Shown here: one piece after another, positions 1 through 64,000 of the stretch | Layout: the number at the start of each line of letters is the position of its first letter | Numbering within the stretch: position 1 is the first letter of the stretch | Source of the DNA: Escherichia phage SP15 | Sequence record: AP019559 | Direction: 5' to 3' (one strand) | Length of the DNA: 64,000 bases | Position numbers and translations under genes: made by a program | Notes under the pieces: model-generated | The model's input: the letters and a program-made list of their open reading frames with translations, nothing else | What the model was told of the DNA's origin: nothing | Databases searched by the model: none

Positions 1-64
1 AGGAATCGAACCTACCTCTTTCTAGCTTATGAGACTAGCGATCTCTACCAGAGATCTAACCCGC
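1..64 (-). tRNA. partial tRNA, anticodon CAU (Met or Ile-lysidine type); 3' acceptor strand cut by window edge
   Basis: Reverse complement gives GCGGGUU acceptor 5' strand, anticodon stem CUAGU/GCUAG with loop CUCAUAA, T-loop UUCGAUU; truncated at position 1. Confidence 0.5.
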
Positions 65-71
65 AATTGTT

Positions 72-147
72 TGGTCAGTGCGGCAGGACTCGAACCTGCG
101 ACCCGAAGCATCCAAGGCTCCCACGCTACCAACTGCGCTACGCACTG
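72..147 (-). tRNA. tRNA-Pro (anticodon UGG)
   Basis: 7-bp acceptor CAGUGCG/CGCACUG, D-stem GCGC/GCGU, anticodon stem GGAGC/GCUUC, loop CUUGGAU, T-arm GCAGG-UUCGAGU-CCUGC, encoded CCA. Confidence 0.7.
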
Positions 148-156
148 TTAATTCTT

Positions 157-354
157 TTATTGTGGGGGGATATTAATAATTCGTCCATCTACACAATAAA
201 CGGTACTAGGGATTGTACTGTATATGTAGAAATTCTTTATATTACTCTCTCCGCCACAGAAATTTTTAGCAAATTCATACTCTTTATTAATGGTTGAGTC
301 AAGTTTAAAACAACCAGTAAGTAGGAATACAGATAGCAATAAAACTTTCTTCAT
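157..354 (-). CDS. small putative lipoprotein (signal peptide with lipobox LLTGC)
   Basis: 65-aa ORF, N-terminal MKKVLLLSVFLLTGC, 3 further Cys in mature part; upstream TATAAT and AGAGAAGGAAA RBS on minus strand. Confidence 0.5.
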   Translation of the reverse strand: MKKVLLLSVFLLTGCFKLDSTINKEYEFAKNFCGGESNIKNFYIYSTIPSTVYCVDGRIINIPPQ

Positions 355-564
355 TTTGCTTTCCTTCTCTTCACTTTATAAAATATATTATACAGAGAAT
401 TAAGTAAAATAGCAAATGAATTTTTAATAAATTTACTTATTGTGTAGGCCACCTGGAGGCTATGAACCCCACGGCTGACAAAGAAGTTTGCGAGACTTCT
501 CTTAAAAGCCAGAATAGACCCGCCGATCTATCGGAACCTACATAATAAGTAAACTTTATAGTGT

Positions 565-685
565 CATTCTAGACAGGACTCGAACCTGTTATCACTTGTG
601 CGGACTTACGAGAACCATTCTTTCACTCGAATCGAACGAGCTTCTGCCCTAGCCAAGCTGGTTTCCCCATCAACCACGCTAGAAT
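565..685 (-). ncRNA. atypical tRNA-like RNA, about 121 nt, with two T-arm-like hairpins
   Basis: Perfect 7-bp terminal helix AUUCUAG/CUAGAAU, 3' T-arm ACAGG-UUCGAGU-CCUGU, internal hairpin GCUCG-UUCGAUU-CGAGU; too long for a canonical tRNA, no clean anticodon arm, no encoded CCA. Confidence 0.35.
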
Positions 686-807
686 GTTTGATTGTTTTCA
701 GTGCAAGAGTCCGAGTCTTGGACACGACCGCTTCGCAAGTACATAGGCAGCTTATCATGAGTCAGCACTTCCGAATTGCTAGCCCCGTGTTCTGCACTGA
801 AATTTTA

Positions 808-1155
808 TTAGTTTAACCGTAAAGTATTATCTACTTCACCATTAATTGTTCGGCATTCCTCTGGGATTGCTGGTGTAGCCTTGTATTCCCACCACTCAGC
901 ACCATCATATTCCCCACGTTCTAGCCAAGTTCCATCGGCAAACCATACATTACCATAAAGTAATTGTCCACCGTATCCAGAATCATATTCAAAGTCTAGG
1001 TTATTAAGAAACCCCTCAATGTCTTCTTCTGTATAACCTAAAGGTAATACCCAGACTTTTTTGTCCCCATAATACCCAAATTCTATTTTAATACACTTAA
1101 CTTTAGAATTGGTATTTTTTAAGGCGAGTAACAGCTCTTCTTTAGCATTACGCAT
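808..1155 (-). CDS. hypothetical protein
   Basis: 115-aa ORF between tRNA genes. Confidence 0.5.
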   Translation of the reverse strand: MRNAKEELLLALKNTNSKVKCIKIEFGYYGDKKVWVLPLGYTEEDIEGFLNNLDFEYDSGYGGQLLYGNVWFADGTWLERGEYDGAEWWEYKATPAIPEECRTINGEVDNTLRLN

Positions 1156-1180
1156 AGTATATTCTCATACTGAATTAAGT

Positions 1181-1257
1181 TGGCGCGACCGATGGGATTT
1201 GAACCCACATTCTCTCCCGTGACAGGGGAGTACCATTACCAAGCCAGCCCCGGTCGC
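1181..1257 (-). tRNA. tRNA-Asp (anticodon GUC)
   Basis: Acceptor GCGACCG/CGGUCGC, anticodon stem CUCCC/GGGAG, loop CUGUCAC, T-loop UUCAAAU, encoded CCA. Confidence 0.7.
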
Positions 1258-1266
1258 ATAATTCAT

Positions 1267-1452
1267 TTACTCAGCTTTGAGTTTTTCAATAGCTGCATTA
1301 AGTTCTTTAAGAAACTCTTTTCGTACATTAAGACGATTGAGACTTACTAGTATATCGTGTTTAAGTTCTTCGATGTATTTCTTTTCAACTTCAATATTGT
1401 TGATAGTGCTATCACGATGAACTTCTAGCTGCGCAATTACATTCTTGGACAT
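1267..1452 (-). CDS. hypothetical protein (coiled-coil-like)
   Basis: 61-aa ORF with GAGGAAAC RBS. Confidence 0.4.
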   Translation of the reverse strand: MSKNVIAQLEVHRDSTINNIEVEKKYIEELKHDILVSLNRLNVRKEFLKELNAAIEKLKAE

Positions 1453-1554
1453 GCTTGTTTCCTCAGTTATTAATGAAAATGGTATCTGTGGCTGAATTCG
1501 ATGTCAGCAATGATAGCTGGTTGGCTACCGGTTTACTTAACTCTACACAGAATT

Positions 1555-1637
1555 TGGCGGGCCGTGTAGGATTCGAACCTACGTTGTCTTTCGACATGGA
1601 TTAACAGTCCACCGCCAAACCGCTTGGCTAACGACCC
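1555..1637 (-). tRNA. tRNA-Asn (anticodon GUU) with unusually long 13-nt variable region
   Basis: Acceptor GGGUCGU/ACGGCCC (one G-U), D-stem GCCA/UGGC, anticodon stem GUGGA/UCCAU, loop CUGUUAA, variable GUCGAAAGACAAC, T-arm GUAGG-UUCGAAU-CCUAC, CCA. Confidence 0.6.
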
Positions 1638-1789
1638 TAAATTTATATTGCTGACTAGGATTTTCACCTAGACGGAGTTAGCACCGTAGCGTGTAGCGGC
1701 ATACCTCTCCAAACCGTGCCTCATCTTTCAATTACGGAGACAGTGTTCCTACGCGTGCCTGAATTGATTCAACAATTCTTCCAGCAAAT

Positions 1790-1865
1790 TGGACGACCGC
1801 ATGAGATTTGAACTCACATAAAAAGGATTTGCAATCCTTCGCCTAAGCCCTTCAGCCAACGGTCG
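1790..1865 (-). tRNA. tRNA-Cys (anticodon GCA)
   Basis: Acceptor CGACCGU/GCGGUCG, anticodon stem AAGGA/UCCUU, loop UUGCAAA, T-arm GUGAG-UUCAAAU-CUCAU, CCA. Confidence 0.65.
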
Positions 1866-1934
1866 GTTTATCTTGTTCTGTCATGTTGCTTCTCCAGTTC
1901 AATTTATGTAATTATTATACAGAACTTTTGGAAA

Positions 1935-2207
1935 CTAAGCAACTACATTTTTTAAGAATTTGATGCCTTTCTTTTTCTTCTTATATTTCCACGTTAATGG
2001 ATTCTGTCGATTATGAACGCTTGAGATCTTTGTCTCGTCAAAGTTCTTCAATATCATGTAATCACAGGATAATTGTTCTAGTAGAATGTGATCACCGTCA
2101 AAAGCGTATACATAAGGCTGTTGACTAACACGATAATGATAGACTTTGTTAATTCTACGTTTCAGCGACTTATCAGCGCAGTAAATAAAGAAGTTTTCAG
2201 GATGCAT
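1935..2207 (-). CDS. hypothetical protein
   Basis: ORF track 1935..2222 begins at TTG; internal ATG at 2207 follows AAGGAG with 6-nt spacing. Confidence 0.45.
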   Translation of the reverse strand: MHPENFFIYCADKSLKRRINKVYHYRVSQQPYVYAFDGDHILLEQLSCDYMILKNFDETKISSVHNRQNPLTWKYKKKKKGIKFLKNVVA

Positions 2208-2224
2208 CAGCAGCTCCTTCAATT

Positions 2225-2299
2225 TGGTGCACCCTGTTCGTATCGAACGAACCTCTCAAGCTCTTCAGGCAAGCGCTAATCCATCTCAGCTAAAGGTGC
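2225..2299 (-). tRNA. tRNA-like element, possible pseudo-tRNA (anticodon arm does not fold)
   Basis: Good 7-bp acceptor GCACCUU/AGGGUGC, T-arm GUUCG-UUCGAUA-CGAAC and CCA, D-stem GCUG/UAGC, but no 5-bp anticodon stem found. Confidence 0.35.
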
Positions 2300-2305
2300 A
2301 AATTT

Positions 2306-2382
2306 TGGCAAACCTACTAGGACTCGAACCTAGACCGTACGGTTTTGGAGACCGACATGCTGTCCAGTAACACTCTAGGAAT
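2306..2382 (-). tRNA. tRNA-Trp candidate (anticodon CCA), acceptor stem with two U-U mismatches
   Basis: Anticodon stem UCGGU/ACCGU, loop CUCCAAA, T-arm CUAGG-UUCGAGU-CCUAG, CCA; acceptor AUUCCUA/UAGGUUU imperfect. Confidence 0.5.
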
Positions 2383-2390
2383 GCAGAAAT

Positions 2391-2467
2391 TGGCGTCCTG
2401 TGCGGGGATCGAACCCGCAAATCCTACCTTGAAAGGGTAGTGACTTTACCAGTTTGTCTAACAGGAC
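2391..2467 (-). tRNA. tRNA-Glu (anticodon UUC)
   Basis: Acceptor GUCCUGU/ACAGGAC, anticodon stem CUACC/GGUAG, loop CUUUCAA, T-arm GCGGG-UUCGAUC-CCCGC, CCA. Confidence 0.7.
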
Positions 2468-2474
2468 TTAAATT

Positions 2475-2565
2475 TGGTGTTGGATGATGGAGTCGAACCA
2501 CCCGAGACCCTTCCGAGTCGGCAGATTTACAGTCTGCTTCGCTACCTCTACGATACTAATCCAAC
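2475..2565 (-). tRNA. tRNA-Tyr (anticodon GUA), type II with long variable arm
   Basis: Acceptor GUUGGAU/AUCCAAC, anticodon stem GCAGA/UCUGC, loop CUGUAAA, long variable arm, T-arm GGUGG-UUCGACU-CCAUC, CCA. Confidence 0.7.
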
Positions 2566-2695
2566 ATATTTAGAAGTATTCAAAAATTCTCATTTAAACA
2601 CTTTTAAATATGTTTTCAAATTAGGTAACTATTATACCAAGTTTTAAGGCACTGAGCAAGTCAAATTTTAAAGAACTTGCTCAGTGCTATATTAG

Positions 2696-2971
2696 TTAGT
2701 CGAACTTAGGAGTGACAGTTAAGGAGAACGGAAGTTCGAAAACTTCTTCACCCTCATTACTAACGGTAACTACACGACCTTTAAGTTCAGACATTAAAAT
2801 ATCAATATCAGCTTTTGCATCTGGAGCCATACCAGCTTCAACACATTTAGCTTTAACTTCCGGCAGAAGTTCGACATCGTAGAAATAAAGCCATTCAATC
2901 TCACCTTCCCAGCCTTCCCAGGATTTACAGATTGCACTTTCAATACCAGTTGCTACAACACGATTTTGCAT
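2696..2971 (-). CDS. hypothetical protein
   Basis: 91-aa ORF, GGAG RBS. Confidence 0.5.
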   Translation of the reverse strand: MQNRVVATGIESAICKSWEGWEGEIEWLYFYDVELLPEVKAKCVEAGMAPDAKADIDILMSELKGRVVTVSNEGEEVFELPFSLTVTPKFD

Positions 2972-3061
2972 TCGTTAACTCCTTCATCAATTTATACAAC
3001 TATTATATCAGAAATTTAAAGCAAAAGGCAAGTACATTTTTAAAAATTCTGTTTGGAGGAG

Positions 3062-3268
3062 CTAAACTCCAGATTCTTCAGCTAAGTCTAGGCTAATAAG
3101 AGTTATAGCCATAATTGCTGCACCGTGTTCTTTTTCTCCGGTGTTTTTAGCAGAGTCTATAATAGTCTTAATCTGTTCGTAATAGCCTTTTACTTCTTGT
3201 TCAATACCTGCCTCGGCTATCATGCCTTTAGTCATGATTCGTTGCATAGTAATTTCACGGTTAGCCAT
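3062..3268 (-). CDS. hypothetical protein
   Basis: 68-aa ORF, GGAGA RBS, start overlaps stop of upstream small ORF (TAATG-type coupling). Confidence 0.45.
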   Translation of the reverse strand: MANREITMQRIMTKGMIAEAGIEQEVKGYYEQIKTIIDSAKNTGEKEHGAAIMAITLISLDLAEESGV

Positions 3269-3428
3269 GATGTTTCTCCAGCTTCATTTTTAATAGTTTA
3301 CAAATGAAATCAACGTCTTCATCTGTACCTAGATCTCTATCTTCAAGAGTTGCCTTGAAGTTTTTAGTCAATTCCATGAGGATAACTTCTCTAGAACGAC
3401 GTGTTGGCGGAGGTGGATGTCTATACAT
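3261..3428 (-). CDS. small hypothetical protein (55 aa, Pro-rich N-terminus)
   Basis: Not in ORF track (below 60 aa); AAGGAA RBS 5 nt before ATG; translationally coupled to 3062..3268. Confidence 0.3.
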   Translation of the reverse strand: MYRHPPPPTRRSREVILMELTKNFKATLEDRDLGTDEDVDFICKLLKMKLEKHHG

Positions 3429-3443
3429 CTTATTTCCTTAGTT

Positions 3444-3520
3444 TGGTAGGGGTGGTGGGATTCGAACCCACAAAACCTGAATTTTAAGTCCAGTACCTAT
3501 GCCAATTCGATTACACCCCC
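3444..3520 (-). tRNA. tRNA with anticodon UAA (Leu-type anticodon but short variable loop)
   Basis: Acceptor GGGGGUG/CACCCCU, anticodon stem CUGGA/UUCAG, loop CUUAAAA, T-arm GUGGG-UUCGAAU-CCCAC, CCA; D-stem weak. Confidence 0.55.
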
Positions 3521-3527
3521 GTGTAGT

Positions 3528-3716
3528 TTAGTCAATTACTTTTGAGGCTTCAAGGTAGTCGATATAGTGTATGTTTTCTACCGTAATCATATAATCTGTC
3601 ACTTTATCCATAGCTTGGGCTTCAGAGGTAGCTCTGGCTAACCTATATCCTTTTTTATATTCATCCGGGTATTCTCTATCTTGGATAAACACAACATAAA
3701 CTATATATAGATCCAT
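3528..3716 (-). CDS. hypothetical protein
   Basis: 62-aa ORF. Confidence 0.4.
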   Translation of the reverse strand: MDLYIVYVVFIQDREYPDEYKKGYRLARATSEAQAMDKVTDYMITVENIHYIDYLEASKVID

Positions 3717-3725
3717 TTGTGACCT

Positions 3726-3803
3726 CTATTTAATTTGGTGGCTCCCCGAGGATTCGAACCTACGTACCTTCCGGTTATGAGCCGGGTGCTCATACCATAT
3801 GAG
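3726..3803 (-). tRNA. tRNA with anticodon CAU (Met/Ile type), weak T-stem
   Basis: Acceptor GGUUCUC/GGGAGCC, D-arm GCUC-AUAUGGUAU-GAGC, anticodon loop CUCAUAA, T-loop UUCGAAU but T-stem only 3 clean bp, CCA. Confidence 0.5.
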
Positions 3804-3809
3804 CTTGAG

Positions 3810-3898
3810 AACCAGAATTTGGCGGAAGAAGCGGGAATCGAACCCACAAGGCTATATTTCAAACCGACAGATTAGCAATCTGCTGCAATACCGTTATG
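3810..3898 (-). tRNA. tRNA-Ser (anticodon GCU), type II
   Basis: Acceptor GGAAGAA/UUCUUCC, anticodon stem GCAGA/UCUGU, loop UUGCUAA, long variable arm, T-loop UUCGAUU, CCA. Confidence 0.7.
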
Positions 3899-3929
3899 CT
3901 ATTCTTCCGAATTTATAAGATATATTATA

Positions 3930-4448
3930 TTAGAAATTTAGCTTCATAGCAAGAAAATTTTTCAAGTTTTCGGTAGACATCTCATCCACATCTACGGGAG
4001 AAACAAAGCCGTTTAATTTTCTAGCAAATTTTTCACCCGCAGGATCATTATCTCCGACAGCTACCAATTTAAAAGGTAGTAATTTCAGTTGCTTTAATAA
4101 CGCTTTTCCTGGAGAAGAACCCAACATTGCTAGGGCTGGATAACCAGCATTATGTAACGCAACTGCCTTAAATACAGATTCAGCAATCAATACTACTTTT
4201 TCATCTCCATTGAGAGTTTCTAGTCCCCATACACACTGGGTAGTAGAATAAGTAAAGTATTTAGCTTCAAAGGGGCACTTACCATGACCTTTTGGAGCAG
4301 AAGGATTATAAGTTTGATAGCCCCTCAACATCCCAGAGAAGTCATACAACGGGACTGTTAGCCATCCTTCCGGACTTAACCAGCAATGATATTTATCTGT
4401 ATCAAATCCTCTAGATAAGAGGTGCTGTGTTAGCTCATCAACATTCAT
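3930..4448 (-). CDS. stand-alone Toprim-domain protein (DnaG-like catalytic core)
   Basis: Motifs VVLIAESVFKAVALHNAGYPALAMLG and VAVGDNDPAGEKFARKL resemble the DnaG Toprim E...DxD core; start moved to ATG at 4448 (AGAGGA RBS), track extension reads through the promoter. Confidence 0.5.
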   Translation of the reverse strand: MNVDELTQHLLSRGFDTDKYHCWLSPEGWLTVPLYDFSGMLRGYQTYNPSAPKGHGKCPFEAKYFTYSTTQCVWGLETLNGDEKVVLIAESVFKAVALHNAGYPALAMLGSSPGKALLKQLKLLPFKLVAVGDNDPAGEKFARKLNGFVSPVDVDEMSTENLKNFLAMKLNF

Positions 4449-4623
4449 ATTTGGTTCCTCTTTCAAATTTATAGATATATTATACAGAGAATTTAGCATT
4501 CAAGCAATCAAATTTTTTAACTTTTTAGAGGAAAATCATAGGGCACTTAAGGATAGCAGATAAGTGGTGAGGACCAAAATTTGTGACCCCACTAAAAATT
4601 CAGGGGCAATTTTTAAAGACCCC

Positions 4624-4653
4624 TTGACATTTTCGCTGGGGTAGTGTAAAGTA
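4624..4653 (+). promoter_or_regulatory. sigma70-type promoter for the low-complexity cassette
   Basis: TTGACA (4624-4629), 17-nt spacer, TAAAGT; about 60 nt upstream of ATG 4714. Confidence 0.5.
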
Positions 4654-4713
4654 TATGTTATGGATGAGTGATCAAAGAGACACACATTTTCTATATACTA
4701 GGAGGTGTCAAAA

Positions 4714-5697
4714 ATGACAGAAGAAGTAGCTAAGAGTCCTGAGACCGTCGCTAGCGTTGCAGCAGAACTGCACCGTCACGAGGAATCAGATAAGAAAAAG
4801 TGGGAGAAGGTCAGAGCCTACGAAGAAAAACATCGTGAACACGATGATGAAGAAGATGACGATGAACATTGTCATAAATATGGAAAACATAAAATGCAAG
4901 AACCAGTAAACGTATTTACTAGTGGCTTCCCTGGCCTACTGGGTGGTTACCCAGCAAACGCAGGTGCTTTCGGTGGTGAAGGTATGGGACTATTCGGAGC
5001 TATCCTAATCGGTGCTCTATTAACAGGCGGATTCGGTGGTTTCGGTGGATTCGGTGGACGTGGTGTAGTTGGTGATGGTACCGCAGTTGATGCAGTACTT
5101 CAGAACCAAGATACCGCTAGTATTCTAGCAGCTATTAACACTACTCGTACAGAAGCTAACCAGGGTACTGGAGCTGTTTTAAGCGCAGTTAACAATGGGT
5201 TTAGCCAGACATCCCAAAACCAGAGCCGTGATACTCAGTCTGTACTAACTACGATCTATGGTACAGGTGCTAATCTGTCTAATCAGATCTGTCAGGAAAC
5301 TCGCAACGTTATTCAGGGTCAGTTCGATCTTTCTCGCCAGATTGATCAATCTTTCGCAGCTAATCAGATAGCTCGTGCACAAGATAAGTTTGATTCTGCA
5401 CAGATCGCTTTCCAGCAGACTTTACAAACTAATAACCAGTTTGCCGCTGTTCAGGCTCAGATGTGTGCTAACCAGAACTCTCTGGAACGTCAGATCGCTG
5501 AATGTTGCTGTGAACTTCAGACTGCTATCGCTGGTGTAACTACTGCTCGTATTCAGGATGAGTTAGATGCATGTCGCCTACGTGAAGCAATCGCTGCGGG
5601 TAACGGTGCTAACGGTCAGGTAATTAATCAAATCGCTGTAAGTCTTGGTGCTATCACTCAGACTCTGGCTGGTCTGCAGGCTAAACTGCCGGCTTAA
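4714..5697 (+). CDS. low-complexity membrane protein: His/acidic N-terminus, Gly-zipper TM segment, Q/N/S/T-rich C-terminal domain with CCC motif
   Basis: AGGAGG RBS 9 nt before ATG 4714; TM GLFGAILIGALLTGGFGGFGGFGG; codon usage rich in CGT/GGT/GCT/CTG. Confidence 0.6.
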   Translation: MTEEVAKSPETVASVAAELHRHEESDKKKWEKVRAYEEKHREHDDEEDDDEHCHKYGKHKMQEPVNVFTSGFPGLLGGYPANAGAFGGEGMGLFGAILIGALLTGGFGGFGGFGGRGVVGDGTAVDAVLQNQDTASILAAINTTRTEANQGTGAVLSAVNNGFSQTSQNQSRDTQSVLTTIYGTGANLSNQICQETRNVIQGQFDLSRQIDQSFAANQIARAQDKFDSAQIAFQQTLQTNNQFAAVQAQMCANQNSLERQIAECCCELQTAIAGVTTARIQDELDACRLREAIAAGNGANGQVINQIAVSLGAITQTLAGLQAKLPA

Positions 5698-5718
5698 TAT
5701 TAAGGGGAGGAGCCCATT

Positions 5719-6135
5719 ATGAGTAAATATGGTTTTGTAAATAACGGACTTAATCAAAGTATGGGCTCCCAGCAGCCCATTCCGGGTCTGGATAACCCCT
5801 ACTTACAACAATTGCAACAGCGTTTAGCAGAAGCGCAACAGATGCAACAACAACTCCAGCAAAACCCTGGAAGTGTGAGTCCTATGCAAATGATGCAGCA
5901 AATGAGCGGGCAGTCGCAAATGCCTCAACAAATGCAGCAACAGATGCCGCAGCAGCAAGTTCAGCAGCAAACCCAACAACCGCAGGTTTCTGCGGAAGGA
6001 CAGGCAGTACTAGCCCTTTTCGAAGACTTCACAAAGACAGAGGATGGGAAGCAGCTTGTATCACTTATGGGTAAGTTTAATAGCTTCTGCCAAAGCCAAG
6101 TTGCAAAAGCTCAAAATGGTGGTAATAACTCCTAA
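5719..6135 (+). CDS. Q-rich protein
   Basis: 138-aa ORF, RBS AGGGGAGGAG, about 30 percent Gln in central region. Confidence 0.55.
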   Translation: MSKYGFVNNGLNQSMGSQQPIPGLDNPYLQQLQQRLAEAQQMQQQLQQNPGSVSPMQMMQQMSGQSQMPQQMQQQMPQQQVQQQTQQPQVSAEGQAVLALFEDFTKTEDGKQLVSLMGKFNSFCQSQVAKAQNGGNNS

Positions 6136-6144
6136 GGAGAAATT

Positions 6145-6339
6145 ATGTGTTGCAGAAAACCTGTTTCGTGCTGCCCAATGCCTGTAGCACGTTGTTGCTC
6201 TCCAGCAATGTTTACACAAATACCGGCGTTCAATCCCTTTGCCTTTAAGCCTACTCTTATCCTGCCCCCTAGAGTAGATTTTCAGTCAAGATTGGCCTCC
6301 CGTATGGGTGGTTGCTGTACACCGAGAGTGTGGTTCTGA
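6145..6339 (+). CDS. Cys-rich small protein (paired CC motifs)
   Basis: 64-aa ORF, RBS TAAGGAGA, four CC pairs; followed by hairpin terminator. Confidence 0.5.
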   Translation: MCCRKPVSCCPMPVARCCSPAMFTQIPAFNPFAFKPTLILPPRVDFQSRLASRMGGCCTPRVWF

Positions 6340-6354
6340 AGAACCAAACAATAA

Positions 6355-6386
6355 AGCCCCTAGTCGAAAGACTTAGGGGCTTTTCT
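6355..6386 (+). terminator. rho-independent terminator after the low-complexity cassette
   Basis: Hairpin AGCCCCTAG...CTAGGGGCT followed by TTTTCTG. Confidence 0.65.
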
Positions 6387-6399
6387 GTATTTAAGATAA

Positions 6400-6436
6400 A
6401 AGAAAAGCCCTGCGCTCTCCAGGGAACGCAGGGCTT
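6400..6436 (-). terminator. rho-independent terminator after SPFH gene
   Basis: Hairpin GCCCTGCG...CGCAGGGC with U-run on minus strand. Confidence 0.6.
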
Positions 6437-6459
6437 ACTTCAGATGTTACATGCGGATA

Positions 6460-7407
6460 TTATTTATTACGCATATCCATGATCATTTGACCATCGTAGC
6501 CAGTACCTACCACAGTCTGTGGTACACCACCTTGATATTTCTGAGCACGAATCATTTCGACTTCCAGTTGTTTCCAACGAATCATCTCAGGAGTAATGGT
6601 ACGTTGCAGTGCGGCGTTAGCTTCAGCTTCTTTCTTAGCTGCGTACAGTTTAGCATCTGCGTCACGTTCATTAGCGATAGCTTGGTTGTTGCGAGCTTCA
6701 CGATCTGCTTCTGCTTGTTTAACTTTTTGCTGTGCTTCCTGTTCAACACGAGCTAATTCAGCTTTAGCAGCATTAACCTGTTCTTCACGAACTTTGGTAT
6801 TCTGTACCTGTTCCATGATTACCGGTGGCAAAGTAATATCCTGAAGGAATACCTGCTTAACTGTGTAACCATATGGGCGTGCATACTCTTCAACTTCCTG
6901 TTGAATTGCAGTTTGCAATTGAGCCTGAATTTTAGCATCAAACAAATCTTGTGCTTTAGGTACAGACTTACCAAACTCACGAATAGTAGACAGTAATTTT
7001 TCAGTTACATATTTGTCTAACGCTTGATCCTGAGTACCTGCGTTAATACGGTTAATTGGTGCCTTAGAACCATCAAACTGCAACATAACAGTCAGGTCAA
7101 CAGTGGATTTAAACTTATCCTGGCTAGGAACCTGAAGTTTATCTAATTTTACAGCAATATCTTTTGTACTAAAAGTGTCGAAAGATGCAAATGGGTTTAC
7201 AAGATGGAAACCTGGTAATACTGGGTTAGGATCTACTTTACCCAGAAATGTTTGGGTTTTAACCGTACCATCAGAAACAATAGTATATGAATTAAAGGCT
7301 AGAATCAAGCCTGCTAAACCAACTACAGCACCAATACCCCAACGTTTAATAGTACGAATTACTTTCTGCTCAGAAGTCAGTTCTTTCATATTTTTAGTAT
7401 TAAACAT
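6460..7407 (-). CDS. SPFH/band-7 (prohibitin/HflC-like) membrane protein
   Basis: N-terminal TM helix IGAVVGLAGLILAF, then band-7-like domain and Ala/Glu/Gln-rich coiled-coil typical of the SPFH family. Confidence 0.6.
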   Translation of the reverse strand: MFNTKNMKELTSEQKVIRTIKRWGIGAVVGLAGLILAFNSYTIVSDGTVKTQTFLGKVDPNPVLPGFHLVNPFASFDTFSTKDIAVKLDKLQVPSQDKFKSTVDLTVMLQFDGSKAPINRINAGTQDQALDKYVTEKLLSTIREFGKSVPKAQDLFDAKIQAQLQTAIQQEVEEYARPYGYTVKQVFLQDITLPPVIMEQVQNTKVREEQVNAAKAELARVEQEAQQKVKQAEADREARNNQAIANERDADAKLYAAKKEAEANAALQRTITPEMIRWKQLEVEMIRAQKYQGGVPQTVVGTGYDGQMIMDMRNK

Positions 7408-7440
7408 ATATTTCCTTTGTTTTAGTTACAGTTAATAAAA

Positions 7441-7515
7441 TTGGCCGAGGTGACAGGATTCGAACCTGCATAAAGGAATTTAGAAGACTCCTGCCTCTCC
7501 CTTAGACTACACCCC
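7441..7515 (-). tRNA. tRNA-Arg (anticodon UCU)
   Basis: Acceptor CGGGGUG/CACCUCG, anticodon stem GGAGU/AUUCC, loop CUUCUAA, T-arm GCAGG-UUCGAAU-CCUGU, CCA. Confidence 0.7.
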
Positions 7516-8029
7516 GTTTAAATATTTTTAAGAACTCTCGTAAAAACTCTTAAAAATACAGACGATACCGGGAGAGTCATAAGTCTCACTCATTAAGTAT
7601 TTCAAGACAAAATACAGTAACGTCTATTATTTTCCAGTTTAAGTCAGGGTGACTTAGTGGTTAGGTCCTGCGGTATATTGAGGACTCGGTTAGGCTTGGG
7701 GTCATGACTTCCCGCCTTTTGCTGCTACTCAACAGGAGTTATCGCGAATTACCTGTGCTATTGTGCACCATTAGTGACATCTCTCATGTCAGCATTTCCC
7801 ACTTTGTGGATAGCTTGAAAAACTACTCCGATATGGAGAAAAAACTTCACTATCCTAGAATACCTTCTAAAGTTCTTCTTTAGCCTGGACATAGTTAAAT
7901 CGTAATAAAACTATTCAGCAGACTGGTTGGTTAGCCTGGAACCAACTACCGCGTGGTTTAGGCAGTGCGCAACTAACCTCGGAAGCTTTTACGTTAAAAG
8001 CATCAGTTATCCAGTTCTTACCGACCGTA

Positions 8030-8100
8030 GGATTCGAACCTATATCTTCCACCAGTTACGGCTTGATAATACCAATTATACTAGGACGGCAGTGTTACTA
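8030..8100 (-). ncRNA. tRNA-like small RNA (acceptor and T-arm present, D and anticodon arms not canonical)
   Basis: Terminal helix GCCGUCC/GGUCGGU (one mismatch), T-arm AUAGG-UUCGAAU-CCUAC, no encoded CCA, about 71 nt. Confidence 0.35.
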
Positions 8101-8365
8101 CATAAGTGATTTCCACACCCCACTATTTATAAATTAGAGAAGAGTTTAGGGGAGAGGTTTCAGACGCCTCATTTTACACGTTCTAGCCACTAACCGGGAT
8201 TGCCGCCCCCTGTGTACTAGTTTTACAACTAACCTACCGACTCTATTCAACGAATCTTAGTGCTCGACGCATCTTACATTAAGACAAGTTCAGCGTAATC
8301 GGCTCGCTGTTCTCTAATTTATGAATATATTATACAGAATTTATAAGCATTTAGCAAATAAATTT

Positions 8366-8809
8366 TTAATTAAATTCACCAGCAATCTGAGCAGCAGTAC
8401 CACCATCATAACGCCCAGGAAATTCTTCCTTAATCGCTTTCATCAGCATACCTTTTGTAATTCCAGGGTTTAGCTTAACTAATTCTGCAAAGTATTTACG
8501 AATCTCAGTATCAGATAACTGAGGGGGCAGATACTCCTGCAACCACTTATTTAGAATGTACTCATACTGAGCGGACTGCAAGCTATAACTATCAAGATCT
8601 TGACCATGAAGTTTAGCTTTCATCTGGTTAATGCTTTTTAGTTGAGCTTTGAGATAAGACACAAATTGTTCAGAAGTGATGAAATCTTTATTAATACGCT
8701 GAAGATCCCCGATTATGGTCTGATAGCTTTTAGCGACTTCTTTATCAGAACCATTAAACTTAGAATCCTGCAAAGCTCTACGCAAAACATCTAAAATATT
8801 CTCTTCCAT
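8366..8809 (-). CDS. GatB/YqeY-domain protein
   Basis: C-terminal ITKGMLMKAIKEEFPGRYDGGTAAQIAGEF matches the YqeY family signature. Confidence 0.6.
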   Translation of the reverse strand: MEENILDVLRRALQDSKFNGSDKEVAKSYQTIIGDLQRINKDFITSEQFVSYLKAQLKSINQMKAKLHGQDLDSYSLQSAQYEYILNKWLQEYLPPQLSDTEIRKYFAELVKLNPGITKGMLMKAIKEEFPGRYDGGTAAQIAGEFN

Positions 8810-8979
8810 TATTTCATTCCTAACGCTTGGTTAAAAGATTGTTCTGTCATAACTGCTGAGACTTTGGCGAAATCAAACTTTTTAGGGTTCGTAGTGATCT
8901 CAGCAACGTTAGAAGTTTTAACAATTTTCGTAGTACGAATACCGCGAGTGTTAACACCAATAATTACAACTGATTTCAT
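8809..8979 (-). CDS. small hypothetical protein (56 aa)
   Basis: Not in ORF track; stop overlaps start of YqeY gene (TAATG). Confidence 0.3.
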   Translation of the reverse strand: MKSVVIIGVNTRGIRTTKIVKTSNVAEITTNPKKFDFAKVSAVMTEQSFNQALGMK

Positions 8980-9047
8980 ATTTCGCTTCCTCTCATTAAT
9001 TTATGGAAGTATTATACGGAAATTTAAGTATTTAAGCAAGTAAATTT

Positions 9048-9497
9048 TTAAGTTTTAGTGACAACAGGTTTATAAAACGTATGTCCCTTAATCTTAGTTG
9101 TTTTCTTAAACTTCTTTGTCCAGTAAGGTTTATCTTTACCACTATGGAAGTATAGTGCTCCATGTGTAGGATCTTGTGGTAAATCAACGTAGTATATCAC
9201 TCTAGCTAAATTCTTAGCGGTTTGCCAAGCCTCATCAGTTTTATCAACTTTTGGTCTCTTAGATACCCAAGAGAACTGGTTAGACTGATATACTACTTTA
9301 CAGTAGGAATCTGGGAATTTACCGGAGTTTACACGGTTTTTAGTAACGTGTGCAATCGCCGTCATTCCCTTTATGCCCTCACCACGACTTTCGAAATAGA
9401 TATTTTTAGCAATGCAATCTATTTCTTTTGCATCGTGCGATGCCTGACTACTAAAGCTGAAGGTAAGGGCAGCTACTAAAAGCAAAGCTGCCTTCAT
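9048..9497 (-). CDS. SleB-like cell-wall hydrolase (Hydrolase_2 family) with signal peptide
   Basis: Signal peptide MKAALLLVAALTFSFSSQA; motifs AIAHVTKNRV, FPDSYCKVVYQSNQFS, DPTHGALYFH; start at ATG 9497 after GCAGGAG RBS. Confidence 0.6.
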   Translation of the reverse strand: MKAALLLVAALTFSFSSQASHDAKEIDCIAKNIYFESRGEGIKGMTAIAHVTKNRVNSGKFPDSYCKVVYQSNQFSWVSKRPKVDKTDEAWQTAKNLARVIYYVDLPQDPTHGALYFHSGKDKPYWTKKFKKTTKIKGHTFYKPVVTKT

Positions 9498-9502
9498 TCT
9501 TT

Positions 9503-9820
9503 TTACTCCTGCCAATCATATTCAACACGATTGGGGTTTTCTTTGTACCCTAAGTCAAGCAAATCATTACGCATATGTTGCTTAGCTACTGGGTTCGAGG
9601 TTACTAGTACCACTTTCTTTGGTCTCTGCCCAAATTCTAAGAGTAAACGAAGAATTTGATAACCTTCCATACCATCTACAGCCAAGTCATTATCCATATA
9701 AACGAAGTGGCCTGTGGTATCAGTTTTATTCAGAAACTCGACAGCGGCTTCTGGGGTTCGAATGATAATGTCCATTCCGTGAAGATTACGCACATCATCA
9801 ATCAAAATATGAAAAGTCAT
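9503..9820 (-). CDS. receiver (REC)-like domain protein
   Basis: 105 aa; pattern IIRTPEAAVEFL...VYMDNDLAVDGMEGYQILRLL...KVVLVTS resembles a CheY-like fold. Confidence 0.4.
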   Translation of the reverse strand: MTFHILIDDVRNLHGMDIIIRTPEAAVEFLNKTDTTGHFVYMDNDLAVDGMEGYQILRLLLEFGQRPKKVVLVTSNPVAKQHMRNDLLDLGYKENPNRVEYDWQE

Positions 9821-10262
9821 AATAGCCTCGTTTCATCAATTTAAAAATATATTATACAGATAACTTAGTAAATTAGCAAATACATTTTTAAATTGTGAAA
9901 CTAGTAAACCGATAAACAGCCTAGAGGCGCCACAGGCCATATCTTATGAGCCATGTACCTTTGATCTAGGGTTTGAATCATCAACGAATACTTTGCATCT
10001 TTTAGCTTTAGAAGTTTAGAAGTTTGAGTTCTTTAAACTTTTCAGCTTTCATACTTAAATGTTGATCTTTGAAGTTGTGTCGGTAATATCAACGACGCTT
10101 TGTTCTTACGTGTCAGCTTAAAAGGCTGGTGTAATAAACATAATCTCCAATAGATTATACTTTATAGTATGGTCAGCGGTCTTATTTAACCTCGTATTTC
10201 AACCGCTGCTGCGAGGTAAGATGCTTGGGCTTTCGTCTACCGATTTACTAGCTTTTAAATTA

Positions 10263-10901
10263 TTACTCTACTTCAATGAAGGTAGAGGCGTTAGACTCGG
10301 ACAGAACAAAGTCAACATTTGTTGCAAAGTCCTGGTATTCCTCGTCATGCTGCTTAATCAGCTTTTCCAGTTCCAGCGGATCAATCAAGAATGGAGTATT
10401 CTTGAGTTCCAGCAGGTTGAGCTGCATTTTAACTTCATCTTCGGAAGTTTTCTTATCGCGGGTAGCCATGCTATCCTGCAAACGCTCATATTTAGCATCA
10501 AACTGTGCTTTCTGCGTATTAAACTTAACCGTAGCGGCATGGAACTGCTTACGCATGTTAGCCAGCAGTTGAGCTTTAAGTTCCATAGAACGCTTAGCTT
10601 CAATTGCTTCCGCAACAGTCATCTTACGAGAACCGATCTCAACGATTGTTTCTGCATTGCTCTTAATCAGAGCAGATTTAATACGATCACGCCGAGACAT
10701 CATATCCAGCAGAGATTGGAAATCAGTCTTAATACGAGTAGACAGATCAGCTACTTCGATTGCAGCGCCAACTACAACCTGGTTTTTATCCTTACCTTCA
10801 CCAACAGCAATCAGAAGATGTTGTTCAGTAGCTTTACGGATTTTAGCTTCCAGAGATTTGATAGTTGCCAGAGCGCGAGTTTTAGAAATACGAGTAGTCA
10901 T
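10263..10901 (-). CDS. hypothetical protein (coiled-coil rich)
   Basis: 212-aa ORF, AGGAAG RBS. Confidence 0.55.
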   Translation of the reverse strand: MTTRISKTRALATIKSLEAKIRKATEQHLLIAVGEGKDKNQVVVGAAIEVADLSTRIKTDFQSLLDMMSRRDRIKSALIKSNAETIVEIGSRKMTVAEAIEAKRSMELKAQLLANMRKQFHAATVKFNTQKAQFDAKYERLQDSMATRDKKTSEDEVKMQLNLLELKNTPFLIDPLELEKLIKQHDEEYQDFATNVDFVLSESNASTFIEVE

Positions 10902-10954
10902 TATTTGCTTCCTTATATGAAGTTTGAGATTTGAATTTGTTTAAAGTTGGCCTA

Positions 10955-11137
10955 TTACAGACCAATTGCCAGCAGAGTGCGCAGAACAGTATCATTACTG
11001 TTATCAATTTTAGGATTAGCACGATTTAGCAGATCAAAGATTTTCTGGATACCTGATTGACGTTCAGCCATACGACGGATACCAAGATTACGAGTAGCTT
11101 TCTTACCATTTTTACGAACATTTTTAGATACTGGCAT
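10955..11137 (-). CDS. hypothetical small basic protein
   Basis: 60-aa ORF, AGGAAA RBS. Confidence 0.4.
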   Translation of the reverse strand: MPVSKNVRKNGKKATRNLGIRRMAERQSGIQKIFDLLNRANPKIDNSNDTVLRTLLAIGL

Positions 11138-11207
11138 ATTTGTTTTCCTTTTATTGTTTTCTCAAATTTATGAATATATTATACAGAATTTTGGAGCCGG
11201 AAGCAAA

Positions 11208-11909
11208 TCAAATTTTCATTTTTTCGATCATAGCTGCAACACAATAGCTTTCAACTAAGGCATCAAATGCAGGATCATGCTTAACAGGATAGATCCCATA
11301 ACGAATAGTGTCCATCTTCTCCATTTTAGCTATTGCCCAGCTAATACCTTCGGTCTCTAGAGCCTTATAACTGTATCCAGCTTGCATCCAGAGATTACGG
11401 AGAGATCTAACATTACCCAAGTTCCAGAATTTCCACGGAACTATTTCTTCATTGGTTCCAGCATGGAAAGTGTTTGCAGAGTAGATAGTCATATCAAACT
11501 CTGGGCCATTGCCATAATACAAAGCATTTTCGCCTAGAGCCAACTCCATAATATTTTGAGCCATAGAGAAGGCAGCATGGTTAGAGCCAAGTTTATTAGT
11601 GCAATGATGTTTACCATTTTGGAAGGCAATCAGTTTTGGATTACGCTCATTCATAGCTTCCATAATGTGGATAGCAGACGGGCTATGTTTAGCCTGATCC
11701 ATCCAGAATGCTAGAGTAGGTGCTGTAACTTTGGCACCAGAATTAAGTTGATCTTGTACATCTAAAGTAACAAATACTAGATCAGGGTCTTTATCAATTC
11801 CATGCATAGCCACAAAAGCGAATGAAGGCATTACGATATGAGTAGTACCACAATCTCCTGGAGTTCCTAGAGATTCAATATCTAGCATACCAAATGGTTT
11901 TACTTTCAT
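11208..11909 (-). CDS. DEDD-type 3'-5' exonuclease (T4 DexA-like)
   Basis: N-terminal MLDIESLGT (Exo I D-x-E) and C-terminal H-x4-D (KHDPAFDA). Confidence 0.6.
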   Translation of the reverse strand: MKVKPFGMLDIESLGTPGDCGTTHIVMPSFAFVAMHGIDKDPDLVFVTLDVQDQLNSGAKVTAPTLAFWMDQAKHSPSAIHIMEAMNERNPKLIAFQNGKHHCTNKLGSNHAAFSMAQNIMELALGENALYYGNGPEFDMTIYSANTFHAGTNEEIVPWKFWNLGNVRSLRNLWMQAGYSYKALETEGISWAIAKMEKMDTIRYGIYPVKHDPAFDALVESYCVAAMIEKMKI

Positions 11910-11937
11910 AACTTATCCTTTATTGTGTAGAAAACTA

Positions 11938-12174
11938 TTAAAGAGCTGTCTCTTTAATAGACTCCCACTTCTTGGGGTCTTTAAAACCAGGGAGCATATC
12001 CTCACTGACATCCCAGTTCTCTTCCATAGAGAAGTCGGGCCATTCATTCCAGCTACCTTCCAGCTCTTCATAAGAGGTATCCATTACCTCATGACTAGAA
12101 AGTCGTGTATAATCCCTAGCTGACTTATGTGTGCTAGCACGGTTAAAATCATTCTTTGCTACAAAATTACGCAT
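11938..12174 (-). CDS. hypothetical protein
   Basis: 78-aa ORF, GGAGA RBS. Confidence 0.45.
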   Translation of the reverse strand: MRNFVAKNDFNRASTHKSARDYTRLSSHEVMDTSYEELEGSWNEWPDFSMEENWDVSEDMLPGFKDPKKWESIKETAL

Positions 12175-12215
12175 AGTTTCTCCAAATAAGAGGGGCTTTC
12201 GCCCCCTGATTTAAA

Positions 12216-12431
12216 TTACTTGCCCAGCAGTTTAAGGATATTTTCCATAATAGTTTGGGCAGATTTTTCACTCTTGTTGGTTTCAGCCAACTTTAAAGCG
12301 AGTTCTTCCTGCTGTTTCTGAATATCCGCAGCAATTTTTTGATCAGCCTCAATACGAGCTTGAAGCTCATCAGTGATAGTGGTAAAGGAAGCAACGATTT
12401 CAGTAACGGAACGTGGTTTCTTAGAGAACAT
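12216..12431 (-). CDS. hypothetical protein
   Basis: 71-aa ORF. Confidence 0.45.
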   Translation of the reverse strand: MFSKKPRSVTEIVASFTTITDELQARIEADQKIAADIQKQQEELALKLAETNKSEKSAQTIMENILKLLGK

Positions 12432-12496
12432 AAAAAAATATCCTTGATTAGTTAGAGAATCAGTAGATTGTAGGGGCTCTCGCCCCTATTTATCTG

Positions 12497-13012
12497 TTAC
12501 TTCGCTTTACGCTTGCGCGCTGGTTTAGCAGATTTACGAGCAGAATCACCCGTGAACTTAATGCCTACACCGTAACACAGAGCACGAACATTATCTTTAC
12601 TATACTCTACGCCAAAGATATTTGGCTTAACAGAGCCAAACTGTCCACGAGTATCACGCAATACATCTGCTGTTGGTTTACGCTTCTGGTTAACTGCCTT
12701 CTCATAGTCTTTCATAGACATACCATTACGAGAGAACAATTCAGCCCCAGCGTTGAAGCTCAGGGAAACTGGGACAGATTTGTGGCCGTAATTTTCTACA
12801 TACATAACCATTTTGTAGGATTTACGGGTAGCATTTTTAGCTTTAGGCTTCTGACGAATCGGAGCCGGATTATTCAGTGCTTGCGCAGCCTGAGCATCGG
12901 TAGGATGCTTACGCAGGTGACGTTCCAGGCGAGCTTTGCGATTAGCCTCAGTCTTCTGGAAAGTTTTAACTGCCGGAGCTGCTTGAGTTTTTGCGTTTTT
13001 CTGCTTAGCCAT
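12497..13012 (-). CDS. hypothetical basic protein (Lys/Arg-rich termini)
   Basis: 171-aa ORF, AGGAAA RBS. Confidence 0.55.
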   Translation of the reverse strand: MAKQKNAKTQAAPAVKTFQKTEANRKARLERHLRKHPTDAQAAQALNNPAPIRQKPKAKNATRKSYKMVMYVENYGHKSVPVSLSFNAGAELFSRNGMSMKDYEKAVNQKRKPTADVLRDTRGQFGSVKPNIFGVEYSKDNVRALCYGVGIKFTGDSARKSAKPARKRKAK

Positions 13013-13095
13013 TATTTGTTTTCCTTTTTGTTTATCAATTTATGAAGTATATTATACGAGAATTTGAAGCGTTTAGCAAATGAATTTTTTAAAAA

Positions 13096-13374
13096 TTATC
13101 TACCAACCATCTTAGCTTGTTCGGCATCTGAGACATATTGATACGCTCCTTTATTATATGCTGGAGCAGTACACATTTTCTTACGCTCAATCTCTTCTTG
13201 AGCTTTTCTTTCGCGTTCAGCTAATTCTTCGTCCAGATAAACTAAACGTTGTTCTGGAGGAGGTGGAAGACGTGTTTCTGGCTCACCAATATTAGCCTTT
13301 CTTATTTGACGAGGTGATTGTGCACGTTTTCTCAATGGTTTAAATCCTAATGAATTTGAGTTATAAATTCGCAT
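13096..13374 (-). CDS. hypothetical protein
   Basis: 92-aa ORF, GAGGGGG RBS. Confidence 0.45.
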   Translation of the reverse strand: MRIYNSNSLGFKPLRKRAQSPRQIRKANIGEPETRLPPPPEQRLVYLDEELAERERKAQEEIERKKMCTAPAYNKGAYQYVSDAEQAKMVGR

Positions 13375-13449
13375 AAAGCCCCCTCACTTTCAATACGAAT
13401 ATTATACTAAATTAGGGGGCTTTAAGCAAGTGAATTTTTAATTTATTTA

Positions 13450-13926
13450 TTACATCTCGGCCATTTCAGCTTCAGTAATAACTGTGTTACACAGTGCATC
13501 TACAGCTTCATTACCACTAATACCAGAATGCCCTTTAACCTTAATAAAGGTAGGATTAGTATTATGAAAGTTGATATACTGCTGTGTTAATTTAAATGCT
13601 TCCTGCCAAAGTTCTAGATTAAGAGGAACTTCACCATCTGCTTTCTTCCAGCCTTTCCTTTGCCAAGAAAACATCCAACTTTCCATACCATTTTTGCAAT
13701 AAGCAGAATCAGTATAGATAGCAATTGGTCTATTATCTTTTTTAACAGACCAACGTAGAGCTTCTATAATAGCTGTGAGTTCCATCTCATTATTTGTAGT
13801 TTTAGGATTATAACCAGATTTAGAACCTAAACGATCGTCGTTATCATCATAGACAATAAAACCCCAAGCACCTGGACCTGGATTAGACTTACAAGCACCA
13901 TCTGTGTAAATGTGGAAAACCGACAT
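13450..13926 (-). CDS. rnhA: ribonuclease H
   Basis: IYTDGACKSNPGPGAWGF and TDS...H..G motifs of the RNase HI family. Confidence 0.8.
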   Translation of the reverse strand: MSVFHIYTDGACKSNPGPGAWGFIVYDDNDDRLGSKSGYNPKTTNNEMELTAIIEALRWSVKKDNRPIAIYTDSAYCKNGMESWMFSWQRKGWKKADGEVPLNLELWQEAFKLTQQYINFHNTNPTFIKVKGHSGISGNEAVDALCNTVITEAEMAEM

Positions 13927-14189
13927 TATTTTTCACCTTCTGTTACAACTCTAGTTTTTGGCGGAGTAGGAGGCATTGGTGGAACTCTTGGGTACTCTCT
14001 TTGTGGACCATTTGATGCTAAAGACGGCTCAGGAGGCTTAGGTTTTATAACCTCTAATTCCCTATCCAAGAATTCCTCTATTGCTCTATCTACAAAGTAG
14101 TCATAAGGTAAATGATAGTATTCTGATAGAGTAAGAAGTTTGTGTTCTTGCCTTTCTGTTAAATAAATTTTCTTTCTAAAGAGTCCCAT
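13926..14189 (-). CDS. hypothetical protein (Pro-rich C-terminus)
   Basis: 87-aa ORF, GGAGG RBS. Confidence 0.5.
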   Translation of the reverse strand: MGLFRKKIYLTERQEHKLLTLSEYYHLPYDYFVDRAIEEFLDRELEVIKPKPPEPSLASNGPQREYPRVPPMPPTPPKTRVVTEGEK

Positions 14190-14254
14190 ATGTGTACCTC
14201 CAATTTATAAAATATATTATATTTAAATTTCACTAAATAAGCAAATGAAATTTA

Positions 14255-14283
14255 AATATAATAGCCCCGAAGGGCTATTTAAA
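14255..14283 (-). terminator. hairpin terminator downstream of thyA
   Basis: ATAGCCCCGAAGGGCTAT hairpin with T/A-rich tail. Confidence 0.4.
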
Positions 14284-15123
14284 TTAAGAAGACATTTTAG
14301 CTTTAAGAGCTGGATGCGGATCATATCCTTCAAGCTGGAAGGACCAAGCCGCAGTATTATTCTCTAATAAATCATAAAGGTCTACAAATTCTGGCATTAC
14401 TAGAGTTGGCAGATGACGTGGTTTACGTTTCAGTTGCTCCTCTACTTGCTCTATATGATCACTGTAAATGTGTGTATCTCCACCACTAAAGATGAGATAA
14501 CGAGGTTTTAGCCCAGTCAGTTTTGCCAGGATATGTGTTAATAAAGCATAACTAGCAATATTGAAAGGTAGGCCTAGAAAACAGTCTACAGAACGTTGTG
14601 TCCATTTAAGATCTAAGTATCCATCATTACTTACGTAGCACTGAAAACCATAATGACATGGTGGTAGTGCCATCTTATCCAGTTCAGCAACGTTCCATGC
14701 AGATACTAGGTGTCTACGACCATGTGGATTATTCTTGAGTCCCTCAATGAGTTCTAAAATCTGATCTCGTCCACCAAAGTTGCGCCATTGTTTACCATAT
14801 ACTGGTCCCAGATTACCCCTGTCATAACCCATGCTTATGGCTTGGTCTTCATAATTTGGAGTCCAGATAGTCCACTGTCCTTCGTCACGCCCAAATGTGA
14901 ATACTCGCAGATCATGGAGATTTGTAGATCCAGATAAAAACCATAAGAGTTCTCCAACTACCGATTTCCAAGCTAGACGTTTAGTGGTTACGGCAGGGAA
15001 CCCCTCACGTAGATCGAACTTAGCATAGGAATCAAAAATTGAAACTGTGCCTGTTCCTGTACGATCATTACGTGGTTCGCCTAGTAGAATTACATCTGTT
15101 AGAATTTTTAAATATTGTTGCAT
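14284..15123 (-). CDS. thyA: thymidylate synthase
   Basis: 279 aa with active-site LPPCH and conserved ThyA blocks. Confidence 0.9.
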   Translation of the reverse strand: MQQYLKILTDVILLGEPRNDRTGTGTVSIFDSYAKFDLREGFPAVTTKRLAWKSVVGELLWFLSGSTNLHDLRVFTFGRDEGQWTIWTPNYEDQAISMGYDRGNLGPVYGKQWRNFGGRDQILELIEGLKNNPHGRRHLVSAWNVAELDKMALPPCHYGFQCYVSNDGYLDLKWTQRSVDCFLGLPFNIASYALLTHILAKLTGLKPRYLIFSGGDTHIYSDHIEQVEEQLKRKPRHLPTLVMPEFVDLYDLLENNTAAWSFQLEGYDPHPALKAKMSS

Positions 15124-15656
15124 TAATAAGTAACCAATTCCTGTACAAATCGCAGGCTGTTATCACTGTTTGCGCCAGTTGCGTAAACTAAACGAGTAGA
15201 TTCATAGTTGTAATCTAGAATCGTATTATCCAGATGTACATCTGCCTCTAGTTTTTGATTACTAAAGATTGTGGATACAAAAGCACTTTCGATATGTCCA
15301 TGAATGTACATTTCGTACAGTAATGTTGCGCCACCTAAAACCACTGTCTGTTGATCTTTTAAGAATGTAGGTAATGTATCCCCAATCTTAGAAATTGGAG
15401 TGTAAATATCATGTGTAATATCGTCTGGCAGTGGACGATCAGCACGAATAAATAGGTCAGAAGCTCCAATCATACGTTCTCTAACGGCGTATGGAAGAGC
15501 TAAATAAGTACCCGCACCAATGATGATGTTATCTGGATTCAACACGTCCAGTTGAGAATAGAAAGCATCTAGTTCTTCTTTGAAGGAACCCCATGGAAGT
15601 TTACCACGGAGGCCGAACTCTCCATTCGGCCCAACTGCGTACATTGCTGTAATCAT
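15123..15656 (-). CDS. dihydrofolate reductase
   Basis: 177 aa, N-terminal MITAMYAVGPNGEFGLRGKLPW; translationally coupled to thyA. Confidence 0.75.
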   Translation of the reverse strand: MITAMYAVGPNGEFGLRGKLPWGSFKEELDAFYSQLDVLNPDNIIIGAGTYLALPYAVRERMIGASDLFIRADRPLPDDITHDIYTPISKIGDTLPTFLKDQQTVVLGGATLLYEMYIHGHIESAFVSTIFSNQKLEADVHLDNTILDYNYESTRLVYATGANSDNSLRFVQELVTY

Positions 15657-16798
15657 AAGAAATCTCCAAATTCATTACCCAGATCTTTCAGAGTATCAGT
15701 AGAGGTCTCAGTTACCTGACCTACACGGTAAGCTGCACCAATCTGGATTTCTTGTGGAGCAGGCTGTAAAGAAGTGGTATCCAACCAGTTCATGATCCAC
15801 GGAATAGGGTTTTTGGTGATTACTGGTAAATGACTAGGCCATTCTACACCAATGTGCATAAATGCATTACGCCCCACAAAGTACAGATATTCTTCTAGAA
15901 GTTCTGCATTCAAGCCAATCAGACTACGACCTTTGAAAATGAAATGACCCCATTCAATTTCAGTTTTCAGAGTTTTCAGGAGCTGTGCTGGTGCTTTAGC
16001 CACTGCTTCATCTACCAGATCTTTGTCAAACTGCTGGAACATAATCTGGATGATTGTTTTAGACATCTGAGTATGTAGGGCTTCATCTTTAGCAATCAAT
16101 TGCAGATTTTTAGCAATACCTTGCAGAATATCGTTCTCTGCTAACGCAAAGGTACATGCAAAGGATGCGTAAAACTGCATTGCTTCCAGACCATAGATAG
16201 CAAAGTAAGCGTCTAATAGTTTAGCCTGAGTTTCACGTTTAACTTCAGGGAACTCCGTTTCTGGGTATGTATTGTCGCCACGATGATCGCGTACTGCGAT
16301 GAAATACTGACCTAACTGGTATAGTTCATCGAATAGTTCAACAGAATCAGCGATGCGTGCGAATGCTTCTTGGTTTTTGGTTACAGAATCAATAAATTCT
16401 GCTGGATCAGTCAGAACATTACGAATAATATTGCTATAAGCACGACTATGCAGGTCTTCAAAATAGCTCCACTGTTTGAGCATACCTTCCAATTCTGGAC
16501 GACTTACAAGCGGCATAATAGCTGCTTCAGGGGCACGACTGATAAAGGAATCAGTTTGAGTCTGCCATGCTAAGTTCAGGAGTGTAATTTCCTGAATTTC
16601 ACGCGGGAGATTAGGCCATTGTTTCTTATCTGCTTCCAGACTGATTTCAGTTTCAGTCCAAAATTGAGAACGTTGCAGAAGTGCCAGACGTTCTAGTTCT
16701 GGATGTGCTACACGTACATAATCTGCGATACCGAGAGAATCTCCCAGGAAAAGGTCAGCGTTAGTATGATCCCAATTCAGGTTTAGTAAAGTAGTCAT
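15653..16798 (-). CDS. nrdB: ribonucleotide reductase class Ia beta subunit
   Basis: 381 aa with ferritin-like diiron motifs. Confidence 0.85.
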   Translation of the reverse strand: MTTLLNLNWDHTNADLFLGDSLGIADYVRVAHPELERLALLQRSQFWTETEISLEADKKQWPNLPREIQEITLLNLAWQTQTDSFISRAPEAAIMPLVSRPELEGMLKQWSYFEDLHSRAYSNIIRNVLTDPAEFIDSVTKNQEAFARIADSVELFDELYQLGQYFIAVRDHRGDNTYPETEFPEVKRETQAKLLDAYFAIYGLEAMQFYASFACTFALAENDILQGIAKNLQLIAKDEALHTQMSKTIIQIMFQQFDKDLVDEAVAKAPAQLLKTLKTEIEWGHFIFKGRSLIGLNAELLEEYLYFVGRNAFMHIGVEWPSHLPVITKNPIPWIMNWLDTTSLQPAPQEIQIGAAYRVGQVTETSTDTLKDLGNEFGDFL

Positions 16799-16904
16799 TG
16801 ATTTTCCTCTTTCTCACTATTTCAGGAATATTATAGCAAATCTGATAGCGATTAGCAAGTAAAATTTCAAAGAAAAAGGAGACCCGAAGATCTCCTTGTT
16901 TTTA

Positions 16905-19235
16905 TTAAATAGTACAACCACCTGATGCACAACCGGCTGCTTCTTCTCCAGCACCACCACCATTTGCGGTGTTGAAGTTAGCATAATACCAAGTTTTCCA
17001 CCCGTATTTAACAGCAGTCATGAAATCACGAACTACTACTGGGCCAGGAATAATTTCATTCTCAAACTTGGTGTAGTCGTAGTACATATTCGTACTGATA
17101 GACTGACTGAAGAATTTCTGCATAGTTGCTACCCATTTGATCCACTCGATACGATCTACATCATAAGCCAGTTTATAGCTCATTAAAGTTTCCCAATCGG
17201 TTGCACCTGGAGCAATTGCAATTACTTTATTCACTGCACTACCCTTGATAGACACAATCTTACGAGGTGGTTCAATAGAGTTAGTAACCCCTAACAGAAC
17301 GGAAGAACTTTCTCCCGGCATCTGCGCAGTCAGAACAGAGTTACGCATACCATATTTCAGAATATCTGCACGTAGAGACTCCCAATCCATTTCTAGACCT
17401 ACGGATACCAGTTCATCAACAGTTTTCTTGTATGTGTCGATTACCAGAATTCCTTTAGATGGTTTAGTACGATCAAACCACTCACATGCACCCTGTTCTT
17501 TAGCTAGGCGTACAGAGGCTTTATGCAGGAAGTAAGACAGTTTTTCAGCCTCACGGTGAATCCAGTTACGGGCTTCAATACCTTCATAAGCCAGACCTTC
17601 TGCTGCCATTGCACCTGCTGCGTTCATCAGGCCAATACCAACATTACGACGTTTCTTAGCCGTATATTCCATAGTTGGGAACGGATAATCCTGAATTTCA
17701 ATAATTGTATCAACGAATTTCAGGAGGATGTAGCAAGTTTTTTCCCACTCAGCCAGAGATTCCATGCGTCCAAGTACAACACCACCTAAGTTACATAGAG
17801 ATACTTCACCAATATCCTCCGGCTTCATTTGATCAAGTTGTTCTTTTGTTTTATACAGTTCCGTGATATGGTGGAACGGGCGTGTAGGCTGAGTAATCTC
17901 AACACAAAGGTTTGTCATACGGATCGGATCAAGGAAATTACCGTGACGATTAGATTCCCCGATGTGATGCGCATACATACGTCCTGTTTCCATTCGGATA
18001 CGTAGCCAAGTATCTAGGATTTCTTTTGCAGAGACTTTAGGAGCTGCTGGAACTGTTTTTCCTTCGTGGTCGATCTTTGTAAGAGATGCCACACGTTTCT
18101 CCGCTGCCACGTAGATTTCTTCAAATTTAGCCTCGTCATCACTATAAAACGCTTCATGAACTTCTGGAGCATAGAAGTATGACATTAGCGTAATATCTTC
18201 GTTTTTAAGATAACGTTTTAACAAAAGATTGTTGAAGCTCAGAGAATAATCCATCTTATCGATTTTATTCTCATCTGTAGCACGTTGTTGCTTAACCTGC
18301 ATCAATTGAATGATTTCAGGGTCGAAGTATGGATAAGATACTGTAGCAGAACCACCACGAGTTTGCTGAGTATTGGCCTTTACTGAGCGGTCAATGTGTC
18401 GATAATATGGCAGTTTTCCGGAATGCGGGAATGCCCCATTTCGCACCGGATCAGCAATTGATCGGCTTTCAAGATGATACCCGATTCCCGCTCTGGCTGC
18501 GACCATTTTGAAGACGATGTGCTCGGCGGTGTCGATTGAATCCAACGTGTCAGTGGAATCCACGAGACAGCAACTAGCAAATCCACGGTCACTAGAGCGC
18601 AGACCAACCAGTGGCGGCGTAGGAACGTTGATTTTGTGGAGTGACATTGCGTTGTAGAGGTCGATTGCATCTAGAATTGTCCAGTTAGGTTGAGAAAGCA
18701 TCGCCATTGCCATACCCATGTAGGCAAACTGCGGGGTTTCATAAATTTCACCAGTGGCTATATTACGACGGGAATACTTATCAAAGAACTGCTTCAGCCC
18801 ACCACTAGTAAAAAGACGGTCACGATCATGGTCGATAACCTGATTCAGAGCCTCAAATTGCTCATCGGTAATCCATGCACTCATGTCTTCCCATGCACCT
18901 ACGCTAACCATGTGGTCATGGAAGAAGCGTAGAGAAGGCGGTTCGAAAGAGTCATAAAGGCGTTTACGCATTTGCGCAAGACGTAATTCCTTTGCTGGCA
19001 CATCGTATGCTGGGTTATCTTTGATAAGACTTTCAGCAGCTTTAATTAATGCGTCCATCAGAGTGTCGGAATCTACAACCCCTTTAGGTAGAGTTTTTTG
19101 AGCAGCCATAGTAATGGCGGACCAACTTACATCAACTGTTTTGCAACCATACTCTGCCCAACCATTGAGTTTTTCAGGAGCAAAGTCTTCTACAGTACCG
19201 TCACGTTTAATTACTTTTTCAATGCGATGGCTCAT
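16905..19235 (-). CDS. nrdA: ribonucleotide reductase class Ia alpha subunit
   Basis: ATP-cone then RNR catalytic domain; start set at ATG 19235 (MSHRIEK, AGGAAAG RBS); track N-terminal extension reads through the promoter. Confidence 0.85.
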   Translation of the reverse strand: MSHRIEKVIKRDGTVEDFAPEKLNGWAEYGCKTVDVSWSAITMAAQKTLPKGVVDSDTLMDALIKAAESLIKDNPAYDVPAKELRLAQMRKRLYDSFEPPSLRFFHDHMVSVGAWEDMSAWITDEQFEALNQVIDHDRDRLFTSGGLKQFFDKYSRRNIATGEIYETPQFAYMGMAMAMLSQPNWTILDAIDLYNAMSLHKINVPTPPLVGLRSSDRGFASCCLVDSTDTLDSIDTAEHIVFKMVAARAGIGYHLESRSIADPVRNGAFPHSGKLPYYRHIDRSVKANTQQTRGGSATVSYPYFDPEIIQLMQVKQQRATDENKIDKMDYSLSFNNLLLKRYLKNEDITLMSYFYAPEVHEAFYSDDEAKFEEIYVAAEKRVASLTKIDHEGKTVPAAPKVSAKEILDTWLRIRMETGRMYAHHIGESNRHGNFLDPIRMTNLCVEITQPTRPFHHITELYKTKEQLDQMKPEDIGEVSLCNLGGVVLGRMESLAEWEKTCYILLKFVDTIIEIQDYPFPTMEYTAKKRRNVGIGLMNAAGAMAAEGLAYEGIEARNWIHREAEKLSYFLHKASVRLAKEQGACEWFDRTKPSKGILVIDTYKKTVDELVSVGLEMDWESLRADILKYGMRNSVLTAQMPGESSSVLLGVTNSIEPPRKIVSIKGSAVNKVIAIAPGATDWETLMSYKLAYDVDRIEWIKWVATMQKFFSQSISTNMYYDYTKFENEIIPGPVVVRDFMTAVKYGWKTWYYANFNTANGGGAGEEAAGCASGGCTI

Positions 19236-19377
19236 TTGGCTTTCCTTTTTATAGTTATCAGGATTTAAGGAATATTTTACTTTATTATCGGTCATTAGGC
19301 AAATAAAATTTTCTGATAGAAAAGGCCCGAGTATTTTCATACCCAGGCCCTGTATATTACCAGTCTAGCTTTTTAGC

Positions 19378-19599
19378 TTATTCAATTACTTTAGCTCTAG
19401 CTACTTCTTTTAATAGAATATCTATGGAGGTGCTCAGCTCGTTATAATTGAATGGTTTATTTGGATTTGAGGTTACAATTTTCCACGCTAGGGTTGTCTT
19501 AGGACTTTCTTCCCCTTCCTTACGTGTAATCATATTAGCAGCACTCAGTGAAGTACGATGTATTTTAGTTTTACGGCTCAGATGAACGACGTTTCCCAT
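19378..19599 (-). CDS. hypothetical protein
   Basis: Start moved to ATG 19599 (GGGGAAGGTG RBS) immediately after phoH stop. Confidence 0.4.
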   Translation of the reverse strand: MGNVVHLSRKTKIHRTSLSAANMITRKEGEESPKTTLAWKIVTSNPNKPFNYNELSTSIDILLKEVARAKVIE

Positions 19600-19600
19600 A

Positions 19601-20362
19601 TTACACCTTCCCCATGTCTTTAAAGATGTCATAGAATGCTTTAGACTCAACAGAACGAACGTTATCCATCAATTCGATCATTGAGAATGGGGCATTTTCG
19701 TATTTCTCATAGACTTCCATAAGGAGTGCTAGACCTGAGTCACCTTTAATGTCTTTCTGAGCTATATCTCCGCAGATAATTAAACGGCAGTCTTGTCCTA
19801 CACGAGTTAGGAGACAAATCATTGCCTCAACGGAAATATTCTGAGCTTCATCGACAATTACATAGGAGTTGTTGAAAGTTCTGCCACGAGCATGTTCGAT
19901 AGCCAAAAATTTAATTTTCTGACGTTCGACATATCCCTTATAGGCATGTTCGCCGATGGCCCATTTCATACCATCAGCTATTGGCTCCAACCAAGGCTCT
20001 AGCTTTTCTGCTAGATCACCAGGAAGCATACCAAGAGACTTACCTAGAGGTTCATTAGGACGTACGAGGATCACTTGCTCAATATCTGAGTGAATGTCTA
20101 CGAGTTCCTGAGCTGCAAGAACGGACGGAATAAAGGTTTTACCAGTACCTGGCTCACCGATACCCACAGTCACTGTGTTGTTCTTGATCATATTGATATA
20201 TGATTTTTGCTCGCGGTTTTTACCTACTAGGGATTTAGCAACTGGGTTAGCGTAATCATTAGAAAAATCAGCCTGAATTACGTTATTCTCATACTTGTTG
20301 CCACGCTTTCTTGAACCATTGCGGTTCTCTCTTTTTTGACGTGCTTTTCCCATAAATAACAC
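19601..20362 (-). CDS. phoH: PhoH-like ATPase
   Basis: Walker A GEPGTGKTF and PhoH family blocks. Confidence 0.85.
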   Translation of the reverse strand: MLFMGKARQKRENRNGSRKRGNKYENNVIQADFSNDYANPVAKSLVGKNREQKSYINMIKNNTVTVGIGEPGTGKTFIPSVLAAQELVDIHSDIEQVILVRPNEPLGKSLGMLPGDLAEKLEPWLEPIADGMKWAIGEHAYKGYVERQKIKFLAIEHARGRTFNNSYVIVDEAQNISVEAMICLLTRVGQDCRLIICGDIAQKDIKGDSGLALLMEVYEKYENAPFSMIELMDNVRSVESKAFYDIFKDMGKV

Positions 20363-20426
20363 TCCTATAGTGTACTTCGCTAACAGAGGATCAACAAAAA
20401 GATCTTGTTTATCAACTTACAAATAT

Positions 20427-20455
20427 ATTATACCAATATATACAGTAAAAAGCAA
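20427..20455 (-). promoter_or_regulatory. early promoter for phoH/nrd transcription unit
   Basis: On minus strand TTGCTT-17 nt-TATAAT. Confidence 0.55.
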
Positions 20456-20647
20456 CTACAATTTTAAATAAGCCTATGATATTGCATTTAAATAAAAAAT
20501 TTGCTTGCTTTTAACGTGAGATGTGTGATACTAGATAATCATTTTATATCGCGTGCACGAGTGCGTGATTATACAATTTTTAATAGAGATTGGCAAATAA
20601 AATTTTTTGACTCAGATCATGTTACAGAACTTTATAGTAAAATATTG

Positions 20648-20676
20648 TTGACATCCGCCCTCGAATGAGTTATAAT
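20648..20676 (+). promoter_or_regulatory. consensus sigma70 promoter for nrdD
   Basis: TTGACA-17 nt-TATAAT, then GAGAAGGAGA RBS. Confidence 0.65.
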
Positions 20677-20705
20677 AGTAGTCTTAGTTAGAGAAGGAGA
20701 GTATA

Positions 20706-22580
20706 ATGAATCGCAATGAAGAACTGAAGTATAAAGAAATGCAGGCGTTAATTAGAAACTGCAAAGAGATTATCGAAGGGTCAGCAGATGAAGAGCTGCT
20801 GTTTAATAATGCCAATAAACCCTCAGAACGTTTCCCTACACAAAGGGATATGCTTGCAGGTGAGTTGAGTAAGTATCTAATTCTAGAAGAAATGCCAATT
20901 CAGATTCGAAATGCTCATATGATTGGGGATATTCATTTCCATGATGCTGATTATGCTGCATTAGGCATGACTAACTGTTGCCTGGTAGCTCTGGAAGATA
21001 TGTTGAAGAATGGTATGAAGGTTGGTAATGCTGAAATTAGCACTCCAAACTCTATCACTACTGCGGCGGCTATCACTGCTCAGATTATCACTCAAGTTAG
21101 CTCCCATCAGTATGGCGGTACTTCTGTAGATCGCCTTGATGAAGTATTAGCCCCTTATGTTCGTAAATCCTATGACAAAAATCATGCGTTTGCAAAACGT
21201 TGGACTAAGGATGAAGCCAAAGCATCCGTAATGGCTACGGAGATGACTGAAAAAGAAGTCTATGATGCTTGTCAGGGTCTAGAGTATGAAATCAATACGA
21301 TGTTCAACTCTAATGGTCAGAGTCCGTTTATTACCTTTGGCTTTGGTCTGGGAACTTCTTGGGAGGCACGTCTAGTACAGAAAGCAATACTGAAAGTACG
21401 TATGGATGGTTTAGGTATCAATAAACGTACAGCTATCTTCCCGAAACTGGTATTTGTGCTTCGTGATGGCGTAAATATGAAACCAGGAGATGTTAATTAT
21501 GACATCAAGAAGTTAGCTATGAAATGTACTGCTGAACGTATGTATCCAGATTATATCAGCTATGACAAAGTTGTAGAAGTTACTGGAGACTACAAAGTTT
21601 CTATGGGCTGCCGTTCATTCCTAGCTGCTACAGAAGATGGTGAAACTGCCGGTCGTAATAACTTAGGTGTTGTTTCTGTAAACTTGCCTAGAATTGCTAT
21701 CGAAGCTGAAGGAAATATTGACCTATTCTTTGATTTGCTTGAGCTACGTGTGGATACAGCGTTAAAAGCATTGGAGTGGAGAGTTGATCGCTTAAAATAC
21801 ATTCAAGCTAAAGCTGCGCCCATCCTCTATATGTCAGGAGCCTTTGGACTGCGCTTGGAGCCTGATGAATATGTATTCGATCATTTCTATAACCGTGCTT
21901 CTGTATCTCTAGGGTATATTGGTTGCCATGAAATGCTACAGTTCATGTTTGGCAAAGATGTAGACACAATGTCCGAGACCTGCATCAAGTTTGTTCAGCG
22001 TGTATTGCAGTACATGCGGGATAGAGTAGATCAGAAGAAGGAAGAAACTAAGTTAGGTTATAGCCTGTATGCTACACCATCAGAGTCCCTGTGTGACCGT
22101 TTTTGTCGTCTAGACCGTGAATATTTCCCGGAGCATGAAGATATTCTGTCCAAAGGATACTACACTAACTCTCACCACCTTGATGTGGAACGTAAAGTTG
22201 CTCCTAACGTCAAATTTGATTATGAGTCTAACTTTACTCCTATTGCTTCTGGTGGGTGCATCTCCTATGTAGAATTACCGGATATGAAACGATTCCCAGA
22301 TGCACTGGAATGGGTTATTAATTATGCTGCTAGTAAGGTTCATTACTTCGGTATTAATACTCCAGTGGATTCTTGTGGTAAATGTGGATTCTTAGGTGAA
22401 ACAATAGCATCCGAAGATGGATTTAAGTGCCCTATCTGTGGTAATCATGACCCCGAAACTCTTGAAGTAACTCGCCGAGTTTGTGGGTATCTTGGAAATC
22501 CAGGTGCTCGTCCATTTAACCCCGGCAAACAGCACGAGGTGATGGGTAGAGTTAAGCATCAGGATATTCGAGCTAAGTAA
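20706..22580 (+). CDS. nrdD: anaerobic ribonucleoside-triphosphate reductase
   Basis: 624 aa; C-terminal Zn-ribbon CGKCGF...CPICG and glycyl-radical motif RVCGYLG. Confidence 0.85.
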   Translation: MNRNEELKYKEMQALIRNCKEIIEGSADEELLFNNANKPSERFPTQRDMLAGELSKYLILEEMPIQIRNAHMIGDIHFHDADYAALGMTNCCLVALEDMLKNGMKVGNAEISTPNSITTAAAITAQIITQVSSHQYGGTSVDRLDEVLAPYVRKSYDKNHAFAKRWTKDEAKASVMATEMTEKEVYDACQGLEYEINTMFNSNGQSPFITFGFGLGTSWEARLVQKAILKVRMDGLGINKRTAIFPKLVFVLRDGVNMKPGDVNYDIKKLAMKCTAERMYPDYISYDKVVEVTGDYKVSMGCRSFLAATEDGETAGRNNLGVVSVNLPRIAIEAEGNIDLFFDLLELRVDTALKALEWRVDRLKYIQAKAAPILYMSGAFGLRLEPDEYVFDHFYNRASVSLGYIGCHEMLQFMFGKDVDTMSETCIKFVQRVLQYMRDRVDQKKEETKLGYSLYATPSESLCDRFCRLDREYFPEHEDILSKGYYTNSHHLDVERKVAPNVKFDYESNFTPIASGGCISYVELPDMKRFPDALEWVINYAASKVHYFGINTPVDSCGKCGFLGETIASEDGFKCPICGNHDPETLEVTRRVCGYLGNPGARPFNPGKQHEVMGRVKHQDIRAK

Positions 22581-22587
22581 GATAATC

Positions 22588-22620
22588 AGCCGGGTTGCTA
22601 GTCGACCTGGCTTTTATTTT
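22588..22620 (+). terminator. rho-independent terminator after nrdD
   Basis: 7-bp stem AGCCGGG/CCTGGCT then TTTATTTT. Confidence 0.6.
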
Positions 22621-22622
22621 AT

Positions 22623-22651
22623 TTGCTTTCAGCCAAAAATTTATATATAAT
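22623..22651 (+). promoter_or_regulatory. T5-type early promoter
   Basis: TTGCTT-17 nt-TATAAT followed by conserved leader ATAAATTTGAGAGGAG. Confidence 0.6.
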
Positions 22652-22679
22652 AGATTTATAAATTTGAGAGGAGAAAGAT

Positions 22680-23060
22680 ATGGAATTAAAGCCCTATATA
22701 GTTGAGTCTACGTGTGGTAGTTTCCATCTGGGCGTGGATGATATTGCTGAAGCTGTCTTTGCTGCCACAGGTGATTACTCGCATATAGAGGGTGTTGCAT
22801 ACCCTACCATTATTGGCGATTGGGTGGGAACAAATCTAGATGTATCGCCTTATAACCCATATTGCTTGTTTGATGAAGACAGAGATGAAGTAAAATGTAA
22901 TCTTGAATTTGTGTATAATAGAGTGTTAAAAGTATACCAACGTAGCCCCAATGGATACGAAGATATTACTTGGAGTATTAAACAGTATCTTAAAGATGTA
23001 TACTCTAGTTTTTCTGACGAAGACCTAGAAACAGTTGCAGTGGAGTTTAATAATGACTAA
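22680..23060 (+). CDS. hypothetical protein
   Basis: 126-aa ORF with GAGAGGAG RBS. Confidence 0.55.
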   Translation: MELKPYIVESTCGSFHLGVDDIAEAVFAATGDYSHIEGVAYPTIIGDWVGTNLDVSPYNPYCLFDEDRDEVKCNLEFVYNRVLKVYQRSPNGYEDITWSIKQYLKDVYSSFSDEDLETVAVEFNND

Positions 23061-23259
23061 GAATGTAAAACATCTTAAATATCGCTTAATTTATAACGGA
23101 CGTATGGAAACAGAAGATCTGGCCCAGTTAGCTATTAATTCTAATGAGGTTACAGTGCGTGCGCTGGCAATTGAAAAGTTGCGTGCCTCTTATGAAAATC
23201 GTGTTATGGAACTAGAGGAGAAACTTTATGGCATTCTCGAAGCCGATGCTACCAGATAA
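23053..23259 (+). CDS. hypothetical protein
   Basis: ATG 23053 after GGAG; overlaps previous gene. Confidence 0.4.
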   Translation: MTKNVKHLKYRLIYNGRMETEDLAQLAINSNEVTVRALAIEKLRASYENRVMELEEKLYGILEADATR

Positions 23260-23449
23260 GGGTTTAAACGCCGCTTTGGAAAACGCATTAATGCAGCACT
23301 GGGAAACTGGCTATAAGGATGGTGTTGAATCCTGCGCTACTATGCTAGAAGTTATTGCTAATACCTTAATGGAGAAAGGCAATAAAGAATTAGCTGAGCT
23401 ATTAGACAGTATTGGGCAAAACTTCAGAGAACAGGTGAAAAATGCGTAG
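23228..23449 (+). CDS. hypothetical protein
   Basis: 73-aa ORF, GAGGAG RBS. Confidence 0.45.
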   Translation: MAFSKPMLPDKGLNAALENALMQHWETGYKDGVESCATMLEVIANTLMEKGNKELAELLDSIGQNFREQVKNA

Positions 23450-24260
23450 ATTAATTATTATTAGCGGTGCAGGTTTGAGTGTTGAAAGTGGTGTACGAGC
23501 TTTTCGTACTGATACTGCTAGTGGTAAAGCATTGTGGGATGATTATGATCTAGAAGAAGTATGTAATATTCATGCCTTTCGTGGTAATTTTTATCATAAA
23601 ACCCATATGTTTTACAACAAGCGTCGTGAAGAGCTAAAAACTGTTGAACCTAATCTTGCTCATTTGCGTATTGGTGAGTGGTATAAACAATATCCAGGTC
23701 AAGTAGTAAACTTGACTACCAACGTTGATGACCTTATTGAGCGTGCTGGCGTTCCACATAGTGACATTCTGCACATTCATGGGTACTTAAAAGAGGTTGT
23801 TGTGGCTGATAGTCACAATAGTAGTAATAAACGAGTTATTGATGTAGGATACAATTCTATTGATCCAGATGACTATAAATGGGTTAAACCTAATGTAATC
23901 TTCTTTGGGGAGCATGCTCCAGCATATGCAGAAATGTACAATATTTTTGATGGTATTACCAATCAAGATATGATCATTGTGGTTGGTTGCTCTAACCAAG
24001 TAATTAACTTCTACTGGGAATTATTTCCTATTCTTAACCGTACTGCTGCCAAGCTAATGGTAGTTAACTACTATGATAGTGCCCTAGCGGCAGAACCAGG
24101 CTATCAAGGTATGACTCGTAGTGAGATGTACCAGCTGGAAGAACGCGGTATCCCTTACTGGAGTAAAGGGGCTGTAGATGCCTTCAGTGATCCTGATTTT
24201 ATTGCTCGTGTAGAAGCTCATCTAGAGGGTAGACCTTATGTGTCAGGAAGTAAGAAATAA
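23442..24260 (+). CDS. Sir2-family NAD-binding protein lacking the zinc-ribbon module
   Basis: Motifs GAGLSVESGVRAFR, TTNVDDL, HIHGYL, VVGCSNQV; no CxxC...CxxC pair. Confidence 0.65.
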   Translation: MRRLIIISGAGLSVESGVRAFRTDTASGKALWDDYDLEEVCNIHAFRGNFYHKTHMFYNKRREELKTVEPNLAHLRIGEWYKQYPGQVVNLTTNVDDLIERAGVPHSDILHIHGYLKEVVVADSHNSSNKRVIDVGYNSIDPDDYKWVKPNVIFFGEHAPAYAEMYNIFDGITNQDMIIVVGCSNQVINFYWELFPILNRTAAKLMVVNYYDSALAAEPGYQGMTRSEMYQLEERGIPYWSKGAVDAFSDPDFIARVEAHLEGRPYVSGSKK

Positions 24261-24423
24261 TGAATGGGATATTTTCATAACTGAGTCTGGTACTTGGTGC
24301 TATAGATTTGCCTATAGGTTTCCTAGTGTAAGAAAACGGCTGGGGTACACATATAAAATTATCTACACTACAGATAATATATGGTTGTCCTCTGGAGATG
24401 AGGGGAAACAGATATGTCCATAG
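24238..24423 (+). CDS. small hypothetical protein (WCYR motif), paralog 1
   Basis: 61 aa; shares DIF..x..G.WCYR motif with the next ORF. Confidence 0.4.
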   Translation: MCQEVRNNEWDIFITESGTWCYRFAYRFPSVRKRLGYTYKIIYTTDNIWLSSGDEGKQICP

Positions 24424-24596
24424 TTAAATCTGTGTATACACATCCCGATGATATATTTGTATGGGCGGATGGTAGTTGGTGCTATCGATGTGAGCTATGG
24501 GAAATGGACTATAAATCTGATGACTATGGTGTCATATATGTTGATACGGTTGAGTATGATACGTTCTTAGAAAGGGACAAAAATGGAAATAAGTAA
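24414..24596 (+). CDS. small hypothetical protein (WCYR motif), paralog 2
   Basis: 60 aa, GAGGGGAAAC RBS. Confidence 0.45.
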   Translation: MSIVKSVYTHPDDIFVWADGSWCYRCELWEMDYKSDDYGVIYVDTVEYDTFLERDKNGNK

Positions 24597-25089
24597 TACT
24601 CCAATTATTTTTCTAGACATTGATGGGGTGCTTAATTCGAGCATCTCCCACCATCATGCACCTGATGATGAAAAGATTTTCTTTGGAAGTGACTGGGTTT
24701 TTAAGCCACTTCTCAAGGCTTTTCAGGACTTTATTCGTCCTTCTCCAATAATGATTGTTGGGGTATCTTCATGGTTCTCTGTCAGGAATGAGATGGAGAA
24801 CGTTCAGATTATGACCGGATTAGATCTTATCGATCGTTTTCTTGGTACAACGGATTTTACTGGTGGTGGGCTATCTAGGGGTAATTCTGTTCTTCGCTTC
24901 GTTGAAAAGCATAAGCTCAAACATTGGTGTGTGCTGGATGACGCTGGTGCTATGATGTATCAGTATCCAACTGTTATAGTCAATGGTAGAATTGGAATAA
25001 ATCTTCAAGATTTAAGAGCTGTTAGCTATATGTTAGAATTTAGTCCAGATCTTGAAATGTGTAAAGCCCTACAACAATTTAAGGTGTAA
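24583..25089 (+). CDS. HAD-superfamily phosphatase (possible deoxynucleotide 5'-monophosphatase)
   Basis: N-terminal IIFLDIDGVLN (HAD motif I) and downstream Asp-rich motif. Confidence 0.55.
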   Translation: MEISNTPIIFLDIDGVLNSSISHHHAPDDEKIFFGSDWVFKPLLKAFQDFIRPSPIMIVGVSSWFSVRNEMENVQIMTGLDLIDRFLGTTDFTGGGLSRGNSVLRFVEKHKLKHWCVLDDAGAMMYQYPTVIVNGRIGINLQDLRAVSYMLEFSPDLEMCKALQQFKV

Positions 25090-25091
25090 AT

Positions 25092-25520
25092 ATGTTCAAT
25101 AATGTGTTCTCTAAAGAAGCTAACCCAATATTAGTTAATTTTTGGCGTACTCTTCCAGCCAACCTGTACAATGAGGCTATTAATGCTCTGAAAATATGGT
25201 GTGAGAATAATGAAATCTCCTTTGCTTTTAAAGGCGAGGTTGAAGAGGCTCCCTGTATTGGTTTAATTGTGCAGGTGGAGGATGGTCTTGAAGAGATTGT
25301 CGGCTGGAAAGAGTTGGATGAAATGGGCTTGGTTTTTGCGTTAAACTATAAGCTGTTTATGCCCAATAAACACCGTATTGTTGTTAACTATAAAACCAAT
25401 GAATCTCCTGGTTTTCAAGTTAATGAACGGTATGGTTGGTCTTACTCACCGGAAGAGGTAAATGATGGTATCCAGAAACTTCGTCGTTTTGGTTATCAAA
25501 TTCCGGGTTTAACTGCCTAA
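25092..25520 (+). CDS. hypothetical protein, paralog A
   Basis: 142 aa; shares PCIG...W.EL...GL..ALN..LF.P...IPGL pattern with 25530..25922. Confidence 0.5.
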   Translation: MFNNVFSKEANPILVNFWRTLPANLYNEAINALKIWCENNEISFAFKGEVEEAPCIGLIVQVEDGLEEIVGWKELDEMGLVFALNYKLFMPNKHRIVVNYKTNESPGFQVNERYGWSYSPEEVNDGIQKLRRFGYQIPGLTA

Positions 25521-25529
25521 GGAGGCACA

Positions 25530-25922
25530 ATGGAACAAGTATATTGGCGTCAGATCGACCCTAGTTTGGTGAAGCGTGCAGAGAAGCTGCTACAACGTTG
25601 GTTGGGGGTAAGACAAGCCTCCTTCACTTTTCCGGAGCAGCAAATAGACGATCCCTGTATTGGTGTTTTCCTATCAGGCTACGCTAGGGAATGGGAATTG
25701 GATTGGAATGAATTGTCTGCTATGGGTTTAATTGTTGCACTAAATTTCTCTTTGTTCCATCCACGTGGTTTGGCCATATGTCGTGTGCCTGAGGACGGTT
25801 GTTCGCCCCATCTTTTACAGGTGGAAGATGATATTTGGGAGTACACTCCAGATATTCTCAAAGAAGCCAAAGAACAATTAAACCGTGTTGGAATTTATAT
25901 TCCAGGCCTGAATGATGAATGA
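25530..25922 (+). CDS. hypothetical protein, paralog B
   Basis: 130 aa, AGGAGG RBS. Confidence 0.5.
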   Translation: MEQVYWRQIDPSLVKRAEKLLQRWLGVRQASFTFPEQQIDDPCIGVFLSGYAREWELDWNELSAMGLIVALNFSLFHPRGLAICRVPEDGCSPHLLQVEDDIWEYTPDILKEAKEQLNRVGIYIPGLNDE

Positions 25923-26061
25923 TTTTTATTGGTTGACCTCTATAATCCGGGCTATTAGTGCTCGGATTATTGCCTAATCTTTCCAGCTAATTGACAGCAT
26001 GAATAAATTGTCATTGACAAATTGAATAGATTATGTAATAATATGTGTATTGGAGGTAAAG

Positions 26062-26514
26062 ATGTCGCTCACACAACAAGAACTTTTAGATAATTTCCGA
26101 TATGAAGATGGAAAATTATTTAGAACCACAGGAAGAAATGCAGGCAAGGAATGTTGTGTTTCAACGGGAAATGGGTATTATCGTATTTCTCTAGGTAGTA
26201 AAACTATGCTCCGACACAGAGCCATCTTCTTAATGCATCATGGTTATCTCCCTGATTTAGTAGATCATGAGAATACTATAAAAGGTGATGATCGTATTGA
26301 AAATCTTAGAGAGCAGACAGTATCCGGTAATCTAAGAAATATCAAATATAAGAAAGGAATGCATGTTTACCCTTCTGGTAGTAAGAACTGGCAAGTAGTA
26401 TTTACTATTAACCGTAAACGTATAGTTAAAGGAACATATGACAACTATGAGGTTGCATGTTCTATGGCCAAGATGTTTAGAGGTCAATTATACGGTAGGG
26501 AATCAATCCAGTAA
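26062..26514 (+). CDS. HNH homing endonuclease (HNH_3 plus AP2-like domain)
   Basis: HRAIFLMHHGYLPDLVDHENTIKGDDRIENLRE; GGAGG RBS before ATG 26062. Confidence 0.65.
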   Translation: MSLTQQELLDNFRYEDGKLFRTTGRNAGKECCVSTGNGYYRISLGSKTMLRHRAIFLMHHGYLPDLVDHENTIKGDDRIENLREQTVSGNLRNIKYKKGMHVYPSGSKNWQVVFTINRKRIVKGTYDNYEVACSMAKMFRGQLYGRESIQ

Positions 26515-27049
26515 AATTTCATTTGCAAGGGAGTATTATTTTATAGTATAATATTCCCATAAATGAGAGATATTAGTAAAAATTGATTTTGCTAATTTTT
26601 CTTGTTTACAATCCGCGATACGGAACAGTTAGGCTGCCCCATTAAGGGTTGTTTTAACTGTTACGTGTTAGTTTTTAAGCAAATAATTAATAGAATACTT
26701 AGCGATCTGCGTCCCGTAGGAACCCTGGTAAGGCCTCGAAGCAACCTAGATAGAGGTGGTTGTGAAGTGAGACGGGAGGAGTGAAAAACTCCGAGACGTG
26801 ATTCTGTAAGTTATATTGCATCTAGTATGAGCTAGTATATGAAGCATTAGGTGAGCAAATCTGGCTTAGCGGCCATCCTCAAGGATTTGTGCGGTATAGC
26901 AAAGCAGCAGCGCAGCGTGAAAGTGGAAGTTGCCACCCCACTTCAGTATTTGCGATTAATTTGTTGAGAAATTGACAGTAACAGTTGTTCTATTCTTTCT
27001 GAATAGTCCTAAAGAAAACTTATTTCATTTCCAACACAGGAGTATTGTT

Positions 27050-29839
27050 GTGTTTTCAATCCTACAAGGTCATGCAGGATTTCATCGCGATTTAGCCACA
27101 GGCAATTGGCGAGAAGTTAAGGCAGAAGATTATCTTTTTGCTAAAAGATTTTCCTCAAAGCATCCCGAAGGTAAACCAGCTTCAATGCCCTTCAAGTTTG
27201 ATGTAATTGATGAAGTTGATCCTCAAACCCTAGTAGAAATGCTTCCTCTTATGAGACGTTTAACGTCTGACCCTCATATCGTTGCGGTACGAGGTCGATG
27301 TCTTGCACCTAAAAATAATGTGCGACGTAAGAAGGGCAACTTTAATGTATCTAATCCAAGTCATATAATCGCAATGGATGTGGATGGTATTGTAGATACA
27401 GGAGGTTGTAACAAGTTTGATCTTGTTGGCATGGCGCGTCATATTATTAGGATGTTGAATAGTATTAGTGAGGATATGTTTCCTCTTGATGCAGGGTTTA
27501 TTGCTCATGCATCATCTTCGGCTGGCCTAAAACCAGGTATCCGAATGCACTTAATACTAGAATCTAATGTTAAAGTTACACAGGGTCAGATCAAGTTCTT
27601 ATTTACATCTATCAACGAAAGTAGTAGACAAAAGTATGGCTTTGATATTGCCGACTTAGCTTATTACTCTTCCGTACAGCTCCACTATTTTGCAGATCCT
27701 TTATTTACTGATGGTATAGTTGATCCGTTTAAAGCGGAGGGTGCTTCACGTCTGGTATTTGTTAAAGGCTCAAAAGTAAATTTACCTAATAATCTAGTTG
27801 ACTATGAAACAACTAGAGGAGAGTTTAAAGAGGAATTCTACTCTTTACTCGATCAAATTAAAGGTAAAAAAGCCGCCTCCGATAAAGTAGAGGAAACTAT
27901 CAGCGAACTAGAAGAAGCTGAGGATGGAGTGTATCTACGTATTATTCCTAAACTCTATCACAGGGCTTTAGAGGATGGTGTTGATTTTGCATGGCTAGAA
28001 AAAGAAATCCGCCCAGCCTTATCAGAGTATATTGCAACTAAAGATAATAGTCGTAATATTCAAGATTATTTTAACAACGGTAGAAAACAGGCTCTGAAAG
28101 CGTTTGTTAATAATTCTAAACGTGATATACCGGATGTTTTAAAAGGTATTCCACTTAAAAAGCTAGAAACTAACTCTCTAGAGACTGATAACTTCTTGAA
28201 ATTAAATACTGTACCACCAGAAGGTTATATGACTTTTGTAAAAGCAAGTCTAGGTACAGGTAAAACTACGGCGGTTGTGCGTTGGTTAGATTCAGGAGTT
28301 ATTAAGGGTAATTTCTTAGCAATTACCAATACTCGAGCACTGGTATCTTCAAATGCTAAGAAATTTAGTGCAGGACAATATGATAAGTCTGTAGATATGC
28401 TTAATTTTAAGCGTGGCGCTATTGACCGTATGTCCACAACTATACATTCTTTGCATAAGTTCAAGAGTTTTATTGGTCAAATCGATGCAATCTTTATCGA
28501 TGAATGTGACGCTGTAATGAATGACCTATTATTCGCCCCGGTTGTTAAACAACGTCGTGAATGTATTCAGGTTCTTCGGGATATTCTTGCAACTGCAAAA
28601 ATCATTATATTATCTGATGGTGATATTAGTGCTGAAACAATTGAAGCATATGGTTCTTTGATTGAGTTTGATAAACCGGTTGCATTTTATAATCATCACC
28701 GTAAGATGCTGTCAAAAGCTCATGCTTATGAGTTCCCTGATGAATCTAGTATTTGGGTTGCACTTCAGACCTCTCTAGAGATGGGTGAGAAATCTATTCT
28801 GGTATCTGATTGTGGGCCGGATGAGCTGAATGAGAAAGGTATGGCACTGCGTCGTAATACGGGTGCGTTAGTTAAGGAAATCCATTCAAACTCTACCTCA
28901 GATGTGGATATTAGACGTATTCTGGATTACACAACTAATGAACTAATTGATCAACAAATTGATTGTTTATTATGTAGTCCATCCGTAACGAGTGGTGTTG
29001 ACTTTAACTATTTTGATAACGTATTTGTTATTACTAGAACTAGTAATCAAGCGCCAAACATGCGTTTCCAAGCAATCAGGCGCGACCGTGGTGCTCAGAA
29101 TATCTATTATTTTATTGATAAATCCACTAGTGGATTCTCCGCAGGTTCTGAACAATATAATATTGATGAGGGTTGGCTGGAGTTAGCACAGCAATTATAC
29201 GCACGTCGCAGGGAGCTGGAATCTAGGAACTATACTAGTACTTTACGTTATTACTTACTTGATCAGGGTGCAACTATTGATATTTTCAGTGAAAGCTGGG
29301 GAACTATTGAAGGTGCTGGTAAAGAGTATACAGAAGAGCGAATCAAAGCTATTCTGCACTCAACTCCTGATTATTGTGCTCCACGTCATGCGGATGCGTA
29401 TGAAGCTAAACTACTTCTTGTTCGCTATTATCATCTGGAGTCTATTAAAGATGTAACCGTTGAGCATGTTGAACAATATATCAAAGATAAGCCGAATGAT
29501 CGAGCTGCATTCTTCCATAAGATGCATGAGATGTTCTGGGAAGATATTAAGAAGTGTTCAAATGTCACTATCAAACCTTTCATAGAAGCTCTGAAAGGTA
29601 AGAAGAAAGATTTCTTCCTTAAAACAGGTCAGAGTGCTAACCCAAAATATGCTAGAATGTATCTTGGTATGATGGGTATTGGTAAAGATATGAACACGGA
29701 GAATATCGTAGACTGGTACAGAACCTATTGTAAAATCGAGTGTATGCCAATTCCTTTCAAATTCATGACAGAGGAAGAACGTCAGATGCACGAGGAAGCA
29801 ATGTCAGAGCTAGGTGCTAGAAATGACAGTGAAGAATAA
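27050..29839 (+). CDS. large P-loop NTPase, putative replication initiation/origin-binding helicase-like protein
   Basis: Walker A SLGTGKTTAV and Walker B IFIDECDAV; likely GTG start 27050 after AGGAG (track start 26972 is TTG inside a TTGACA box). Confidence 0.6.
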   Translation: MFSILQGHAGFHRDLATGNWREVKAEDYLFAKRFSSKHPEGKPASMPFKFDVIDEVDPQTLVEMLPLMRRLTSDPHIVAVRGRCLAPKNNVRRKKGNFNVSNPSHIIAMDVDGIVDTGGCNKFDLVGMARHIIRMLNSISEDMFPLDAGFIAHASSSAGLKPGIRMHLILESNVKVTQGQIKFLFTSINESSRQKYGFDIADLAYYSSVQLHYFADPLFTDGIVDPFKAEGASRLVFVKGSKVNLPNNLVDYETTRGEFKEEFYSLLDQIKGKKAASDKVEETISELEEAEDGVYLRIIPKLYHRALEDGVDFAWLEKEIRPALSEYIATKDNSRNIQDYFNNGRKQALKAFVNNSKRDIPDVLKGIPLKKLETNSLETDNFLKLNTVPPEGYMTFVKASLGTGKTTAVVRWLDSGVIKGNFLAITNTRALVSSNAKKFSAGQYDKSVDMLNFKRGAIDRMSTTIHSLHKFKSFIGQIDAIFIDECDAVMNDLLFAPVVKQRRECIQVLRDILATAKIIILSDGDISAETIEAYGSLIEFDKPVAFYNHHRKMLSKAHAYEFPDESSIWVALQTSLEMGEKSILVSDCGPDELNEKGMALRRNTGALVKEIHSNSTSDVDIRRILDYTTNELIDQQIDCLLCSPSVTSGVDFNYFDNVFVITRTSNQAPNMRFQAIRRDRGAQNIYYFIDKSTSGFSAGSEQYNIDEGWLELAQQLYARRRELESRNYTSTLRYYLLDQGATIDIFSESWGTIEGAGKEYTEERIKAILHSTPDYCAPRHADAYEAKLLLVRYYHLESIKDVTVEHVEQYIKDKPNDRAAFFHKMHEMFWEDIKKCSNVTIKPFIEALKGKKKDFFLKTGQSANPKYARMYLGMMGIGKDMNTENIVDWYRTYCKIECMPIPFKFMTEEERQMHEEAMSELGARNDSEE

Positions 29840-30056
29840 AAAATGGGAAACAAGGAAGTTTCCAGTAAAAGAACGCAAAGTTCCTGTTTATGATACTTCG
29901 GAGAAGCTATGTAGGGTGGTACCGCATAGATTAGCTGGTATCCCTAACATATCCGAGTGGTTACTTAAACAACGGAGGACTAACGTATCTCTTCGCGTAG
30001 GGTTTGAGTTAGATAAAGTATATGCTGAACTTTCTTCTTTGCTCAAAGAATCATAA
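29823..30056 (+). CDS. hypothetical protein
   Basis: 77 aa from ATG 29823; overlaps end of preceding gene. Confidence 0.4.
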   Translation: MTVKNKKWETRKFPVKERKVPVYDTSEKLCRVVPHRLAGIPNISEWLLKQRRTNVSLRVGFELDKVYAELSSLLKES

Positions 30057-30065
30057 AAAATTTAT

Positions 30066-30094
30066 TTGCTTTCAGGAAAAATTTTCTGTATAAT
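30066..30094 (+). promoter_or_regulatory. T5 P_N25-like early promoter
   Basis: AAATTTATTTGCTTTCAGGAAAATTTTTCTGTATAATAGATTCATAAATTTGAGAGAGGAG matches the P_N25 sequence as I recall it. Confidence 0.75.
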
Positions 30095-30125
30095 AGATTC
30101 ATAAATTTGAGAGAGGAGTTTAAAT

Positions 30126-30830
30126 ATGGCTGGTTCTCGCAGAAAGAAACATATCCATGAAATCCCGGATGAAGTCTTTAAAAAAGTTATAGAGCACCTG
30201 GAGAACGGTGGTACTAAGAAAGCAGCATGTGAAATGCTCGGCGTATCATCCAATCCAACTATGGAAAGGATGATAGAAGAGTGGCAAGACCGGCAGATCC
30301 AAGTTGCCGAGATGAAGAAAAAGAAACGCGGTACACTCATTGAAGGCATTGAGTTGGCCAACGTTATTGAACAGTATCTATCTGGTGATTCCTTTGAGGA
30401 GATTGCCGATCGTAATTATCGTTCTGTAGCAATGGTTAAATCTGTTCTGGAACGCTATGGTGCTCTGCTTCGTTTGAACGATATTGTAGATCCATTGAAC
30501 CCACCAATTATTCCTGATGATGCTGTAGCAGAAGAATTTGAGGTAGGTGAGCTTGTTTGGGTTCCTGGATACCAGTGTATCGGTGAAATCAAAAAAGCAA
30601 TGGATAACCCTGTCGGTTGTTACCGTGTATGGCTTCTATCAGAAGGCAAACAACAGAACGTTCATTATATGAATTACGAGCTGGCTTCTGTTAAACATCT
30701 GGAAAAGTTAGGGGTTGATGTAAAGTCTCTGGGGTACAAATGGTCCCGGGAAGAAGTTATCACACTGATTAACGAAGCTGTTAAGGCTGCCCTGAAACTT
30801 GATAAAGAAAAAGGTAAACGTCGTGAGTAG
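30126..30830 (+). CDS. putative DNA-binding (HTH) early protein downstream of P_N25-like promoter
   Basis: 234 aa; strong promoter and GAGAGGAG RBS upstream. Confidence 0.6.
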   Translation: MAGSRRKKHIHEIPDEVFKKVIEHLENGGTKKAACEMLGVSSNPTMERMIEEWQDRQIQVAEMKKKKRGTLIEGIELANVIEQYLSGDSFEEIADRNYRSVAMVKSVLERYGALLRLNDIVDPLNPPIIPDDAVAEEFEVGELVWVPGYQCIGEIKKAMDNPVGCYRVWLLSEGKQQNVHYMNYELASVKHLEKLGVDVKSLGYKWSREEVITLINEAVKAALKLDKEKGKRRE

Positions 30831-31074
30831 ACTAACTGATTTACTTAAAGATGGGGAAGTAAAAACGCTATATCGTAGAAGCTGGGATAACGATAATAAC
30901 GGCTTAGTGTTACTAACTTTAGATGCTGACTCGGATGTAGCTACTCAGCATACCTGGGTAGCCGGTAACTATCCATATAGCGAGGTTGTTTCATTAACAG
31001 TATGCGAAGCTATTGCGGACGATTGGGAGGTTGCCAGCATTGATGATATGCTCGCTGTTGGCCTGGTGGAGTAA
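30799..31074 (+). CDS. hypothetical protein
   Basis: Start uncertain; GTG at 30823 follows an AAGGTA SD-like sequence. Confidence 0.4.
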   Translation: MIKKKVNVVSRLTDLLKDGEVKTLYRRSWDNDNNGLVLLTLDADSDVATQHTWVAGNYPYSEVVSLTVCEAIADDWEVASIDDMLAVGLVE

Positions 31075-31091
31075 CTACTTAAAAATTTCAG

Positions 31092-31120
31092 TTGCTTAAT
31101 CCTATAATTCTTGATATAAT
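31092..31120 (+). promoter_or_regulatory. T5-type early promoter
   Basis: TTGCTT-17 nt-TATAAT. Confidence 0.55.
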
Positions 31121-31177
31121 ATTCTCATAGTTTGAAAGAACTATTCTGTTTAATTCTTAATTAAGGAAATATAAAAT

Positions 31178-31588
31178 ATGACTACTCCAACTCAGTGGAC
31201 TGATGAACTGTTTGAAAAAATGTCTTCCGAATATGTTGCTCGTATGGAGCAATTCCCAGAGGATGAACGTCCGGGTGTTAGCATGGAAATTGTTAGCGAA
31301 ATTGCCCAGGAAAATGGTGTAACTCCGAACGGTTTTCGTATGAAGCTGACTAAAGCAGGTTTGTATATCAAGAAAGCTGCTGGTTCTACTTCGAAATCTA
31401 GCGCATCTACTGGAGAAAAAGCTTCCGGTGGTTCTCGTACCTCCAAAGCTCAAGCCCATGCCGACCTTCGTTCAGCTTTCTCTGATGCTGGCTTAGCACC
31501 AGATTTTCTGGATGATGCAATTATCGACAAACTGACCGGTAAAGCGGCTGCTCATCTGGCAGAAGCAATCCGAGCTATCACTAAGTAA
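31178..31588 (+). CDS. hypothetical protein
   Basis: 136-aa ORF, AAGGAAA RBS. Confidence 0.55.
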   Translation: MTTPTQWTDELFEKMSSEYVARMEQFPEDERPGVSMEIVSEIAQENGVTPNGFRMKLTKAGLYIKKAAGSTSKSSASTGEKASGGSRTSKAQAHADLRSAFSDAGLAPDFLDDAIIDKLTGKAAAHLAEAIRAITK

Positions 31589-31625
31589 TATTTAGATAAA
31601 TCCACCAACAAAAGGAACTATAGCT

Positions 31626-31922
31626 ATGACTAAAGCTGAAATTATTGCACAGTGCGAAAAATTTGGTGAGTTTTATCTTCATTACGAGAAACTTCGTCAG
31701 AAAGGAACCACGTACCTTCAGGGTACAATGGAATTTGATCCAGCCCAAGATAAATATCTGGCTGAGCGTATTAAACGTGAACGTATTCGTAAAGCGAAAG
31801 ATGATGAAATCCTTGTCTTCTCTCGTACTAATGATAGCTTCCGTTTTATTCCTGTCGAGAAAGTTCGTCGTGTGACTAGCCTCCAATCAGAGTTAGATCG
31901 TGCTTCTCCAGTAGGCCGATAA
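31626..31922 (+). CDS. hypothetical protein
   Basis: 98-aa ORF followed by hairpin terminator. Confidence 0.55.
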   Translation: MTKAEIIAQCEKFGEFYLHYEKLRQKGTTYLQGTMEFDPAQDKYLAERIKRERIRKAKDDEILVFSRTNDSFRFIPVEKVRRVTSLQSELDRASPVGR

Positions 31923-31924
31923 GA

Positions 31925-31952
31925 AAACAATTAGCCCCTATATGGGGCTTTT
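31925..31952 (+). terminator. rho-independent terminator
   Basis: AGCCCCTATATGGGGCT hairpin then TTTTTGTG. Confidence 0.6.
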
Positions 31953-31972
31953 TGTGTATTTGGGATATGTAA

Positions 31973-32281
31973 ATGAGCGAACAGGTAAATCAAAACTATG
32001 AAGGACACGTTGATGACCAGTCCATCATACTTTGGGAGAAGGAGGGGGAACAAGTAAGATTAACAGTATCTGAATTTCGTGGGAATCTATACATGGGTAT
32101 TCGTTACTGGCTTCTTGATATTAATGATGAATGGTTTCCAACGAAATCTGGCTTCTCTTTTCCTTACACCCTAGAAACAACATCACAGCTTTTCTATGCG
32201 TTTACACAGATTCTTAGCGAATCTGAGGTTTTACATGAAGTACAGAAACGAGCTGAAGAACTCAAAGCCAAGAATGCCTAG
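31973..32281 (+). CDS. PC4-like ssDNA-binding protein
   Basis: VRLTVSEFRGNLYMGIRYW...PTKSGFSF resembles the PC4/YdbC fold signature. Confidence 0.45.
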   Translation: MSEQVNQNYEGHVDDQSIILWEKEGEQVRLTVSEFRGNLYMGIRYWLLDINDEWFPTKSGFSFPYTLETTSQLFYAFTQILSESEVLHEVQKRAEELKAKNA

Positions 32282-32308
32282 TTCTTGGCTTTTTCTTTAT
32301 AAATGTAT

Positions 32309-32337
32309 TTGCTTTCAACTCAGTTTTGTTATATAAT
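32309..32337 (+). promoter_or_regulatory. T5-type early promoter
   Basis: TTGCTT-17 nt-TATAAT, conserved leader. Confidence 0.55.
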
Positions 32338-32367
32338 ATTTATATAAATTAATGAGAGGATTGCAAA

Positions 32368-32640
32368 GTGAAAAAGATAAATATAAGTACACTTAAACCT
32401 TTTCCATATATCGGACAGCCTCTCATCCTCATGTGGGAGGAAAAGATTAATGGGGAAAAGTATACTAAAACTAGAATTGGGTATAAACTGATTTCACTTT
32501 ATTACGAAAAAGAAGTATTAATAGCTGAAATATACTCTCCATTATCGGATAGGCTAGTAAAAACTACATATTTGCATCTTTGCAAAAATTATACGTGGCA
32601 CGGATCTACCAGACAACCCACGTACTATGAGGCAGAATAA
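32368..32640 (+). CDS. hypothetical protein
   Basis: 90-aa ORF, GTG start. Confidence 0.45.
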   Translation: MKKINISTLKPFPYIGQPLILMWEEKINGEKYTKTRIGYKLISLYYEKEVLIAEIYSPLSDRLVKTTYLHLCKNYTWHGSTRQPTYYEAE

Positions 32641-33612
32641 ATGACTAATGTAAAAGAATTTATTAAACGCTGTCAAGAAGCATATTATCGGGGTATGTCT
32701 TTAATCTCTGATGAGGAGTATGATTGCCTGGTAAAACGCTTCCCGTTAGAAGAAGAGATCGGGCCTAAGGGTGATATTCCACATCTGTACCGTATGTATT
32801 CTTTACAGAAAGTTTATTATAATCGTGGGGATAAACCACCATTTAATCCTTTAGGTCAGGTAGAAACTGATAAGTTAGATGGTTGTGCAATTTCTCTGCT
32901 ATATATTAACGGCGAATTTGTTCAAGCACTAACTCGTGGTAATGGTATTCTAGGGAATGATGTCACAAGCAACGTAAGACTGCTGAATATCCCTAAAAAG
33001 ATTTCCCAAAAAGTACCAACTCAAATCACTGGTGAAGTTCTAATTACAAAAGAAGTAGAAAATAAACGTAACTTTGCCTCTGGTGCTATTAACCTCAAAG
33101 ATAGTGATGATTTCGTACAACGTATCGGGGAAGGTGGTTTAATCTTCGTTGCATACGGTATCCAGTGTTCTGCCGAATCTGTAGGTATTACAGAAGCATA
33201 CTTAAAAGATATGCTTTGGCTAGAGAATGAGAACTTCTTAACAGTTGTTAATGTGCGTTCCTTCTTTAAATGGATTCCGACGGACGGTAAAGTTGTTCGT
33301 ATTAATGACAACAACAAATTCTTCCGAGAAGGCTGGACTAATAAATTCCCTCGCGGGGCGTTCGCTATTAAAGAGGATGAAGAAGGCGAGATTACAACTC
33401 TTACTAAAGTTGAATGGCAGGTAGGGGCTTCTGGTAAAGTAACTCCAGTTGGTTATTTCGAACCGGTAATTATTGATGATGCTACAATTGTTAAAGCGAC
33501 TCTTAATAACGTTGATTATATTAACTCTCTCGATCTAGAGATCGGTTGCCAGATTCGAGTGATTCGTGCTGGTGGTGTAATCCCGTGCATAGTAGAGCGA
33601 GTATACGATTAA
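32641..33612 (+). CDS. NAD-dependent DNA ligase, adenylation/OB-fold part (split ligase subunit A)
   Basis: Adenylation motif TDKLDG (KxDG), RGDG-like and OB-fold blocks. Confidence 0.75.
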   Translation: MTNVKEFIKRCQEAYYRGMSLISDEEYDCLVKRFPLEEEIGPKGDIPHLYRMYSLQKVYYNRGDKPPFNPLGQVETDKLDGCAISLLYINGEFVQALTRGNGILGNDVTSNVRLLNIPKKISQKVPTQITGEVLITKEVENKRNFASGAINLKDSDDFVQRIGEGGLIFVAYGIQCSAESVGITEAYLKDMLWLENENFLTVVNVRSFFKWIPTDGKVVRINDNNKFFREGWTNKFPRGAFAIKEDEEGEITTLTKVEWQVGASGKVTPVGYFEPVIIDDATIVKATLNNVDYINSLDLEIGCQIRVIRAGGVIPCIVERVYD

Positions 33613-33755
33613 CTAACAACCCTTTGCTACCCATCTACCATATCGGAATTATAAAGTGGTTATTGACATTTTCGCCGCTTAGGTATATACTATTATCATT
33701 CAGTTGAGGGATAGAAAGTTATGGCGAGGGTAAGCAAAGTTAGTTAAAATTGTAG

Positions 33756-33784
33756 TTGCTAAATGCTTAAATACTTGCTATAAT
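33756..33784 (+). promoter_or_regulatory. T5-type early promoter for ligase subunit B
   Basis: TTGCTA-17 nt-TATAAT. Confidence 0.55.
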
Positions 33785-33814
33785 ATTTATATAAATTGAT
33801 AAGGAAGAAATTTG

Positions 33815-34594
33815 ATGAAAATCGAAATTCCAACACAATGTCCCTCTTGTGGTTCTAAGCTCGATCTTGTCAACGGACAATTATTCTGTCGTAATAAGTC
33901 CAACTGTCCAGCACAATCAAGTAAGTTAATTGAGAACTTCTGTACAAAAATGAAGTTAAAGGGTTTTGGCCCAAAAACTATTGAGAAGCTGGAGCTGACG
34001 AAGATTTCAGAACTATTTTACCTAACCGAAGAAGATTTGGTTAGAGCCGTGGGTAGCAAGGTTGCCGCTAAGTTAATTAGCGAATTAAATACTAAAGTTC
34101 GCGGAGACATTGACTTTGGTTCAGTTCTCGGTTCTTTAGGAATCCCTCTAATTGGAGAGGTTGCAGCAAAGAAATTATCCCAAAATTGCACTAGCTTCCA
34201 CGATGTGAAGGCTGACGGCAAGGCTGGAGAAAACTATAAAGCCTGGCTAAATTCCACACAAGGCAAGGATGTTATCGAATTACCGTGGAAATTCACAACT
34301 GGTATTAAAGGTGCTAAAGCCGAGGTCATCATTACTGATGGTCTAGTAGCCCAACCAAATGGAATAACGGTATGTATTACCGGATCTTTGCAAGATTTTG
34401 CAAATAGAACGGATGCAACAAACTATCTAGAAGGTCTAGGGTATACTGTTAAAAAATCAGTTACCAAAGACGTTAAATACCTAATCTGTGAGGATGAATC
34501 TAAGCGTTCTTCCTCATCTTATAAGAAAGCCGAAACGAATGGGATAGAAATCCTGTCGATTAAAGAACTATTGGAGAAAAATAATAATGTCTAA
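33815..34594 (+). CDS. NAD-dependent DNA ligase, Zn-finger/HhH/BRCT part (split ligase subunit B)
   Basis: CPSCGSKL...CRNKSNCPAQ Zn-finger, HhH-like GIPLIGEV, C-terminal BRCT-like region; ATG 33815. Confidence 0.7.
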   Translation: MKIEIPTQCPSCGSKLDLVNGQLFCRNKSNCPAQSSKLIENFCTKMKLKGFGPKTIEKLELTKISELFYLTEEDLVRAVGSKVAAKLISELNTKVRGDIDFGSVLGSLGIPLIGEVAAKKLSQNCTSFHDVKADGKAGENYKAWLNSTQGKDVIELPWKFTTGIKGAKAEVIITDGLVAQPNGITVCITGSLQDFANRTDATNYLEGLGYTVKKSVTKDVKYLICEDESKRSSSSYKKAETNGIEILSIKELLEKNNNV

Positions 34595-35354
34595 ACTGAA
34601 CTGGAACGTAGAGGGTGTAACCGAGTCTCTGAAAGCAAAAGCCACTGCTCTGGGTGTTGATGTAATCTCTCAAGAACAAGTAGCTGCTATCGCTGCTGAA
34701 CTGGCTGCTGAAACTGGCAAAGACGTTACCGCTCGCTCTGTTGGCTCTAAGCTGCGTAAAGAAGGTTTCGAAGTACAGAAAGCTAACGAAGTACAGAAAT
34801 CCCCGTGGACTCCTGAGCAGGAAGCTGAACTGGTTGATTTCCTGAACGCTCATGCTGGTCAGTATACTTATGCTGAAATCGCTGCTGCTGTAGCTGGTGG
34901 TCAGTTCGGTGCTAAACAGGTACAGGGTAAGATCCTGAGTCTGGAAATGACCGCTTCTGTTAAACCAACTGAAAAAGCTGCTGCTGTTCGTTCCTTCACC
35001 CCTGATGAAGAAACTGATTTTGTTAACCAGGTTGTTGCTGGTGCTACTATTGAAGCTATCGCTGCTCACTTCGGTCGCAATATTAAGCAGATCCGTGGTA
35101 AAGCTCTGAGTCTGCTTCGTGAAGGTCGTATCGCCGCTATGCCGGTACAGGAAACTTCAAGTGCTAAAACTCGTGAAGATCTGTTAGAAGGTCTGGATCT
35201 GGCTAACATGACCGTTGCTGAGATTGCTGAGAAAACTGGTAAGTCTGAGCGTGGTGTTAAATCTATGCTGTCTCGTCGTGGTCTGGTTGCTAAGGACTAT
35301 GATGGTGCCGCTAAGCGTGCTAAACTGGATGCAAAAGCTGCGGCTGCTGAATAA
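34587..35354 (+). CDS. putative DNA-binding protein with three tandem HTH-like repeats; highly expressed codon usage
   Basis: Repeats TYAEIAAAVAG, TIEAIAAHFGRNIKQIRGKALSL, TVAEIAEKTGKSERGVKSMLSRRGL; strong CTG/CGT/GCT/GGT bias. Confidence 0.55.
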   Translation: MSKLNWNVEGVTESLKAKATALGVDVISQEQVAAIAAELAAETGKDVTARSVGSKLRKEGFEVQKANEVQKSPWTPEQEAELVDFLNAHAGQYTYAEIAAAVAGGQFGAKQVQGKILSLEMTASVKPTEKAAAVRSFTPDEETDFVNQVVAGATIEAIAAHFGRNIKQIRGKALSLLREGRIAAMPVQETSSAKTREDLLEGLDLANMTVAEIAEKTGKSERGVKSMLSRRGLVAKDYDGAAKRAKLDAKAAAAE

Positions 35355-35372
35355 TCTGGTAAATTAAACCTA

Positions 35373-35403
35373 AGGGGAGGGGGCTATGCTCCTTCCCCTT
35401 TTT
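35373..35403 (+). terminator. rho-independent terminator after the HTH-repeat protein gene
   Basis: 8-bp stem GGGGAGGG/CCTTCCCC then TTTTT. Confidence 0.6.
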
Positions 35404-35436
35404 GCATTTAGAAGGCACGAAAGCGTGCAAAGGAGA

Positions 35437-36909
35437 ATGACCTTGTTTAACGTGCAAGCTGTAGTGTTGAAGATGCTTCTAGCTTCCGAACAGAAGCAAA
35501 TAGCATTGGAAACATTCTCAAAACTGCATAAAGATCATTTTAATGACGCTTTCTCCTCAATTTACCAAGCCGTCCAGAATTATTATAAAAAATATAACAC
35601 AATGCCGTCCATTGACGCACTGATGCTTGAGGCTAATAGGAACGCCCGCCTTTCTCAAGCTCTAGTCGTTTTAGCTAACACTCAAATTCCAGAAGTTAGC
35701 ATGGAACAGGCACTTGAAGTCCTAGAAGCCGAGTATACACAGGATTTATTCCTGAAGCTTCTAGAAACAGACGTGCTTCAAGATTTAACAATGCTGGATC
35801 AGGGAGAAATTCTTAACCGAGTTGCCTCCCTTCACTTAAAATTAGAAGAGAAAGTAACGAATACTGGAAAAGTATTCAACGCAGATAACATGCGTATTTT
35901 CCAGAGAGAAGAAGATACCAAACTGAACTTAATCGCTCTTGGTATCTGTAATGAGTTCGACGCTCAAATTGGTTTAGCTCGCACAGAAACGTTACTGCTT
36001 GGTGGTTGGCGTGGTACTGGTAAATCCATTATCTGTTCAAACATACAGGTTCAGCAATATTTGAATGGGGATATTGCTCCATACTTCTCAATTGAGATGA
36101 AAGAACATGAAGTATTTAGACGTAATCTAGCCATGTTAGCTGGTGTATCCGCACTAGCAATGCGTAATAATACTCTAGAAGGCGCAGCTCTGTTGAGATT
36201 AGCCAGAACTAGAGCTAGGATGTTTAATGGTGGTGAAGAGCTTTTCGATAACTTCGTTAAACAGTACACAATGGCTAAGATGAGTGATTTCTACGATATG
36301 GAAAGTAAGCTAATAGAAGGGTATGAACTACATACTCCTATGATTATTGTTTATGATCCTGAGCTGTCTATTACAACAGTTGACGTAGAATTAAATAAAT
36401 TAGTTGCTAGATATGGGGATAAAGTTACAGTAGCTTTACTGGACTATATTAACCAAACCCGACTTCCAGATTCTAAAACCATTGATATGTATGACTGGAA
36501 AGAACAGATGGTTGTTAGCTCGTCTTTCAAATCTATCTGCCAGAAACATAACGTGGCTGGCGTAGCTCCTTACCAGATCGATCAAGATGGTAGAACACGT
36601 ATGTCAAAAGGGATTCTTGATTCCGCAGACATGGCTGCTAATCTTAATGCTGCAAAAGCTGATAATGGTCAAGGTGCTATTATGTTTGACTTCGTTAAGA
36701 CTCGTTCTTCTGATAGCGTGAAGTTTATGCCTAAAATGAACTGGGAAACCCTGCGGATGGATAATACTACCAACCTAGCAATGGAAGATATATCTCAAAT
36801 GGAAGCTGAGTTCGTTATCCCTATTGAGAAGGATAAGCCGGCTCAATCTAAACGTGCTAAGAAAGACAAAGCTGAAAATTCAACAGGTGAACAGGCCAGC
36901 GATATATGA
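35437..36909 (+). CDS. DnaB-like replicative helicase
   Basis: RecA-fold Walker A GGWRGTGKS and Walker B-like block; start uncertain (ATG 35437 or TTG 35443) because the track start lies in the upstream terminator hairpin. Confidence 0.65.
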   Translation: MTLFNVQAVVLKMLLASEQKQIALETFSKLHKDHFNDAFSSIYQAVQNYYKKYNTMPSIDALMLEANRNARLSQALVVLANTQIPEVSMEQALEVLEAEYTQDLFLKLLETDVLQDLTMLDQGEILNRVASLHLKLEEKVTNTGKVFNADNMRIFQREEDTKLNLIALGICNEFDAQIGLARTETLLLGGWRGTGKSIICSNIQVQQYLNGDIAPYFSIEMKEHEVFRRNLAMLAGVSALAMRNNTLEGAALLRLARTRARMFNGGEELFDNFVKQYTMAKMSDFYDMESKLIEGYELHTPMIIVYDPELSITTVDVELNKLVARYGDKVTVALLDYINQTRLPDSKTIDMYDWKEQMVVSSSFKSICQKHNVAGVAPYQIDQDGRTRMSKGILDSADMAANLNAAKADNGQGAIMFDFVKTRSSDSVKFMPKMNWETLRMDNTTNLAMEDISQMEAEFVIPIEKDKPAQSKRAKKDKAENSTGEQASDI

Positions 36910-37439
36910 TAACACAGGAAAGGCTAAAAGAGTTATTTGATTACTCCCCAGAAACTGGGGAGTTTACTAGAAAAGTATCTAGAGGTAATCAGAAAGCTGG
37001 TAGTATAATAACCAGAAAAGACTCTAACGGTTATATAATTATTGGTATAGATGGCAAGGGTTACAAAGCCCATCGGATGGCTTTTCTATTTATGGAAAAT
37101 ACATTGCCGGAAAAAGTAGACCATGTAAACAGAATACCTTTTGATAATAGGTGGTGTAATCTAAGAGACGCCACAGCTCAGGAAAATAGTAGAAATAAAA
37201 CCGCATGTAGTAAGTCTGGATATTTGGGAGTTGCTTGGGATATCGAAAAACAAAGATGGAGAGTTCAAGTAAGAGACTCTAATAGCACTCTTAAAAATGG
37301 TGGCAGATTTAAGTATGAAGAGCTAGAGCTAGCTGTAAATTCAGCAAATATATTAAGGACTAAGTTACATGGAGAACGTGCTGTTATAGAAATTTTTGAT
37401 ACATCCAATTATCCTTCACTGGAGGAGTTAAATTCATGA
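36906..37439 (+). CDS. HNH homing endonuclease (HNH_3 plus AP2-like domain)
   Basis: YKAHRMAFLFMENTLPEKVDHVNRIPFDNRWCNLR; paralogous to 26062..26514. Confidence 0.65.
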   Translation: MITQERLKELFDYSPETGEFTRKVSRGNQKAGSIITRKDSNGYIIIGIDGKGYKAHRMAFLFMENTLPEKVDHVNRIPFDNRWCNLRDATAQENSRNKTACSKSGYLGVAWDIEKQRWRVQVRDSNSTLKNGGRFKYEELELAVNSANILRTKLHGERAVIEIFDTSNYPSLEELNS

Positions 37440-38326
37440 GTCGAATAACAGAATTACTTGATCTTAAGGGAATTGAGTATAAAGATACTGGTGGAGATAT
37501 TTTAATCTGTTGTCTCAATCCAGATCATGACGATAAACACCCAAGTTTGCGTATTGACCCTGAAACAGGTATTATGCACTGCTTGAGTTGTGGCTTCGGT
37601 AAAGGTATACCGAGCATTTACCATTATTTTAATGAGACTCAGTACCGACAGTCCCCAAGGCTATCACAAGTACGTAAAAAGATTTCAGAGATTAGGAATG
37701 GATCAACGAATCTTGCAATTCCTGAATCTGCTTACCTTTTTGAAGGTGATTTCCGAGGTATAAGTTCTAAGACCTTGAAGAAATATTTTGCTTTCCAACA
37801 CCAAGCAGACTGGGAAGGCAGAATCGTATTCCCAATCACAGATGCTGTTGGACGCAATATCCTATTTTTGGGTCGTTCTATAAACAGTTCTGCCCCTCCT
37901 AAATACTTAGTAAAACCAAAACAAGTTTCACCGCCAATTTTTCCTGTACGATATAATACTCCAGTTCTTATTCTAGTTGAAGGCATCTTTGATATGCTGA
38001 ACCTAGAGGATAATGGTATAGACTACGCTTCTTGCTGCTTTGGTACACATCAGTTTACTTCGGATAACATTGCAGATAAGTTCAGTCCTTATATTATTGC
38101 CGGTGTAAAAGTTGTTGTTATCTTACTAGATAATGATGCTTCTGGTAATAAAGCTGCACAAGCATTGGCCAAGCTAATTCGTACAAAAACGCGTTTAACA
38201 CCTGTAGTTGCTAACTTTCTTCTGCCTGAAGGTAAAGACCCGGGTGACTTAAATAAAGAAGAGATTGATATGTTAGCAAAACGTATTGAAATTTTAGTTG
38301 CTGAATCGCTTAAAGATTTGGTATAA
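37436..38326 (+). CDS. DNA primase (Zn-ribbon plus Toprim)
   Basis: CCLNPDHDDKHPSL...CLSCGFGKG Zn-binding; Toprim LILVEGIFDML...LLDNDASGNKAA. Confidence 0.8.
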   Translation: MSRITELLDLKGIEYKDTGGDILICCLNPDHDDKHPSLRIDPETGIMHCLSCGFGKGIPSIYHYFNETQYRQSPRLSQVRKKISEIRNGSTNLAIPESAYLFEGDFRGISSKTLKKYFAFQHQADWEGRIVFPITDAVGRNILFLGRSINSSAPPKYLVKPKQVSPPIFPVRYNTPVLILVEGIFDMLNLEDNGIDYASCCFGTHQFTSDNIADKFSPYIIAGVKVVVILLDNDASGNKAAQALAKLIRTKTRLTPVVANFLLPEGKDPGDLNKEEIDMLAKRIEILVAESLKDLV

Positions 38327-38352
38327 TAGTCCTAAATAACTGAGGAGCTACT

Positions 38353-38682
38353 ATGGAATATGTATATATTTACGAGGATGTTCCAGTATACGATAGTATA
38401 ACACACGAAGAGGTTAAACTAGAGCTGTTTACAGTACTAGAGTCCCTTAATAAACGGAAGGATTTTCATTTATTTGGTGATCCTAAATTACCTGCATCTT
38501 ATATTTTCTTTAAAGTAAAAGATACAGGTCAAGAGGTGTATCTAACTTATGATTGGGCTGTTGTAGAAAATACTGAGCAATCTATGAAAGTGTTAGGTGC
38601 TTTTCTGCGTATAGTTGAAGAATTTCAGGCACTAGAAAAGCAGCGCAATGAAATGCGTAAATTACTACATACCTATAAATAG
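38353..38682 (+). CDS. hypothetical protein
   Basis: 109-aa ORF. Confidence 0.5.
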   Translation: MEYVYIYEDVPVYDSITHEEVKLELFTVLESLNKRKDFHLFGDPKLPASYIFFKVKDTGQEVYLTYDWAVVENTEQSMKVLGAFLRIVEEFQALEKQRNEMRKLLHTYK

Positions 38683-38685
38683 TAT

Positions 38686-38714
38686 TTGCTATTATCCCAA
38701 TATTTTGATATAAT
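38686..38714 (+). promoter_or_regulatory. T5-type early promoter for DNA polymerase gene
   Basis: TTGCTA-17 nt-TATAAT. Confidence 0.55.
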
Positions 38715-38717
38715 ATA

Positions 38718-38762
38718 TTGGTAAGTTAGAGAAGAAACACTGAAGTTATACTTACTTACCAA
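38718..38762 (+). promoter_or_regulatory. 5' UTR stem-loop immediately upstream of the DNA polymerase SD (candidate translational operator)
   Basis: Perfect 9-bp stem TTGGTAAGT/ACTTACCAA, 27-nt loop, ends 1 nt before AGAGGAG and the TTG start. Confidence 0.45.
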
Positions 38763-38775
38763 GAGGAGATTAAAT

Positions 38776-41343
38776 TTGAAAATCGCAGTAGTTGATAAAG
38801 CCCTAAATAACACTCGTTATGATAAACATTTCCAGCTATACGGCGAGGAAGTTGATGTATTCCATATGTGTAACGAGAAGTTGTCCGGTCGTTTGCTCAA
38901 AAAGCATATTACTATCGGGACTCCGGAAAACCCATTTGACCCGAATGATTATGATTTTGTTATACTGGTAGGTGCCGAACCTTTCCTGTACTTTGCAGGT
39001 AAAAAAGGTATTGGTGATTATACCGGTAAACGTGTAGAGTATAATGGGTATGCTAACTGGATTGCGAGTATCAGCCCAGCCCAGTTACACTTTAAACCTG
39101 AAATGAAACCAGTTTTTGATGCAACAGTAGAGAATATCCACGATATTATCAATGGTCGTGAGAAGATTGCAAAAGCTGGTGATTACCGTCCTATTACTGA
39201 CCCTGATGAGGCAGAAGAATATATCAAGATGGTGTATAATATGGTTATCGGACCTGTCGCATTCGACTCCGAAACCTCAGCACTATACTGTCGAGATGGT
39301 TATCTGCTTGGTGTTTCTATTTCTCACCAAGAGTATCAGGGTGTATATATCGATTCTGATTGTCTCACAGAGGTTGCAGTATATTACCTCCAGAAAATTC
39401 TGGATAGTGAAAACCACACTATTGTTTTTCACAACTTGAAGTTTGATATGCACTTTTATAAGTACCATCTGGGACTTACTTTTGATAAAGCACATAAAGA
39501 ACGCAGGCTCCATGATACCATGTTGCAGCACTATGTTCTAGATGAACGTCGGGGTACTCATGGCTTGAAATCTCTAGCAATGAAGTATACCGATATGGGT
39601 GACTATGACTTCGAACTAGATAAGTTCAAAGATGATTACTGCAAAGCACATAAAATCAAGAAAGAAGATTTCACCTATGATTTAATTCCGTTTGATATTA
39701 TGTGGCCTTACGCTGCGAAAGATACAGATGCCACCATACGTTTGCACAACTTCTTCTTACCAAAAATTGAGAAGAATGAAAAACTTTGCAGTCTGTATTA
39801 CGATGTTTTGATGCCTGGTTGCGTATTCTTGCAACGTGTTGAAGATCGTGGTGTACCTATTTCTATTGATCGTTTAAAAGAAGCTCAATATCAGTTAACC
39901 CATAATCTGAATAAGGCCCGTGAGAAACTGTACACTTATCCAGAAGTTAAACAGCTAGAACAAGATCAGAATGAAGCATTTAACCCAAACTCTGTTAAGC
40001 AGCTACGTGTTCTTCTGTTTGATTACGTTGGCTTAACTCCAACAGGTAAACTGACGGATACTGGAGCAGATTCTACGGATGCAGAAGCTCTAAATGAACT
40101 GGCTACGCAGCATCCAATTGCTAAAACTCTGCTAGAGATTCGTAAGCTGACTAAGCTGATCTCTACTTATGTTGAGAAGATTCTACTGAGTATTGATGCA
40201 GATGGTTGCATTCGTACTGGTTTCCATGAACATATGACTACTTCTGGTCGTCTGAGTTCTTCTGGTAAACTGAACCTGCAACAGTTACCTCGTGATGAAT
40301 CTATTATCAAGGGTTGTGTAGTAGCTCCTCCGGGGTATCGTGTAATCGCATGGGACTTAACAACTGCGGAAGTTTATTATGCTGCTGTTCTATCTGGGGA
40401 TAGAAATATGCAACAAGTATTTATCAACATGAGAAATGAACCTGATAAATACCCTGACTTCCACTCTAACATCGCACACATGGTATTTAAGCTCCAATGC
40501 GAACCTCGTGATGTTAAAAAGTTATTCCCAGCTCTGCGTCAAGCAGCTAAAGCAATTACCTTTGGTATTTTGTATGGTTCTGGCCCAGCTAAAGTAGCTC
40601 ATTCTGTTAACGAAGCTCTTCTGGAGCAGGCTGCTAAGACAGGCGAACCGTTTGTAGAGTGTACTGTTGCAGATGCTAAAGAGTACATTGAAACTTACTT
40701 CGGTCAGTTCCCGCAGCTTAAGCGTTGGATTGATAAGTGCCACGATCAGATCAAGAATCATGGATTTATCTACAGTCACTTTGGTCGTAAACGTCGTCTG
40801 CATAATATCCACTCCGAAGACCGTGGTGTTCAGGGTGAAGAAATCCGTTCTGGATTTAACGCAATCATTCAGTCTGCTTCTTCTGATAGTCTCCTTTTAG
40901 GTGCTGTAGATGCAGATAATGAGATCATTTCTCTTGGCCTAGAACAAGAGATGAAGATTGTTATGCTGGTTCATGACTCCGTAGTTGCTATTGTTCGTGA
41001 AGACTTGATTGATCAATACAATGAAATCCTGATTCGTAATATTCAGAAAGACCGTGGTATCAGTATTCCTGGCTGTCCGATTGGTATTGATTCAGATTCT
41101 GAAGCTGGAGGTTCTCGTGACTATTCTTGCGGTAAGATGAAGAAACAGCACCCATCAATCGCTTGTATTGATGATGATGAATATACTCGTTATGTTAAAG
41201 AAATGCTACTTGATGCAGATTTCGAGTATAAGAAATTAGCTGCAATGGATAAAGAGCATCCAGATCATAGCAAGTACAAGGATGATAAGTTTATTGCTGT
41301 ATGTAAAGATCTGGATAACGTGAAAAGGATTCTCGGTGCTTAA
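38776..41343 (+). CDS. DNA polymerase, family A, with 3'-5' exonuclease domain
   Basis: Exo motif VAFDSETSALY, Pol A motifs; TTG start 38776 after AAGAGGAG. Confidence 0.9.
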   Translation: MKIAVVDKALNNTRYDKHFQLYGEEVDVFHMCNEKLSGRLLKKHITIGTPENPFDPNDYDFVILVGAEPFLYFAGKKGIGDYTGKRVEYNGYANWIASISPAQLHFKPEMKPVFDATVENIHDIINGREKIAKAGDYRPITDPDEAEEYIKMVYNMVIGPVAFDSETSALYCRDGYLLGVSISHQEYQGVYIDSDCLTEVAVYYLQKILDSENHTIVFHNLKFDMHFYKYHLGLTFDKAHKERRLHDTMLQHYVLDERRGTHGLKSLAMKYTDMGDYDFELDKFKDDYCKAHKIKKEDFTYDLIPFDIMWPYAAKDTDATIRLHNFFLPKIEKNEKLCSLYYDVLMPGCVFLQRVEDRGVPISIDRLKEAQYQLTHNLNKAREKLYTYPEVKQLEQDQNEAFNPNSVKQLRVLLFDYVGLTPTGKLTDTGADSTDAEALNELATQHPIAKTLLEIRKLTKLISTYVEKILLSIDADGCIRTGFHEHMTTSGRLSSSGKLNLQQLPRDESIIKGCVVAPPGYRVIAWDLTTAEVYYAAVLSGDRNMQQVFINMRNEPDKYPDFHSNIAHMVFKLQCEPRDVKKLFPALRQAAKAITFGILYGSGPAKVAHSVNEALLEQAAKTGEPFVECTVADAKEYIETYFGQFPQLKRWIDKCHDQIKNHGFIYSHFGRKRRLHNIHSEDRGVQGEEIRSGFNAIIQSASSDSLLLGAVDADNEIISLGLEQEMKIVMLVHDSVVAIVREDLIDQYNEILIRNIQKDRGISIPGCPIGIDSDSEAGGSRDYSCGKMKKQHPSIACIDDDEYTRYVKEMLLDADFEYKKLAAMDKEHPDHSKYKDDKFIAVCKDLDNVKRILGA

Positions 41344-41833
41344 TTTCAAATTGCCCGTCTATGCGTTACGGGCGTTTGTATCAATTGAGCAAGAAGGTGA
41401 TTATTCCGTAATTACAACAAGATATAATAAATATGTGCTAGATAACAGGAAGTTGCCTGGCACGTTTTCTCAACGTAGGCTTATTCTATTTGAGAAACGG
41501 AAAGAATTACCATACAAGCTCTATCCTATTAGAGGTAGAATATCAATGTTGTCTCAATTAGTTGGGTCAAAGCGTAACCAATTTATAGATTCTGATGGAA
41601 ATCTTATTAATTGGAAGAAAACTACGTTCTACGATGTTGTCACCTCTAAAGTTTTGCATTCAGCTAGAATTTATAATGGAAAATACCAATGCTATGTGGC
41701 TAAAGTCCCTTATCCATTTGTATTATCCTATGTTCCAGCTTATATAAGCTATATTCTGGTAAATAATAGCCCTGTTATTTATCAAGTCCATCAAGAGGAG
41801 CCTGAAATTCCTAGACTTAGAATAAAATTATGA
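41336..41833 (+). CDS. hypothetical protein (no in-frame ATG until codon 69; GTG start)
   Basis: GTG 41336 after AAAGGA; translationally coupled to downstream helicase (ATGA overlap). Confidence 0.4.
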   Translation: MLNFKLPVYALRAFVSIEQEGDYSVITTRYNKYVLDNRKLPGTFSQRRLILFEKRKELPYKLYPIRGRISMLSQLVGSKRNQFIDSDGNLINWKKTTFYDVVTSKVLHSARIYNGKYQCYVAKVPYPFVLSYVPAYISYILVNNSPVIYQVHQEEPEIPRLRIKL

Positions 41834-43182
41834 AGGTTGTTATATCTAATAAAGCCTATTTCAAGCCCGATGATGAACTTTGGGATTATTGTAGTAAGCA
41901 AACCACTTATCACATAGAGACAATGACTAGTAAATACCCTATTATGTATAAGAATAGTGGTGTTGTTGCCAAAGAGATTAAGTGGATTCCTATTACGCGT
42001 CTGGACTTACTAGATGCTAAAGGAGTAAAATACGAATTAGTCGATAAACGCACATTAGCTCCGGTAGATATACCAAAACCTAAGTTCAAACTGCGTGAAG
42101 AAGATCAGCTTCCAATATATGAAGAATGCGATGATACCTGTATTATTAATGGTAAGCCTGGATTTGGTAAGACTATTCTAGCCCTTGCACTTGCGTATAA
42201 ATTTGGCCAGAAAACTTTGGTAATCTGTACGAATACATCCATTCGTGAAATGTGGGCGGCAGAAGTTCGTAAATGGTTTGGGTTTGAACCAGGCATCATA
42301 GGTTCTGGGAAATACAATATTGATCCACCAATTGTAGTCAGTAATATTCAAACAGTGAATAAACATGCGAATAATCTTTCTAAAGTATTTGGTACTGTTA
42401 TAGTTGATGAAGTTCACCATTGTGTGGCTACAACTTTCACTAACTTCCTAGAAATATCATGTGCTCGCTATAAAATTGGACTATCCGGCACACTAAAACG
42501 AAAAGATGGTTTACAAGTTATGTTCAAAGATTTCTTTGGATATAAGATATTTAGCCCGCCGGTTAATAATACTGTTGCACCTACAATCCATAGGTACTCC
42601 GTGCCTGTTGAGCTATCAGGAAACCAAAACGTGCCGTGGGCATTACGTGCTAACGATGTGTATAATCATCCTGAATATCGAGAGACTATTATAAACCTAG
42701 CACATTTATATGTGAATATGGGACATAAAGTACTCATTGTAAGTGATAGAACAGAGTTAATCCAAACAGTACTAGAAGCACTATCTCAGCGAGGAGTCAC
42801 AACCTATGAGATTATTGGCGCAACCCACTTAGATAACCGATTAAAAATTCAGGAAGATATAGCAAAAGGTGGCCCTTGTGTACTTGCAGCAGCTCAAAGT
42901 ATCTTCTCTGAAGGTATTTCCCTTAATGAGCTATCTTGTTTAATAATGGGAAGCCTCATTAATAATGAATCTCTCATTGAACAGCTTGCAGGCCGTGTTC
43001 AACGTATTGTCGATGGTAAACTCGACCCTATTGTTGTAGATCTAATTATGAAAGGTGGCACTGGACTAAGGCAGGCTTCTGGACGGATGGCAGTATATCG
43101 TAACAATGGGTGGAAAACTATTACTATGACTCCTGAGAAAGCAGTTCAATTAGCTAAAATTGCATTTGGCAACAGCTCATAA
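41830..43182 (+). CDS. SF2 DNA helicase (T5 D10-like)
   Basis: Walker A GKPGFGKT, DEAH-like VDEVHH, helicase C-terminal motifs. Confidence 0.8.
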   Translation: MKVVISNKAYFKPDDELWDYCSKQTTYHIETMTSKYPIMYKNSGVVAKEIKWIPITRLDLLDAKGVKYELVDKRTLAPVDIPKPKFKLREEDQLPIYEECDDTCIINGKPGFGKTILALALAYKFGQKTLVICTNTSIREMWAAEVRKWFGFEPGIIGSGKYNIDPPIVVSNIQTVNKHANNLSKVFGTVIVDEVHHCVATTFTNFLEISCARYKIGLSGTLKRKDGLQVMFKDFFGYKIFSPPVNNTVAPTIHRYSVPVELSGNQNVPWALRANDVYNHPEYRETIINLAHLYVNMGHKVLIVSDRTELIQTVLEALSQRGVTTYEIIGATHLDNRLKIQEDIAKGGPCVLAAAQSIFSEGISLNELSCLIMGSLINNESLIEQLAGRVQRIVDGKLDPIVVDLIMKGGTGLRQASGRMAVYRNNGWKTITMTPEKAVQLAKIAFGNSS

Positions 43183-43194
43183 ATGATGTATAAT
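43166..43194 (+). promoter_or_regulatory. promoter copy 1 (no ORF immediately downstream)
   Basis: TTGGCA-17 nt-TATAAT followed by conserved leader ATATACATAAATTTGAGAGAG. Confidence 0.45.
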
Positions 43195-43265
43195 ATATAC
43201 ATAAATTTGAGAGAGAAAGTTTCGGATTGATAAGAAAGTCCGAAGCAGAAAAATAAAAATTTTAG

Positions 43266-43295
43266 TTGCTAAATTCTCTCGAAATCTAGTATAAT
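43266..43295 (+). promoter_or_regulatory. promoter copy 2 upstream of SSB-like gene region
   Basis: TTGCTA-18 nt-TATAAT followed by ATATACATAAATTCGAGGAG. Confidence 0.5.
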
Positions 43296-43402
43296 ATATA
43301 CATAAATTCGAGGAGAAAACAAAAATTAAATTCTTCGATTATGAAAAGCTATACTTACTAGCTAGAGGAAATTCCGACCTAATTATTAAGTTATTCAAAA
43401 GA

Positions 43403-43687
43403 ATGCTTATAGAGCCTGATGCTCACCAATTATTGGTCGGTTCCTCATTCATTTTGAATGAGTCAACAATAGTTGATAATCCAAATAAATTGTCTAATAG
43501 ACAACTGGCAGAATATCTAGGAATTTTAAGTCTACGAAATTATGCCGAATACAAGTTTACAAACGATCCTAGTTTGAACATACAATATGTTCCAGTATGG
43601 ATACCACGTTTAGTAATCGACACTAACCCACTAATCGCAATTAACAAATCGAAATTAATCTTTAAAGAGGAAATAAAATATGGCTAA
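43403..43687 (+). CDS. hypothetical protein (weak; may be 5' UTR)
   Basis: 94-aa ORF without recognisable RBS. Confidence 0.25.
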   Translation: MLIEPDAHQLLVGSSFILNESTIVDNPNKLSNRQLAEYLGILSLRNYAEYKFTNDPSLNIQYVPVWIPRLVIDTNPLIAINKSKLIFKEEIKYG

Positions 43688-44453
43688 GTCTTGGGGCGAA
43701 ACTACTGGCGGTTCTAACGATAAAATCGAATTCCTGAAGTTCAACAACGGTATCACTCGTGTTCGTATCGTTTCTGGTGTTCTTCCACGTTATGTCTATT
43801 GGCTGACTAATAAAGAGGGTAACGTAGCTCCTTTCGAATGTCTCCGTTTTAACCGTGACAAAGAGAGCTTTGTTCGTGGTAAAGCTGATCCAGTTCATGA
43901 GATGGGCTTCTTCGAGAAAGAGCTGGATAAAGATGGTAATCGTGTTCCGCTGAAACCGAAGAAAAACTATATCGCTTTTGTTATCGACCGTTCTGATAAC
44001 AAACTGAAAGTAATGGAAGTCAAGGCTACTATTCTGAAAGGCATCCAGTCTATCATGAAGCAGTTGAATCTGGCAACTCCGTTTGATATTGATATTTCTA
44101 TCGAGAAAAAAGGTAAAGGTTTCGATACTGAGTATGATGTGCAGCAGATTGCTGCTATGCAGTTCCAGATTAAGCTGCAAGACCCTAACAGTGCGGAATC
44201 TAAGCAATATGCTGCGGATGTAGATCTGATCGGTGAAGCTATGTGTGATGAAGATGGCGACATCATTAAGTTCGAAAAAGTTCCTTCTCTGGAACAAACC
44301 TATCCGGTTCCTACCTATGAAGAGCAGAAAGAAGCAATTCAAGCCTTCATGGAAGGTCGTGAGAATAAAGATGATGATGCCAAATCTGGTAATAGCAATG
44401 CAGGCTCCCAGAAAGGTATTGACACAGAAGCTGCAAGCGATCTGGACGACTAA
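43680..44453 (+). CDS. putative ssDNA-binding protein with acidic C-terminal tail; highly expressed codon usage
   Basis: 257 aa, AAGAGGA RBS, acidic tail ending ASDLDD, strong codon bias. Confidence 0.45.
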   Translation: MAKSWGETTGGSNDKIEFLKFNNGITRVRIVSGVLPRYVYWLTNKEGNVAPFECLRFNRDKESFVRGKADPVHEMGFFEKELDKDGNRVPLKPKKNYIAFVIDRSDNKLKVMEVKATILKGIQSIMKQLNLATPFDIDISIEKKGKGFDTEYDVQQIAAMQFQIKLQDPNSAESKQYAADVDLIGEAMCDEDGDIIKFEKVPSLEQTYPVPTYEEQKEAIQAFMEGRENKDDDAKSGNSNAGSQKGIDTEAASDLDD

Positions 44454-44458
44454 TAAAT

Positions 44459-44486
44459 AGAGGGGCTTCGGCCCCTTTCTTTTTAA
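44459..44486 (+). terminator. rho-independent terminator after SSB-like gene
   Basis: AGGGGCTTCGGCCCCT then TTCTTTTT. Confidence 0.65.
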
Positions 44487-44489
44487 CAA

Positions 44490-45467
44490 ATGAGAATATT
44501 ATTTAGTGCTGATCATCATATCAAACTAGGACAAGATAAAGTTCCAAAGGAATGGCAGAAGCGTCGCTTCCTGATGCTAGGAGAACGGTTAAATGATATA
44601 TTCCATAATCATAACTGTGATCTTCATATTGCTGGTGGTGATATACTTGATGTTGCCGACCCGTCGTCAGAAGAAATAGAACTGCTTGAACAGTTCATGT
44701 CAAGACTTGACCATCCAGGCAAAATCTTTACTGGAAATCATGAAATGTTAACGAAAACCATTTCATGCCTATATCATTATGCAGGAGTTATTAATAAAGT
44801 AACGAGTGGGAAGTGGGAGGTAGTTACCAAACCATATCGTTCCCCTGAATTTGATATTGTTCCGTATGATGAAATCCATAAGTCTAAGTGGAAACCATCT
44901 GAATCAAAACTATGTTTCACGCATGTTCGTGGTGAAATCCCTCCACATGTAAAACCAGAAATTGATCTAACTAAGTACAACTGTTATGATACTGTAATTG
45001 CTGGCGATTTACACTCTTATACTAATAGCCAGACTATCGGATCTACCAGACTCCTCTACCCAGGGTCTCCATTAACTACATCGTTCCATAGAGAACGCAC
45101 AAAAGGTACAAATGGTTGCTTTATCGTTGATACCGACACATTAAAAGTAGAATGGATTGAACTAGGTGATTTACCACAACTGATTCGTAAAACAATCGGA
45201 GCGGGTGAAGAGATGGAACCTAGTGATTATGATCGTGTAGTCTATGAAGTTACTGGTGACGTTGTTCAATTAAAGTCTATCAAAGACTCTGATTTATTAG
45301 ATAAGAAGATTAACCATCGAGTTACTAAAGACGCTAAGTTAAATCTTGTTGATCTTGATATGTTAGGTGAACTTGAACTTTACTTCCGTGAAGTTGAGAA
45401 GCTATCTCAAGGTGACATTGATAGAATCTTGGCTAGAGCTGCGAAATATGTCAAAGATTACAATTAA
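44490..45467 (+). CDS. SbcD/Mre11-like nuclease (T5 D12-like)
   Basis: Calcineurin-like phosphoesterase motifs DHH, GD..D, GNHE. Confidence 0.75.
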   Translation: MRILFSADHHIKLGQDKVPKEWQKRRFLMLGERLNDIFHNHNCDLHIAGGDILDVADPSSEEIELLEQFMSRLDHPGKIFTGNHEMLTKTISCLYHYAGVINKVTSGKWEVVTKPYRSPEFDIVPYDEIHKSKWKPSESKLCFTHVRGEIPPHVKPEIDLTKYNCYDTVIAGDLHSYTNSQTIGSTRLLYPGSPLTTSFHRERTKGTNGCFIVDTDTLKVEWIELGDLPQLIRKTIGAGEEMEPSDYDRVVYEVTGDVVQLKSIKDSDLLDKKINHRVTKDAKLNLVDLDMLGELELYFREVEKLSQGDIDRILARAAKYVKDYN

Positions 45468-47286
45468 GACACTAAAATTTAGTAACGTTATGTCTTACGG
45501 TAAGGACATCGTAATTCATTTCGACAAGAATCCAGTTACTCAACTAATTGGTGGCAATGGGCTAGGGAAATCCACCATCGCTACGGTTATCGAGGAATTG
45601 TTTTATAACAAGAACTCACGGGGTATTAAGAAAGATGCTCTGTTCTCTTGGTCTTCTCCGAAAAAAGAGTATGATATGCACGCTTATTTCTCGAAAGATG
45701 AAGATGAGTATGAATTGCATAAAGTAGTTAAGTCAACTGCTAAAGTAACTCTTATTAAGAATGGGGAAGATATTAGTGGACACACGGCAACCCAAACATA
45801 CAAGATGATTGAGGAGATTATGGGCGGTGACTTCCAAACATTCACCAAACTAATTTATCAATCAGTGGGTTCCAATCTAGACTTTCTAAAAGCAACAGAT
45901 GCAACACGTAAGGCTTTTCTTGTCAACTTGTTCAATCAAGAACAGTATAAAGAAATGTCAGAAACTATTAAGGCTGATCGTAAAGAAATAGCAAATACCT
46001 TAAATAATTTGCAGGGCCAAATGGCTGTAATTACGAAAATCCTTAATGGAAAGAATAATCTGGGAACTTTGCAGGAACCTGTAGAAGTACCAGAGTTTGA
46101 TGAAGAGCCATTAGCACAAGAACTTACTGAATCGAAAATTAAGGCGGCATTAGCCAAGTCTCAAGAGGCTAATATTACTAAATTGCGTAATTTGGACAAA
46201 GCTGTACAAGTTGCCGAACAATCTTTCGAGCCTTTCAAAAATTTACCCGCGCCCACTGACCAAAATGAAGAGATCTCGAGTGTTACGCGTGACCTAACGA
46301 TTGTGACCTCACGTGCGAGCGAAGTTAAGAAACGTTATCAGAAGTTCAAGCAAGAGGCTTCAAATACTGAATGTCCTACCTGTGGTACTCATCTGGATAC
46401 AACTGCTGCGCAAAAAGCAATGGATATGGCTAGAACAGAATATGATCCTCTGTTCAAAGAGAAGCAATCTCTTGAAGCTAAGCTAGAACAGTTGAAGAAA
46501 GAACAACTTGAGTACGTTGCATATACTAGAGCAAGGGATGCTTTGGATAAGGCAGTAGCATCTAGAGACGAATTCAAAAATTCAATGAGTGATACTTCTT
46601 TTGAAGAACTCAATGTGCAAAACCTACAGGTGCAAATCCGACAACTAGAACAGGAAATCGCTGATGGCCGTTCTAAGGTTGCAATTGCCAAAGAGCATAA
46701 TGCAAATGTTGAATTAGCCAATGCAAAATATAAAGCGAAACTAGAACAGATTGAGAAAGCTGAGGCAGAAATGTCTGAGATTACTTCCAAACTGGATGGA
46801 GTATCAGAAGCTGTTGCTGATCTCGATATTCTGATTGCTGCATTGAAGAATCTAGTAGGATATAAACTAGAGCATAGTGTGAAAGTATTTGAAGAGCTTA
46901 TCAATAAATACCTTTCTATTATGACTGGCGGTAAATTCGCACTTGGATTTGAACTTGATGAAACAAAATTACAAGTAGTAATCTTCAATGATGGAAATCG
47001 TACCAGTATGGAGAACTGCTCTACTGGTCAACAGAGTCGAATTAACCTAGCAACCCTGTTAGCTATTCGGATGCTGTTAACATCTATTAGTAAAGTTAAT
47101 ATTAATCTTCTATTCCTTGATGAAGTAATTAGCTTTATTGATACAAAAGGACTTGATACTCTTGTTGAATTATTAAATGAGGAAGAAAGTCTAAATTCTA
47201 TCATTGTTTCTCATGGGCATACGCATCCATTAGCCCATAAGATTACTGTCAAAAAAGATGCAGAAGGATTTTCCTACTTAGAATAA
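45448..47286 (+). CDS. SbcC/Rad50-like ATPase (T5 D13-like)
   Basis: Walker A GGNGLGKST, coiled-coil, Walker B LLFLDEV; start at ATG 45448 overlapping the SbcD-like stop by 20 nt. Confidence 0.75.
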   Translation: MSKITIKTLKFSNVMSYGKDIVIHFDKNPVTQLIGGNGLGKSTIATVIEELFYNKNSRGIKKDALFSWSSPKKEYDMHAYFSKDEDEYELHKVVKSTAKVTLIKNGEDISGHTATQTYKMIEEIMGGDFQTFTKLIYQSVGSNLDFLKATDATRKAFLVNLFNQEQYKEMSETIKADRKEIANTLNNLQGQMAVITKILNGKNNLGTLQEPVEVPEFDEEPLAQELTESKIKAALAKSQEANITKLRNLDKAVQVAEQSFEPFKNLPAPTDQNEEISSVTRDLTIVTSRASEVKKRYQKFKQEASNTECPTCGTHLDTTAAQKAMDMARTEYDPLFKEKQSLEAKLEQLKKEQLEYVAYTRARDALDKAVASRDEFKNSMSDTSFEELNVQNLQVQIRQLEQEIADGRSKVAIAKEHNANVELANAKYKAKLEQIEKAEAEMSEITSKLDGVSEAVADLDILIAALKNLVGYKLEHSVKVFEELINKYLSIMTGGKFALGFELDETKLQVVIFNDGNRTSMENCSTGQQSRINLATLLAIRMLLTSISKVNINLLFLDEVISFIDTKGLDTLVELLNEEESLNSIIVSHGHTHPLAHKITVKKDAEGFSYLE

Positions 47287-47289
47287 AAC

Positions 47290-47772
47290 ATGGCTGTAGA
47301 TAGTAGAGAGAAAGGTAAACGTGGTGAATATCAGGTAAGAGATATTCTACGTGAGCGTACAGGTCTTGAGTGGGAACGTGTTCCTGGCTCTGGTGCTTTT
47401 GGCCAGAGCCACGGATTGAAGGGTGACATCTACCTTCCACCACAAAGCGGACACATTAGTAAATACTGCTTCGAAGTTAAGTGGTATAAAGATGATAATA
47501 TATCAAGTAATTTATTTAATGTTGGTGAATCCACTCTAGAGAAGTGGTGGCAGCAGTGCTCACGTGAAGGCGAGCAGATGAACTCCAAACCTGCATTAAT
47601 ATTCAAAAAAGACAGAGGACAGTGGTTAATAGCTTTGGATAGCTCAGACCCGATGGTTGACAACTTAATGAGTCGTACCCATATGGTGTTAAATAAGAAA
47701 GACATGGAAATCGTAATTGGTTTATTTGAACCGTGGCTACATCATGCATCTGTTGAGGACTTAATTAAATAA
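47290..47772 (+). CDS. putative PD-(D/E)xK nuclease / Holliday-junction resolvase-like protein
   Basis: 160 aa with GKRGE...D...E.K-like pattern. Confidence 0.4.
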   Translation: MAVDSREKGKRGEYQVRDILRERTGLEWERVPGSGAFGQSHGLKGDIYLPPQSGHISKYCFEVKWYKDDNISSNLFNVGESTLEKWWQQCSREGEQMNSKPALIFKKDRGQWLIALDSSDPMVDNLMSRTHMVLNKKDMEIVIGLFEPWLHHASVEDLIK

Positions 47773-48647
47773 TGAGTAAATCCTGGGGAAAATTTATTGA
47801 AGAAGAGGAAGCTGAAATGGCTTCCCGTCGTAACCTAATGATTGTTGATGGAACTAACTTAGGCTTTCGCTTCAAGCATAACAATAGTAAAAAACCCTTT
47901 GCCTCAAGTTATGTTTCTACAATTCAATCTCTAGCAAAATCTTATTCTGCTAGAACTACAATAGTTTTAGGGGATAAAGGAAAGTCTGCATTCCGCTTAG
48001 AGCATCTTCCCGAGTATAAAGGGAATCGAGATGAGAAATACTCTCAGCGCACGGAAGAGGAGAAGGCGTTAGATGAGCAGTTCTTCGAGTATTTGAAAGA
48101 TGCTTTCGAACTATGTGAAACTACATTCCCAACCTTCACTATTCGTGGCGTAGAAGCAGATGATATGGCAGCTTATATTGTTAAGCTGATTGGGCATCTA
48201 TATGATCATGTTTGGCTAATTTCTACCGATGGTGACTGGGATACTTTATTAACTGATAAAGTTTCTCGCTTCTCTTTCACAACACGTCGTGAATATCATC
48301 TTCGTGATATGTACGAGCATCATAATGTTGACGATGTAGAGCAGTTTATCTCTCTGAAAGCAATTATGGGTGATTTAGGAGATAATATCCGTGGTGTTGA
48401 GGGCATTGGGGCAAAACGCGGGTATAACATTATTCGTGAATTTGGTAACGTTCTGGATATTATTGATCAGCTTCCACTGCCTGGAAAACAGAAATATATA
48501 CAGAATTTAAATGCTTCGGAAGAGTTGCTTTACCGAAACCTAATTCTGGTTGATTTACCTACCTACTGTGTGGATGCTATTGCTGCTGTAGGTCAAGATG
48601 TATTAGATAAGTTTACAAAAGATATTTTGGAGATTGCAAAACAATGA
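47772..48647 (+). CDS. 5'-3' exonuclease / flap endonuclease (T5 D15 exonuclease)
   Basis: 291 aa; sequence matches T5 exonuclease as I recall it (MSKSWGKFIEEEEAEMASRRNL...), FEN motifs. Confidence 0.9.
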   Translation: MSKSWGKFIEEEEAEMASRRNLMIVDGTNLGFRFKHNNSKKPFASSYVSTIQSLAKSYSARTTIVLGDKGKSAFRLEHLPEYKGNRDEKYSQRTEEEKALDEQFFEYLKDAFELCETTFPTFTIRGVEADDMAAYIVKLIGHLYDHVWLISTDGDWDTLLTDKVSRFSFTTRREYHLRDMYEHHNVDDVEQFISLKAIMGDLGDNIRGVEGIGAKRGYNIIREFGNVLDIIDQLPLPGKQKYIQNLNASEELLYRNLILVDLPTYCVDAIAAVGQDVLDKFTKDILEIAKQ

Positions 48648-49090
48648 TTAAAATTAAACTAACTCATCCAGATTGTATGCCTAAGATTGGTTCCGAAGAT
48701 GCCGCAGGTATGGATCTGCGAGCATTCTTTGGTACTAACCCTGCCGCAGATTTACGCGCTATTGCACCAGGCAAATCCTTAATGATTGACACCGGTGTCG
48801 CGGTAGAAATTCCGCGAGGTTGGTTCGGTTTGGTAGTTCCTCGCAGTTCTTTAGGTAAACGCCATTTGATGATTGCAAATACCGCAGGAGTGATTGACTC
48901 AGACTATCGTGGAACTATTAAGATGAACTTGTTCAATTACGGTTCTGAAATTCAAACTCTGGAGAATTTTGAAAGACTTTGTCAGTTAGTAGTAGTACCG
49001 CACTATTCAACTCATAATTTTGAAATCGTTGACGAACTAGGGGAGACTGATCGTGGGGAAGGCGGATTTGGAAGCTCAGGAAGTAAATAA
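48644..49090 (+). CDS. dut: dUTPase
   Basis: Motifs AGMDLRA, PRSSL, GVIDSDYRG, RGEGGFGSSG. Confidence 0.9.
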   Translation: MIKIKLTHPDCMPKIGSEDAAGMDLRAFFGTNPAADLRAIAPGKSLMIDTGVAVEIPRGWFGLVVPRSSLGKRHLMIANTAGVIDSDYRGTIKMNLFNYGSEIQTLENFERLCQLVVVPHYSTHNFEIVDELGETDRGEGGFGSSGSK

Positions 49091-49109
49091 TCTACGTATC
49101 AAATAAATA

Positions 49110-49146
49110 ATAAACCCCAGTGGATTTTGTCCACTGGGGTTTTCTT
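49110..49146. terminator. bidirectional terminator between convergent early (dut) and late (tail fibre) units
   Basis: 10-bp stem CCCCAGTGGA/TCCACTGGGG flanked by A-run and T-run. Confidence 0.7.
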
Positions 49147-49149
49147 ACA

Positions 49150-50898
49150 TTACTGCACTAGGTTTGCTCTTAATTGCTTGAGTTCTTCCTCTAAGTCTTC
49201 AACCCTTTTAATAAGATCCTGCACAACATGCATAGTATCAAGAAGCATTGGAGTTGTATCTAATTCCTTTTGCTCCTGTTCTACTCCGTCATCATTATAG
49301 AATCTTCTAGTCTTTACATAGAGTGGCTCTATAGTCTCTACTTGCTGTGCAATAACCCCACGTCGGATACGAGATTTTTCATCGTTATTATATATAAAGG
49401 ACTGGAATTCTAATCCTTTTAATACCTCGATGGACTTAGTTGCATCTATAGCTTTAATATCATGCTTTAAACGAGAATCAGATATAGCATTTAACTGCAG
49501 AGTATACGTTGCTGCGCCATTGGGCCACCAAGAATAGAAATAAATACTATTATTGTTCGGTTGAATTTTTAAACGTACACCATATCTGTTATCCGCGTCT
49601 CCCGATACGTGCCAGCAAGAATCAGCAAAGGAACCTAAGTCATTATGAATTAATCCAAAATGTGCAGATGTTTTATACCCCGCATTAGAATACTGGGAAC
49701 CACTCAAAATACTGTTAAAAGCGTAATTTGTTCCAATAGCCTGTTCTTCTGTACTAAATGTACCTTTAACAAGACCTGTTTCACTCCAAGCCATCATAGT
49801 CCCATAGCGGGCGCTATATCTATCAGAGTTTAATGTACCTGTGTCATCAAAGGCAAGGTCTTTTGTCACCCCTTTTGTCTTGTTGTATACAGACAGAATC
49901 GCATAATAAAGGCCATCCATGTACGCATCGCAACGAAGGCCAGCATCAGCTTCAACAACGGTGCCGATTTTGTATTGCGCCTTTACCTGCCCAGAGTATG
50001 CTCTTACTCCAGAACCTGGGCGAACAGCATCACCATTGATCACACTCCAAGAGGTATTCGCAGCAACAAATCCACCAGATGCACGAATCACCCAGACGCC
50101 GACAAAGTTTCGTGTAAGGATTTCGTCATTTGATGCCCCGTAGATCGGGCTTGAGCGTGACGCATCAATCTCAAGGGTGTTGTAGCGCCCAGATATTGAA
50201 ATTGCACCCGTCATTGGGATTGCATCACCTGCCGCAGCAGGGTATAGATCATTACTTGTTCTAAATGCACCTTGATTGATATCGCTGAATACCTGAGCAT
50301 ATGACGAGCCAGAATAACTAGCAATACGCCCATAGATATTAGGCGCAGCGGATTCAAAAACACGCCCGTTAGCGTCGGACATACCACCATCTCCACGGCC
50401 ATAAAGAGCACGTATTGATCCCTCCTGCACCCCATTCTTATCTGGAACACGAAAAGTTGTTGCTCCGTCACCATTAGAGTATTTGCCACGCTGGAATTTA
50501 TCAGCTAACCATACCGAATCCTCTATAACACCAACCATTTGAGCGTACGCCCAAAGCTCCGGCCAGTCGGCTCTATTAAGAAGTTGTCCATCAGAAACCA
50601 CTTCGTACGGTTGGATATACGCACGACTATCTCGAAGGTGGAAATCACCAACCCCGTAATTCATAACGCCGTTCATAGTAGGACCGACTGTGCCAGTATT
50701 AATCTTATTCTCCACCCAACGTTTAGTTGCAGCGTCATAGTCTCTCACAGGATCCCCCGCAAGAGGGGTAGACCCAATAGGACGTACATTTAGCCATGCT
50801 GCTGCACGGTCCGCAAGATCGGATAAGTTATTACTTTTATCCATCTTTTCATCTTTAAGTTTTGTAATGTCCCGAGGGATATTAGTATAAGTAGTCAT
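49150..50898 (-). CDS. tail fibre protein with C-terminal intramolecular chaperone domain (LtfB-like receptor-binding fibre)
   Basis: C-terminal S74-type chaperone signature (SDSRLKHDI...GLEF...GVIAQQVE) and coiled-coil end; GAGGTG RBS. Confidence 0.65.
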   Translation of the reverse strand: MTTYTNIPRDITKLKDEKMDKSNNLSDLADRAAAWLNVRPIGSTPLAGDPVRDYDAATKRWVENKINTGTVGPTMNGVMNYGVGDFHLRDSRAYIQPYEVVSDGQLLNRADWPELWAYAQMVGVIEDSVWLADKFQRGKYSNGDGATTFRVPDKNGVQEGSIRALYGRGDGGMSDANGRVFESAAPNIYGRIASYSGSSYAQVFSDINQGAFRTSNDLYPAAAGDAIPMTGAISISGRYNTLEIDASRSSPIYGASNDEILTRNFVGVWVIRASGGFVAANTSWSVINGDAVRPGSGVRAYSGQVKAQYKIGTVVEADAGLRCDAYMDGLYYAILSVYNKTKGVTKDLAFDDTGTLNSDRYSARYGTMMAWSETGLVKGTFSTEEQAIGTNYAFNSILSGSQYSNAGYKTSAHFGLIHNDLGSFADSCWHVSGDADNRYGVRLKIQPNNNSIYFYSWWPNGAATYTLQLNAISDSRLKHDIKAIDATKSIEVLKGLEFQSFIYNNDEKSRIRRGVIAQQVETIEPLYVKTRRFYNDDGVEQEQKELDTTPMLLDTMHVVQDLIKRVEDLEEELKQLRANLVQ

Positions 50899-50908
50899 TA
50901 ATCACCTC

Positions 50909-51175
50909 TTATGCCCAGTTACGTACACGGGGATTCTTAATAATAAATTGTTCAAGATTTGATAAGTCCACATCGTCCCCTATTATTCTTATGTTTATAT
51001 AATACCCCTCTTTGCCAATGACAACTGGAGTCTTACTTTTAGGGTCATCTACTAGGAGGACAAAACCAATTTCATCTACAAACACTTTACCATAGTTTGT
51101 CTTAAGCCACTCACTATCAATGACAACATCCCGATAATGTTTTTCGTCTTTAAATTGCAAATTAATATCTTTCAT
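50909..51175 (-). CDS. hypothetical protein inside tail-fibre locus
   Basis: 88 aa, GAGGGAGAAAG RBS, start overlaps ltfA stop (TAAAATG). Confidence 0.5.
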   Translation of the reverse strand: MKDINLQFKDEKHYRDVVIDSEWLKTNYGKVFVDEIGFVLLVDDPKSKTPVVIGKEGYYINIRIIGDDVDLSNLEQFIIKNPRVRNWA

Positions 51176-52639
51176 TTTAAACTTTCTCCCTCATTTGATT
51201 ATCCGTTAATACTCGATTCCATATTCTAAGGTTACGAATATGACCGTACAATTTTGACGGATCAGTTGGTCTTCCACCTATTTCCACTAGCGAGTCCGAG
51301 TCCGTTCCTTTCCATGTAAAACCGTGTGAGGTCCCACCTTTATTCCCATTAACAAACGATGTGACATCCCCATTACCACTAAAAATAAAACCAAATATAT
51401 GTGGAGAAAATTTATTTTCAAACGAATAACCTCTAGACAACGTAGCTGATTCATCCTCATTTAGTACATACGTGTAAGGTGTCACGGAGATTATGTCAAA
51501 TTCCGCAATAAATGCTTTTCCTCCTACATTGTATTGATTATTATCAATTATCATTGGGTATATATTATTTAATTGAAAGCTATCCCAGTTAACGCTCACT
51601 TCAGCAAGGAATGAAATATTCGTCCCCGAGAAATTATTTCTTGCAGGTATAGTAACATAATCCAGAGTCCTTGTTGCAGGCGTGCTTCCCGTAATAATGA
51701 AGGAGGATGCACAAAAGCCCTTTTCAAATTGCGGAGTACAAAATGATATTGTATCCCCAACTTGCACAGGTTGATCATTATTTCGACAATAATTTACAGA
51801 TCCAATAGAACTACCTCCACGTTCTACAAATTTACACATAGCTTCAACTTTCAACCATCCGTTGTCTTCTCTATATATTCTATGTGTTATAGTCCCTCTC
51901 CCTTCTACTACAGAAGAAACTTCGCCGGTTTCGCAATTTATGAAAGATCTAGCGCCGAGAATAAGACCTCCATCCTCACCTACTAAATAAAATTGTGGGG
52001 TGATATAGATATCCAAGTTTGCCTTTACTCGTATAGATAAAGAAACGTATTCATTTTGCTGACAGTTGATTGCATTTACTGTTTCACAATAAAATAATGA
52101 AGGATACTCACCTTGTGAATTTTCGTTTGCTGTTGCGGTTGCATATGCAAAACCATACTTATCAATATTATAAGTAACATCACTACGGTATTTATCTGTA
52201 TTTAATGAAGCGGGGTCATTACTGAAAGTAATGTGATTTGTCCGCTGGCCTTCAATTAAGAGTCCTTGCTTTTCAAATCTAGGTTCATCGATATTAGCAA
52301 TACAAAATTCACCATGCTTATTTATATATGTTGCGTTTGATGCACGCGAGAAACTAACAACCTTATCAGAAGGCATTGTAATAACATCTTCACCAACTGT
52401 TATTTTCTTATAGCCTGGTGAATAACCTGCAAGCATATCAAGCGAGTCATTAAATGGAATCCATACGTCAGGGAATGGTTGAAGATCCGGAGCCCTGTTA
52501 GCTGCAACTTCCGCACGGTCTGCTTCTGTTTTTGCACGGTCTGCTTCTGCTTTAGAGCTGTTTGCACTACCAGCAGCATTGCTAGCTTGTTGCCCGGCCT
52601 CAATAGCACTATTACCAGCTTGTGTAGCAGAAGCAGCAG

Positions 52640-52870
52640 CTTGGTTTTTTAAAGCTGTTGTATCAGATACCGCGCTATCCTTAATACCTTGTGTATCCGT
52701 TTTTAATTGCTCAACATCTGCTTTTAAAGTTGTTATCTCGGATACCGAGCTATTTTTAATGGCCTGGGTATCAGATTTTAACTGTTCTACATCTGCTTTT
52801 AAAGCTGTTGTCTCTGTTACAGCACTATTTTTAATGGACTGGGTATCAGATTTTAACTGTTCGACATCTG
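52640..52870. repeat. three in-frame 66-bp tandem repeats encoding 22-aa fibre shaft repeats
   Basis: Protein repeats KADVEQLKSDTQ.IKNS.VS..T.L x3 in ltfA. Confidence 0.7.
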
Positions 52871-53023
52871 ATTTAAGTCCTTGAATAGCAGCTACAGATT
52901 GGCTGGCAGAAGTTGCAGATCCCGCAGCATTAGTTTCACTAGCCTTAGCTTTTGTTTCCGAGGTTTTTGCATTGGTTTCAGAGATTTTTGCCGCAGATGC
53001 CGATGCAGCAGCTTGCCCAGAAA

Positions 53024-53211
53024 ATATTTCCGCCTCATTCCTAAAACCGCTAGAATCAGCCGCTGATTGAGCTGCATTAGTCTCACTTGCCTTTGCGTTA
53101 CCCTCGCTAAGTTTTGCATATTTCCGCCTCATTCCTAAAACCGCTAGAATCAGCCGCTGATTGAGCTGCATTAGTCTCACTTGCCTTTGCGTTACCCTCG
53201 CTAAGTTTTGC
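53024..53211. repeat. perfect 94-bp direct tandem duplication (2 copies) inside ltfA
   Basis: Units 53024-53117 and 53118-53211 are identical; unit length is not a multiple of 3. Confidence 0.9.
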
Positions 53212-53717
53212 ATCAGCCGCTGATTGAGCTGCATTAGTCTCACTTGCCTTTGCGTTACCCTCGCTAAGTTTTGCAGCAGTAGCTGATGCGTCAGCGTTAG
53301 TTTCACTAGTCTTTGCATTAGTTTCACTAGCCTTTGCGTTAGTTTCACTAGTTTTTGCGTTAGTCTCAGATATTTTTGCAGCCGCCGCTGATTCTGCAGA
53401 TCTATCCGCGGATGCAGCAGATTGAGTAGCAGATGTAGCGGATTGAGTAGCAGAAGTTTCAGAAGCTCCAGCAGAAATAGCAGCTTCCTGTTCAGAGTTC
53501 TTAGCGTTAAGTTCCGAAGTCTTAGCAGCTATCTCAGAATCTTTTGCAGCTGCAGCAGACTTAGCTGCTGCCTCAATAGAAGATACTAACTCACTTGCAG
53601 TAATAGAACTAATAGAGTTACCAAGAGTTACTGTATATCTAGGAAATTTACTCGCAGTAGCCTTAGTATCATCAATATTTAATATCTGTTGTACAATAAT
53701 TTTAGTAGTTACTGCCA

Positions 53718-54140
53718 TTATTTAGTTACCCCATCACTGATAAATACTTTACCCTCCATTATACGAAAGGAGCTAATTGCAGATCCTATAACATCTCTAG
53801 TCATAATTATATCATAGTATCCTGCGAATCGCTGACGAGGATTATACTTATCTCTATCTTTAGATGCTTTAGCTCCTATATTTTCCACGGATTCTACGGG
53901 TAAACTTATAGCTACAGCTCCTTGAGCAGCATCAATAATATTAGTAGTAAAGGATGCTAATATCTCCGCATTCTCATCTAGGCTACTTTTTATAGTGCCC
54001 CTTAAAGAATACCCAGTTAAGTTAACGGGGGTATTTGTAGGTGGATAAGCACTATCATCAACGTCTAAGAACTGCATCATTAGACCATATGGTACATTTT
54101 CGTCTATTACTAAATCTATAACTCTATTTTCAGTACTCAT
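53718..54140 (-). CDS. tail collar protein (T5 p132-like)
   Basis: 140 aa at the position of p132 between pb4 and ltf. Confidence 0.6.
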
Positions 54141-54143
54141 TAT

Positions 54144-56201
54144 TTACCTTATATGAATGTACCCGTTTTGCAGGTCTATCTTCATTCTATAATAGGCTTC
54201 CGGATTATCAGATAATGCAGCGTTTCTATCATAAATAACGTTAACACCGATCTGAGATAAGAAGGCATTATTTGCTACAATCTTACTGGCGGTTACCGTA
54301 CCGTTAACTATCATATCGCCATGCAGTACCATTGCAGGGTTAATCCAACCGGAACCATTCCATTGACGAGTAAATGCAGATTGCGGAGCATTACTATTAA
54401 ACTCAGTCAATACATCATATCTAACTGGTGGACTACCAAAGTTATTCTGGAAGAAGGCATTAGCTTGTCCATCATCCCAGCCTCCAAGACCTGGAATACC
54501 TAAGGAGTACATGCCAGGCCCCCTTTGACCATCTGCACCAATAGTACCTTCAGTACCGCTCCACTGAACTACATCAGACCAGCTAGTACCTTCAAGAAGT
54601 TTGTTAGTAACTGGATCAAGTGTACCCGTAGTCGCATAAATATTTTGAGTCATATCTGTGCGGTTAGGTGGGGTTTTAGACCAACCAGGAGGTGGGTAAT
54701 CTTGTTCTAGTGGTTTAGCAGGTAGAGATGTTGCTAACTTATAAACAAATACTGTTTGCTTACCTTGCATACCAGTACCTAGATCTACATCGCCATTAGG
54801 AGTTCCAATAACTACTCCACTAGAAATACGTAGCACATCACCATCATAACGAATCCACTGTGTGGCATTACCAATGTCTAATTTAGCTTTGGCAGAGGTA
54901 TTATCCATACCCATCCAAATACCAGAGTTATTATCTCCCCAAGATTTACCTTGAGTGTAAATTGCTGGGTTATCCTTACCAGATAAGTTAGTCATGATAA
55001 AGTTCGCAGCATTAATATCTCTAGTAATTACTTTACCATCAACGTTAACAACACGGTTTATAGGGTCGAAAGAAATAGGTGCTTTTCCTTCTTCATCTAG
55101 CAGACCAATGTTAATAGCACCAGTAGCTGCGTCGATTAAGAATGTCTGTCTCCAGATTTCTCCATCTTTCATGCTGCCCTTAATAAAGGCATAATTAACA
55201 TCAATACCCGTCTCATTGACAAAGCTGTTGTCTAGAGGAGTATCTTCATTCAATATAAATGTTACAGGAGCTGATTCTGTTATATCTTGCTTATTTGGTC
55301 CCCAGGCAATTGATGATACCTTAAAAGTATGCTCAACTTTCCATGGGAATGATATAATTGTTGCAGCTCTAGCAGCCCCAACGTTTATCTTTTGAGCTTT
55401 AGCCCAACCAGTCTTAGCGTATTCTTCAGAGTTTATATAAGTAACCAGAAATTCACGGACATTAGCACCAGCACCACGTTCCCAGTCCCATTCTATTCTA
55501 ACATCATATCGTTCCTTACCGTCTGCGATTCGTGCAGCTTTAAAGGCAATGTTAGTAGGTGCAGTAGGTGGTACGAAATTATAAGCTACAGTGAAAACGC
55601 TAGGATATTCATAATAACCAGATGAGTCAACTGTAACACCATCTGGCATCGTAACTTGACCAGATATTCTGATCTTATAGTCACCAACAGGAACACCACC
55701 AAATTTGATAGTAGGTCCCAGTGCGCCTATATAATATTTAACCCATTCACTATCTTCTGATGCAGTACTTTTTAATTCAATAGTGCAGTAATTAGCTTCA
55801 CCAGCAGTCTCTACAACAACTATTGGAGCACCAACACCAACGTCAACGGGTTCTGATTCAGATCTTGCTGCAGTAATTATTGGCTTTTCCTTTGTTCTAA
55901 AGTTAGTTTCATTAGAGAGGTTGATACCAATCTTAGCTTCCAGTAACTCTGAGTCAATAATTGAGTCATAGAAAGCCCCCTGAATCTCATAGGAGGTAGA
56001 GGGGGTTAGATTATTAATCATTACGAAGAAAGTATCTATACCGGTGTAATCACGTCTATCTATACTTTCTCCTATTTTTAACCAAAAAGATCTACCAATA
56101 ACATCATAATCAGTATAAATGGAGTGCTGGACATAAGCCAAAGTATATCCAGTCATTATACTATTTAAGACCATTTTGGCTGGTGCATTATTTGAAATCA
56201 T
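54144..56201 (-). CDS. pb4: central straight-fibre/baseplate protein (T5 pb4-like)
   Basis: Size and position match pb4; start at ATG 56201 (MISNNAPAK) overlapping pb3 stop (TAATG). Confidence 0.7.
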   Translation of the reverse strand: MISNNAPAKMVLNSIMTGYTLAYVQHSIYTDYDVIGRSFWLKIGESIDRRDYTGIDTFFVMINNLTPSTSYEIQGAFYDSIIDSELLEAKIGINLSNETNFRTKEKPIITAARSESEPVDVGVGAPIVVVETAGEANYCTIELKSTASEDSEWVKYYIGALGPTIKFGGVPVGDYKIRISGQVTMPDGVTVDSSGYYEYPSVFTVAYNFVPPTAPTNIAFKAARIADGKERYDVRIEWDWERGAGANVREFLVTYINSEEYAKTGWAKAQKINVGAARAATIISFPWKVEHTFKVSSIAWGPNKQDITESAPVTFILNEDTPLDNSFVNETGIDVNYAFIKGSMKDGEIWRQTFLIDAATGAINIGLLDEEGKAPISFDPINRVVNVDGKVITRDINAANFIMTNLSGKDNPAIYTQGKSWGDNNSGIWMGMDNTSAKAKLDIGNATQWIRYDGDVLRISSGVVIGTPNGDVDLGTGMQGKQTVFVYKLATSLPAKPLEQDYPPPGWSKTPPNRTDMTQNIYATTGTLDPVTNKLLEGTSWSDVVQWSGTEGTIGADGQRGPGMYSLGIPGLGGWDDGQANAFFQNNFGSPPVRYDVLTEFNSNAPQSAFTRQWNGSGWINPAMVLHGDMIVNGTVTASKIVANNAFLSQIGVNVIYDRNAALSDNPEAYYRMKIDLQNGYIHIR

Positions 56202-59050
56202 TAAATGGATGCCCACTCCACAGACTGTTCTCCATCATCCCCTTCTGCCCTAATACGAAAATACAATTTTCTATTTATACCTAGAGCACCGCTGTTCTGG
56301 AGAGCAAAGTCTGCCTTATTATATGTTAATAAATAGTCATAAGTATACTGATTTTCAATACGTACACTTCTTAACATCCTATTTTGCGAATCGTGTATTT
56401 CAAGGGTATAAAATATACTCTCTATTATATCTTCTTCAGGTATTCTATCCCAGGCTAGTTTCACATCTGGGCCAACAAACTCAGTTACATCTCCAGAAGC
56501 AGTATTAGTTACCCTAAAATTAGATACTACACTAAGGTTTTTAGCAGAGTTAAGTTCTATAGACAGAGTCACCGGGGAACTTCTTCTACCATTAATATCT
56601 ACTGCCCTTATCTCAAATATAGCCAGACCTGCTGGTTCCCCAATTATTTCTTGGATCATACGTTCGTTAGGATTGGTCTCTAACTGTTGTATTATGTAAG
56701 GTTCAGCATGACCGGAATGCACGATAGAGTAATAAACTACATTATTGGTTAGACTCGGAAGCCAGGATAACTCACCATTTTTACCTATAGAACCAACTAA
56801 GCCACCGGGTGTAGGAGTATACTTAAAATCTCTAGGAGGAAGAACATTGTTACTAATATCTGGTATATCATTACCGCTATTATCAACCTGCTCAGAGTTG
56901 ATGAATACATCTTCTCCATACTCCTGTAGAGTAACATTTATCTTACCCTCTCTAGAGTTTTCAACCTCATCAACTAGGAAATACTTTTTGTCCCATCCAT
57001 AACGATCATATGTGAATGCAATAGCATCATTAGGCTCAATACCAATGAATTGATATGGCAATGAAAAAGAAAGTGTTCTTGAGTATCTGGATTTCTTAAG
57101 TTCTCTATCCGCAAAACTTCTTGCAGTATAGTAATTAGTAATATTAGCAAAAGATAGTTGTAATTTTTTATCCAGGTTCTTGTCCTGTTCCTTATACTTG
57201 GAGTTATAGAATGTAATGGAATTAGTTTTCCAGCTAAGGGCTGGGTCTACGATAGATGCTTGAACTGAGTTGAATTTATTTCTACCAGTAGTATCTGATA
57301 GCTCCAAATCACCATAAGTATCTAGAAAATTAATCTCTAATGGAGTATTAGAGTATTTTTCTACAGTAACCCTGTACTGGCCAGATAAGTTGTTAATAGC
57401 CCCACCGTAGGACTCTAATAAACCTTGCACATTTTTAAATACTGATTCAGATGTATCCAGAATAGTATTCATTTGTACTATTTGTCTATTTTCTGCTAGT
57501 GGATCAGTCCACCCAACGTATCTCCAATATGGCTGCCAAGATACCTGATAGGATTCATCTATAATATCTAAAATAGCTGCTTCCTGTATTAATTGCTGAA
57601 GAGGGAACTGATCAATGGTAATATTAGCACCGTATCTATCAGAGGTTAAGTAATCAAGTGTTTGCCAAATACCATTTAAACTAGTACTATTAGCAGTTAC
57701 TCTACCATCAGAATGATAGACTTTTACTTTTTTACCTTGAATTTCAGCACTAACTTCAGGAATCTCAGTCCTATTTTCATTAATAGTGAAGCGCACCACT
57801 GCGTATGCAGTATCTAGTAGTTTATATCTAGCATCCCAGTACTCCGGTCCATTGCCATTCATATTCTGAAGGTAGAACCCACGTTCTTTAGCTATATCTA
57901 CTAGTACTTCAGAAGCCGTTTGATCAGATTTTCCATGATACGTCCAGATTCTTATATCACCATTACCATCATTATACTTATACTCCTGCCCATGCATAGA
58001 AGGACTACTAGAAGGTGTTCCTGACGCTATTCTTTGCATGGTATCTCCGGCTACTTTTTTAACACCGAAACAGGTTCTAGCAGAGCTATCATTAGAGTCC
58101 ATACAAATCATGGGGTTATCCCCAAATGAAAAGTCAAGAAAACCGTCTATCTCTCCTTCAGCAAAAGCATATACTACGTAAACTATATTAGGATTGTGTA
58201 ATTCCGTATCCGCAAAAATAGGTATTCCCGGTATTTTTTGAACTCCATAAACCACCGGTATATATTTAGCAGCAAGGTTAAAATCTATATCTACTTCTTT
58301 AGTAACAGTCTCATAGTACTTTTTAAGACTATAGCTTCTAGATAGACCAAATAGTTTTTTCTTAGACTTTAGCTTGTATCTTTCTTCCTGTACCTGATAT
58401 TTTGCTAGGATAGAGATACTTTTATTAGAGTGGAAGAATCCATAGTCTTCTTGGTACTCAGGTCTTTTAGCCCCATTAGATGGTACTAACTGTCCAGCTA
58501 CAACTTCAAGCCCCCTATGGGAAGCGTCATCAGTATATCTGCCATTAACTCTATCAAAGTCATAGAATTGGTTAGAACAATTCCAGGTAATTATAGAGGT
58601 TCCTACTCCAGAGGTACTAATGTTATCTTTAATGCCCCCTCCAGTAATCCTCCCCCTAAAATATAGTAAAGGACCATTTGTATCTGGGTCTACTGGTAGA
58701 ATAGAACCATCTTCAGTAATAATTGCTTGATGAATTGATACGGTTCTATCTAAGAAGGATACACCATTTTGTACTAGTTTTAGTACTTCATCCTGTGCTG
58801 TACCAGTAATAGTAAAAGATAGACTACCAATAGATAAATCTCTATTTTGTTTGTGTGAGCTAATAGACTTAACTTTACCCGCCTGGTATAAGATGCCATT
58901 ATATAGTACATCCCTAAAATAATCAGTTAAATAAATAAAAGCAGTACTAGTACCAGTAGAGCCAGGTAACTCTAGAGAAATTAGACTAGCAGTTTTTATT
59001 CTGCTATTATTTTTTAAGTAGTTTCTAGCACTATCTAGTATTTTTTTCAT
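56201..59050 (-). CDS. pb3: baseplate hub protein (T5 pb3-like)
   Basis: 949 aa, position between pb9 and pb4. Confidence 0.7.
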   Translation of the reverse strand: MKKILDSARNYLKNNSRIKTASLISLELPGSTGTSTAFIYLTDYFRDVLYNGILYQAGKVKSISSHKQNRDLSIGSLSFTITGTAQDEVLKLVQNGVSFLDRTVSIHQAIITEDGSILPVDPDTNGPLLYFRGRITGGGIKDNISTSGVGTSIITWNCSNQFYDFDRVNGRYTDDASHRGLEVVAGQLVPSNGAKRPEYQEDYGFFHSNKSISILAKYQVQEERYKLKSKKKLFGLSRSYSLKKYYETVTKEVDIDFNLAAKYIPVVYGVQKIPGIPIFADTELHNPNIVYVVYAFAEGEIDGFLDFSFGDNPMICMDSNDSSARTCFGVKKVAGDTMQRIASGTPSSSPSMHGQEYKYNDGNGDIRIWTYHGKSDQTASEVLVDIAKERGFYLQNMNGNGPEYWDARYKLLDTAYAVVRFTINENRTEIPEVSAEIQGKKVKVYHSDGRVTANSTSLNGIWQTLDYLTSDRYGANITIDQFPLQQLIQEAAILDIIDESYQVSWQPYWRYVGWTDPLAENRQIVQMNTILDTSESVFKNVQGLLESYGGAINNLSGQYRVTVEKYSNTPLEINFLDTYGDLELSDTTGRNKFNSVQASIVDPALSWKTNSITFYNSKYKEQDKNLDKKLQLSFANITNYYTARSFADRELKKSRYSRTLSFSLPYQFIGIEPNDAIAFTYDRYGWDKKYFLVDEVENSREGKINVTLQEYGEDVFINSEQVDNSGNDIPDISNNVLPPRDFKYTPTPGGLVGSIGKNGELSWLPSLTNNVVYYSIVHSGHAEPYIIQQLETNPNERMIQEIIGEPAGLAIFEIRAVDINGRRSSPVTLSIELNSAKNLSVVSNFRVTNTASGDVTEFVGPDVKLAWDRIPEEDIIESIFYTLEIHDSQNRMLRSVRIENQYTYDYLLTYNKADFALQNSGALGINRKLYFRIRAEGDDGEQSVEWASI

Positions 59051-59661
59051 AAACTTTCCCGTAAATTTAATGAGATGCCGGAGTATGTTCCGTTATTATT
59101 TAATGTAGATCCGAAAGCATCACCATTCATGAGTTTTGTTCTAAATAATATCCCATTAAATACTGGTTTTTCAGCTCCAGTAGTAGTTACAAATAAATCA
59201 GGATATACGTTAATAGACCATGAATTACCAGATCTATTAAATGATGTTATTTTATAAACTTTTGGGTGATTGGATAACTTAAATAAATCACCTGGTTTAG
59301 GAATACCGGTAAGAACACCTTTTGTATCCATAGTAATATTGGAACCTTTCTGTCCAGCAGGTATACTTACTAAGTTAGTATTGCCACTAACCCTAAAAGC
59401 CTCATACTGAGGTAATATAACATCAATGTAGCCTCCTGTCCTCTTATACTCTAGAATAAAGGAATCTAGAACACTGAATTCATCAGGAAACAATTCTGGG
59501 TAAGAAATGTTTATACCCCAGTACTGAGCGGATACCTTAACTTCGTTAACTTTACCATTAGGTAACTCATCACGAATTACTGGGTCATTATCAATCAGGT
59601 TAACACTTTCGAATCCTAAGCCTGAAAGTTCTGGATTCGTGTATGGGTCTGGTAATCTCAT
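59047..59661 (-). CDS. pb9: distal tail protein (T5 pb9-like, Dit)
   Basis: 204 aa directly downstream of the tape measure gene; GGAGA RBS. Confidence 0.7.
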   Translation of the reverse strand: MRLPDPYTNPELSGLGFESVNLIDNDPVIRDELPNGKVNEVKVSAQYWGINISYPELFPDEFSVLDSFILEYKRTGGYIDVILPQYEAFRVSGNTNLVSIPAGQKGSNITMDTKGVLTGIPKPGDLFKLSNHPKVYKITSFNRSGNSWSINVYPDLFVTTTGAEKPVFNGILFRTKLMNGDAFGSTLNNNGTYSGISLNLRESL

Positions 59662-59734
59662 AGTTAATTTCTCCTCTTTAATAACAATATTATAATAGTA
59701 TTAGAAAATTTTATCAAGAAATTTTTATTTTTCC

Positions 59735-59765
59735 ATAAAGAAAAGGAGGACTCAAAGTCCTCCTC
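59735..59765 (-). terminator. terminator-like hairpin between tape measure and distal tail protein genes
   Basis: GGAGGACTCAAAGTCCTCC hairpin with U-run on minus strand. Confidence 0.45.
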
Positions 59766-59770
59766 CAGTT

Positions 59771-62700
59771 TTAAGAATTTCCTAATGTTTTCAGACTAGC
59801 ACCGTTCTCATTCAGAGCTAGTTCTACTGCGTCTCTTAGAGCACTACTATTACTAGAGGCAAACTCTCTAAAACTTGCAGCATCCATAGCACTAATATTC
59901 AGGATGATAGGTCTTCCTGAAGTTGAGTTAGACGAGGTTTTTAGCTCATCATTAGGTGTAGCTTTCATAGGAATCATAGGTGTAATTACTTCTGTACCAT
60001 GTTCTCCCATCTGGTAGCTAACCCCGGGGTACATATTACCACCTTCGGCACGCGGCACAAATGAATTAGCGTTACCAATACCTTGATCGCCACGAATATA
60101 AGATAGTTCACCTGCATTAGCAGACATGGACACATCAATGTTCTTCTGTCGCTCCCCTAAGGTTAAGTAACTAGTTGTATCTGCCCCAGAATCCGCAATA
60201 CTTGACATACTAGATGCAGAGGATGCCTGAGCAAGAGCTAATGCACCTGCCAAACCTGCCGCTACCATTAGAGGAATAGAGAACGGGTAAGGTACAGCTG
60301 TTGCTGCCTGCATAACTGCTACTGCAGTTTGGATGATAATCTGCTTCTTAGCTGCATCTTGTTGAATCTTCAGCTTTTCAGCTTCTAGCTTCTTCAATTT
60401 AGCTTTAGATGCTTCTGATTTACCATCACGTTTCTGCTCCGCTGCGATAGCTGCATCAATAGCACTAACCTGTTGACTAGTACTATACTGAATCATAGAA
60501 GATACAGTTTGCATGCCAGAAGCAATCAAGGAGGTAGTATCTAGTGATCCCTGAGAGAACTGGATCATAGCGTTAGTTAAGTTACCCATACTTTGAGCCA
60601 CAGCGGTTGCTTCAGAATTTAATTCAGATAGCTTAGAGATTGCCTGATCATAAGAAGCCATTCTATTTTGCATATCTGCAAAATCTTTGTCTTCCCCAGA
60701 TAGTCCAGTTGTAGGAGTGTACACAGCACCCACAGAAGATCCTACCTGTTGCTGCATTTGGCCTTCTCTTTGCTTTCTAAGTTGCTCTAGAGCAGCAGCA
60801 GTTTTATAGATCTCATTACGATACTTGATCTCTTCTTCGGTATTGCCCTTAGATAGTTCTAGCTGTTCTTGCAAAACAGATAATCTTTCCGTAAGAATCT
60901 GAGCTTGGCCAGTAACATTTCTTTGTGTTTGGCTGACTTCTAGTGCATCCATGAGAGCTGATACATGTGAGGCAGTTGCCTGCTTCTCCGTTTCCCATAG
61001 TTCCCTGCTTATTTGTGCTTGAGCACGTCTAGACTGTTCCGCCTCTTTCTGTTTGTCCGCTTGTTTTGTATACCATTCGTACTTCTCTTTCTCTACAGTT
61101 AGTTCTAGTTTTAGCTGAGCTAATCTATATTGAGTAGTAGTCATAGTACGGTCATTCAGAAGAGCTATCTCACGATCTACACCAAGAATTTTATCTGTGT
61201 AATCCTTGACCTTCTTCTGAGCTTCCATACCCTGATTGGTAAGTTTAAGTTTCTCCAGCTGAATTTTTTCAATTTCTTTCTCAACAGCTTTATTCCCCTG
61301 GTTTGTTTGAAGAACACGGCGTAAAGCAGCTTCTTGCTCTTCTAACTGTTGCAACTCTAAACGTCTACCAGCTTCCTGAGCCTTTTCCTTATCCTTAGTT
61401 TGATTGTATACATCAGCTATCTTCTGTTGAACTGCTAACTGATTTTTAGTTTCATTACCAGTTAGTTTAACATACTCAGATAGAGCCTGAGATGCAGTTT
61501 TCATTTCAGACAGGGTGTTATAACCCAGATTAAGGTTTTTAACATATTCATCAGCACTCTTACCAGTACCTAGAGATAGAGATTCTATGTTTTTTATAGC
61601 ATCTGCTAAAGTAGCACTAGTTTTAGCAGCAGTATCTGTATTCTGAGCAACGTTCTGTATGTCATTAGCTAAGTCACTAGCCGTTTTCTTAGTCTGATTG
61701 TACGCTTTCTGCTGCTCAGTTAGTCCTTTTAATACAGTAGAGTTAAAATCGTATACAGCATCAGGATCAGTAGTATCTCTCTGTAGATTAATTTGCTTCT
61801 GAAACTCTGGACTAGCCTTTGCAGCAGCGGCCCCAGCAGCTTGATACGCTGATTTCCAAGCATTGAGATTCTCTGTAGAATCCTCTACTTCCTTACCAAG
61901 TCTAGTTACTTGTAAACCCATAGCTGCAGTTTCTGCTACAAATTGCTTATTGGCCTCCGAAGCACCTGCTGCTGCAAGACCAACAGGAATACCTTCACCA
62001 ACTTGACGTATAGCTAATTTTGTATAGAAATCTGCTTGTTCCATTCGTTTATCGAACTCAGATTTTAGCTTATTACGCTTATCAAGAGATTCCTTATACA
62101 TATCTAGAGCTTTATTATACCCTTCTTCAGAAGCGGCTAAACTTAAAGCAACAGCACCAACGTTGGTAGGATCTATCTGTCTATTAGTTTTTTCTTGAGC
62201 TCTAGCTGCTTCAGCAGATACAGAAGCCTGAGAAGTATAAAATACTGTGTTGATAGCATCAATTACGGGCCCTAAGTATTTAGCAGCAGCCTGCTGAATC
62301 TTTCTCAGTGCGGCATCAGCATTAGCGGCAAATTGCTCCCACGGAGTAGCACGTAAAACTTCATCTAAGTAGCCAAAACGTTTAGTAGACTCTGCTATAA
62401 CAGCATTAGCATACGCCTGCTGTTTCTGGAAAGTAGTAAGGCTGTTAATATTATATGTTATACCTGTGTTTGCAGCATTTAACTGCTTAACGTAATCAGC
62501 ATAAGCATCATTAAGACGAATAGTAACACCAAGTTCATCCAGAAGTTCGATTTCTTGTTTAGATACACCCTTAATTACACGGTTAAGTGCATCAGTCATA
62601 TCAACGCCAAGAACAGCAGCAGCACGACGAGCTACTAAACCAAATTTATTAAGTTGTTCGGCGTCAAATCCATAAGCGGACGCTGAGGATGCTTGCCTCA

Positions 62701-63451
62701 TAGCTTCTTCAAAAGAGATTGCATAGCCAGCTGCCTCTTGTAGTGATCTAGCAAGGGACTGAACAGGAGTACCTGTCTGAGTACCTACTATAACACCAAA
62801 TTTTTCTAGACGATTTAGCTGATCACCTAGTTTAAGTTGCTCGAATGCAGATTGCAAAACGAAGATGTTGGAAGCAAGAGCTGCGTACATAATAGGTAAA
62901 CTACCACCGATCTTAGCCATTGCTGCAAAATCACGAGTTGCACCGCGTGCCGAACCAGAAGTATTACCGATAGCTCTGGAAGCTCTTCCAGCAGCACCAG
63001 TAGTATCATTAAAGCCCTTAGCTGTACCACCTAAAGCTCTATTAGTATCGTATAACCTATCTTGAACTTTCTCTGTTGCAGCTGCAACATCATTGCCCAT
63101 TGTTTTAACAGATCTAGAAACTCCATCGAATCCAACTTCTAGTTTATCTGCTACTTCAATCATTGTAATAGCTAGGTCATCCAGCTTAGTCCCTATATCA
63201 TTAATAGATTTAGTAATACTAAGCATGCCCCTACTAGCCTGCATTTTAGTAAGACTTTTCGCTGCTCTATCTGCTGCCCTCTCAATGGAGTATAGAGTTT
63301 TGGGCATTTTACCTAACTGTTCATTCGTTAGCTCAGAAGCCGCAGCAGCATTCTCTAATGCATCAGATACGTTTTCAATAGACTTTGCAGTACGAGTTGC
63401 CCCCTTCTGTTTAACGTCTATCAGTAATTCTCGTATTAGCTTATCAGTCAT
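59771..63451 (-). CDS. pb2: tail tape measure protein (T5 pb2-like)
   Basis: 1226 aa, extended coiled-coil, Ala/Gly-rich hydrophobic stretch near C-terminus. Confidence 0.85.
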   Translation of the reverse strand: MTDKLIRELLIDVKQKGATRTAKSIENVSDALENAAAASELTNEQLGKMPKTLYSIERAADRAAKSLTKMQASRGMLSITKSINDIGTKLDDLAITMIEVADKLEVGFDGVSRSVKTMGNDVAAATEKVQDRLYDTNRALGGTAKGFNDTTGAAGRASRAIGNTSGSARGATRDFAAMAKIGGSLPIMYAALASNIFVLQSAFEQLKLGDQLNRLEKFGVIVGTQTGTPVQSLARSLQEAAGYAISFEEAMRQASSASAYGFDAEQLNKFGLVARRAAAVLGVDMTDALNRVIKGVSKQEIELLDELGVTIRLNDAYADYVKQLNAANTGITYNINSLTTFQKQQAYANAVIAESTKRFGYLDEVLRATPWEQFAANADAALRKIQQAAAKYLGPVIDAINTVFYTSQASVSAEAARAQEKTNRQIDPTNVGAVALSLAASEEGYNKALDMYKESLDKRNKLKSEFDKRMEQADFYTKLAIRQVGEGIPVGLAAAGASEANKQFVAETAAMGLQVTRLGKEVEDSTENLNAWKSAYQAAGAAAAKASPEFQKQINLQRDTTDPDAVYDFNSTVLKGLTEQQKAYNQTKKTASDLANDIQNVAQNTDTAAKTSATLADAIKNIESLSLGTGKSADEYVKNLNLGYNTLSEMKTASQALSEYVKLTGNETKNQLAVQQKIADVYNQTKDKEKAQEAGRRLELQQLEEQEAALRRVLQTNQGNKAVEKEIEKIQLEKLKLTNQGMEAQKKVKDYTDKILGVDREIALLNDRTMTTTQYRLAQLKLELTVEKEKYEWYTKQADKQKEAEQSRRAQAQISRELWETEKQATASHVSALMDALEVSQTQRNVTGQAQILTERLSVLQEQLELSKGNTEEEIKYRNEIYKTAAALEQLRKQREGQMQQQVGSSVGAVYTPTTGLSGEDKDFADMQNRMASYDQAISKLSELNSEATAVAQSMGNLTNAMIQFSQGSLDTTSLIASGMQTVSSMIQYSTSQQVSAIDAAIAAEQKRDGKSEASKAKLKKLEAEKLKIQQDAAKKQIIIQTAVAVMQAATAVPYPFSIPLMVAAGLAGALALAQASSASSMSSIADSGADTTSYLTLGERQKNIDVSMSANAGELSYIRGDQGIGNANSFVPRAEGGNMYPGVSYQMGEHGTEVITPMIPMKATPNDELKTSSNSTSGRPIILNISAMDAASFREFASSNSSALRDAVELALNENGASLKTLGNS

Positions 63452-63535
63452 ATTTTATTTTTCCCAATAAAAAAAGGCTCTGGGCAAATCACCCAGAGCC
63501 AAGCCTCATCGTGGAACGCCCATTGGAGGAAACTT

Positions 63536-63904
63536 TTATCGCGCCCGAGATCTAGCATGTGGCTTAACGTTAGGTATTCTACCGTTTTGCGGCTTATGCT
63601 TCTCAGCACGTTTACGTGCAGCGTCTACAGCTTTAGCATCAAATATATTGATAATGTGTAGAACAAATTCTTTCTCTATAGGATCGGTAATCCCATAAAT
63701 ATCAAATAAAACACCTAGAGCAGCTTTATCTTTGCCTATAAAGATAGGAAAGTCACCCGGTATGAAACAGTCAACTAGACTATTATAAATATTCATACTA
63801 ATAGCTACAATAGGTGGAAAATCTTCAAGTTCAACAGGCATAGCCTTAGGATCAGGTTCTATACCCATTGACTCGCAAAGTATTAGATATTGTTGTTTAG
63901 TCAT
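63536..63904 (-). CDS. hypothetical protein upstream of tape measure (possible tail assembly chaperone)
   Basis: 122 aa; position typical of tail assembly chaperones. Confidence 0.45.
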   Translation of the reverse strand: MTKQQYLILCESMGIEPDPKAMPVELEDFPPIVAISMNIYNSLVDCFIPGDFPIFIGKDKAALGVLFDIYGITDPIEKEFVLHIINIFDAKAVDAARKRAEKHKPQNGRIPNVKPHARSRAR

Positions 63905-64000
63905 TTTAGACGCTGAGCTTTTAATACATTTATCAGCAAAGTCGGCAACAGCATCTAGTAGTTCTTTACGCTTTTGAGCTACGAAAAGTGTCTAAGTGGA

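Follow-up and report, generated by a model that had tools for sequence, protein, structure and literature searches.

The gene at positions 23442..24260 on the plus strand of the DNA analyzed here, a 64,000-nucleotide stretch of Escherichia phage SP15 (AP019559; "the window"), encodes a Sir2-family sirtuin of the class III/CobB-like type (ATG start, 272 aa) that lacks the zinc ligands. Its sequence indicates that the protein is an apparently active, NAD-using enzyme and a phage-specific offshoot of the class III (CobB/SIRT5-type) sirtuins, and the gene layout suggests that it is co-transcribed with a gene for a HAD "Swiss-army-knife" protein, a predicted RNA-end phosphatase. Based on gene neighborhoods and on analogy, we tentatively favor the view that this is an NAD-dependent enzyme tied to RNA-end healing, which may act in a Tpt1-like manner.

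The SP15 sirtuin gene is already known from the literature and databases, and so are its lost zinc site and the repair hypothesis. The gene occurs in 232 phage records, chiefly of T5-like Salmonella and Escherichia phages, usually annotated as Sir2-like. Phage Sir2/CobB proteins without zinc were described in 2016 (PMC5107563). In 2022 a clade of phage sirtuins was defined, for which a role in RNA repair was predicted from the adjacent HAD "Swiss-army-knife" phosphatase, and one predicted neighborhood type (section 3.7.3) is typified by Tequintavirus SP15 (PMC9503650). The searched literature yielded no experiment on the sirtuin of T5 or another phage, including any on RNA 2'-phosphate transfer. 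An earlier note on this DNA, made from the sequence alone, had overlooked the long-standing annotation as well as the more specific published RNA-repair hypothesis; the window adds an instance of a phage sirtuin and is not a discovery.

A class III sirtuin without zinc ligands

The protein matches the Pfam SIR2 family (PF02146) with an E-value of 1.1e-25 and 91 bits, the cut-off being 24 bits, and PHROG 2162 ("Sir2") with an E-value of 2e-121. By sequence it is thus a member of the Sir2 family, the match being far above chance. In agreement with the earlier note, the Sir2 NAD-binding motifs were located in the translated ORF at residues 9-22 (GAGLSVESGVRAFR), 113-114 (HG) and 182-187 (GCSNQV). 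An alignment of 57 homologues (mean column identity 55%) revealed that GAG, F21-R22, Y58xxR61, N94, D96, H113-G114, FFGE, G182xS184 and N209 are invariant. Of the more distant representatives scored, all likewise kept H113 and N94, and nearly all kept D96. Since the catalytic residues are invariant, we rejected the possibility that the protein is a pseudo-enzyme. Y58 and R61, which form the class III YxxR motif for recognition of acidic acyl groups, were invariant in 120 close homologues.

Among the sirtuin NAD-binding and catalytic motifs tested (GAGxS, FR, (T/S)QNxD, HG, FGE, G(T/S)S and N), all invariant residues are retained with the sole exception of the Gln of (T/S)QNxD, which is replaced by Thr, so that the TQNxD motif reads TTNVD in the SP15 protein. 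In addition, the V-Y-P strand, which lines the acetyl-lysine tunnel in CobB, is V-I-N. The proline of this strand, Pro221 in CobB, has been called strictly conserved (PMC5107563), and its replacement in the phage sirtuin may be a sign of altered substrate binding. The SP15 sirtuin is acidic (pI 5.7), as are all 26 lineage representatives (pI 4.7-6.5), and no clade-specific basic patch was present in the alignment of phage sirtuins.

Inspection of the cysteines established that the Cys4 zinc site of the small domain is absent, as the earlier note had reported for the zinc-binding cysteine pairs: the protein contains two cysteines only, C41 and C183, both outside residues 115-150, where zinc-binding relatives bear CxxC...CxxC. 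At least three cysteines were found in this segment in 86 of the 137 more distant relatives. The further claim that the protein has no zinc-ribbon module held for the metal ligands but not for the module itself. The AF2 model (pLDDT 90.9) predicts a Rossmann fold with a small-domain insertion, matching sirtuin structures, and the 36-residue insertion is kept as three beta strands (E114-122, E131-134 and E147-152; pLDDT 90-97). In the model, therefore, the zinc-ribbon beta scaffold is retained and the metal ligands alone are lost.

The top Foldseek matches to the model were CobB, Sir2Af1 and SIRT5, with CobB best (E 1e-17), and the nearest solved structure by sequence was likewise E. coli CobB (1S5P, E 1.6e-17). 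CobB models were also the best NCBIfam matches, at 103 bits against a cut-off of 243 and 93 against 320; the protein lies far under every CobB equivalog threshold and is not a CobB ortholog by this measure. Together, sequence and predicted fold identify it as a class III sirtuin. With CobB, Sir2Af1 and SIRT5 it shares the fold (TM 0.72 and 0.83), ~24-26% identity, and the GAGxS, FR, NxD, HG, FGE, GxS and class III YxxR motifs, but it differs from them in the missing zinc cysteines, in TTNVD and V-I-N, in being phage-encoded and in its linkage to RNA-end processing. The Sir2/CobB proteins of Vibrio phages KVP40, phiSt2 and phiGrn1 resemble it in that they retain the catalytic His and lack a zinc site; they differ in belonging to large Vibrio myoviruses and have diverged strongly from bacterial CobB, with ~24% identity (PMC5107563). 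The same study lists T5 as a carrier of a homologue, and reads the Vibrio phage proteins as a deacetylase with a link to NAD salvage and to acetyl-CoA synthetase (PMC5107563). Longer relatives of the SP15 protein have tandem Sir2 domains, WG or RHS repeats, or no second Pfam domain, and are uninformative on function.

Gene neighborhoods of zinc-less phage sirtuins

Three small ORFs located ahead of the sirtuin gene (22680..23449, plus strand; PHROGs 11748, 5236 and 5827) are joined to one another and to the sirtuin gene by start-to-stop overlaps. Downstream of it are two paralogous small ORFs of 61 and 60 aa (24238..24596, plus strand; PHROG 5116), a variable insertion present in 0, 1 or 2 copies in T5-like relatives, and then, 320 bp from the sirtuin gene in a block of overlapping ORFs, a HAD_SAK_2 phosphatase gene (24583..25089, plus strand; PF18143, E 5e-20). 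HAD_SAK_2 denotes the HAD domain that occurs in "Swiss Army Knife" RNA-repair proteins, and across 26 distinct sequences its motif residues D12, D14, S62 and D119-D120 do not vary. A tandem pair of DUF7415 genes (25092..25922, plus strand; PF24187, E 3e-32 and 2e-31), kept downstream in T5-like lineages (cluster c1), closes the coupled block. The small ORFs at 22680..23449, the sirtuin gene and the HAD gene probably share one translationally coupled block.

A terminator-like hairpin (22588..22612, plus strand) follows nrdD just upstream of this nine-ORF block, and the closest strong promoter-like site ahead of it is a consensus sigma-70-type promoter (20648..20676, plus strand; 12/12) located upstream of nrdD; both are pattern matches only. 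A PhoH-like ATPase gene (19601..20362, minus strand; PHROG 170, E 5e-82) is a syntenic neighbor, and the window opens with 11 phage tRNA genes. The assignment of the sirtuin gene to the early region, made in the earlier note, is consistent with this promoter and with the PhoH, nrdD and D5-like helicase/origin-binding neighbors.

The HAD_SAK_2 gene was present downstream of Sir2 in 24/24 loci of the lineage to which the window belongs and, judged by these sequences, is a conserved partner of the sirtuin in T5-like phages; two T5-like lineages (L060 and L062) keep Sir2 without HAD. The same layout of sirtuin and HAD_SAK defines type 3 (Escherichia phage SP15) of the clade of Iyer, Burroughs, Anantharaman and Aravind (PMC9503650), whose Tequintavirus SP15 is of the same genus-level group as the window. 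The two arrangements agree in all essentials; in the window the sirtuin and HAD genes are set apart by two additional small ORFs. Neighborhood types 1 and 2 of that study were reproduced here with homologues of the SP15 sirtuin, and the two features by which the clade is recognized, linkage to RNA-end processing and absence of an adjacent macrodomain, were both found. Pfam detected no macrodomain gene among the nine ORFs neighboring the sirtuin, no GcvH-like gene among its neighboring ORFs, and no RNA ligase among the window ORFs scanned. A pattern scan for Rnl1 gave no locus on any T5-like contig carrying the sirtuin, which is a weak negative.

In three phage groups that are unrelated to one another, zinc-less sirtuin lineages adjoin genes for RNA-end processing: HAD_SAK_2 in T5-like phages, Rnl1, cREC, kinase and Metallophos in Mydo-like phages, and 2H, Nudix-cREC and PIN-PhoH in jumbo phages. 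In Raoultella phage Ro1, Erwinia phage pEa_SNUABM_55 and ~135-kb metagenomic phages, genes for Metallophos, Rnl1, cREC, an AAA_33 kinase and SIR2 are grouped, in an order that differs among these phages. The ~355-kb jumbo phages carry NAMPT, 2H, SIR2, a Nudt16-like Nudix fused to cREC and, 1.3 kb downstream of SIR2, a PIN-PhoH fusion (PIN_4 + PhoH in L068). An RNA-repair-type neighbor was found in 11/19 zinc-less lineages versus 0/7 zinc-binding lineages (Fisher p = 0.010). The confinement of the RNA-repair context to zinc-less/TTN lineages is an addition to the published picture of the clade.

A sample of 79 phage Rnl1 loci, corresponding to 35 lineages, contained Sir2 in 11 loci, and cREC co-occurred with Sir2 among the 35 lineages (p = 0.015). 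Because just 3/35 lineages have Sir2 within 8 kb, Sir2 is an accessory and not a core component of RNA-repair modules. The ten recurrent neighbor clusters of Sir2-less Rnl1 loci scanned with Pfam included Metallophos, PRPP synthetase, dCMP deaminase, PD-(D/E)XK and NMNAT-Nudix. No KptA was present in these ten clusters, which lends no support to non-orthologous displacement by KptA/Tpt1 or, through it, to the analogy with Tpt1. NAD-salvage genes are also common beside Rnl1 without Sir2, and part of the Sir2 linkage may thus reflect an "NAD island".

Candidate substrates of the SP15 sirtuin

According to the RNA-end-healing reading, the sirtuin, as part of the early-gene set of T5-like phages, would spend NAD+ on healing the ends of RNA, probably tRNA, cleaved by host anticodon nucleases or other metal-independent RNases. 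Transfer of ADP-ribose to an RNA 2'-phosphate was proposed by Iyer, Aravind and co-workers in 2022 (PMC9503650). ADP-ribose would be moved onto the 2'-phosphate, and ADP-ribose-1'',2''-cyclic phosphate and nicotinamide would be released, as by Tpt1/KptA. In parallel with the sirtuin cycle, an oxygen nucleophile would attack C1'' of NAD and the His-activated ribose 2''-OH would then attack the adduct, while the HAD phosphatase would handle the remaining terminal phosphates. What the phage sirtuin would have in common with Tpt1/KptA is the proposed reaction, in which an RNA 2'-phosphate is removed at the expense of NAD to give ADP-ribose cyclic phosphate, and the RNA-repair gene context; this is a functional analogy only, given the ART-like (PTS_2-RNA) fold of the latter versus the Rossmann fold of sirtuins. 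It is more doubtful whether the zinc-less "TTNVD" phage sirtuins are the first sirtuins with RNA as physiological substrate, that is, Rossmann-fold analogues of Tpt1 that would remove a 2'-phosphate or other end adduct by NAD-dependent ADP-ribosyl transfer and, together with HAD, cREC and 2H proteins, undo tRNA damage by defense nucleases. The lost zinc site, the Gln to Thr change and the missing V-x-P proline would then be marks of a switch from peptide to RNA substrates.

Support for an RNA-repair role is guilt by association throughout, and the early regions of phages mix many functions. A set of Rnl1, kinase and Metallophos or HAD phosphatase needs no removal of 2'-phosphates. Tpt1 is a basic protein; the pI of 5.7 and the lack of a basic patch in the phage sirtuin are mildly contrary to direct RNA binding, although not decisive. 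Also against RNA repair, YxxR and all other requirements for a desuccinylase/deacetylase are kept. We consider it almost as likely that the protein is a CobB-like NAD-dependent deacetylase/desuccinylase of host or phage proteins in early infection, which might for example reactivate enzymes acetylated by acetyl-phosphate; packing or salt bridges would replace the zinc site, and the neighborhood would be coincidental or regulatory. Its closest solved relatives and best NCBIfam matches, described above, are true deacylases and CobB models, respectively, His113, the Phe of FGE and the Y58xxR61 acyl-carboxylate motif are all invariant, and the scaffold of the small domain at the peptide cleft is kept in the model. 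Deacylase is also the standard GenBank and PHROG annotation, and the same case has been made for the zinc-less Vibrio phage homologues (PMC5107563). However, the score of 93 bits against the CobB equivalog cut-off of 320, the Gln to Thr change in TQNxD and the Pro to Asn change in V-x-P argue against a plain deacylase, CobB is already supplied by the host, and this explanation does not account for the RNA-end-processing neighbors that zinc-less lineages have in three phage groups and zinc-binding relatives do not.

The intact NAD-cleaving residues would also suit an NADase or ADP-ribosyltransferase acting in phage-host conflict, either by modification of host proteins or by disturbing NAD-dependent defense, for instance through consumption of NAD-derived signals or by forestalling defense Sir2/TIR systems. 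This is improbable. In its favor, certain homologues have established or candidate anti-defense genes close by: in jumbo phages an Acb1-like 2H protein is encoded upstream of Sir2, with one small ORF between, and an Acb2/Tad1-hairpin gene lies 4 kb upstream of Sir2 in L003. Mydo-like and jumbo phages also have NAD salvage genes (NAMPT, PRPP synthetase) in the vicinity. The kinship with NAD-consuming defense Sir2 proteins suggested in the earlier note was not borne out: PADLOC gave no Sir2 model at E <= 1, by which a defense-type identity was rejected, and the protein falls in the housekeeping sirtuin branch, its nearest structures being the deacylases named above. Defense Sir2 NADases (ThsA, DSR1/2, SIR2-HerA, SIR2-pAgo) share with it the Sir2 superfamily, NAD cleavage and the lack of bound zinc. 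They are, however, fused to or paired with sensors and, as in ThsA, lack the whole zinc insertion and the acyl-lysine pocket (PMC7272460), whereas the SP15 sirtuin is a single-domain protein that keeps the insertion, with no sensor or partner domain, no adjacent macrodomain, and no SLOG, HerA, pAgo or TIR partner fused to it or beside it. Spending NAD would worsen NAD depletion instead of countering it; T5-like phages presumably encode their own NAD-dependent ligase. None of the window ORFs scanned has a known anti-defense annotation, and no support was found for an anti-defense role of the T5-like sirtuin. As to the comparison with SirTM (class M) ADP-ribosyltransferases that the note had proposed, the model resembles CobB, Sir2Af1 and SIRT5. 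SirTM enzymes have altered catalytic residues and are encoded in operons with a macrodomain and lipoyl-carrier/LplA2 genes, while the SP15 protein has the catalytic His and no macrodomain or GcvH-like gene as neighbor.

It also seems unlikely that the substrate is another one linked to nucleic acids, such as NAD-capped RNA, with the cap serving as ADP-ribosyl donor or being removed, N-acetyl-aminoacyl-tRNA produced by GNAT toxins, or DNA ends processed with adjacent ligase genes. The Nudt16-like Nudix of a decapping family that jumbo phages encode, fused to cREC, directly after Sir2, the ATP-dependent DNA ligase gene just downstream of Sir2 in Mydo-like lineages, the co-occurrence of this ligase with Sir2 among the Rnl1 lineages (p = 0.03) and the 11 tRNA genes at the window start are in line with such substrates; yet this reading is pure inference, without precedent for sirtuins, and RNA repair explains the associations equally.

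If the protein is a plain deacylase, the sirtuin would be a routine auxiliary gene. If the RNA-repair reading is true, the reach of sirtuin chemistry would widen from protein deacylation to the repair of nucleic acids, and T5-like phages would gain, beside their own tRNA genes, an enzymatic answer to tRNA-cleaving defenses.

Identity and fold of the phage sirtuin

The ORF at 23442..24260 (+ strand, ATG start) encodes a 272 aa product that the earlier note assigned to the Sir2 family, and this assignment was borne out far beyond chance. Pfam SIR2 (PF02146) matched residues 9-187 (E 1.1e-25, 91 bits against a gathering score of 24), and PHROG 2162, 'Sir2 (NAD-dependent deacetylase)', aligned end to end with the protein (E 2e-121). 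The motifs quoted for it were all found, GAGLSVESGVRAFR at residues 9-22, HG at 113-114 and GCSNQV at 182-187. The CxxC...CxxC of sirtuins sits between the HG and FGE motifs. The only cysteines of the phage protein are C41 and C183, and neither lies in this segment, so the zinc ligands are indeed missing. C41 (codon about 23562..23564; EEVCNIH), outside the zinc segment, does not vary within the close clade and is kept in ~80% of distant relatives; CobB has Ala.

Among solved structures, the best sequence matches are E. coli CobB (1S5P, E 1.6e-17), Archaeoglobus Sir2Af1/Af2 and SIRT5, and the top NCBIfam models are CobB-type deacylases, with scores far under their thresholds (e.g. 93 vs 320 bits). 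An AlphaFold2 model built from 57 homologues was confident (pLDDT 90.9, pTM 0.89). The 50 best Foldseek hits in the PDB were housekeeping sirtuins without exception, CobB ranking first (E 1e-17, TM 0.72/0.83), followed by Sir2Af1, SIRT5 and Sir2Tm, and the PADLOC defence-system Sir2 models gave no match to the protein, even at E <= 1. The kinship with defence-type Sir2 proteins proposed in the earlier note was thus not supported, and neither was an anti-defence role. The description of the protein as lacking a zinc-ribbon module holds for the metal ligands but not for the scaffold, as the small-domain insertion is kept in the model as three confident beta strands (114-122, 131-134 and 147-152). 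Its length is 36 residues, against a mean of ~38 in more distant representatives, most of which are Zn-binding. ThsA-like defence Sir2 proteins lack the whole insertion element and have a blocked acyl-lysine pocket (PMC7272460), and the phage sirtuin differs from ThsA in retaining the insertion. With CobB and SIRT5 it has the fold and the YxxR motif in common, but it lacks the zinc ligands and scores below the NCBIfam CobB thresholds. The protein is therefore a derivative of class III sirtuins and not of immune NADases.

In the conservation set of 57 homologues (mean column identity 55%), G9, A10, G11, S13, F21, R22, Y58, R61, R62, T93, N94, D96, H113, G114, F154, F155, E157, G182, S184 and N209 are invariant (57/57). 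They cover the catalytic His, the class III YxxR motif and all residues with which sirtuins bind NAD and expel nicotinamide, in agreement with the NAD use supposed before; judged from this alignment, the protein is clearly under selection as an enzyme.

Among 1.8 billion cluster representatives, 3018 relatives were found at E <= 1e-3 and 45 at E <= 1e-30; the wider clade is common on viral contigs (289 confirmed stretches in IMG/VR). We aligned 137 of the best representatives. At least three cysteines, usually two CxxC pairs, are present in the zinc segment of 86, 71 of which have canonical TQN(V/I)D, while 51 have at most two cysteines, 32 of them with TTN(V/I)D. Zinc loss goes with the Q to T change in this ribose-contacting motif, and because of this split it is a derived state of a sub-clade within the wider clade. 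The CobB V-Y-P strand, which lines the acetyl-lysine tunnel and whose proline has been called 'strictly conserved' (PMC5107563), is V-I-N in the T5-like proteins.

Genomic setting in T5-like phages

The layout of the window is T5-like. Its T5-type tRNA region, on the minus strand at 72..7516, has eleven genes (Pro, Asp, Asn, Cys, Phe, Trp, Glu, Tyr, Leu, Ser and Arg) and is followed by genes of nucleotide metabolism, by PhoH and nrdD, and by replication genes. A phage can answer host anticodon nucleases either with tRNAs of its own or with RNA repair. The sirtuin gene belongs to a block of nine + strand ORFs (22680..25922) that overlap or abut from stop to start. Pattern matching placed a terminator-like hairpin 3' of nrdD and upstream of the block (22588-22612), a predicted 12/12 consensus promoter at 20648-20676 and, as the next strong promoter-like site, a near-consensus sequence with an extended -10 at 26014-26042. 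This arrangement fits the T5 early region; the earlier note, too, had the gene in the early region. The last site would serve an HNH_3 endonuclease ORF (26050..26514), which sits ahead of the D5-like helicase gene and is probably the insertion of a free-standing homing endonuclease.

Downstream of the sirtuin gene, a HAD_SAK_2 phosphatase is encoded at 24583..25089 (PF18143, 'HAD domain in Swiss Army Knife RNA repair proteins', E 5e-20), with invariant catalytic motifs D12, D14, S62 and D119-D120. Two paralogous ORFs of 61 and 60 aa (PHROG 5116; 24238..24423 and 24414..24596), sharing the motif DIFxxxxG(S/T)WCYR, lie between the sirtuin and HAD genes. T5-like relatives have none, one or two of them; in phage phiP4, the sirtuin and HAD genes overlap at the end of the former. 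A related small ORF is found 3' of Sir2 in loci L062 and L038. PHROG 18062 bears the label 'Sir2 (NAD-dependent deacetylase)' but corresponds to the C-terminal half of this HAD_SAK_2 protein (residues 77-168, E 1.7e-57, full 92-position profile), a mislabel that probably explains records with two adjacent 'NAD-dependent deacetylase' genes, e.g. phage Stokescottia. A DUF7415 tandem pair (25092..25520 and 25530..25922) is conserved 3' of Sir2/HAD in T5-like lineages, including HAD-less ones; its phiP4 label, 'tail tube protein', looks like a misannotation of early-region genes.

Megablast with the sirtuin gene gave 232 phage records, 224 of them with at least 80% of the gene covered, mostly at 90-96% nucleotide identity and for the most part from phages of Salmonella and Escherichia. 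The records inspected were T5-like (Demerecviridae), with the labels 'Sir2-like protein', 'NAD-dependent protein deacetylase' or 'hypothetical protein'; an IMG/VR genome (L011) has exactly the local arrangement of the window.

Neighbourhoods of zinc-less sirtuins

We grouped 86 loci with sirtuin relatives into 26 lineages at 70% Sir2 identity. In the window's lineage, HAD_SAK_2 follows Sir2 in 24/24 loci, as it does in two other T5-like lineages; it lies 2.4 kb away in one more (L066) and is absent in two T5-like ones (L060 and L062). In Mydo-like and related ~145-kb phages, Sir2 occurs with Metallophos, Rnl1 (T4-type RNA ligase 1), cREC, an AAA_33 kinase and an ATP-dependent DNA ligase, in an order and orientation that vary between lineages, with NAPRTase/NAMPT and PRPP synthetase upstream. 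In ~355-kb jumbo phages, NAMPT and further genes precede an Acb1-like 2H phosphoesterase, a small ORF and SIR2, followed by a Nudt16-like Nudix fused to cREC, a small ORF and PIN-PhoH. These contexts are the three neighbourhood types of Iyer, Burroughs, Anantharaman and Aravind, whose type 3 exemplar is Escherichia phage SP15, a Tequintavirus (PMC9503650, section 3.7.3). What the present analysis adds is that the RNA-repair association is confined to Zn-less lineages: 11 of 19 have an RNA-repair-type neighbour, against 0 of 7 Zn-binding ones (Fisher p = 0.010). The surroundings of Zn-binding, TQN-type viral relatives (L070, L071 and L076; 7-10 kb region) are quite different, with a PP-loop (TilS-like) ATPase, a family 2 glycosyltransferase and a sulfotransferase. 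Some homologues have known or candidate anti-defence genes nearby. One encodes the Acb1-like protein, directly upstream of Sir2 in one jumbo phage (L082, 7510..7953) and one small ORF apart in another locus (L068); it may act either as an RNA cyclic phosphodiesterase or as an anti-CBASS nuclease. An ECO340P2-like phage (L003) has an Acb2/Tad1-hairpin protein (3940..4215) 4 kb upstream of Sir2.

The reverse sample, 79 phage loci with Rnl1 (L087-L165) in 35 lineages, sets limits to this association, as Sir2 lies within 8 kb of Rnl1 in only three lineages. The core of these modules is Rnl1, Metallophos and a kinase (AAA_33). NAMPT/NAPRTase, PRPP synthetase and NMNAT-Nudix often adjoin it, sirtuin present or not, which hints at a wider RNA-repair and NAD island. 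cREC is rare in the set, and Sir2 is present in two of its three lineages (p = 0.015). KptA/Tpt1 was not among the ten recurrent neighbour clusters scanned around Rnl1 loci, the Rnl1 pattern scan gave no locus on any T5-like contig carrying this sirtuin, and no RNA ligase was found among the window ORFs scanned against Pfam.

Possible functions

The gene thus encodes a single-domain sirtuin of class III descent that looks active, has no zinc ligands and is predicted to be expressed together with an RNA-end phosphatase (HAD_SAK_2). We tentatively favor a role in which it would spend NAD+ in RNA-end healing, the published specific form being a Tpt1-like removal of RNA 2'-phosphate. An oxygen nucleophile would attack C1'' of NAD, nicotinamide would depart, and the ribose 2''-OH would then attack the adduct to give a 1'',2''-cyclic species. 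From the established enzymology of sirtuins and of Tpt1, the two reaction cycles run parallel, which makes this proposal chemically attractive. A plain deacylase, as annotated, is nearly as likely because every residue needed by a CobB/SIRT5-type enzyme is kept; the V-I-N strand and the missing zinc ligands set the protein apart from CobB. For a protein placed with class III sirtuins, a conflict-related NADase or ADP-ribosyltransferase is improbable, and activity on other nucleic-acid-linked substrates has a similarly small chance. All lineage representatives are acidic (pI 4.7-6.5), and domain fusions in longer relatives were uninformative.

The gene as such is already known, since annotations of it exist in hundreds of genomes, Zn-less Sir2/CobB proteins of phages were treated in a 2016 paper that names T5 as having a homologue (PMC5107563), and a 2022 study published both the clade and the RNA-repair hypothesis for it (PMC9503650). 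The searchable literature yielded no experiments on a phage sirtuin. That the Zn-less phage enzymes are RNA-directed sirtuins is less likely than not; if true, it would be of high interest.

Follow-up and report, generated by a model that had tools for sequence, protein, structure and literature searches.

A short gene cluster of a T5-like phage contains two unrelated gene families, each of which was duplicated independently. The stretch of DNA analysed here (the window, 64,000 nt) comes from a T5-like phage (Tequintavirus), and its DNA is 93-96% identical to that of T5-like phages. The five plus-strand ORFs at 24238-25922, all present at the coordinates given in the original prediction, are orthologues of T5.103 to T5.107, genes that are already catalogued, though uncharacterised, and both duplications among them are real. 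They differ in history: that of the DUF7415 genes is ancient, asymmetric and fixed, and that of the two small genes is patchy and plastic. We propose that an early transcription unit ends here in an accessory tail, in which the DUF7415 proteins would act as a heteromeric adaptor, the small proteins as binders and the HAD protein as a phosphatase, an overall reading that we hold tentatively and to which we give somewhat less than an even chance. No function has been assigned to this early block, although T5 serves as a reference phage. The two possible leads, a DUF7415 heteromer tied to replication and nucleotide supply and, as an anti-defence candidate, a family of mini-proteins, would not overturn current understanding; they are of use in deciding which knockouts and pull-downs to do first in a model system as well developed as this.

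In phage T5 (AY543070), T5.103-T5.107 have the same order, sizes and overlaps as the window ORFs, the T5.103 and T5.104 proteins are 100% identical to their counterparts, and the annotation of all five goes no further than hypothetical or conserved hypothetical. T5 lacks the HNH endonuclease gene (26050-26514) that separates the T5.107 and T5.108 orthologues in the window. The order of features is the nrdD terminator, three small ORFs, the Sir2-like gene, the two small paralogues, the HAD gene and the two DUF7415 paralogues (Table 1). The Sir2-like gene is the first large gene of this tightly packed string; its stop is overlapped by 23 nt by the T5.103 orthologue, and the T5.104 orthologue overlaps both adjoining genes. 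The hairpin 3' of nrdD marks the upstream limit of the five-gene transcription unit, and a terminator and a promoter are annotated at the equivalent place in T5. The imperfect hairpin behind the last gene is the likely downstream limit; it went unflagged by a simple terminator scan but coincides with a putative terminator annotated in T5. All five genes were shown to be under purifying selection. Literature searches with the locus tags, the T5 Sir2-like gene and DUF7415 gave nothing relevant to T5.103-T5.107, and a PDB sequence search found no relatives of the small family, the DUF7415 family or the HAD protein.

Table 1 Features of the T5.102-T5.107 region in the window.
Feature	Coordinates	Strand	Evidence or remark
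Terminator-like hairpin 3' of nrdD	22588..22612	+	terminator scan
Sir2-like gene, 272 aa, T5.102 orthologue	23442..24260	+	Pfam SIR2, E 1e-25
Small paralogue 1, T5.103 orthologue, 61 aa, pI 7.7	24238..24423	+	100% protein identity
Small-gene duplication DNA remnant	24268..24310	+	72% identity to 24450-24492; DIF...WCYR block
Small paralogue 2, T5.104 orthologue, 60 aa, pI 4.3	24414..24596	+	canonical acidic member
HAD-superfamily phosphatase, T5.105 orthologue, 168 aa	24583..25089	+	Pfam HAD_SAK_2
DUF7415 paralogue A, T5.106 orthologue, 142 aa, upstream type	25092..25520	+	Pfam DUF7415
DUF7415 duplication DNA remnant	25244..25262	+	89% identity to 25646-25664; PCIG block
DUF7415 paralogue B, T5.107 orthologue, 130 aa, downstream type	25530..25922	+	Pfam DUF7415
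Imperfect hairpin just 3' of last DUF7415 gene	25944..25968	+	sequence reading and T5 annotation

The original prediction had described two tandem paralogue pairs around a HAD phosphatase, and it held for both pairs and for the HAD gene. The 142-aa and 130-aa proteins aligned by BLASTP over 124 residues (32% identity, E 7e-20); their Smith-Waterman score was 160, as compared with 28.2 ± 4.8 for shuffled sequences, none of 5000 shuffles equalling it, and the quoted pattern PCIG...W.EL..MGL..ALN..LF.P...IPGL was found in both. Both also matched phrog_2502 and the Pfam model DUF7415 (PF24187), with 110.9 bits for the 142-aa and 108.7 bits for the 130-aa protein, about four times the gathering threshold of 27. 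By sequence, the pair is thus clearly paralogous.

The two copies differ in the core signature W-x-x-L-S-x-x-G-L...N...L-H-P-x-G-L-A-x-x-R...G-x-S, which is found in at least 90% of distant members. With a core HMM built solely from distant single-domain members, residues 57-115 of the 130-aa protein scored 71 bits; this copy keeps the family signature as WNELSxMGLxxALNxxLFHPRGLAICRxPxxGxSP and carries the family consensus IDWNELSxxGLxxRINxEILHPLGLAxxRxPxTGxSxGxLVxxDGxWEY. The 142-aa protein scored 23 bits and lacks the core signature: it keeps W..L..MGL..ALN and has MPNKHRIVVN where the family has HPxGLAxxR (HPxGxAxxR). The conserved polar residues of the signature (N, HP, G, R, G-S, D, W-Y) are kept in the downstream copy and lost from the upstream one. 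Most members of the family are single-domain proteins of 70-100 aa, unlike the T5-like proteins, which have an extra N-terminal half. As to a possible internal repeat, each half of both proteins passes the Pfam model alone (50-65 bits), but the profiles that we built do not tie the N-terminal half to the core: the core-only HMM found no link, hhalign of N-half versus C-half gave a probability of 1.4%, and a predicted beta-alpha-beta-beta secondary-structure pattern is all that repeats.

In the DUF7415 tree, upstream-type and downstream-type copies formed separate clades, Klebsiella T5-like phages included, and the 142-aa copy grouped with the upstream copies of Eps7 and Roth49. As judged from these sequences, the duplication took place before the Klebsiella T5-like phages and Tequintavirus/Epseptimavirus separated. 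T5-like genomes have DUF7415 at two places per record, and in the genomes inspected the two genes were kept together or missing together, phage KKP_3711 carrying neither. This duplication is old and fixed, and the pair, with two copies per T5-like genome in separate clades, does not behave as a recent expansion. Values of dN/dS were 0.02-0.22 for the pair and 0.02-0.08 for the 142-aa copy; despite the lost signature, the upstream copy appears even more strongly constrained than the downstream one. The most likely arrangement would be a T5.106/T5.107 heteromer in which one subunit is competent and the other degenerate, an idea based on co-retention and asymmetric motif loss.

Outside T5-like phages, DUF7415 occurs in T4-like, P2-like and P4-like elements. 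The gene lies between nrdD and nrdG in Jiaodavirus, and in Aeromonas phage PX29 it comes after td, HAD, denA and rnlA; a Nudix hydrolase gene is near it in phage KP15, an RNA ligase gene is beside it in PX29 and near it in KP15, and a P4-like primase gene was also found nearby. Of 52 dereplicated viral loci, 9 have it next to the P2 gpA replication gene, and in others it stands beside Dam, ribonucleotide reductase or exonucleases. These neighbourhoods are mixed, replication and nucleotide genes dominating and many neighbours being unannotated. Fusions were found with PF04447 (dATP/dGTP pyrophosphohydrolase), thymidylate kinase and ASCH/DUF3850. Accessory or selfish genes are known to settle beside gpA and in the nrdD-nrdG interval. 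Because the domain is found in such settings in T4-, P2- and P4-like elements and is fused to nucleotide enzymes and ASCH, the DUF7415 heteromer may be a small binding or adaptor module in the phage replication and nucleotide-supply machinery.

The small pair behaved differently. Its proteins belong to a mini-protein family, PDDIxVWPDGxW...SDDY, which corresponds to phrog_5116 and is without a Pfam model. The 60-aa protein is a canonical acidic member, which carries PDDIFVWADGSW and SDDY and thus combines the profile match with both acidic motifs. The 61-aa protein is a divergent, near-neutral member in which these motifs read WDIFITESGTW and GYTY. The T5.103 type was found in 31 phage records versus 488 for the T5.104 type. 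The slot that the pair occupies is plastic: some phages have hybrid or decayed genes there and some an unrelated ORF instead, the minority forms including a 44-aa hybrid (P0176) and a frameshifted remnant (mar004NP2). We considered the possibility that phages with a single small gene carry a T5.103/T5.104 hybrid produced by unequal crossover; yet most carry a plain T5.104 gene. Variable copy number, hybrids and decay would suit a recent expansion of the small pair in part, but the DNA likeness between its copies is short and the duplication itself is old.

The T5.104-type family, whose proteins are acidic (pI 4.0-4.3), was also found in alphaproteobacterial integrative-element clusters. Its neighbours there include PF03230 (Antirestrict), ParB_N, a giant helicase (AAA_34/Helicase_C_4) and a primase (Toprim_3), and in one element the PF03230 antirestriction gene adjoins the T5.104-type gene. 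From this gene content we infer that the loci are leading or establishment regions, hallmark genes being absent from 2 of the 6 contexts examined. In the leading regions of conjugative elements, anti-defence genes are concentrated and many families are uncharacterised (PMC11541004). T5.104-type proteins are, like ArdA, ArdB/KlcA and Ocr, small, acidic and early, and occur in phages and integrative elements; the resemblance is limited to context and composition, and no characterised anti-defence protein (anti-CRISPR, antirestriction) proved similar to them in sequence or fold. T5.103 and T5.104 are predicted to be mini-proteins of about 60 residues with a beta-beta-alpha-beta-alpha arrangement. 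The acidic T5.104 type would most likely be made early and bind or inhibit a host protein, possibly a defence factor that targets nucleic acids, and T5.103 would be an optional paralogue of shifted charge whose target has probably changed. An establishment or anti-restriction family of the T5.104 type may be shared by T5-like and FelixO1-like phages and alphaproteobacterial integrative conjugative elements. The more specific combination, in which this is an unrecognised family of that kind, T5.103 has been retargeted and a T5.106/T5.107 heterodimer docks on the replication and dNTP machinery, we regard as doubtful.

Co-occurrence of the small family and DUF7415 was shown only in T5-like phages, and the small family was within 4 kb of none of 80 viral DUF7415 loci. 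The idea that the small proteins are a piece of the DUF7415 core, suggested by the likeness of DG.W.Y to DGSWCYR, was discarded, hhalign giving a probability of 24% over 17 columns. For neither family was a structural or functional homologue found.

Small early duplicates had been taken as typical of host-interaction or anti-defence loci. Extended to both pairs, as effectors of anti-defence or host takeover diversified by tandem duplication, this appears unlikely to us. In its favour, these are small, acidic, early genes, uncharacterised as yet, in a region whose gene content varies among T5-like phages; the small family stands beside antirestriction genes in integrative elements; and DUF7415 adjoins gpA in P2-like prophages and lies close to the integrase in P4-like satellites, where accessory cargo is often located. 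Yet the DUF7415 pair, ancient, retained and with low dN/dS, is unlike an arms-race expansion; its fusions are to nucleotide enzymes, without known anti-defence domains; and scans with NCBIfam and PADLOC returned nothing for any of the four paralogues. The anti-defence reading is plausible only for the small pair, whose patchy distribution, plastic slot and antirestriction context fit an accessory, host-facing role.

The HAD protein matched Pfam HAD_SAK_2 (PF18143) with E 5e-20 and 72.7 bits (cutoff 27.5) over profile positions 1-138 of 139. Its translation has an intact motif I (DxDxV, as D12-I-D14-G-V) and, further downstream, a VLDD motif (acidic motif IV); it is 91% identical to its Epseptimavirus orthologue, with dN/dS of 0.05-0.07. 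HAD_SAK_2 was reportedly defined in an RNA-repair paper by Burroughs and Aravind. The likeness to the HAD domain of the 'Swiss Army Knife' RNA-repair proteins consists in the full-length profile match and the intact DxDxV, and the difference is that the domain belongs there to multidomain repair proteins, whereas the protein here stands alone. In Aeromonas T4-like phages, homologues come after td within the frd-td-nrdA nucleotide cluster, and one is near the gp56 dCTPase gene in Proteus phage PM2, which points to nucleotides rather than RNA ends as substrates. Neither Klebsiella phage Roth49 nor Enterobacter phage KKP_3711 has the gene; because Roth49 has a small gene and both DUF7415 genes without it, the HAD gene is not the organising centre of the locus. 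We see in it a predicted intact phosphatase that neither pair would need, with nucleotides or nucleic-acid ends as the more likely substrate.

A single pathway formed by the five genes and Sir2, an RNA-repair or NAD-salvage module in which Sir2, HAD and the small proteins would work jointly on NAD-derived or RNA-end substrates, would account for the tight packing with overlapping start and stop codons from Sir2 to T5.107, the HAD match to a domain named for RNA-repair proteins, the RNA ligase genes close to DUF7415 in PX29 and KP15, and the finding of HAD and DUF7415 less than 2 kb apart in an unrelated phage family. We consider it highly unlikely, however, since the parts are separable: besides Roth49, KKP_3711 has a Sir2-sized and a T5.103-type gene without HAD or DUF7415, P0175 implies phages with Sir2 deleted, FelixO1-like phages and integrative elements have the small family but no Sir2, HAD or DUF7415 with it, and the small family is absent from the vicinity of the viral DUF7415 loci. 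Beyond T5-like phages, the parts are already largely unassociated.

The paralogy of the small pair was less apparent in pairwise alignment. The DIF...WCYR motifs are present as quoted, as DIFITESGTWCYR and DIFVWADGSWCYR. BLASTP aligned only 13 residues (E 2e-5 in a single comparison), but the Smith-Waterman score of 55 compared with 24.3 ± 4.7 for shuffles, and, as for the large pair, was equalled by none of 5000, so that the similarity is significant in both pairs. This was extended by hhalign of the T5.103-type against the T5.104-type profile (probability 95.9%, E 6e-9, 41 columns). Both proteins matched phrog_5116 (60-aa, E 2e-29; 61-aa, E 7e-24), though the match of the 61-aa protein may be by construction. 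The suggestion that the likeness is due to chance or to a convergent short motif draws on the W/C/Y-rich composition of the 13 aligned residues and on the failure of tblastn with the 60-aa protein to find the 61-aa ORF at database scale, but is extremely improbable and effectively refuted by the shuffles, the 41-column profile alignment, the adjacency and equal length of the genes, and the IY..TAEW downstream segment that the KKP_3711 T5.103-type protein has in common with T5.104-type proteins. Both pairs are true paralogues. Both duplications are old, because only short DNA remnants persist, 43 nt at 72% identity being all that is left in the small genes and 19 nt at 89% in the DUF7415 genes; for the small pair this is also indicated by the 40%-identical T5.103-type gene of KKP_3711. 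The dN/dS of the 61-aa gene, as compared with BB1, was 0.045.

The original prediction held that two tandem pairs of paralogs surround a HAD phosphatase gene, and that duplicated small early genes are typical of host-interaction or anti-defence loci. The paralogy was borne out and is statistically sound, pairwise alignment giving significant similarity in both pairs. The 142-aa and 130-aa proteins share 32% identity across 124 residues (BLASTP, E 7e-20), with an alignment score far beyond all of 5000 shuffles, and both match Pfam DUF7415 and phrog_2502. The similarity within the small pair was weaker by BLASTP (13 residues, E 2e-5); none of 5000 shuffles reached its score. When a T5.103-type profile, which took in a 40%-identical orthologue from Enterobacter phage KKP_3711, was compared by hhalign with a T5.104-type profile built from five diverse phages, 41 columns were aligned (probability 95.9%, E 6e-9). 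Both duplications are old; the DNA similarity left between copies amounts to one 43-nt block at 72% and one 19-nt block at 89%. Both paralogies are already implicit in the PHROGs and Pfam groupings, the genes are catalogued T5 orthologues, and the finding as a whole is ordinary.

Region 23400-27000 is matched by 447 phage records, best by Tequintavirus genomes (93-96% DNA identity). The five ORFs have one-to-one counterparts in phage T5 (T5.103, T5.104, T5.105, T5.106 and T5.107), which the T5 record labels as hypothetical or conserved hypothetical. They are protein-coding and under purifying selection, with dN/dS of 0.02-0.22 over the five genes in orthologue comparisons at unsaturated distances (61-aa ORF against BB1: 0.045, dS 0.61). 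No gap longer than 9 nt separates successive ORFs, some of which overlap, between the Sir2-like gene and the last DUF7415 gene; together they therefore probably form one early transcription unit. Unlike the window, T5 has no HNH endonuclease gene at the T5.107/T5.108 junction; a gene is present there in BB1 and in several Salmonella phages. That of the window, which has a near-consensus promoter of its own, was probably inserted as a homing endonuclease. The ORF at 26972-29839 was mechanically listed as 955 aa from a TTG start. Since its T5 orthologue, T5.108, has 928 aa, translation probably begins at an internal ATG some 27 codons further in.

Features around the two pairs and in the corresponding slot of related phages (L, other sequence records; P, metagenomic proteins)
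Feature	Coordinates	Position or remark
nrdD	20706-22580	upstream of the five ORFs
Terminator-like hairpin	22588-22612	3' of nrdD, upstream side
Three small ORFs and Sir2-like gene		between the 22588-22612 hairpin and the five ORFs
61-aa and 60-aa ORFs (+)	24238-24423, 24414-24596	small pair
HAD gene (+)	24583-25089	168 aa
142-aa and 130-aa ORFs (+)	25092-25520, 25530-25922	DUF7415 pair
Imperfect hairpin		downstream of the last DUF7415 gene, where T5 has an annotated terminator
Near-consensus promoter	26014-26042	downstream of the five ORFs
HNH endonuclease gene	26050-26514	between T5.107 and T5.108 orthologues; PF13392, phrog_99
Replication-origin-binding helicase gene		downstream side, beyond the HNH endonuclease gene
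Hydrophobic 61-aa ORF of Epseptimaviruses	L017 2665-2850, L016 2676-2861, L005 5206-5328
Slot deletion/fusion variants	P0175, P0176, L013 1480-1640

The second part of the prediction fared differently for the two pairs. A host-interaction or anti-defence role is plausible for the small pair, which is patchy, occupies a plastic slot and has relatives in integrative-element clusters, but less likely for the DUF7415 pair, which looks like a fixed, asymmetric duplicate associated with replication and nucleotide supply. Copy number likewise varied for the small pair (T5.103 type in 31 phage records, 25 of them full-length, versus 488 for the T5.104 type), whereas tblastn found DUF7415 at two places per Tequintavirus or Epseptimavirus record. 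Both DUF7415 copies are present in Klebsiella phage Roth49 and neither in KKP_3711.

When 1.84 billion representative proteins were searched with a profile covering the two DUF7415 paralogues, just 159 passed E <= 0.001. Most matches were restricted to profile positions about 60-115; what is conserved is thus a core of some 55 residues (IDWNELSxxGLxxRINxEILHPLGLAxxRxPxTGxSxGxLVxxDGxWEY), usually found as a stand-alone protein of 70-100 aa. An HMM of this core, built from distant members only, matched residues 57-115 of the 130-aa protein with 71 bits and the 142-aa protein with only 23 bits. In a neighbour-joining tree the upstream-type copies (T5.106, Eps7, Roth49) stood apart from T5.107 and its counterparts, which argues that the duplication predates the divergence of these T5-like genera. 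The HPxGxAxxR signature is lost in the upstream clade of T5-like phages, yet the upstream copy has the lowest dN/dS. Co-retention with asymmetric signature loss is the pattern that would be expected if the pair formed a heteromer of one competent and one degenerate subunit.

Elsewhere, 61 longer DUF7415 relatives included fusions to the dATP/dGTP pyrophosphohydrolase PF04447 (2 proteins), DUF3850/ASCH (2), thymidylate kinase (1) and, once each, PGDYG, DUF551 and a ClpX zinc finger. In Klebsiella Jiaodavirus phages a 77-aa stand-alone member overlaps both nrdD and nrdG (e.g. ValerieMcCarty02, L008 3980-4213). In KP15 a Nudix hydrolase gene precedes it at two genes' distance, and Aeromonas phage PX29 has the DUF7415 gene after rnlA, with a HAD-gene homologue that overlaps the end of td lying 1.8 kb upstream. 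Among 52 dereplicated IMG/VR loci, the commonest immediate neighbour was a P2-type replication gene A (9 loci), followed by Dam methylase (4), then ribonucleotide reductase subunits, exonucleases and helicases. Other contexts were a lambdoid-like early region (prophage) and a P4-like primase-integrase interval (satellite). With modest confidence, because these contexts are heterogeneous and some of the positions also collect accessory cargo, we take their common theme to be an early replication and nucleotide-supply module, such as that in which the T5 pair lies, between nrdD and the origin-binding helicase. The ValerieMcCarty02 protein is labelled 'MazG-like family protein', probably by annotation transfer from fusion proteins; GenBank records of T5-like orthologues variously carry the mistaken labels 'tail tube protein', 'exonuclease' and 'Sir2'.

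DUF7415 and the small family co-occur only in T5-like phages: the small family was found within 4 kb of none of 80 viral DUF7415 loci, and DUF7415 in none of the small family's integrative-element loci. The HAD gene is intact (DxDxV motif; PF18143, E 5e-20) and strongly conserved (91% identical to its Epseptimavirus orthologue). Because it is absent from Roth49 and KKP_3711 and has homologues within the frd-td-nrdA cluster of T4-like Aeromonas phages, we favour a nucleotide or nucleic-acid-end phosphatase that would have no mechanistic tie to either pair.

T5.104-type records include Klebsiella T5-like phages and FelixO1-like Erwinia and Salmonella phages, and many Tequintaviruses have T5.104 without T5.103. 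Epseptimaviruses combine T5.104 with an unrelated hydrophobic 61-aa ORF (MIKKIFKGIWKGLVWFVNLIG...), where T5 has the second small gene; its product is probably membrane-spanning, and the Eps7 record annotates it in truncated form. The slot after Sir2 is plastic: mar004NP2 has a frameshifted remnant there, one metagenomic protein (P0176) is a 44-aa T5.103/T5.104 hybrid, and in another (P0175) the 73-aa ORF upstream of Sir2 (window 23228-23449) is fused to the C-terminus of T5.104, with a short WE..YK microhomology at the junction; the latter fusion implies complete loss of the Sir2 gene in some T5-like phages. In KKP_3711, neither a convincing ORF nor any HAD or DUF7415 gene is present in the stretch of about 1.3 kb (L014 3677-4951) that separates the T5.103-type gene from the gene for the origin-binding helicase.

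A profile search with the small family gave 116 clusters that have PDDIxVWPDGxW and SDDY motifs in common; no Pfam domain was matched by any of them. The T5.104 type has an acidic pI (4.0-4.3) and the T5.103 type a near-neutral one (6.1-7.7). In four of the six bacterial contexts inspected, the other two being less informative, its surroundings are gene clusters of a kind typical of integrative or conjugative elements in alphaproteobacteria, with a ParB_N protein (about 700 aa), UCP036055, DUF7007 or DUF2958, DUF736, a giant AAA_34/Helicase_C_4 protein (about 1450 aa) and a DUF7146-Toprim_3 primase; one of the four also has a PF03230 antirestriction gene. In Mesorhizobium-type elements (L098 5001-9629, L106 6001-10648) some 100 nt separate the small-family gene from that of the giant protein downstream, after which comes the primase, and this three-gene order is conserved in these two unrelated contigs. 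Leading regions of conjugative elements concentrate anti-defence genes and many uncharacterised families (PMC11541004), and these loci may lie in such regions. This context is the only evidence bearing on the anti-defence idea and concerns the small pair alone, whose traits are those of accessory, host-facing genes and whose link to mobile-element establishment clusters is suggestive.

Finally, 11 tRNA genes (Pro, Asp, Asn, Cys, Phe, Trp, Glu, Tyr, Leu, Ser, Arg) are clustered on the minus strand at 72-7516 of the window, as expected for the T5 tRNA region.

Follow-up and report, generated by a model that had tools for sequence, protein, structure and literature searches.

The 64,000-nt stretch of Escherichia phage SP15 analyzed here (record AP019559, one strand), called the window and meaning the whole of that stretch, carries the replication module of a T5-like phage (Tequintavirus). 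The core genes of this module are those for the helicase, the primase, the polymerase, the T5.123 homologue and D10; its optional and seemingly selfish inserts are HNH1, HNH2 and two small ORFs, with hegI missing here (Table 1). Sorting the module into core and optional genes is useful for annotation and accounts for local differences between otherwise near-identical T5-like phages.

Table 1. Features of the HNH1, hegI, HNH2 and T5.123 loci in the window
Feature	Position	Strand	Basis or remark
HNH1 cassette, 5' part	25923..26061	+	Alignment with empty (T5, Lindwurm) and occupied (JLBYU40, SHSML-45, mar003J3) alleles
Terminator hairpin, diverged from the upstream one of which it is a copy	25944-25968	+	Within the 5' part of the HNH1 cassette
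Predicted own promoter of HNH1, sigma-70-like, TTGACA-17-AATAAT with TG	26014-26042	+	Promoter scan, 11/12 match
HNH1 Shine-Dalgarno sequence, GGAGG	26052-26056	+	Precedes the ATG start
HNH1, probable free-standing HNH_3 homing endonuclease gene	26062..26514	+	Orthologue of AKFV33 orf111
HNH1 cassette, 3' part	26515..26560	+	100% identical in all HNH1-bearing genomes examined
Predicted replacement promoter, TTGCAA-18-TATAAT	26523-26552	+	Would serve the leader and origin-binding-protein gene that follow
Empty hegI site, 3' end of the origin-binding-protein gene	29778..29819	+	BLAST of the window against T5, and T5 annotation
HNH2, probable HNH (I-HmuI-like) plus AP2 homing endonuclease gene	36906..37439	+	Orthologue of T5 hegJ/T5.120
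Putative primase Shine-Dalgarno sequence, GGAGGAG, inside the 3' end of HNH2	37421..37427	+	Sequence and alignment
Putative HNH2 recognition/cleavage region, primase codons 3-25	37442..37510	+	Substitution pattern
Third ORF, T5.123 homologue, 165 aa, GTG start	41336..41833	+	Conserved core gene of unknown function

Two HNH endonuclease genes of one family

An earlier note on this DNA had read two ORFs as paralogous HNH_3/AP2-type endonucleases inserted between replication genes. Their nuclease identity is borne out: HNH1 (150 aa) and HNH2 (177 aa) both pass the gathering score of Pfam HNH_3 (E values of 1.1e-10 and 6.3e-8, respectively) and match PHROG 99, "HNH endonuclease" (1e-41 and 3e-58). 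The two proteins are homologous (30% identity, E = 2e-15) and are the sole members of their family within the 64-kb window, and HNH1 aligns over its full length with the HMM of the HNH2 family (E = 2e-34); the word paralogous is supported as shared family membership and stops short of a duplication within this genome. The HNH nuclease domain, a beta-beta-alpha-metal fold with conserved Asp-His and Asn, is present, and these catalytic residues are kept across 73 homologues. HNH1 has Asp (GDDR, not DNR) at the central position, which is Asn in over 90% of the family. Reading frames are intact in every copy examined, and purifying selection on the two genes is strong (dN/dS of 0.03 to 0.08, with 0.04 for HNH1, over dS values of up to 0.44).

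Pfam AP2 and HNH_3 occur together in about 40% of the homologues. The AP2 match of HNH2 (E = 0.033) and the Arm-DNA-bind_3 match at the C terminus of HNH1 (E = 0.04) both lie under the Pfam threshold, so that "AP2-type" applies to HNH2 through profile and structure comparison, which back a C-terminal AP2/ERF-type domain made of a three-stranded sheet packed on a helix. A PDB sequence search with HNH2 alone as the query gave spurious repeat-protein matches only, and comparison with the PDB required the family profile instead of the single sequence. In its structural model, HNH2 joins an I-HmuI-like HNH nuclease to a C-terminal AP2 DNA-binding domain.

Insertion sites and their occupancy among T5-like phages

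HNH2 lies between the helicase and primase genes. HNH1 occupies an intergenic regulatory region between the DUF7415 gene (T5.107 homologue), of unknown function, and the long leader of the origin-binding-protein gene; a location between replication genes thus holds for HNH2 and not for HNH1. In alignments with empty alleles, the 3' part of the HNH1 cassette substitutes for their ancestral promoter segment. The ancestral spacer is replaced at this site and both borders have diverged, with no discrete target definable. HNH1 is found in 41 of 442 related GenBank records (~9%); at least five other occupants are seen at its site among relatives. In mar003J3, an Epseptimavirus, HNH1 is 92% identical to the window copy compared with just 71% for the flanking genes, a phylogenetic discordance indicative of horizontal spread. 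The origin-binding-protein gene is preceded by a leader (26562-27049 in the window) that carries no annotation and is apparently structured. Rfam had no match for the intergenic or leader sequences, MAFFT misaligned the stems of the short CUUAGCGG hairpin when distant phages were compared, and single-sequence folds of this hairpin were no better than shuffles. The leader haplotype was considered as a co-conversion tract of HNH1 and rejected, since both leader types occur with and without HNH1.

The DNA inserted with HNH2 comprises 530 bp and is bounded by ATGA at 36906-36909 and 37436-37439, through which the gene overlaps the helicase stop on one side and the primase start on the other; it is indeed tightly wedged between these genes. 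The site is occupied in about 60 to 70 of 443 related GenBank records and shows an exact 530-bp gap in the others, leaving about 85% of these records without HNH2. In IMG/VR, 10 of 29 loci are occupied. The HNH2 of L011 is 92.5% identical, with 99% identity in the helicase flank. Three divergent allele classes, 64 to 72% identical, occur at this one site; their first 34 residues are identical and the last ~12 near-identical, and the nuclease core and AP2 domain differ most. Alleles of classes B and C are found in VAH1 and T5_ev219, respectively. GGAGGAG is kept in all three classes. Empty alleles lack it, and the primase ATG there just overlaps the helicase stop.

All four combinations of HNH1 and HNH2 presence and absence exist, meaning that the genes assort independently, and they are more similar than their flanks in some genomes and less similar in others. 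Synteny comparison reveals presence/absence polymorphism at both junctions, in line with the prediction that these genes mark sites of variation among T5-like phages.

The earlier note had placed a third ORF, without an ATG start, in a similar position between polymerase and helicase. The ORF does lie there and starts with GTG, with an 8-nt overlap with the polymerase stop and an ATGA common to the D10 helicase start, but its position is not that of a mobile insertion: 435 of 444 related records have it, at the same length and in one collinear piece, a near-universal presence that also removes it from the sites of variation. It matches PHROG 4386 over its full length, and its homologues occur in T5-like phages only, with a conserved N terminus. 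A search of this ORF for a nuclease domain or signature found none, and its fold match was a weak, ligase-like one. Its distribution, lack of a nuclease domain and fold led us to reject it as a degenerate or mobile homing endonuclease.

Probable homing and its alternatives

A trace of HNH2 activity may lie next to the gene. In the first 75 nt of the primase gene, 20 genomes without the homing endonuclease gene (HEG-minus) have one common haplotype (pi = 0.007), compared with at least four haplotypes in HEG-plus genomes (pi = 0.12), where nearly all changes are synonymous. Divergence between the two groups is 0.16 at this 5' end versus 0.03 to 0.075 in the remaining gene, with fixed differences at 37486, 37501 and 37504 (primase positions 51, 66 and 69, where C in empty alleles stands against T, T and A, respectively). 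The window differs from HEG-minus genomes at 12 to 14 of 75 nt versus 10 to 71 of 816 (Fisher P values of 2e-9 to 2e-2). Such a pattern is as expected of an altered target or co-conversion tract, and the first 75 nt probably mark the cleavage target of HNH2 and its self-protection, to judge from the substitutions. The invariant haplotype of empty alleles could instead reflect nucleotide-level constraint on primase translation initiation. T5 carries hegI (T5.109), a third family member that matches the HNH2 family HMM (E = 7e-35), at the site left empty in the window, and a substitution cluster adjoins that site too.

Domain content and fold, sporadic distribution, insertion boundaries, discordance with the flanks, purifying selection and the substitutions at the primase 5' end all point to the same reading: HNH1 and HNH2 are very probably homing endonuclease genes that stand free, outside any intron, and belong to the HNH_3/I-HmuI type, with a DNA-binding domain resembling AP2 at the C terminus that is putative in HNH1. 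A carrier phage would co-infect a cell with a T5-like relative having the empty allele, where the enzyme would bind a specific conserved sequence. The target of HNH2 would most likely lie inside the first ~75 nt of the primase gene, and that of HNH1 at some point of the conserved terminator-promoter spacer whose place the cassette takes. The empty allele would be nicked or cut, and recombinational repair from the carrier genome would copy the gene and some flank into the recipient. Carrier genomes would be protected by having a changed version of the target, one with synonymous substitutions in the case of HNH2 and a replaced segment in that of HNH1. Both insertions appear to be built to do no harm, HNH2 through its ATGA overlaps and a putative strong primase ribosome-binding site and HNH1 through two predicted promoters, one for itself and one to make up for the promoter lost to the origin-binding-protein transcript. 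Why, then, are most relatives empty? Homing may be inefficient, co-infection rare, the gene costly, or many empty alleles resistant.

We tentatively consider a further possibility, doubtful as it stands, that the helicase-primase junction is a contested homing site at which the three alleles replace one another by within-gene recombination and coevolve with synonymous primase "immunity" haplotypes. If so, natural isolates would directly display an arms race in which a selfish nuclease is set against an essential gene of replication, and ~30 bp (37477-37510 in the window) would be a candidate target for a small HNH-AP2 enzyme, new in itself, that nicks or cuts.

What else could maintain such genes? 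They might serve mainly as weapons in competition between phages (marker exclusion), lowering the yield of co-infecting relatives, with their spread a by-product. A specific nuclease, a sporadic distribution and an altered target in carriers fit this proposal just as they fit homing, and three divergent allele classes compete for one site. However, the two proposals are inseparable by sequence, having the same molecular mechanism and differing only in selective benefit, and we regard a primarily competitive role as unlikely.

Less probable still is that the HNH proteins are domesticated core enzymes, either the nickase behind the site-specific single-strand interruptions in T5 virion DNA or an accessory nuclease of packaging or replication. 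The genes sit inside the replication module under purifying selection; F-TflI, II and IV, the characterized HNH enzymes of T5, are described as site-specific endonucleases; the HNH2 orthologue of Gostya9 is annotated as "nicking homing endonuclease"; and the closest structure is I-HmuI, a homing endonuclease of the same fold that nicks one strand. However, each gene is missing from about 85 to 90% of T5-like genomes, which counts against domestication since most relatives could not do without a core function. HNH1, hegI and HNH2 are all missing from this module in BF23, yet the virion DNA of that phage is nicked like that of T5 (PMC10644984), and we reject these genes as the makers of the virion nicks.

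Least probable of all is that the genes are decaying, inactive remnants kept by linkage, the primase cluster being hitchhiked donor sequence or the result of constraint relaxed by a new ribosome-binding site: absence from most relatives, the Asn-to-Asp change at the central HNH position of HNH1 and the new Shine-Dalgarno sequence of HNH2, which could leave the start of the primase gene less constrained, would suit it, but the intact frames, low dN/dS values and retained catalytic Asp-His and Asn do not, and 12 to 14 changes in 75 nt against 1 to 9% elsewhere far exceed the neutral expectation for genomes otherwise 97 to 99% identical.

Homing endonuclease genes have been reported as the chief source of differences between T5-like genomes (PMC10644984). 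Optional insertions of this kind are thus already described for the group, and our finding is in that respect correct but ordinary. Beyond this, the gain is modest: the insertions have exact boundaries, the primase 5' end offers a candidate target, and one site has three endonuclease alleles, all of which makes experiments on cleavage and specificity easy to design.

Comparison with known systems

The closest counterpart of HNH2 is T5 hegJ (T5.120), also 534 bp long, with 97.5% nucleotide and 98% amino acid identity and the same position and overlaps between the D6 helicase and primase genes. The few substitutions include Gly52 in HNH2, where most alleles have Asp. Database names of this orthologue conflict ("putative H-N-H endonuclease P-TflX" in T5, F-TflVIII in Gostya9), and a literature search for P-TflX, F-TflVIII and hegJ found no primary characterization; neither were enzymatic or genetic data for the HNH1 or HNH2 proteins found in the searchable literature. 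[quoted passage not shown] 2004) may be related to HNH1 and HNH2, a link drawn from database names and citations.

The structure closest to HNH2 is that of I-HmuI (PDB 1U3E), from Bacillus phage SPO1. The gene for this HNH homing endonuclease lies in a group I intron, and the enzyme has a different C-terminal DNA-binding module, whereas HNH2 is free-standing with an AP2 domain in place of that module. T5 lacks HNH1. AKFV33 orf111, JLBYU40_136, SHSML-45 gp104 and mar003J3 orf111 are HNH1 orthologues (92 to 99% nucleotide identity) and share its site, with the T5.107 homologue on one side and the leader of the origin-binding-protein gene on the other; they have Val after the catalytic His, where the window copy has Glu. 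AKFV33 orf111 has been noted as a divergent homing endonuclease (PMC3326045).

The free-standing seg and mob genes of T4-like phages (for SegB, PMC2330249) resemble what is proposed here: they home without introns between co-infecting relatives and are inserted between or beside conserved genes, with a target near and not at the insertion point and co-conversion of flanking markers. Seg proteins are GIY-YIG enzymes, unlike HNH1 and HNH2, and the Mob proteins of T4 are HNH enzymes with zinc-finger and not AP2 DNA-binding domains (PMC10448857). The combination of HNH and AP2 defines a recognized homing endonuclease family (Magnani et al. 2004, as cited within PMC10448857), whose genes cluster near replisome genes (PMC10448857). 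Its "IPA-HNH" members in ICP1-like phages resemble the genes studied here in their N-terminal HNH domain, their C-terminal AP2 domain (putative in HNH1), their phage-borne nature and their location beside essential replisome genes, but the ICP1 domains are reported to be too divergent for Pfam HNH_3 (PMC10448857), which HNH1 and HNH2 match directly.

Two HNH endonuclease genes in a T5-like replication module

The 23- to 45-kb part of the window and the phage T5 genome (NC_005859) are collinear, with 88 to 98% nucleotide identity, and the window has the T5 genes for the origin-binding protein (OBP), D2, D3, split NAD ligase, D5, D6 helicase, primase, DNA polymerase, T5.123 and D10 helicase; about 440 T5-like GenBank records of Tequintavirus and Epseptimavirus match the window. 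The earlier note had proposed two mobile HNH endonucleases between these genes, HNH1 and HNH2, with a third open reading frame (ORF) in a similar position. This is correct for HNH1 and HNH2 and wrong for the third ORF, the T5.123 homologue, although that ORF does lie between polymerase and helicase without an ATG start: its GTG start lies 8 nt before the polymerase stop, which it overlaps, and its 3' end overlaps the D10 start as ATGA.

Coordinates of the features discussed
Feature	Position	Description
HNH1	26062-26514	150 aa
OBP-gene leader	26562-27049	~490 nt, non-coding, between promoter and OBP start; closed domain about 26655-26987
Insertion	32358-32636	277 bp relative to T5, directly upstream of ligA
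ORF in this insertion	32368-32640 (+)	90 aa, GTG start, PHROG 35018 (unknown function)
ligA	32641-33612	part of split NAD-dependent DNA ligase
ligB	33812-34594	
HNH2	36906-37439	177 aa
Insertion	38328-38704	377 bp, between primase and DNA polymerase, not in T5
ORF in this insertion	38353-38682 (+)	109 aa, PHROG 35630
Promoter 3' of this ORF	38686-38714	10/12 match with TG
Third ORF	41336-41833	T5.123 homologue

HNH1 and HNH2, located as the note had placed them, both pass the Pfam HNH_3 threshold, match PHROG 99, share 30% identity (E value, 2e-15) and are the sole members of their family within the 64-kb window. Across 73 aligned homologues, residues H56, D72, H73, N81, N85, N94 and N97 are invariant or nearly so. 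AlphaFold models HNH2 with high confidence (pLDDT, 95.8), and a Foldseek search with this model retrieved AtERF1 (probability, 1.00; TM score, 0.75); the family profile matches I-HmuI (E value, 6e-8) and WRI1 (E value, 1.8e-10) by sequence, and Pfam AP2 and HNH_3 occur together in ~40% of database homologues. The "HNH_3/AP2-type" label is therefore supported for HNH2; the C-terminal domain of HNH1 is weakly assigned.

Occupied and empty insertion sites

A location between conserved replication genes holds for HNH2, at the helicase-primase junction, and not for HNH1, which is flanked by the OBP-gene leader and, on its other side, by a functionally uncharacterized DUF7415 gene. The tight wedging described for HNH2 is borne out by an ATGA shared with the helicase stop and another shared with the primase start. 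In a spread sample drawn from the 443 matching records, this site has two states, with a span equal to that of the query or exactly 530 bp shorter; it is occupied in about 60 to 70 of the records, as well as in 10 of 29 IMG/VR loci. Where the insert is absent, the helicase stop overlaps the primase start in an ATGA; with the insert, this ATGA is present twice, and a GGAGGAG near the 3' end of the insert provides the primase with a ribosome-binding site. Three allele classes with 64 to 72% protein identity occupy the site (A, the window and T5 hegJ; B, VAH1 and NR01-like; C, T5_ev219), with the first 34 residues identical and the last ~12 near-identical. The closest relative here is GEC_vB_N5, which has small ORFs at the HNH1 site instead.

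Empty alleles at the HNH1 site have a conserved 130-nt terminator-promoter spacer, ~100 nt of which is replaced in the window by a 606-nt cassette. From 5' to 3', the cassette consists of a terminator hairpin that has diverged, a promoter (11/12 match, extended -10), a GGAGG, the HNH1 ORF and a new promoter serving the transcript downstream. The gene is found in 41 of 442 records. Between mar003J3 (Epseptimavirus) and the window, HNH1 is 92% and the cassette 3' end 100% identical, versus 71% for the upstream genes. At this intergenic hotspot (window 25922-26561), 28 loci (L089-L116) show five or more states: the spacer measures 130 nt (empty, 16 loci), 125 nt (a variant, one further locus), 227, ~300 or 396 nt with other small inserts, and 638 nt with HNH1, or 761 nt in SHSML-45, where HNH1 is accompanied by the ancestral promoter and a duplicate of the 42-nt start of the leader. 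Both genes thus mark variable sites among related phages, as had been predicted: each is sporadic, and all four combinations of presence and absence are found among isolates.

Variation tied to HNH2 presence was not seen in the helicase 3' end and was found in primase nucleotides 1 to 75. All 20 empty genomes examined, from both genera, share one haplotype there (pi, 0.007), while carriers have at least four (pi, 0.12), differing from it almost wholly by synonymous changes. Carrier/empty divergence is 0.16 in this segment versus 0.03 to 0.075 elsewhere, with fixed differences at nucleotides 51, 66 and 69. Compared with empty genomes otherwise 97 to 99% identical, the window differs at 13 of these 75 nt and at 10 to 35 of the other 816 nt (Fisher's exact test, P down to 2e-9). 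Such a pattern would be expected if the enzyme recognizes a conserved sequence just downstream of the insertion point and if silent changes, co-converted donor DNA or both shield the carriers. A local substitution cluster likewise adjoins a third member of the HNH_3/AP2 family, T5 hegI (T5.109), which lies at the 3' end of the OBP gene and whose own 3' end re-forms the C-terminal OBP codons: the window lacks hegI (29778-29819), and many of the 50 adjoining positions differ between it and T5.

The OBP leader and other insertions

The OBP gene probably starts at GTG 27050, 8 nt downstream of AGGAG. Its leader has two allelic forms, <50% identical over ~310 nt, each tied to its own OBP allele. 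The predicted RNA fold beats shuffled sequences (z score, -3.05), and both forms retain a common predicted structure with 23 compensatory pairs versus 2 to 4 in slid controls, evidence limited by a structure derived from the same alignment and by only two deep lineages, with few independent ones. The leader contains an invariant GGCTTAGCGGCC at 26863-26874, and its invariant CUUAGCGG motif also lies upstream of the OBP gene in distant Demerecviridae (OBP 61 to 73% identical). It matches no Rfam family. It could be a 5' UTR with a regulatory role, or else an origin/primer RNA suited to its initiator.

Another optional cassette is the 377-bp insertion that separates primase from polymerase. Of 437 related records, 49 carry it, BF23 among them (BF23_00138), and all 28 close IMG/VR loci lack it; its ORF product has no Pfam domain or nuclease signature. 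The ligA/ligB gap is 200 nt with a promoter inside, and the ligase is split likewise in T5 and BF23. PDB entry 9hu3, a heterodimeric phage ligase bound to a "phage nick sequence," turned up among fold matches.

Alternative roles and relation to known systems

A role of HNH1 and HNH2 as weapons in phage competition may be considered beside homing, the two being inseparable with sequence data. Decay of the genes is ruled out by purifying selection (dN/dS, 0.03 to 0.08, with dS up to 0.44). Production of the T5 virion nicks is also ruled out, because BF23 has nicks (PMC10644984) yet none of these genes.

Our literature search found no biochemical characterization of HNH1 or HNH2. The finding is already known, both in kind and for these particular genes: T5 hegJ (T5.120), annotated in 2004-2005, is orthologous to HNH2, and AKFV33 orf111 (PMC3326045) to HNH1. 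T5-like genomes have been reported to differ mainly through homing endonuclease genes (PMC10644984), and HNH+AP2 proteins are a recognized homing endonuclease family whose genes cluster by replisome genes (PMC10448857).
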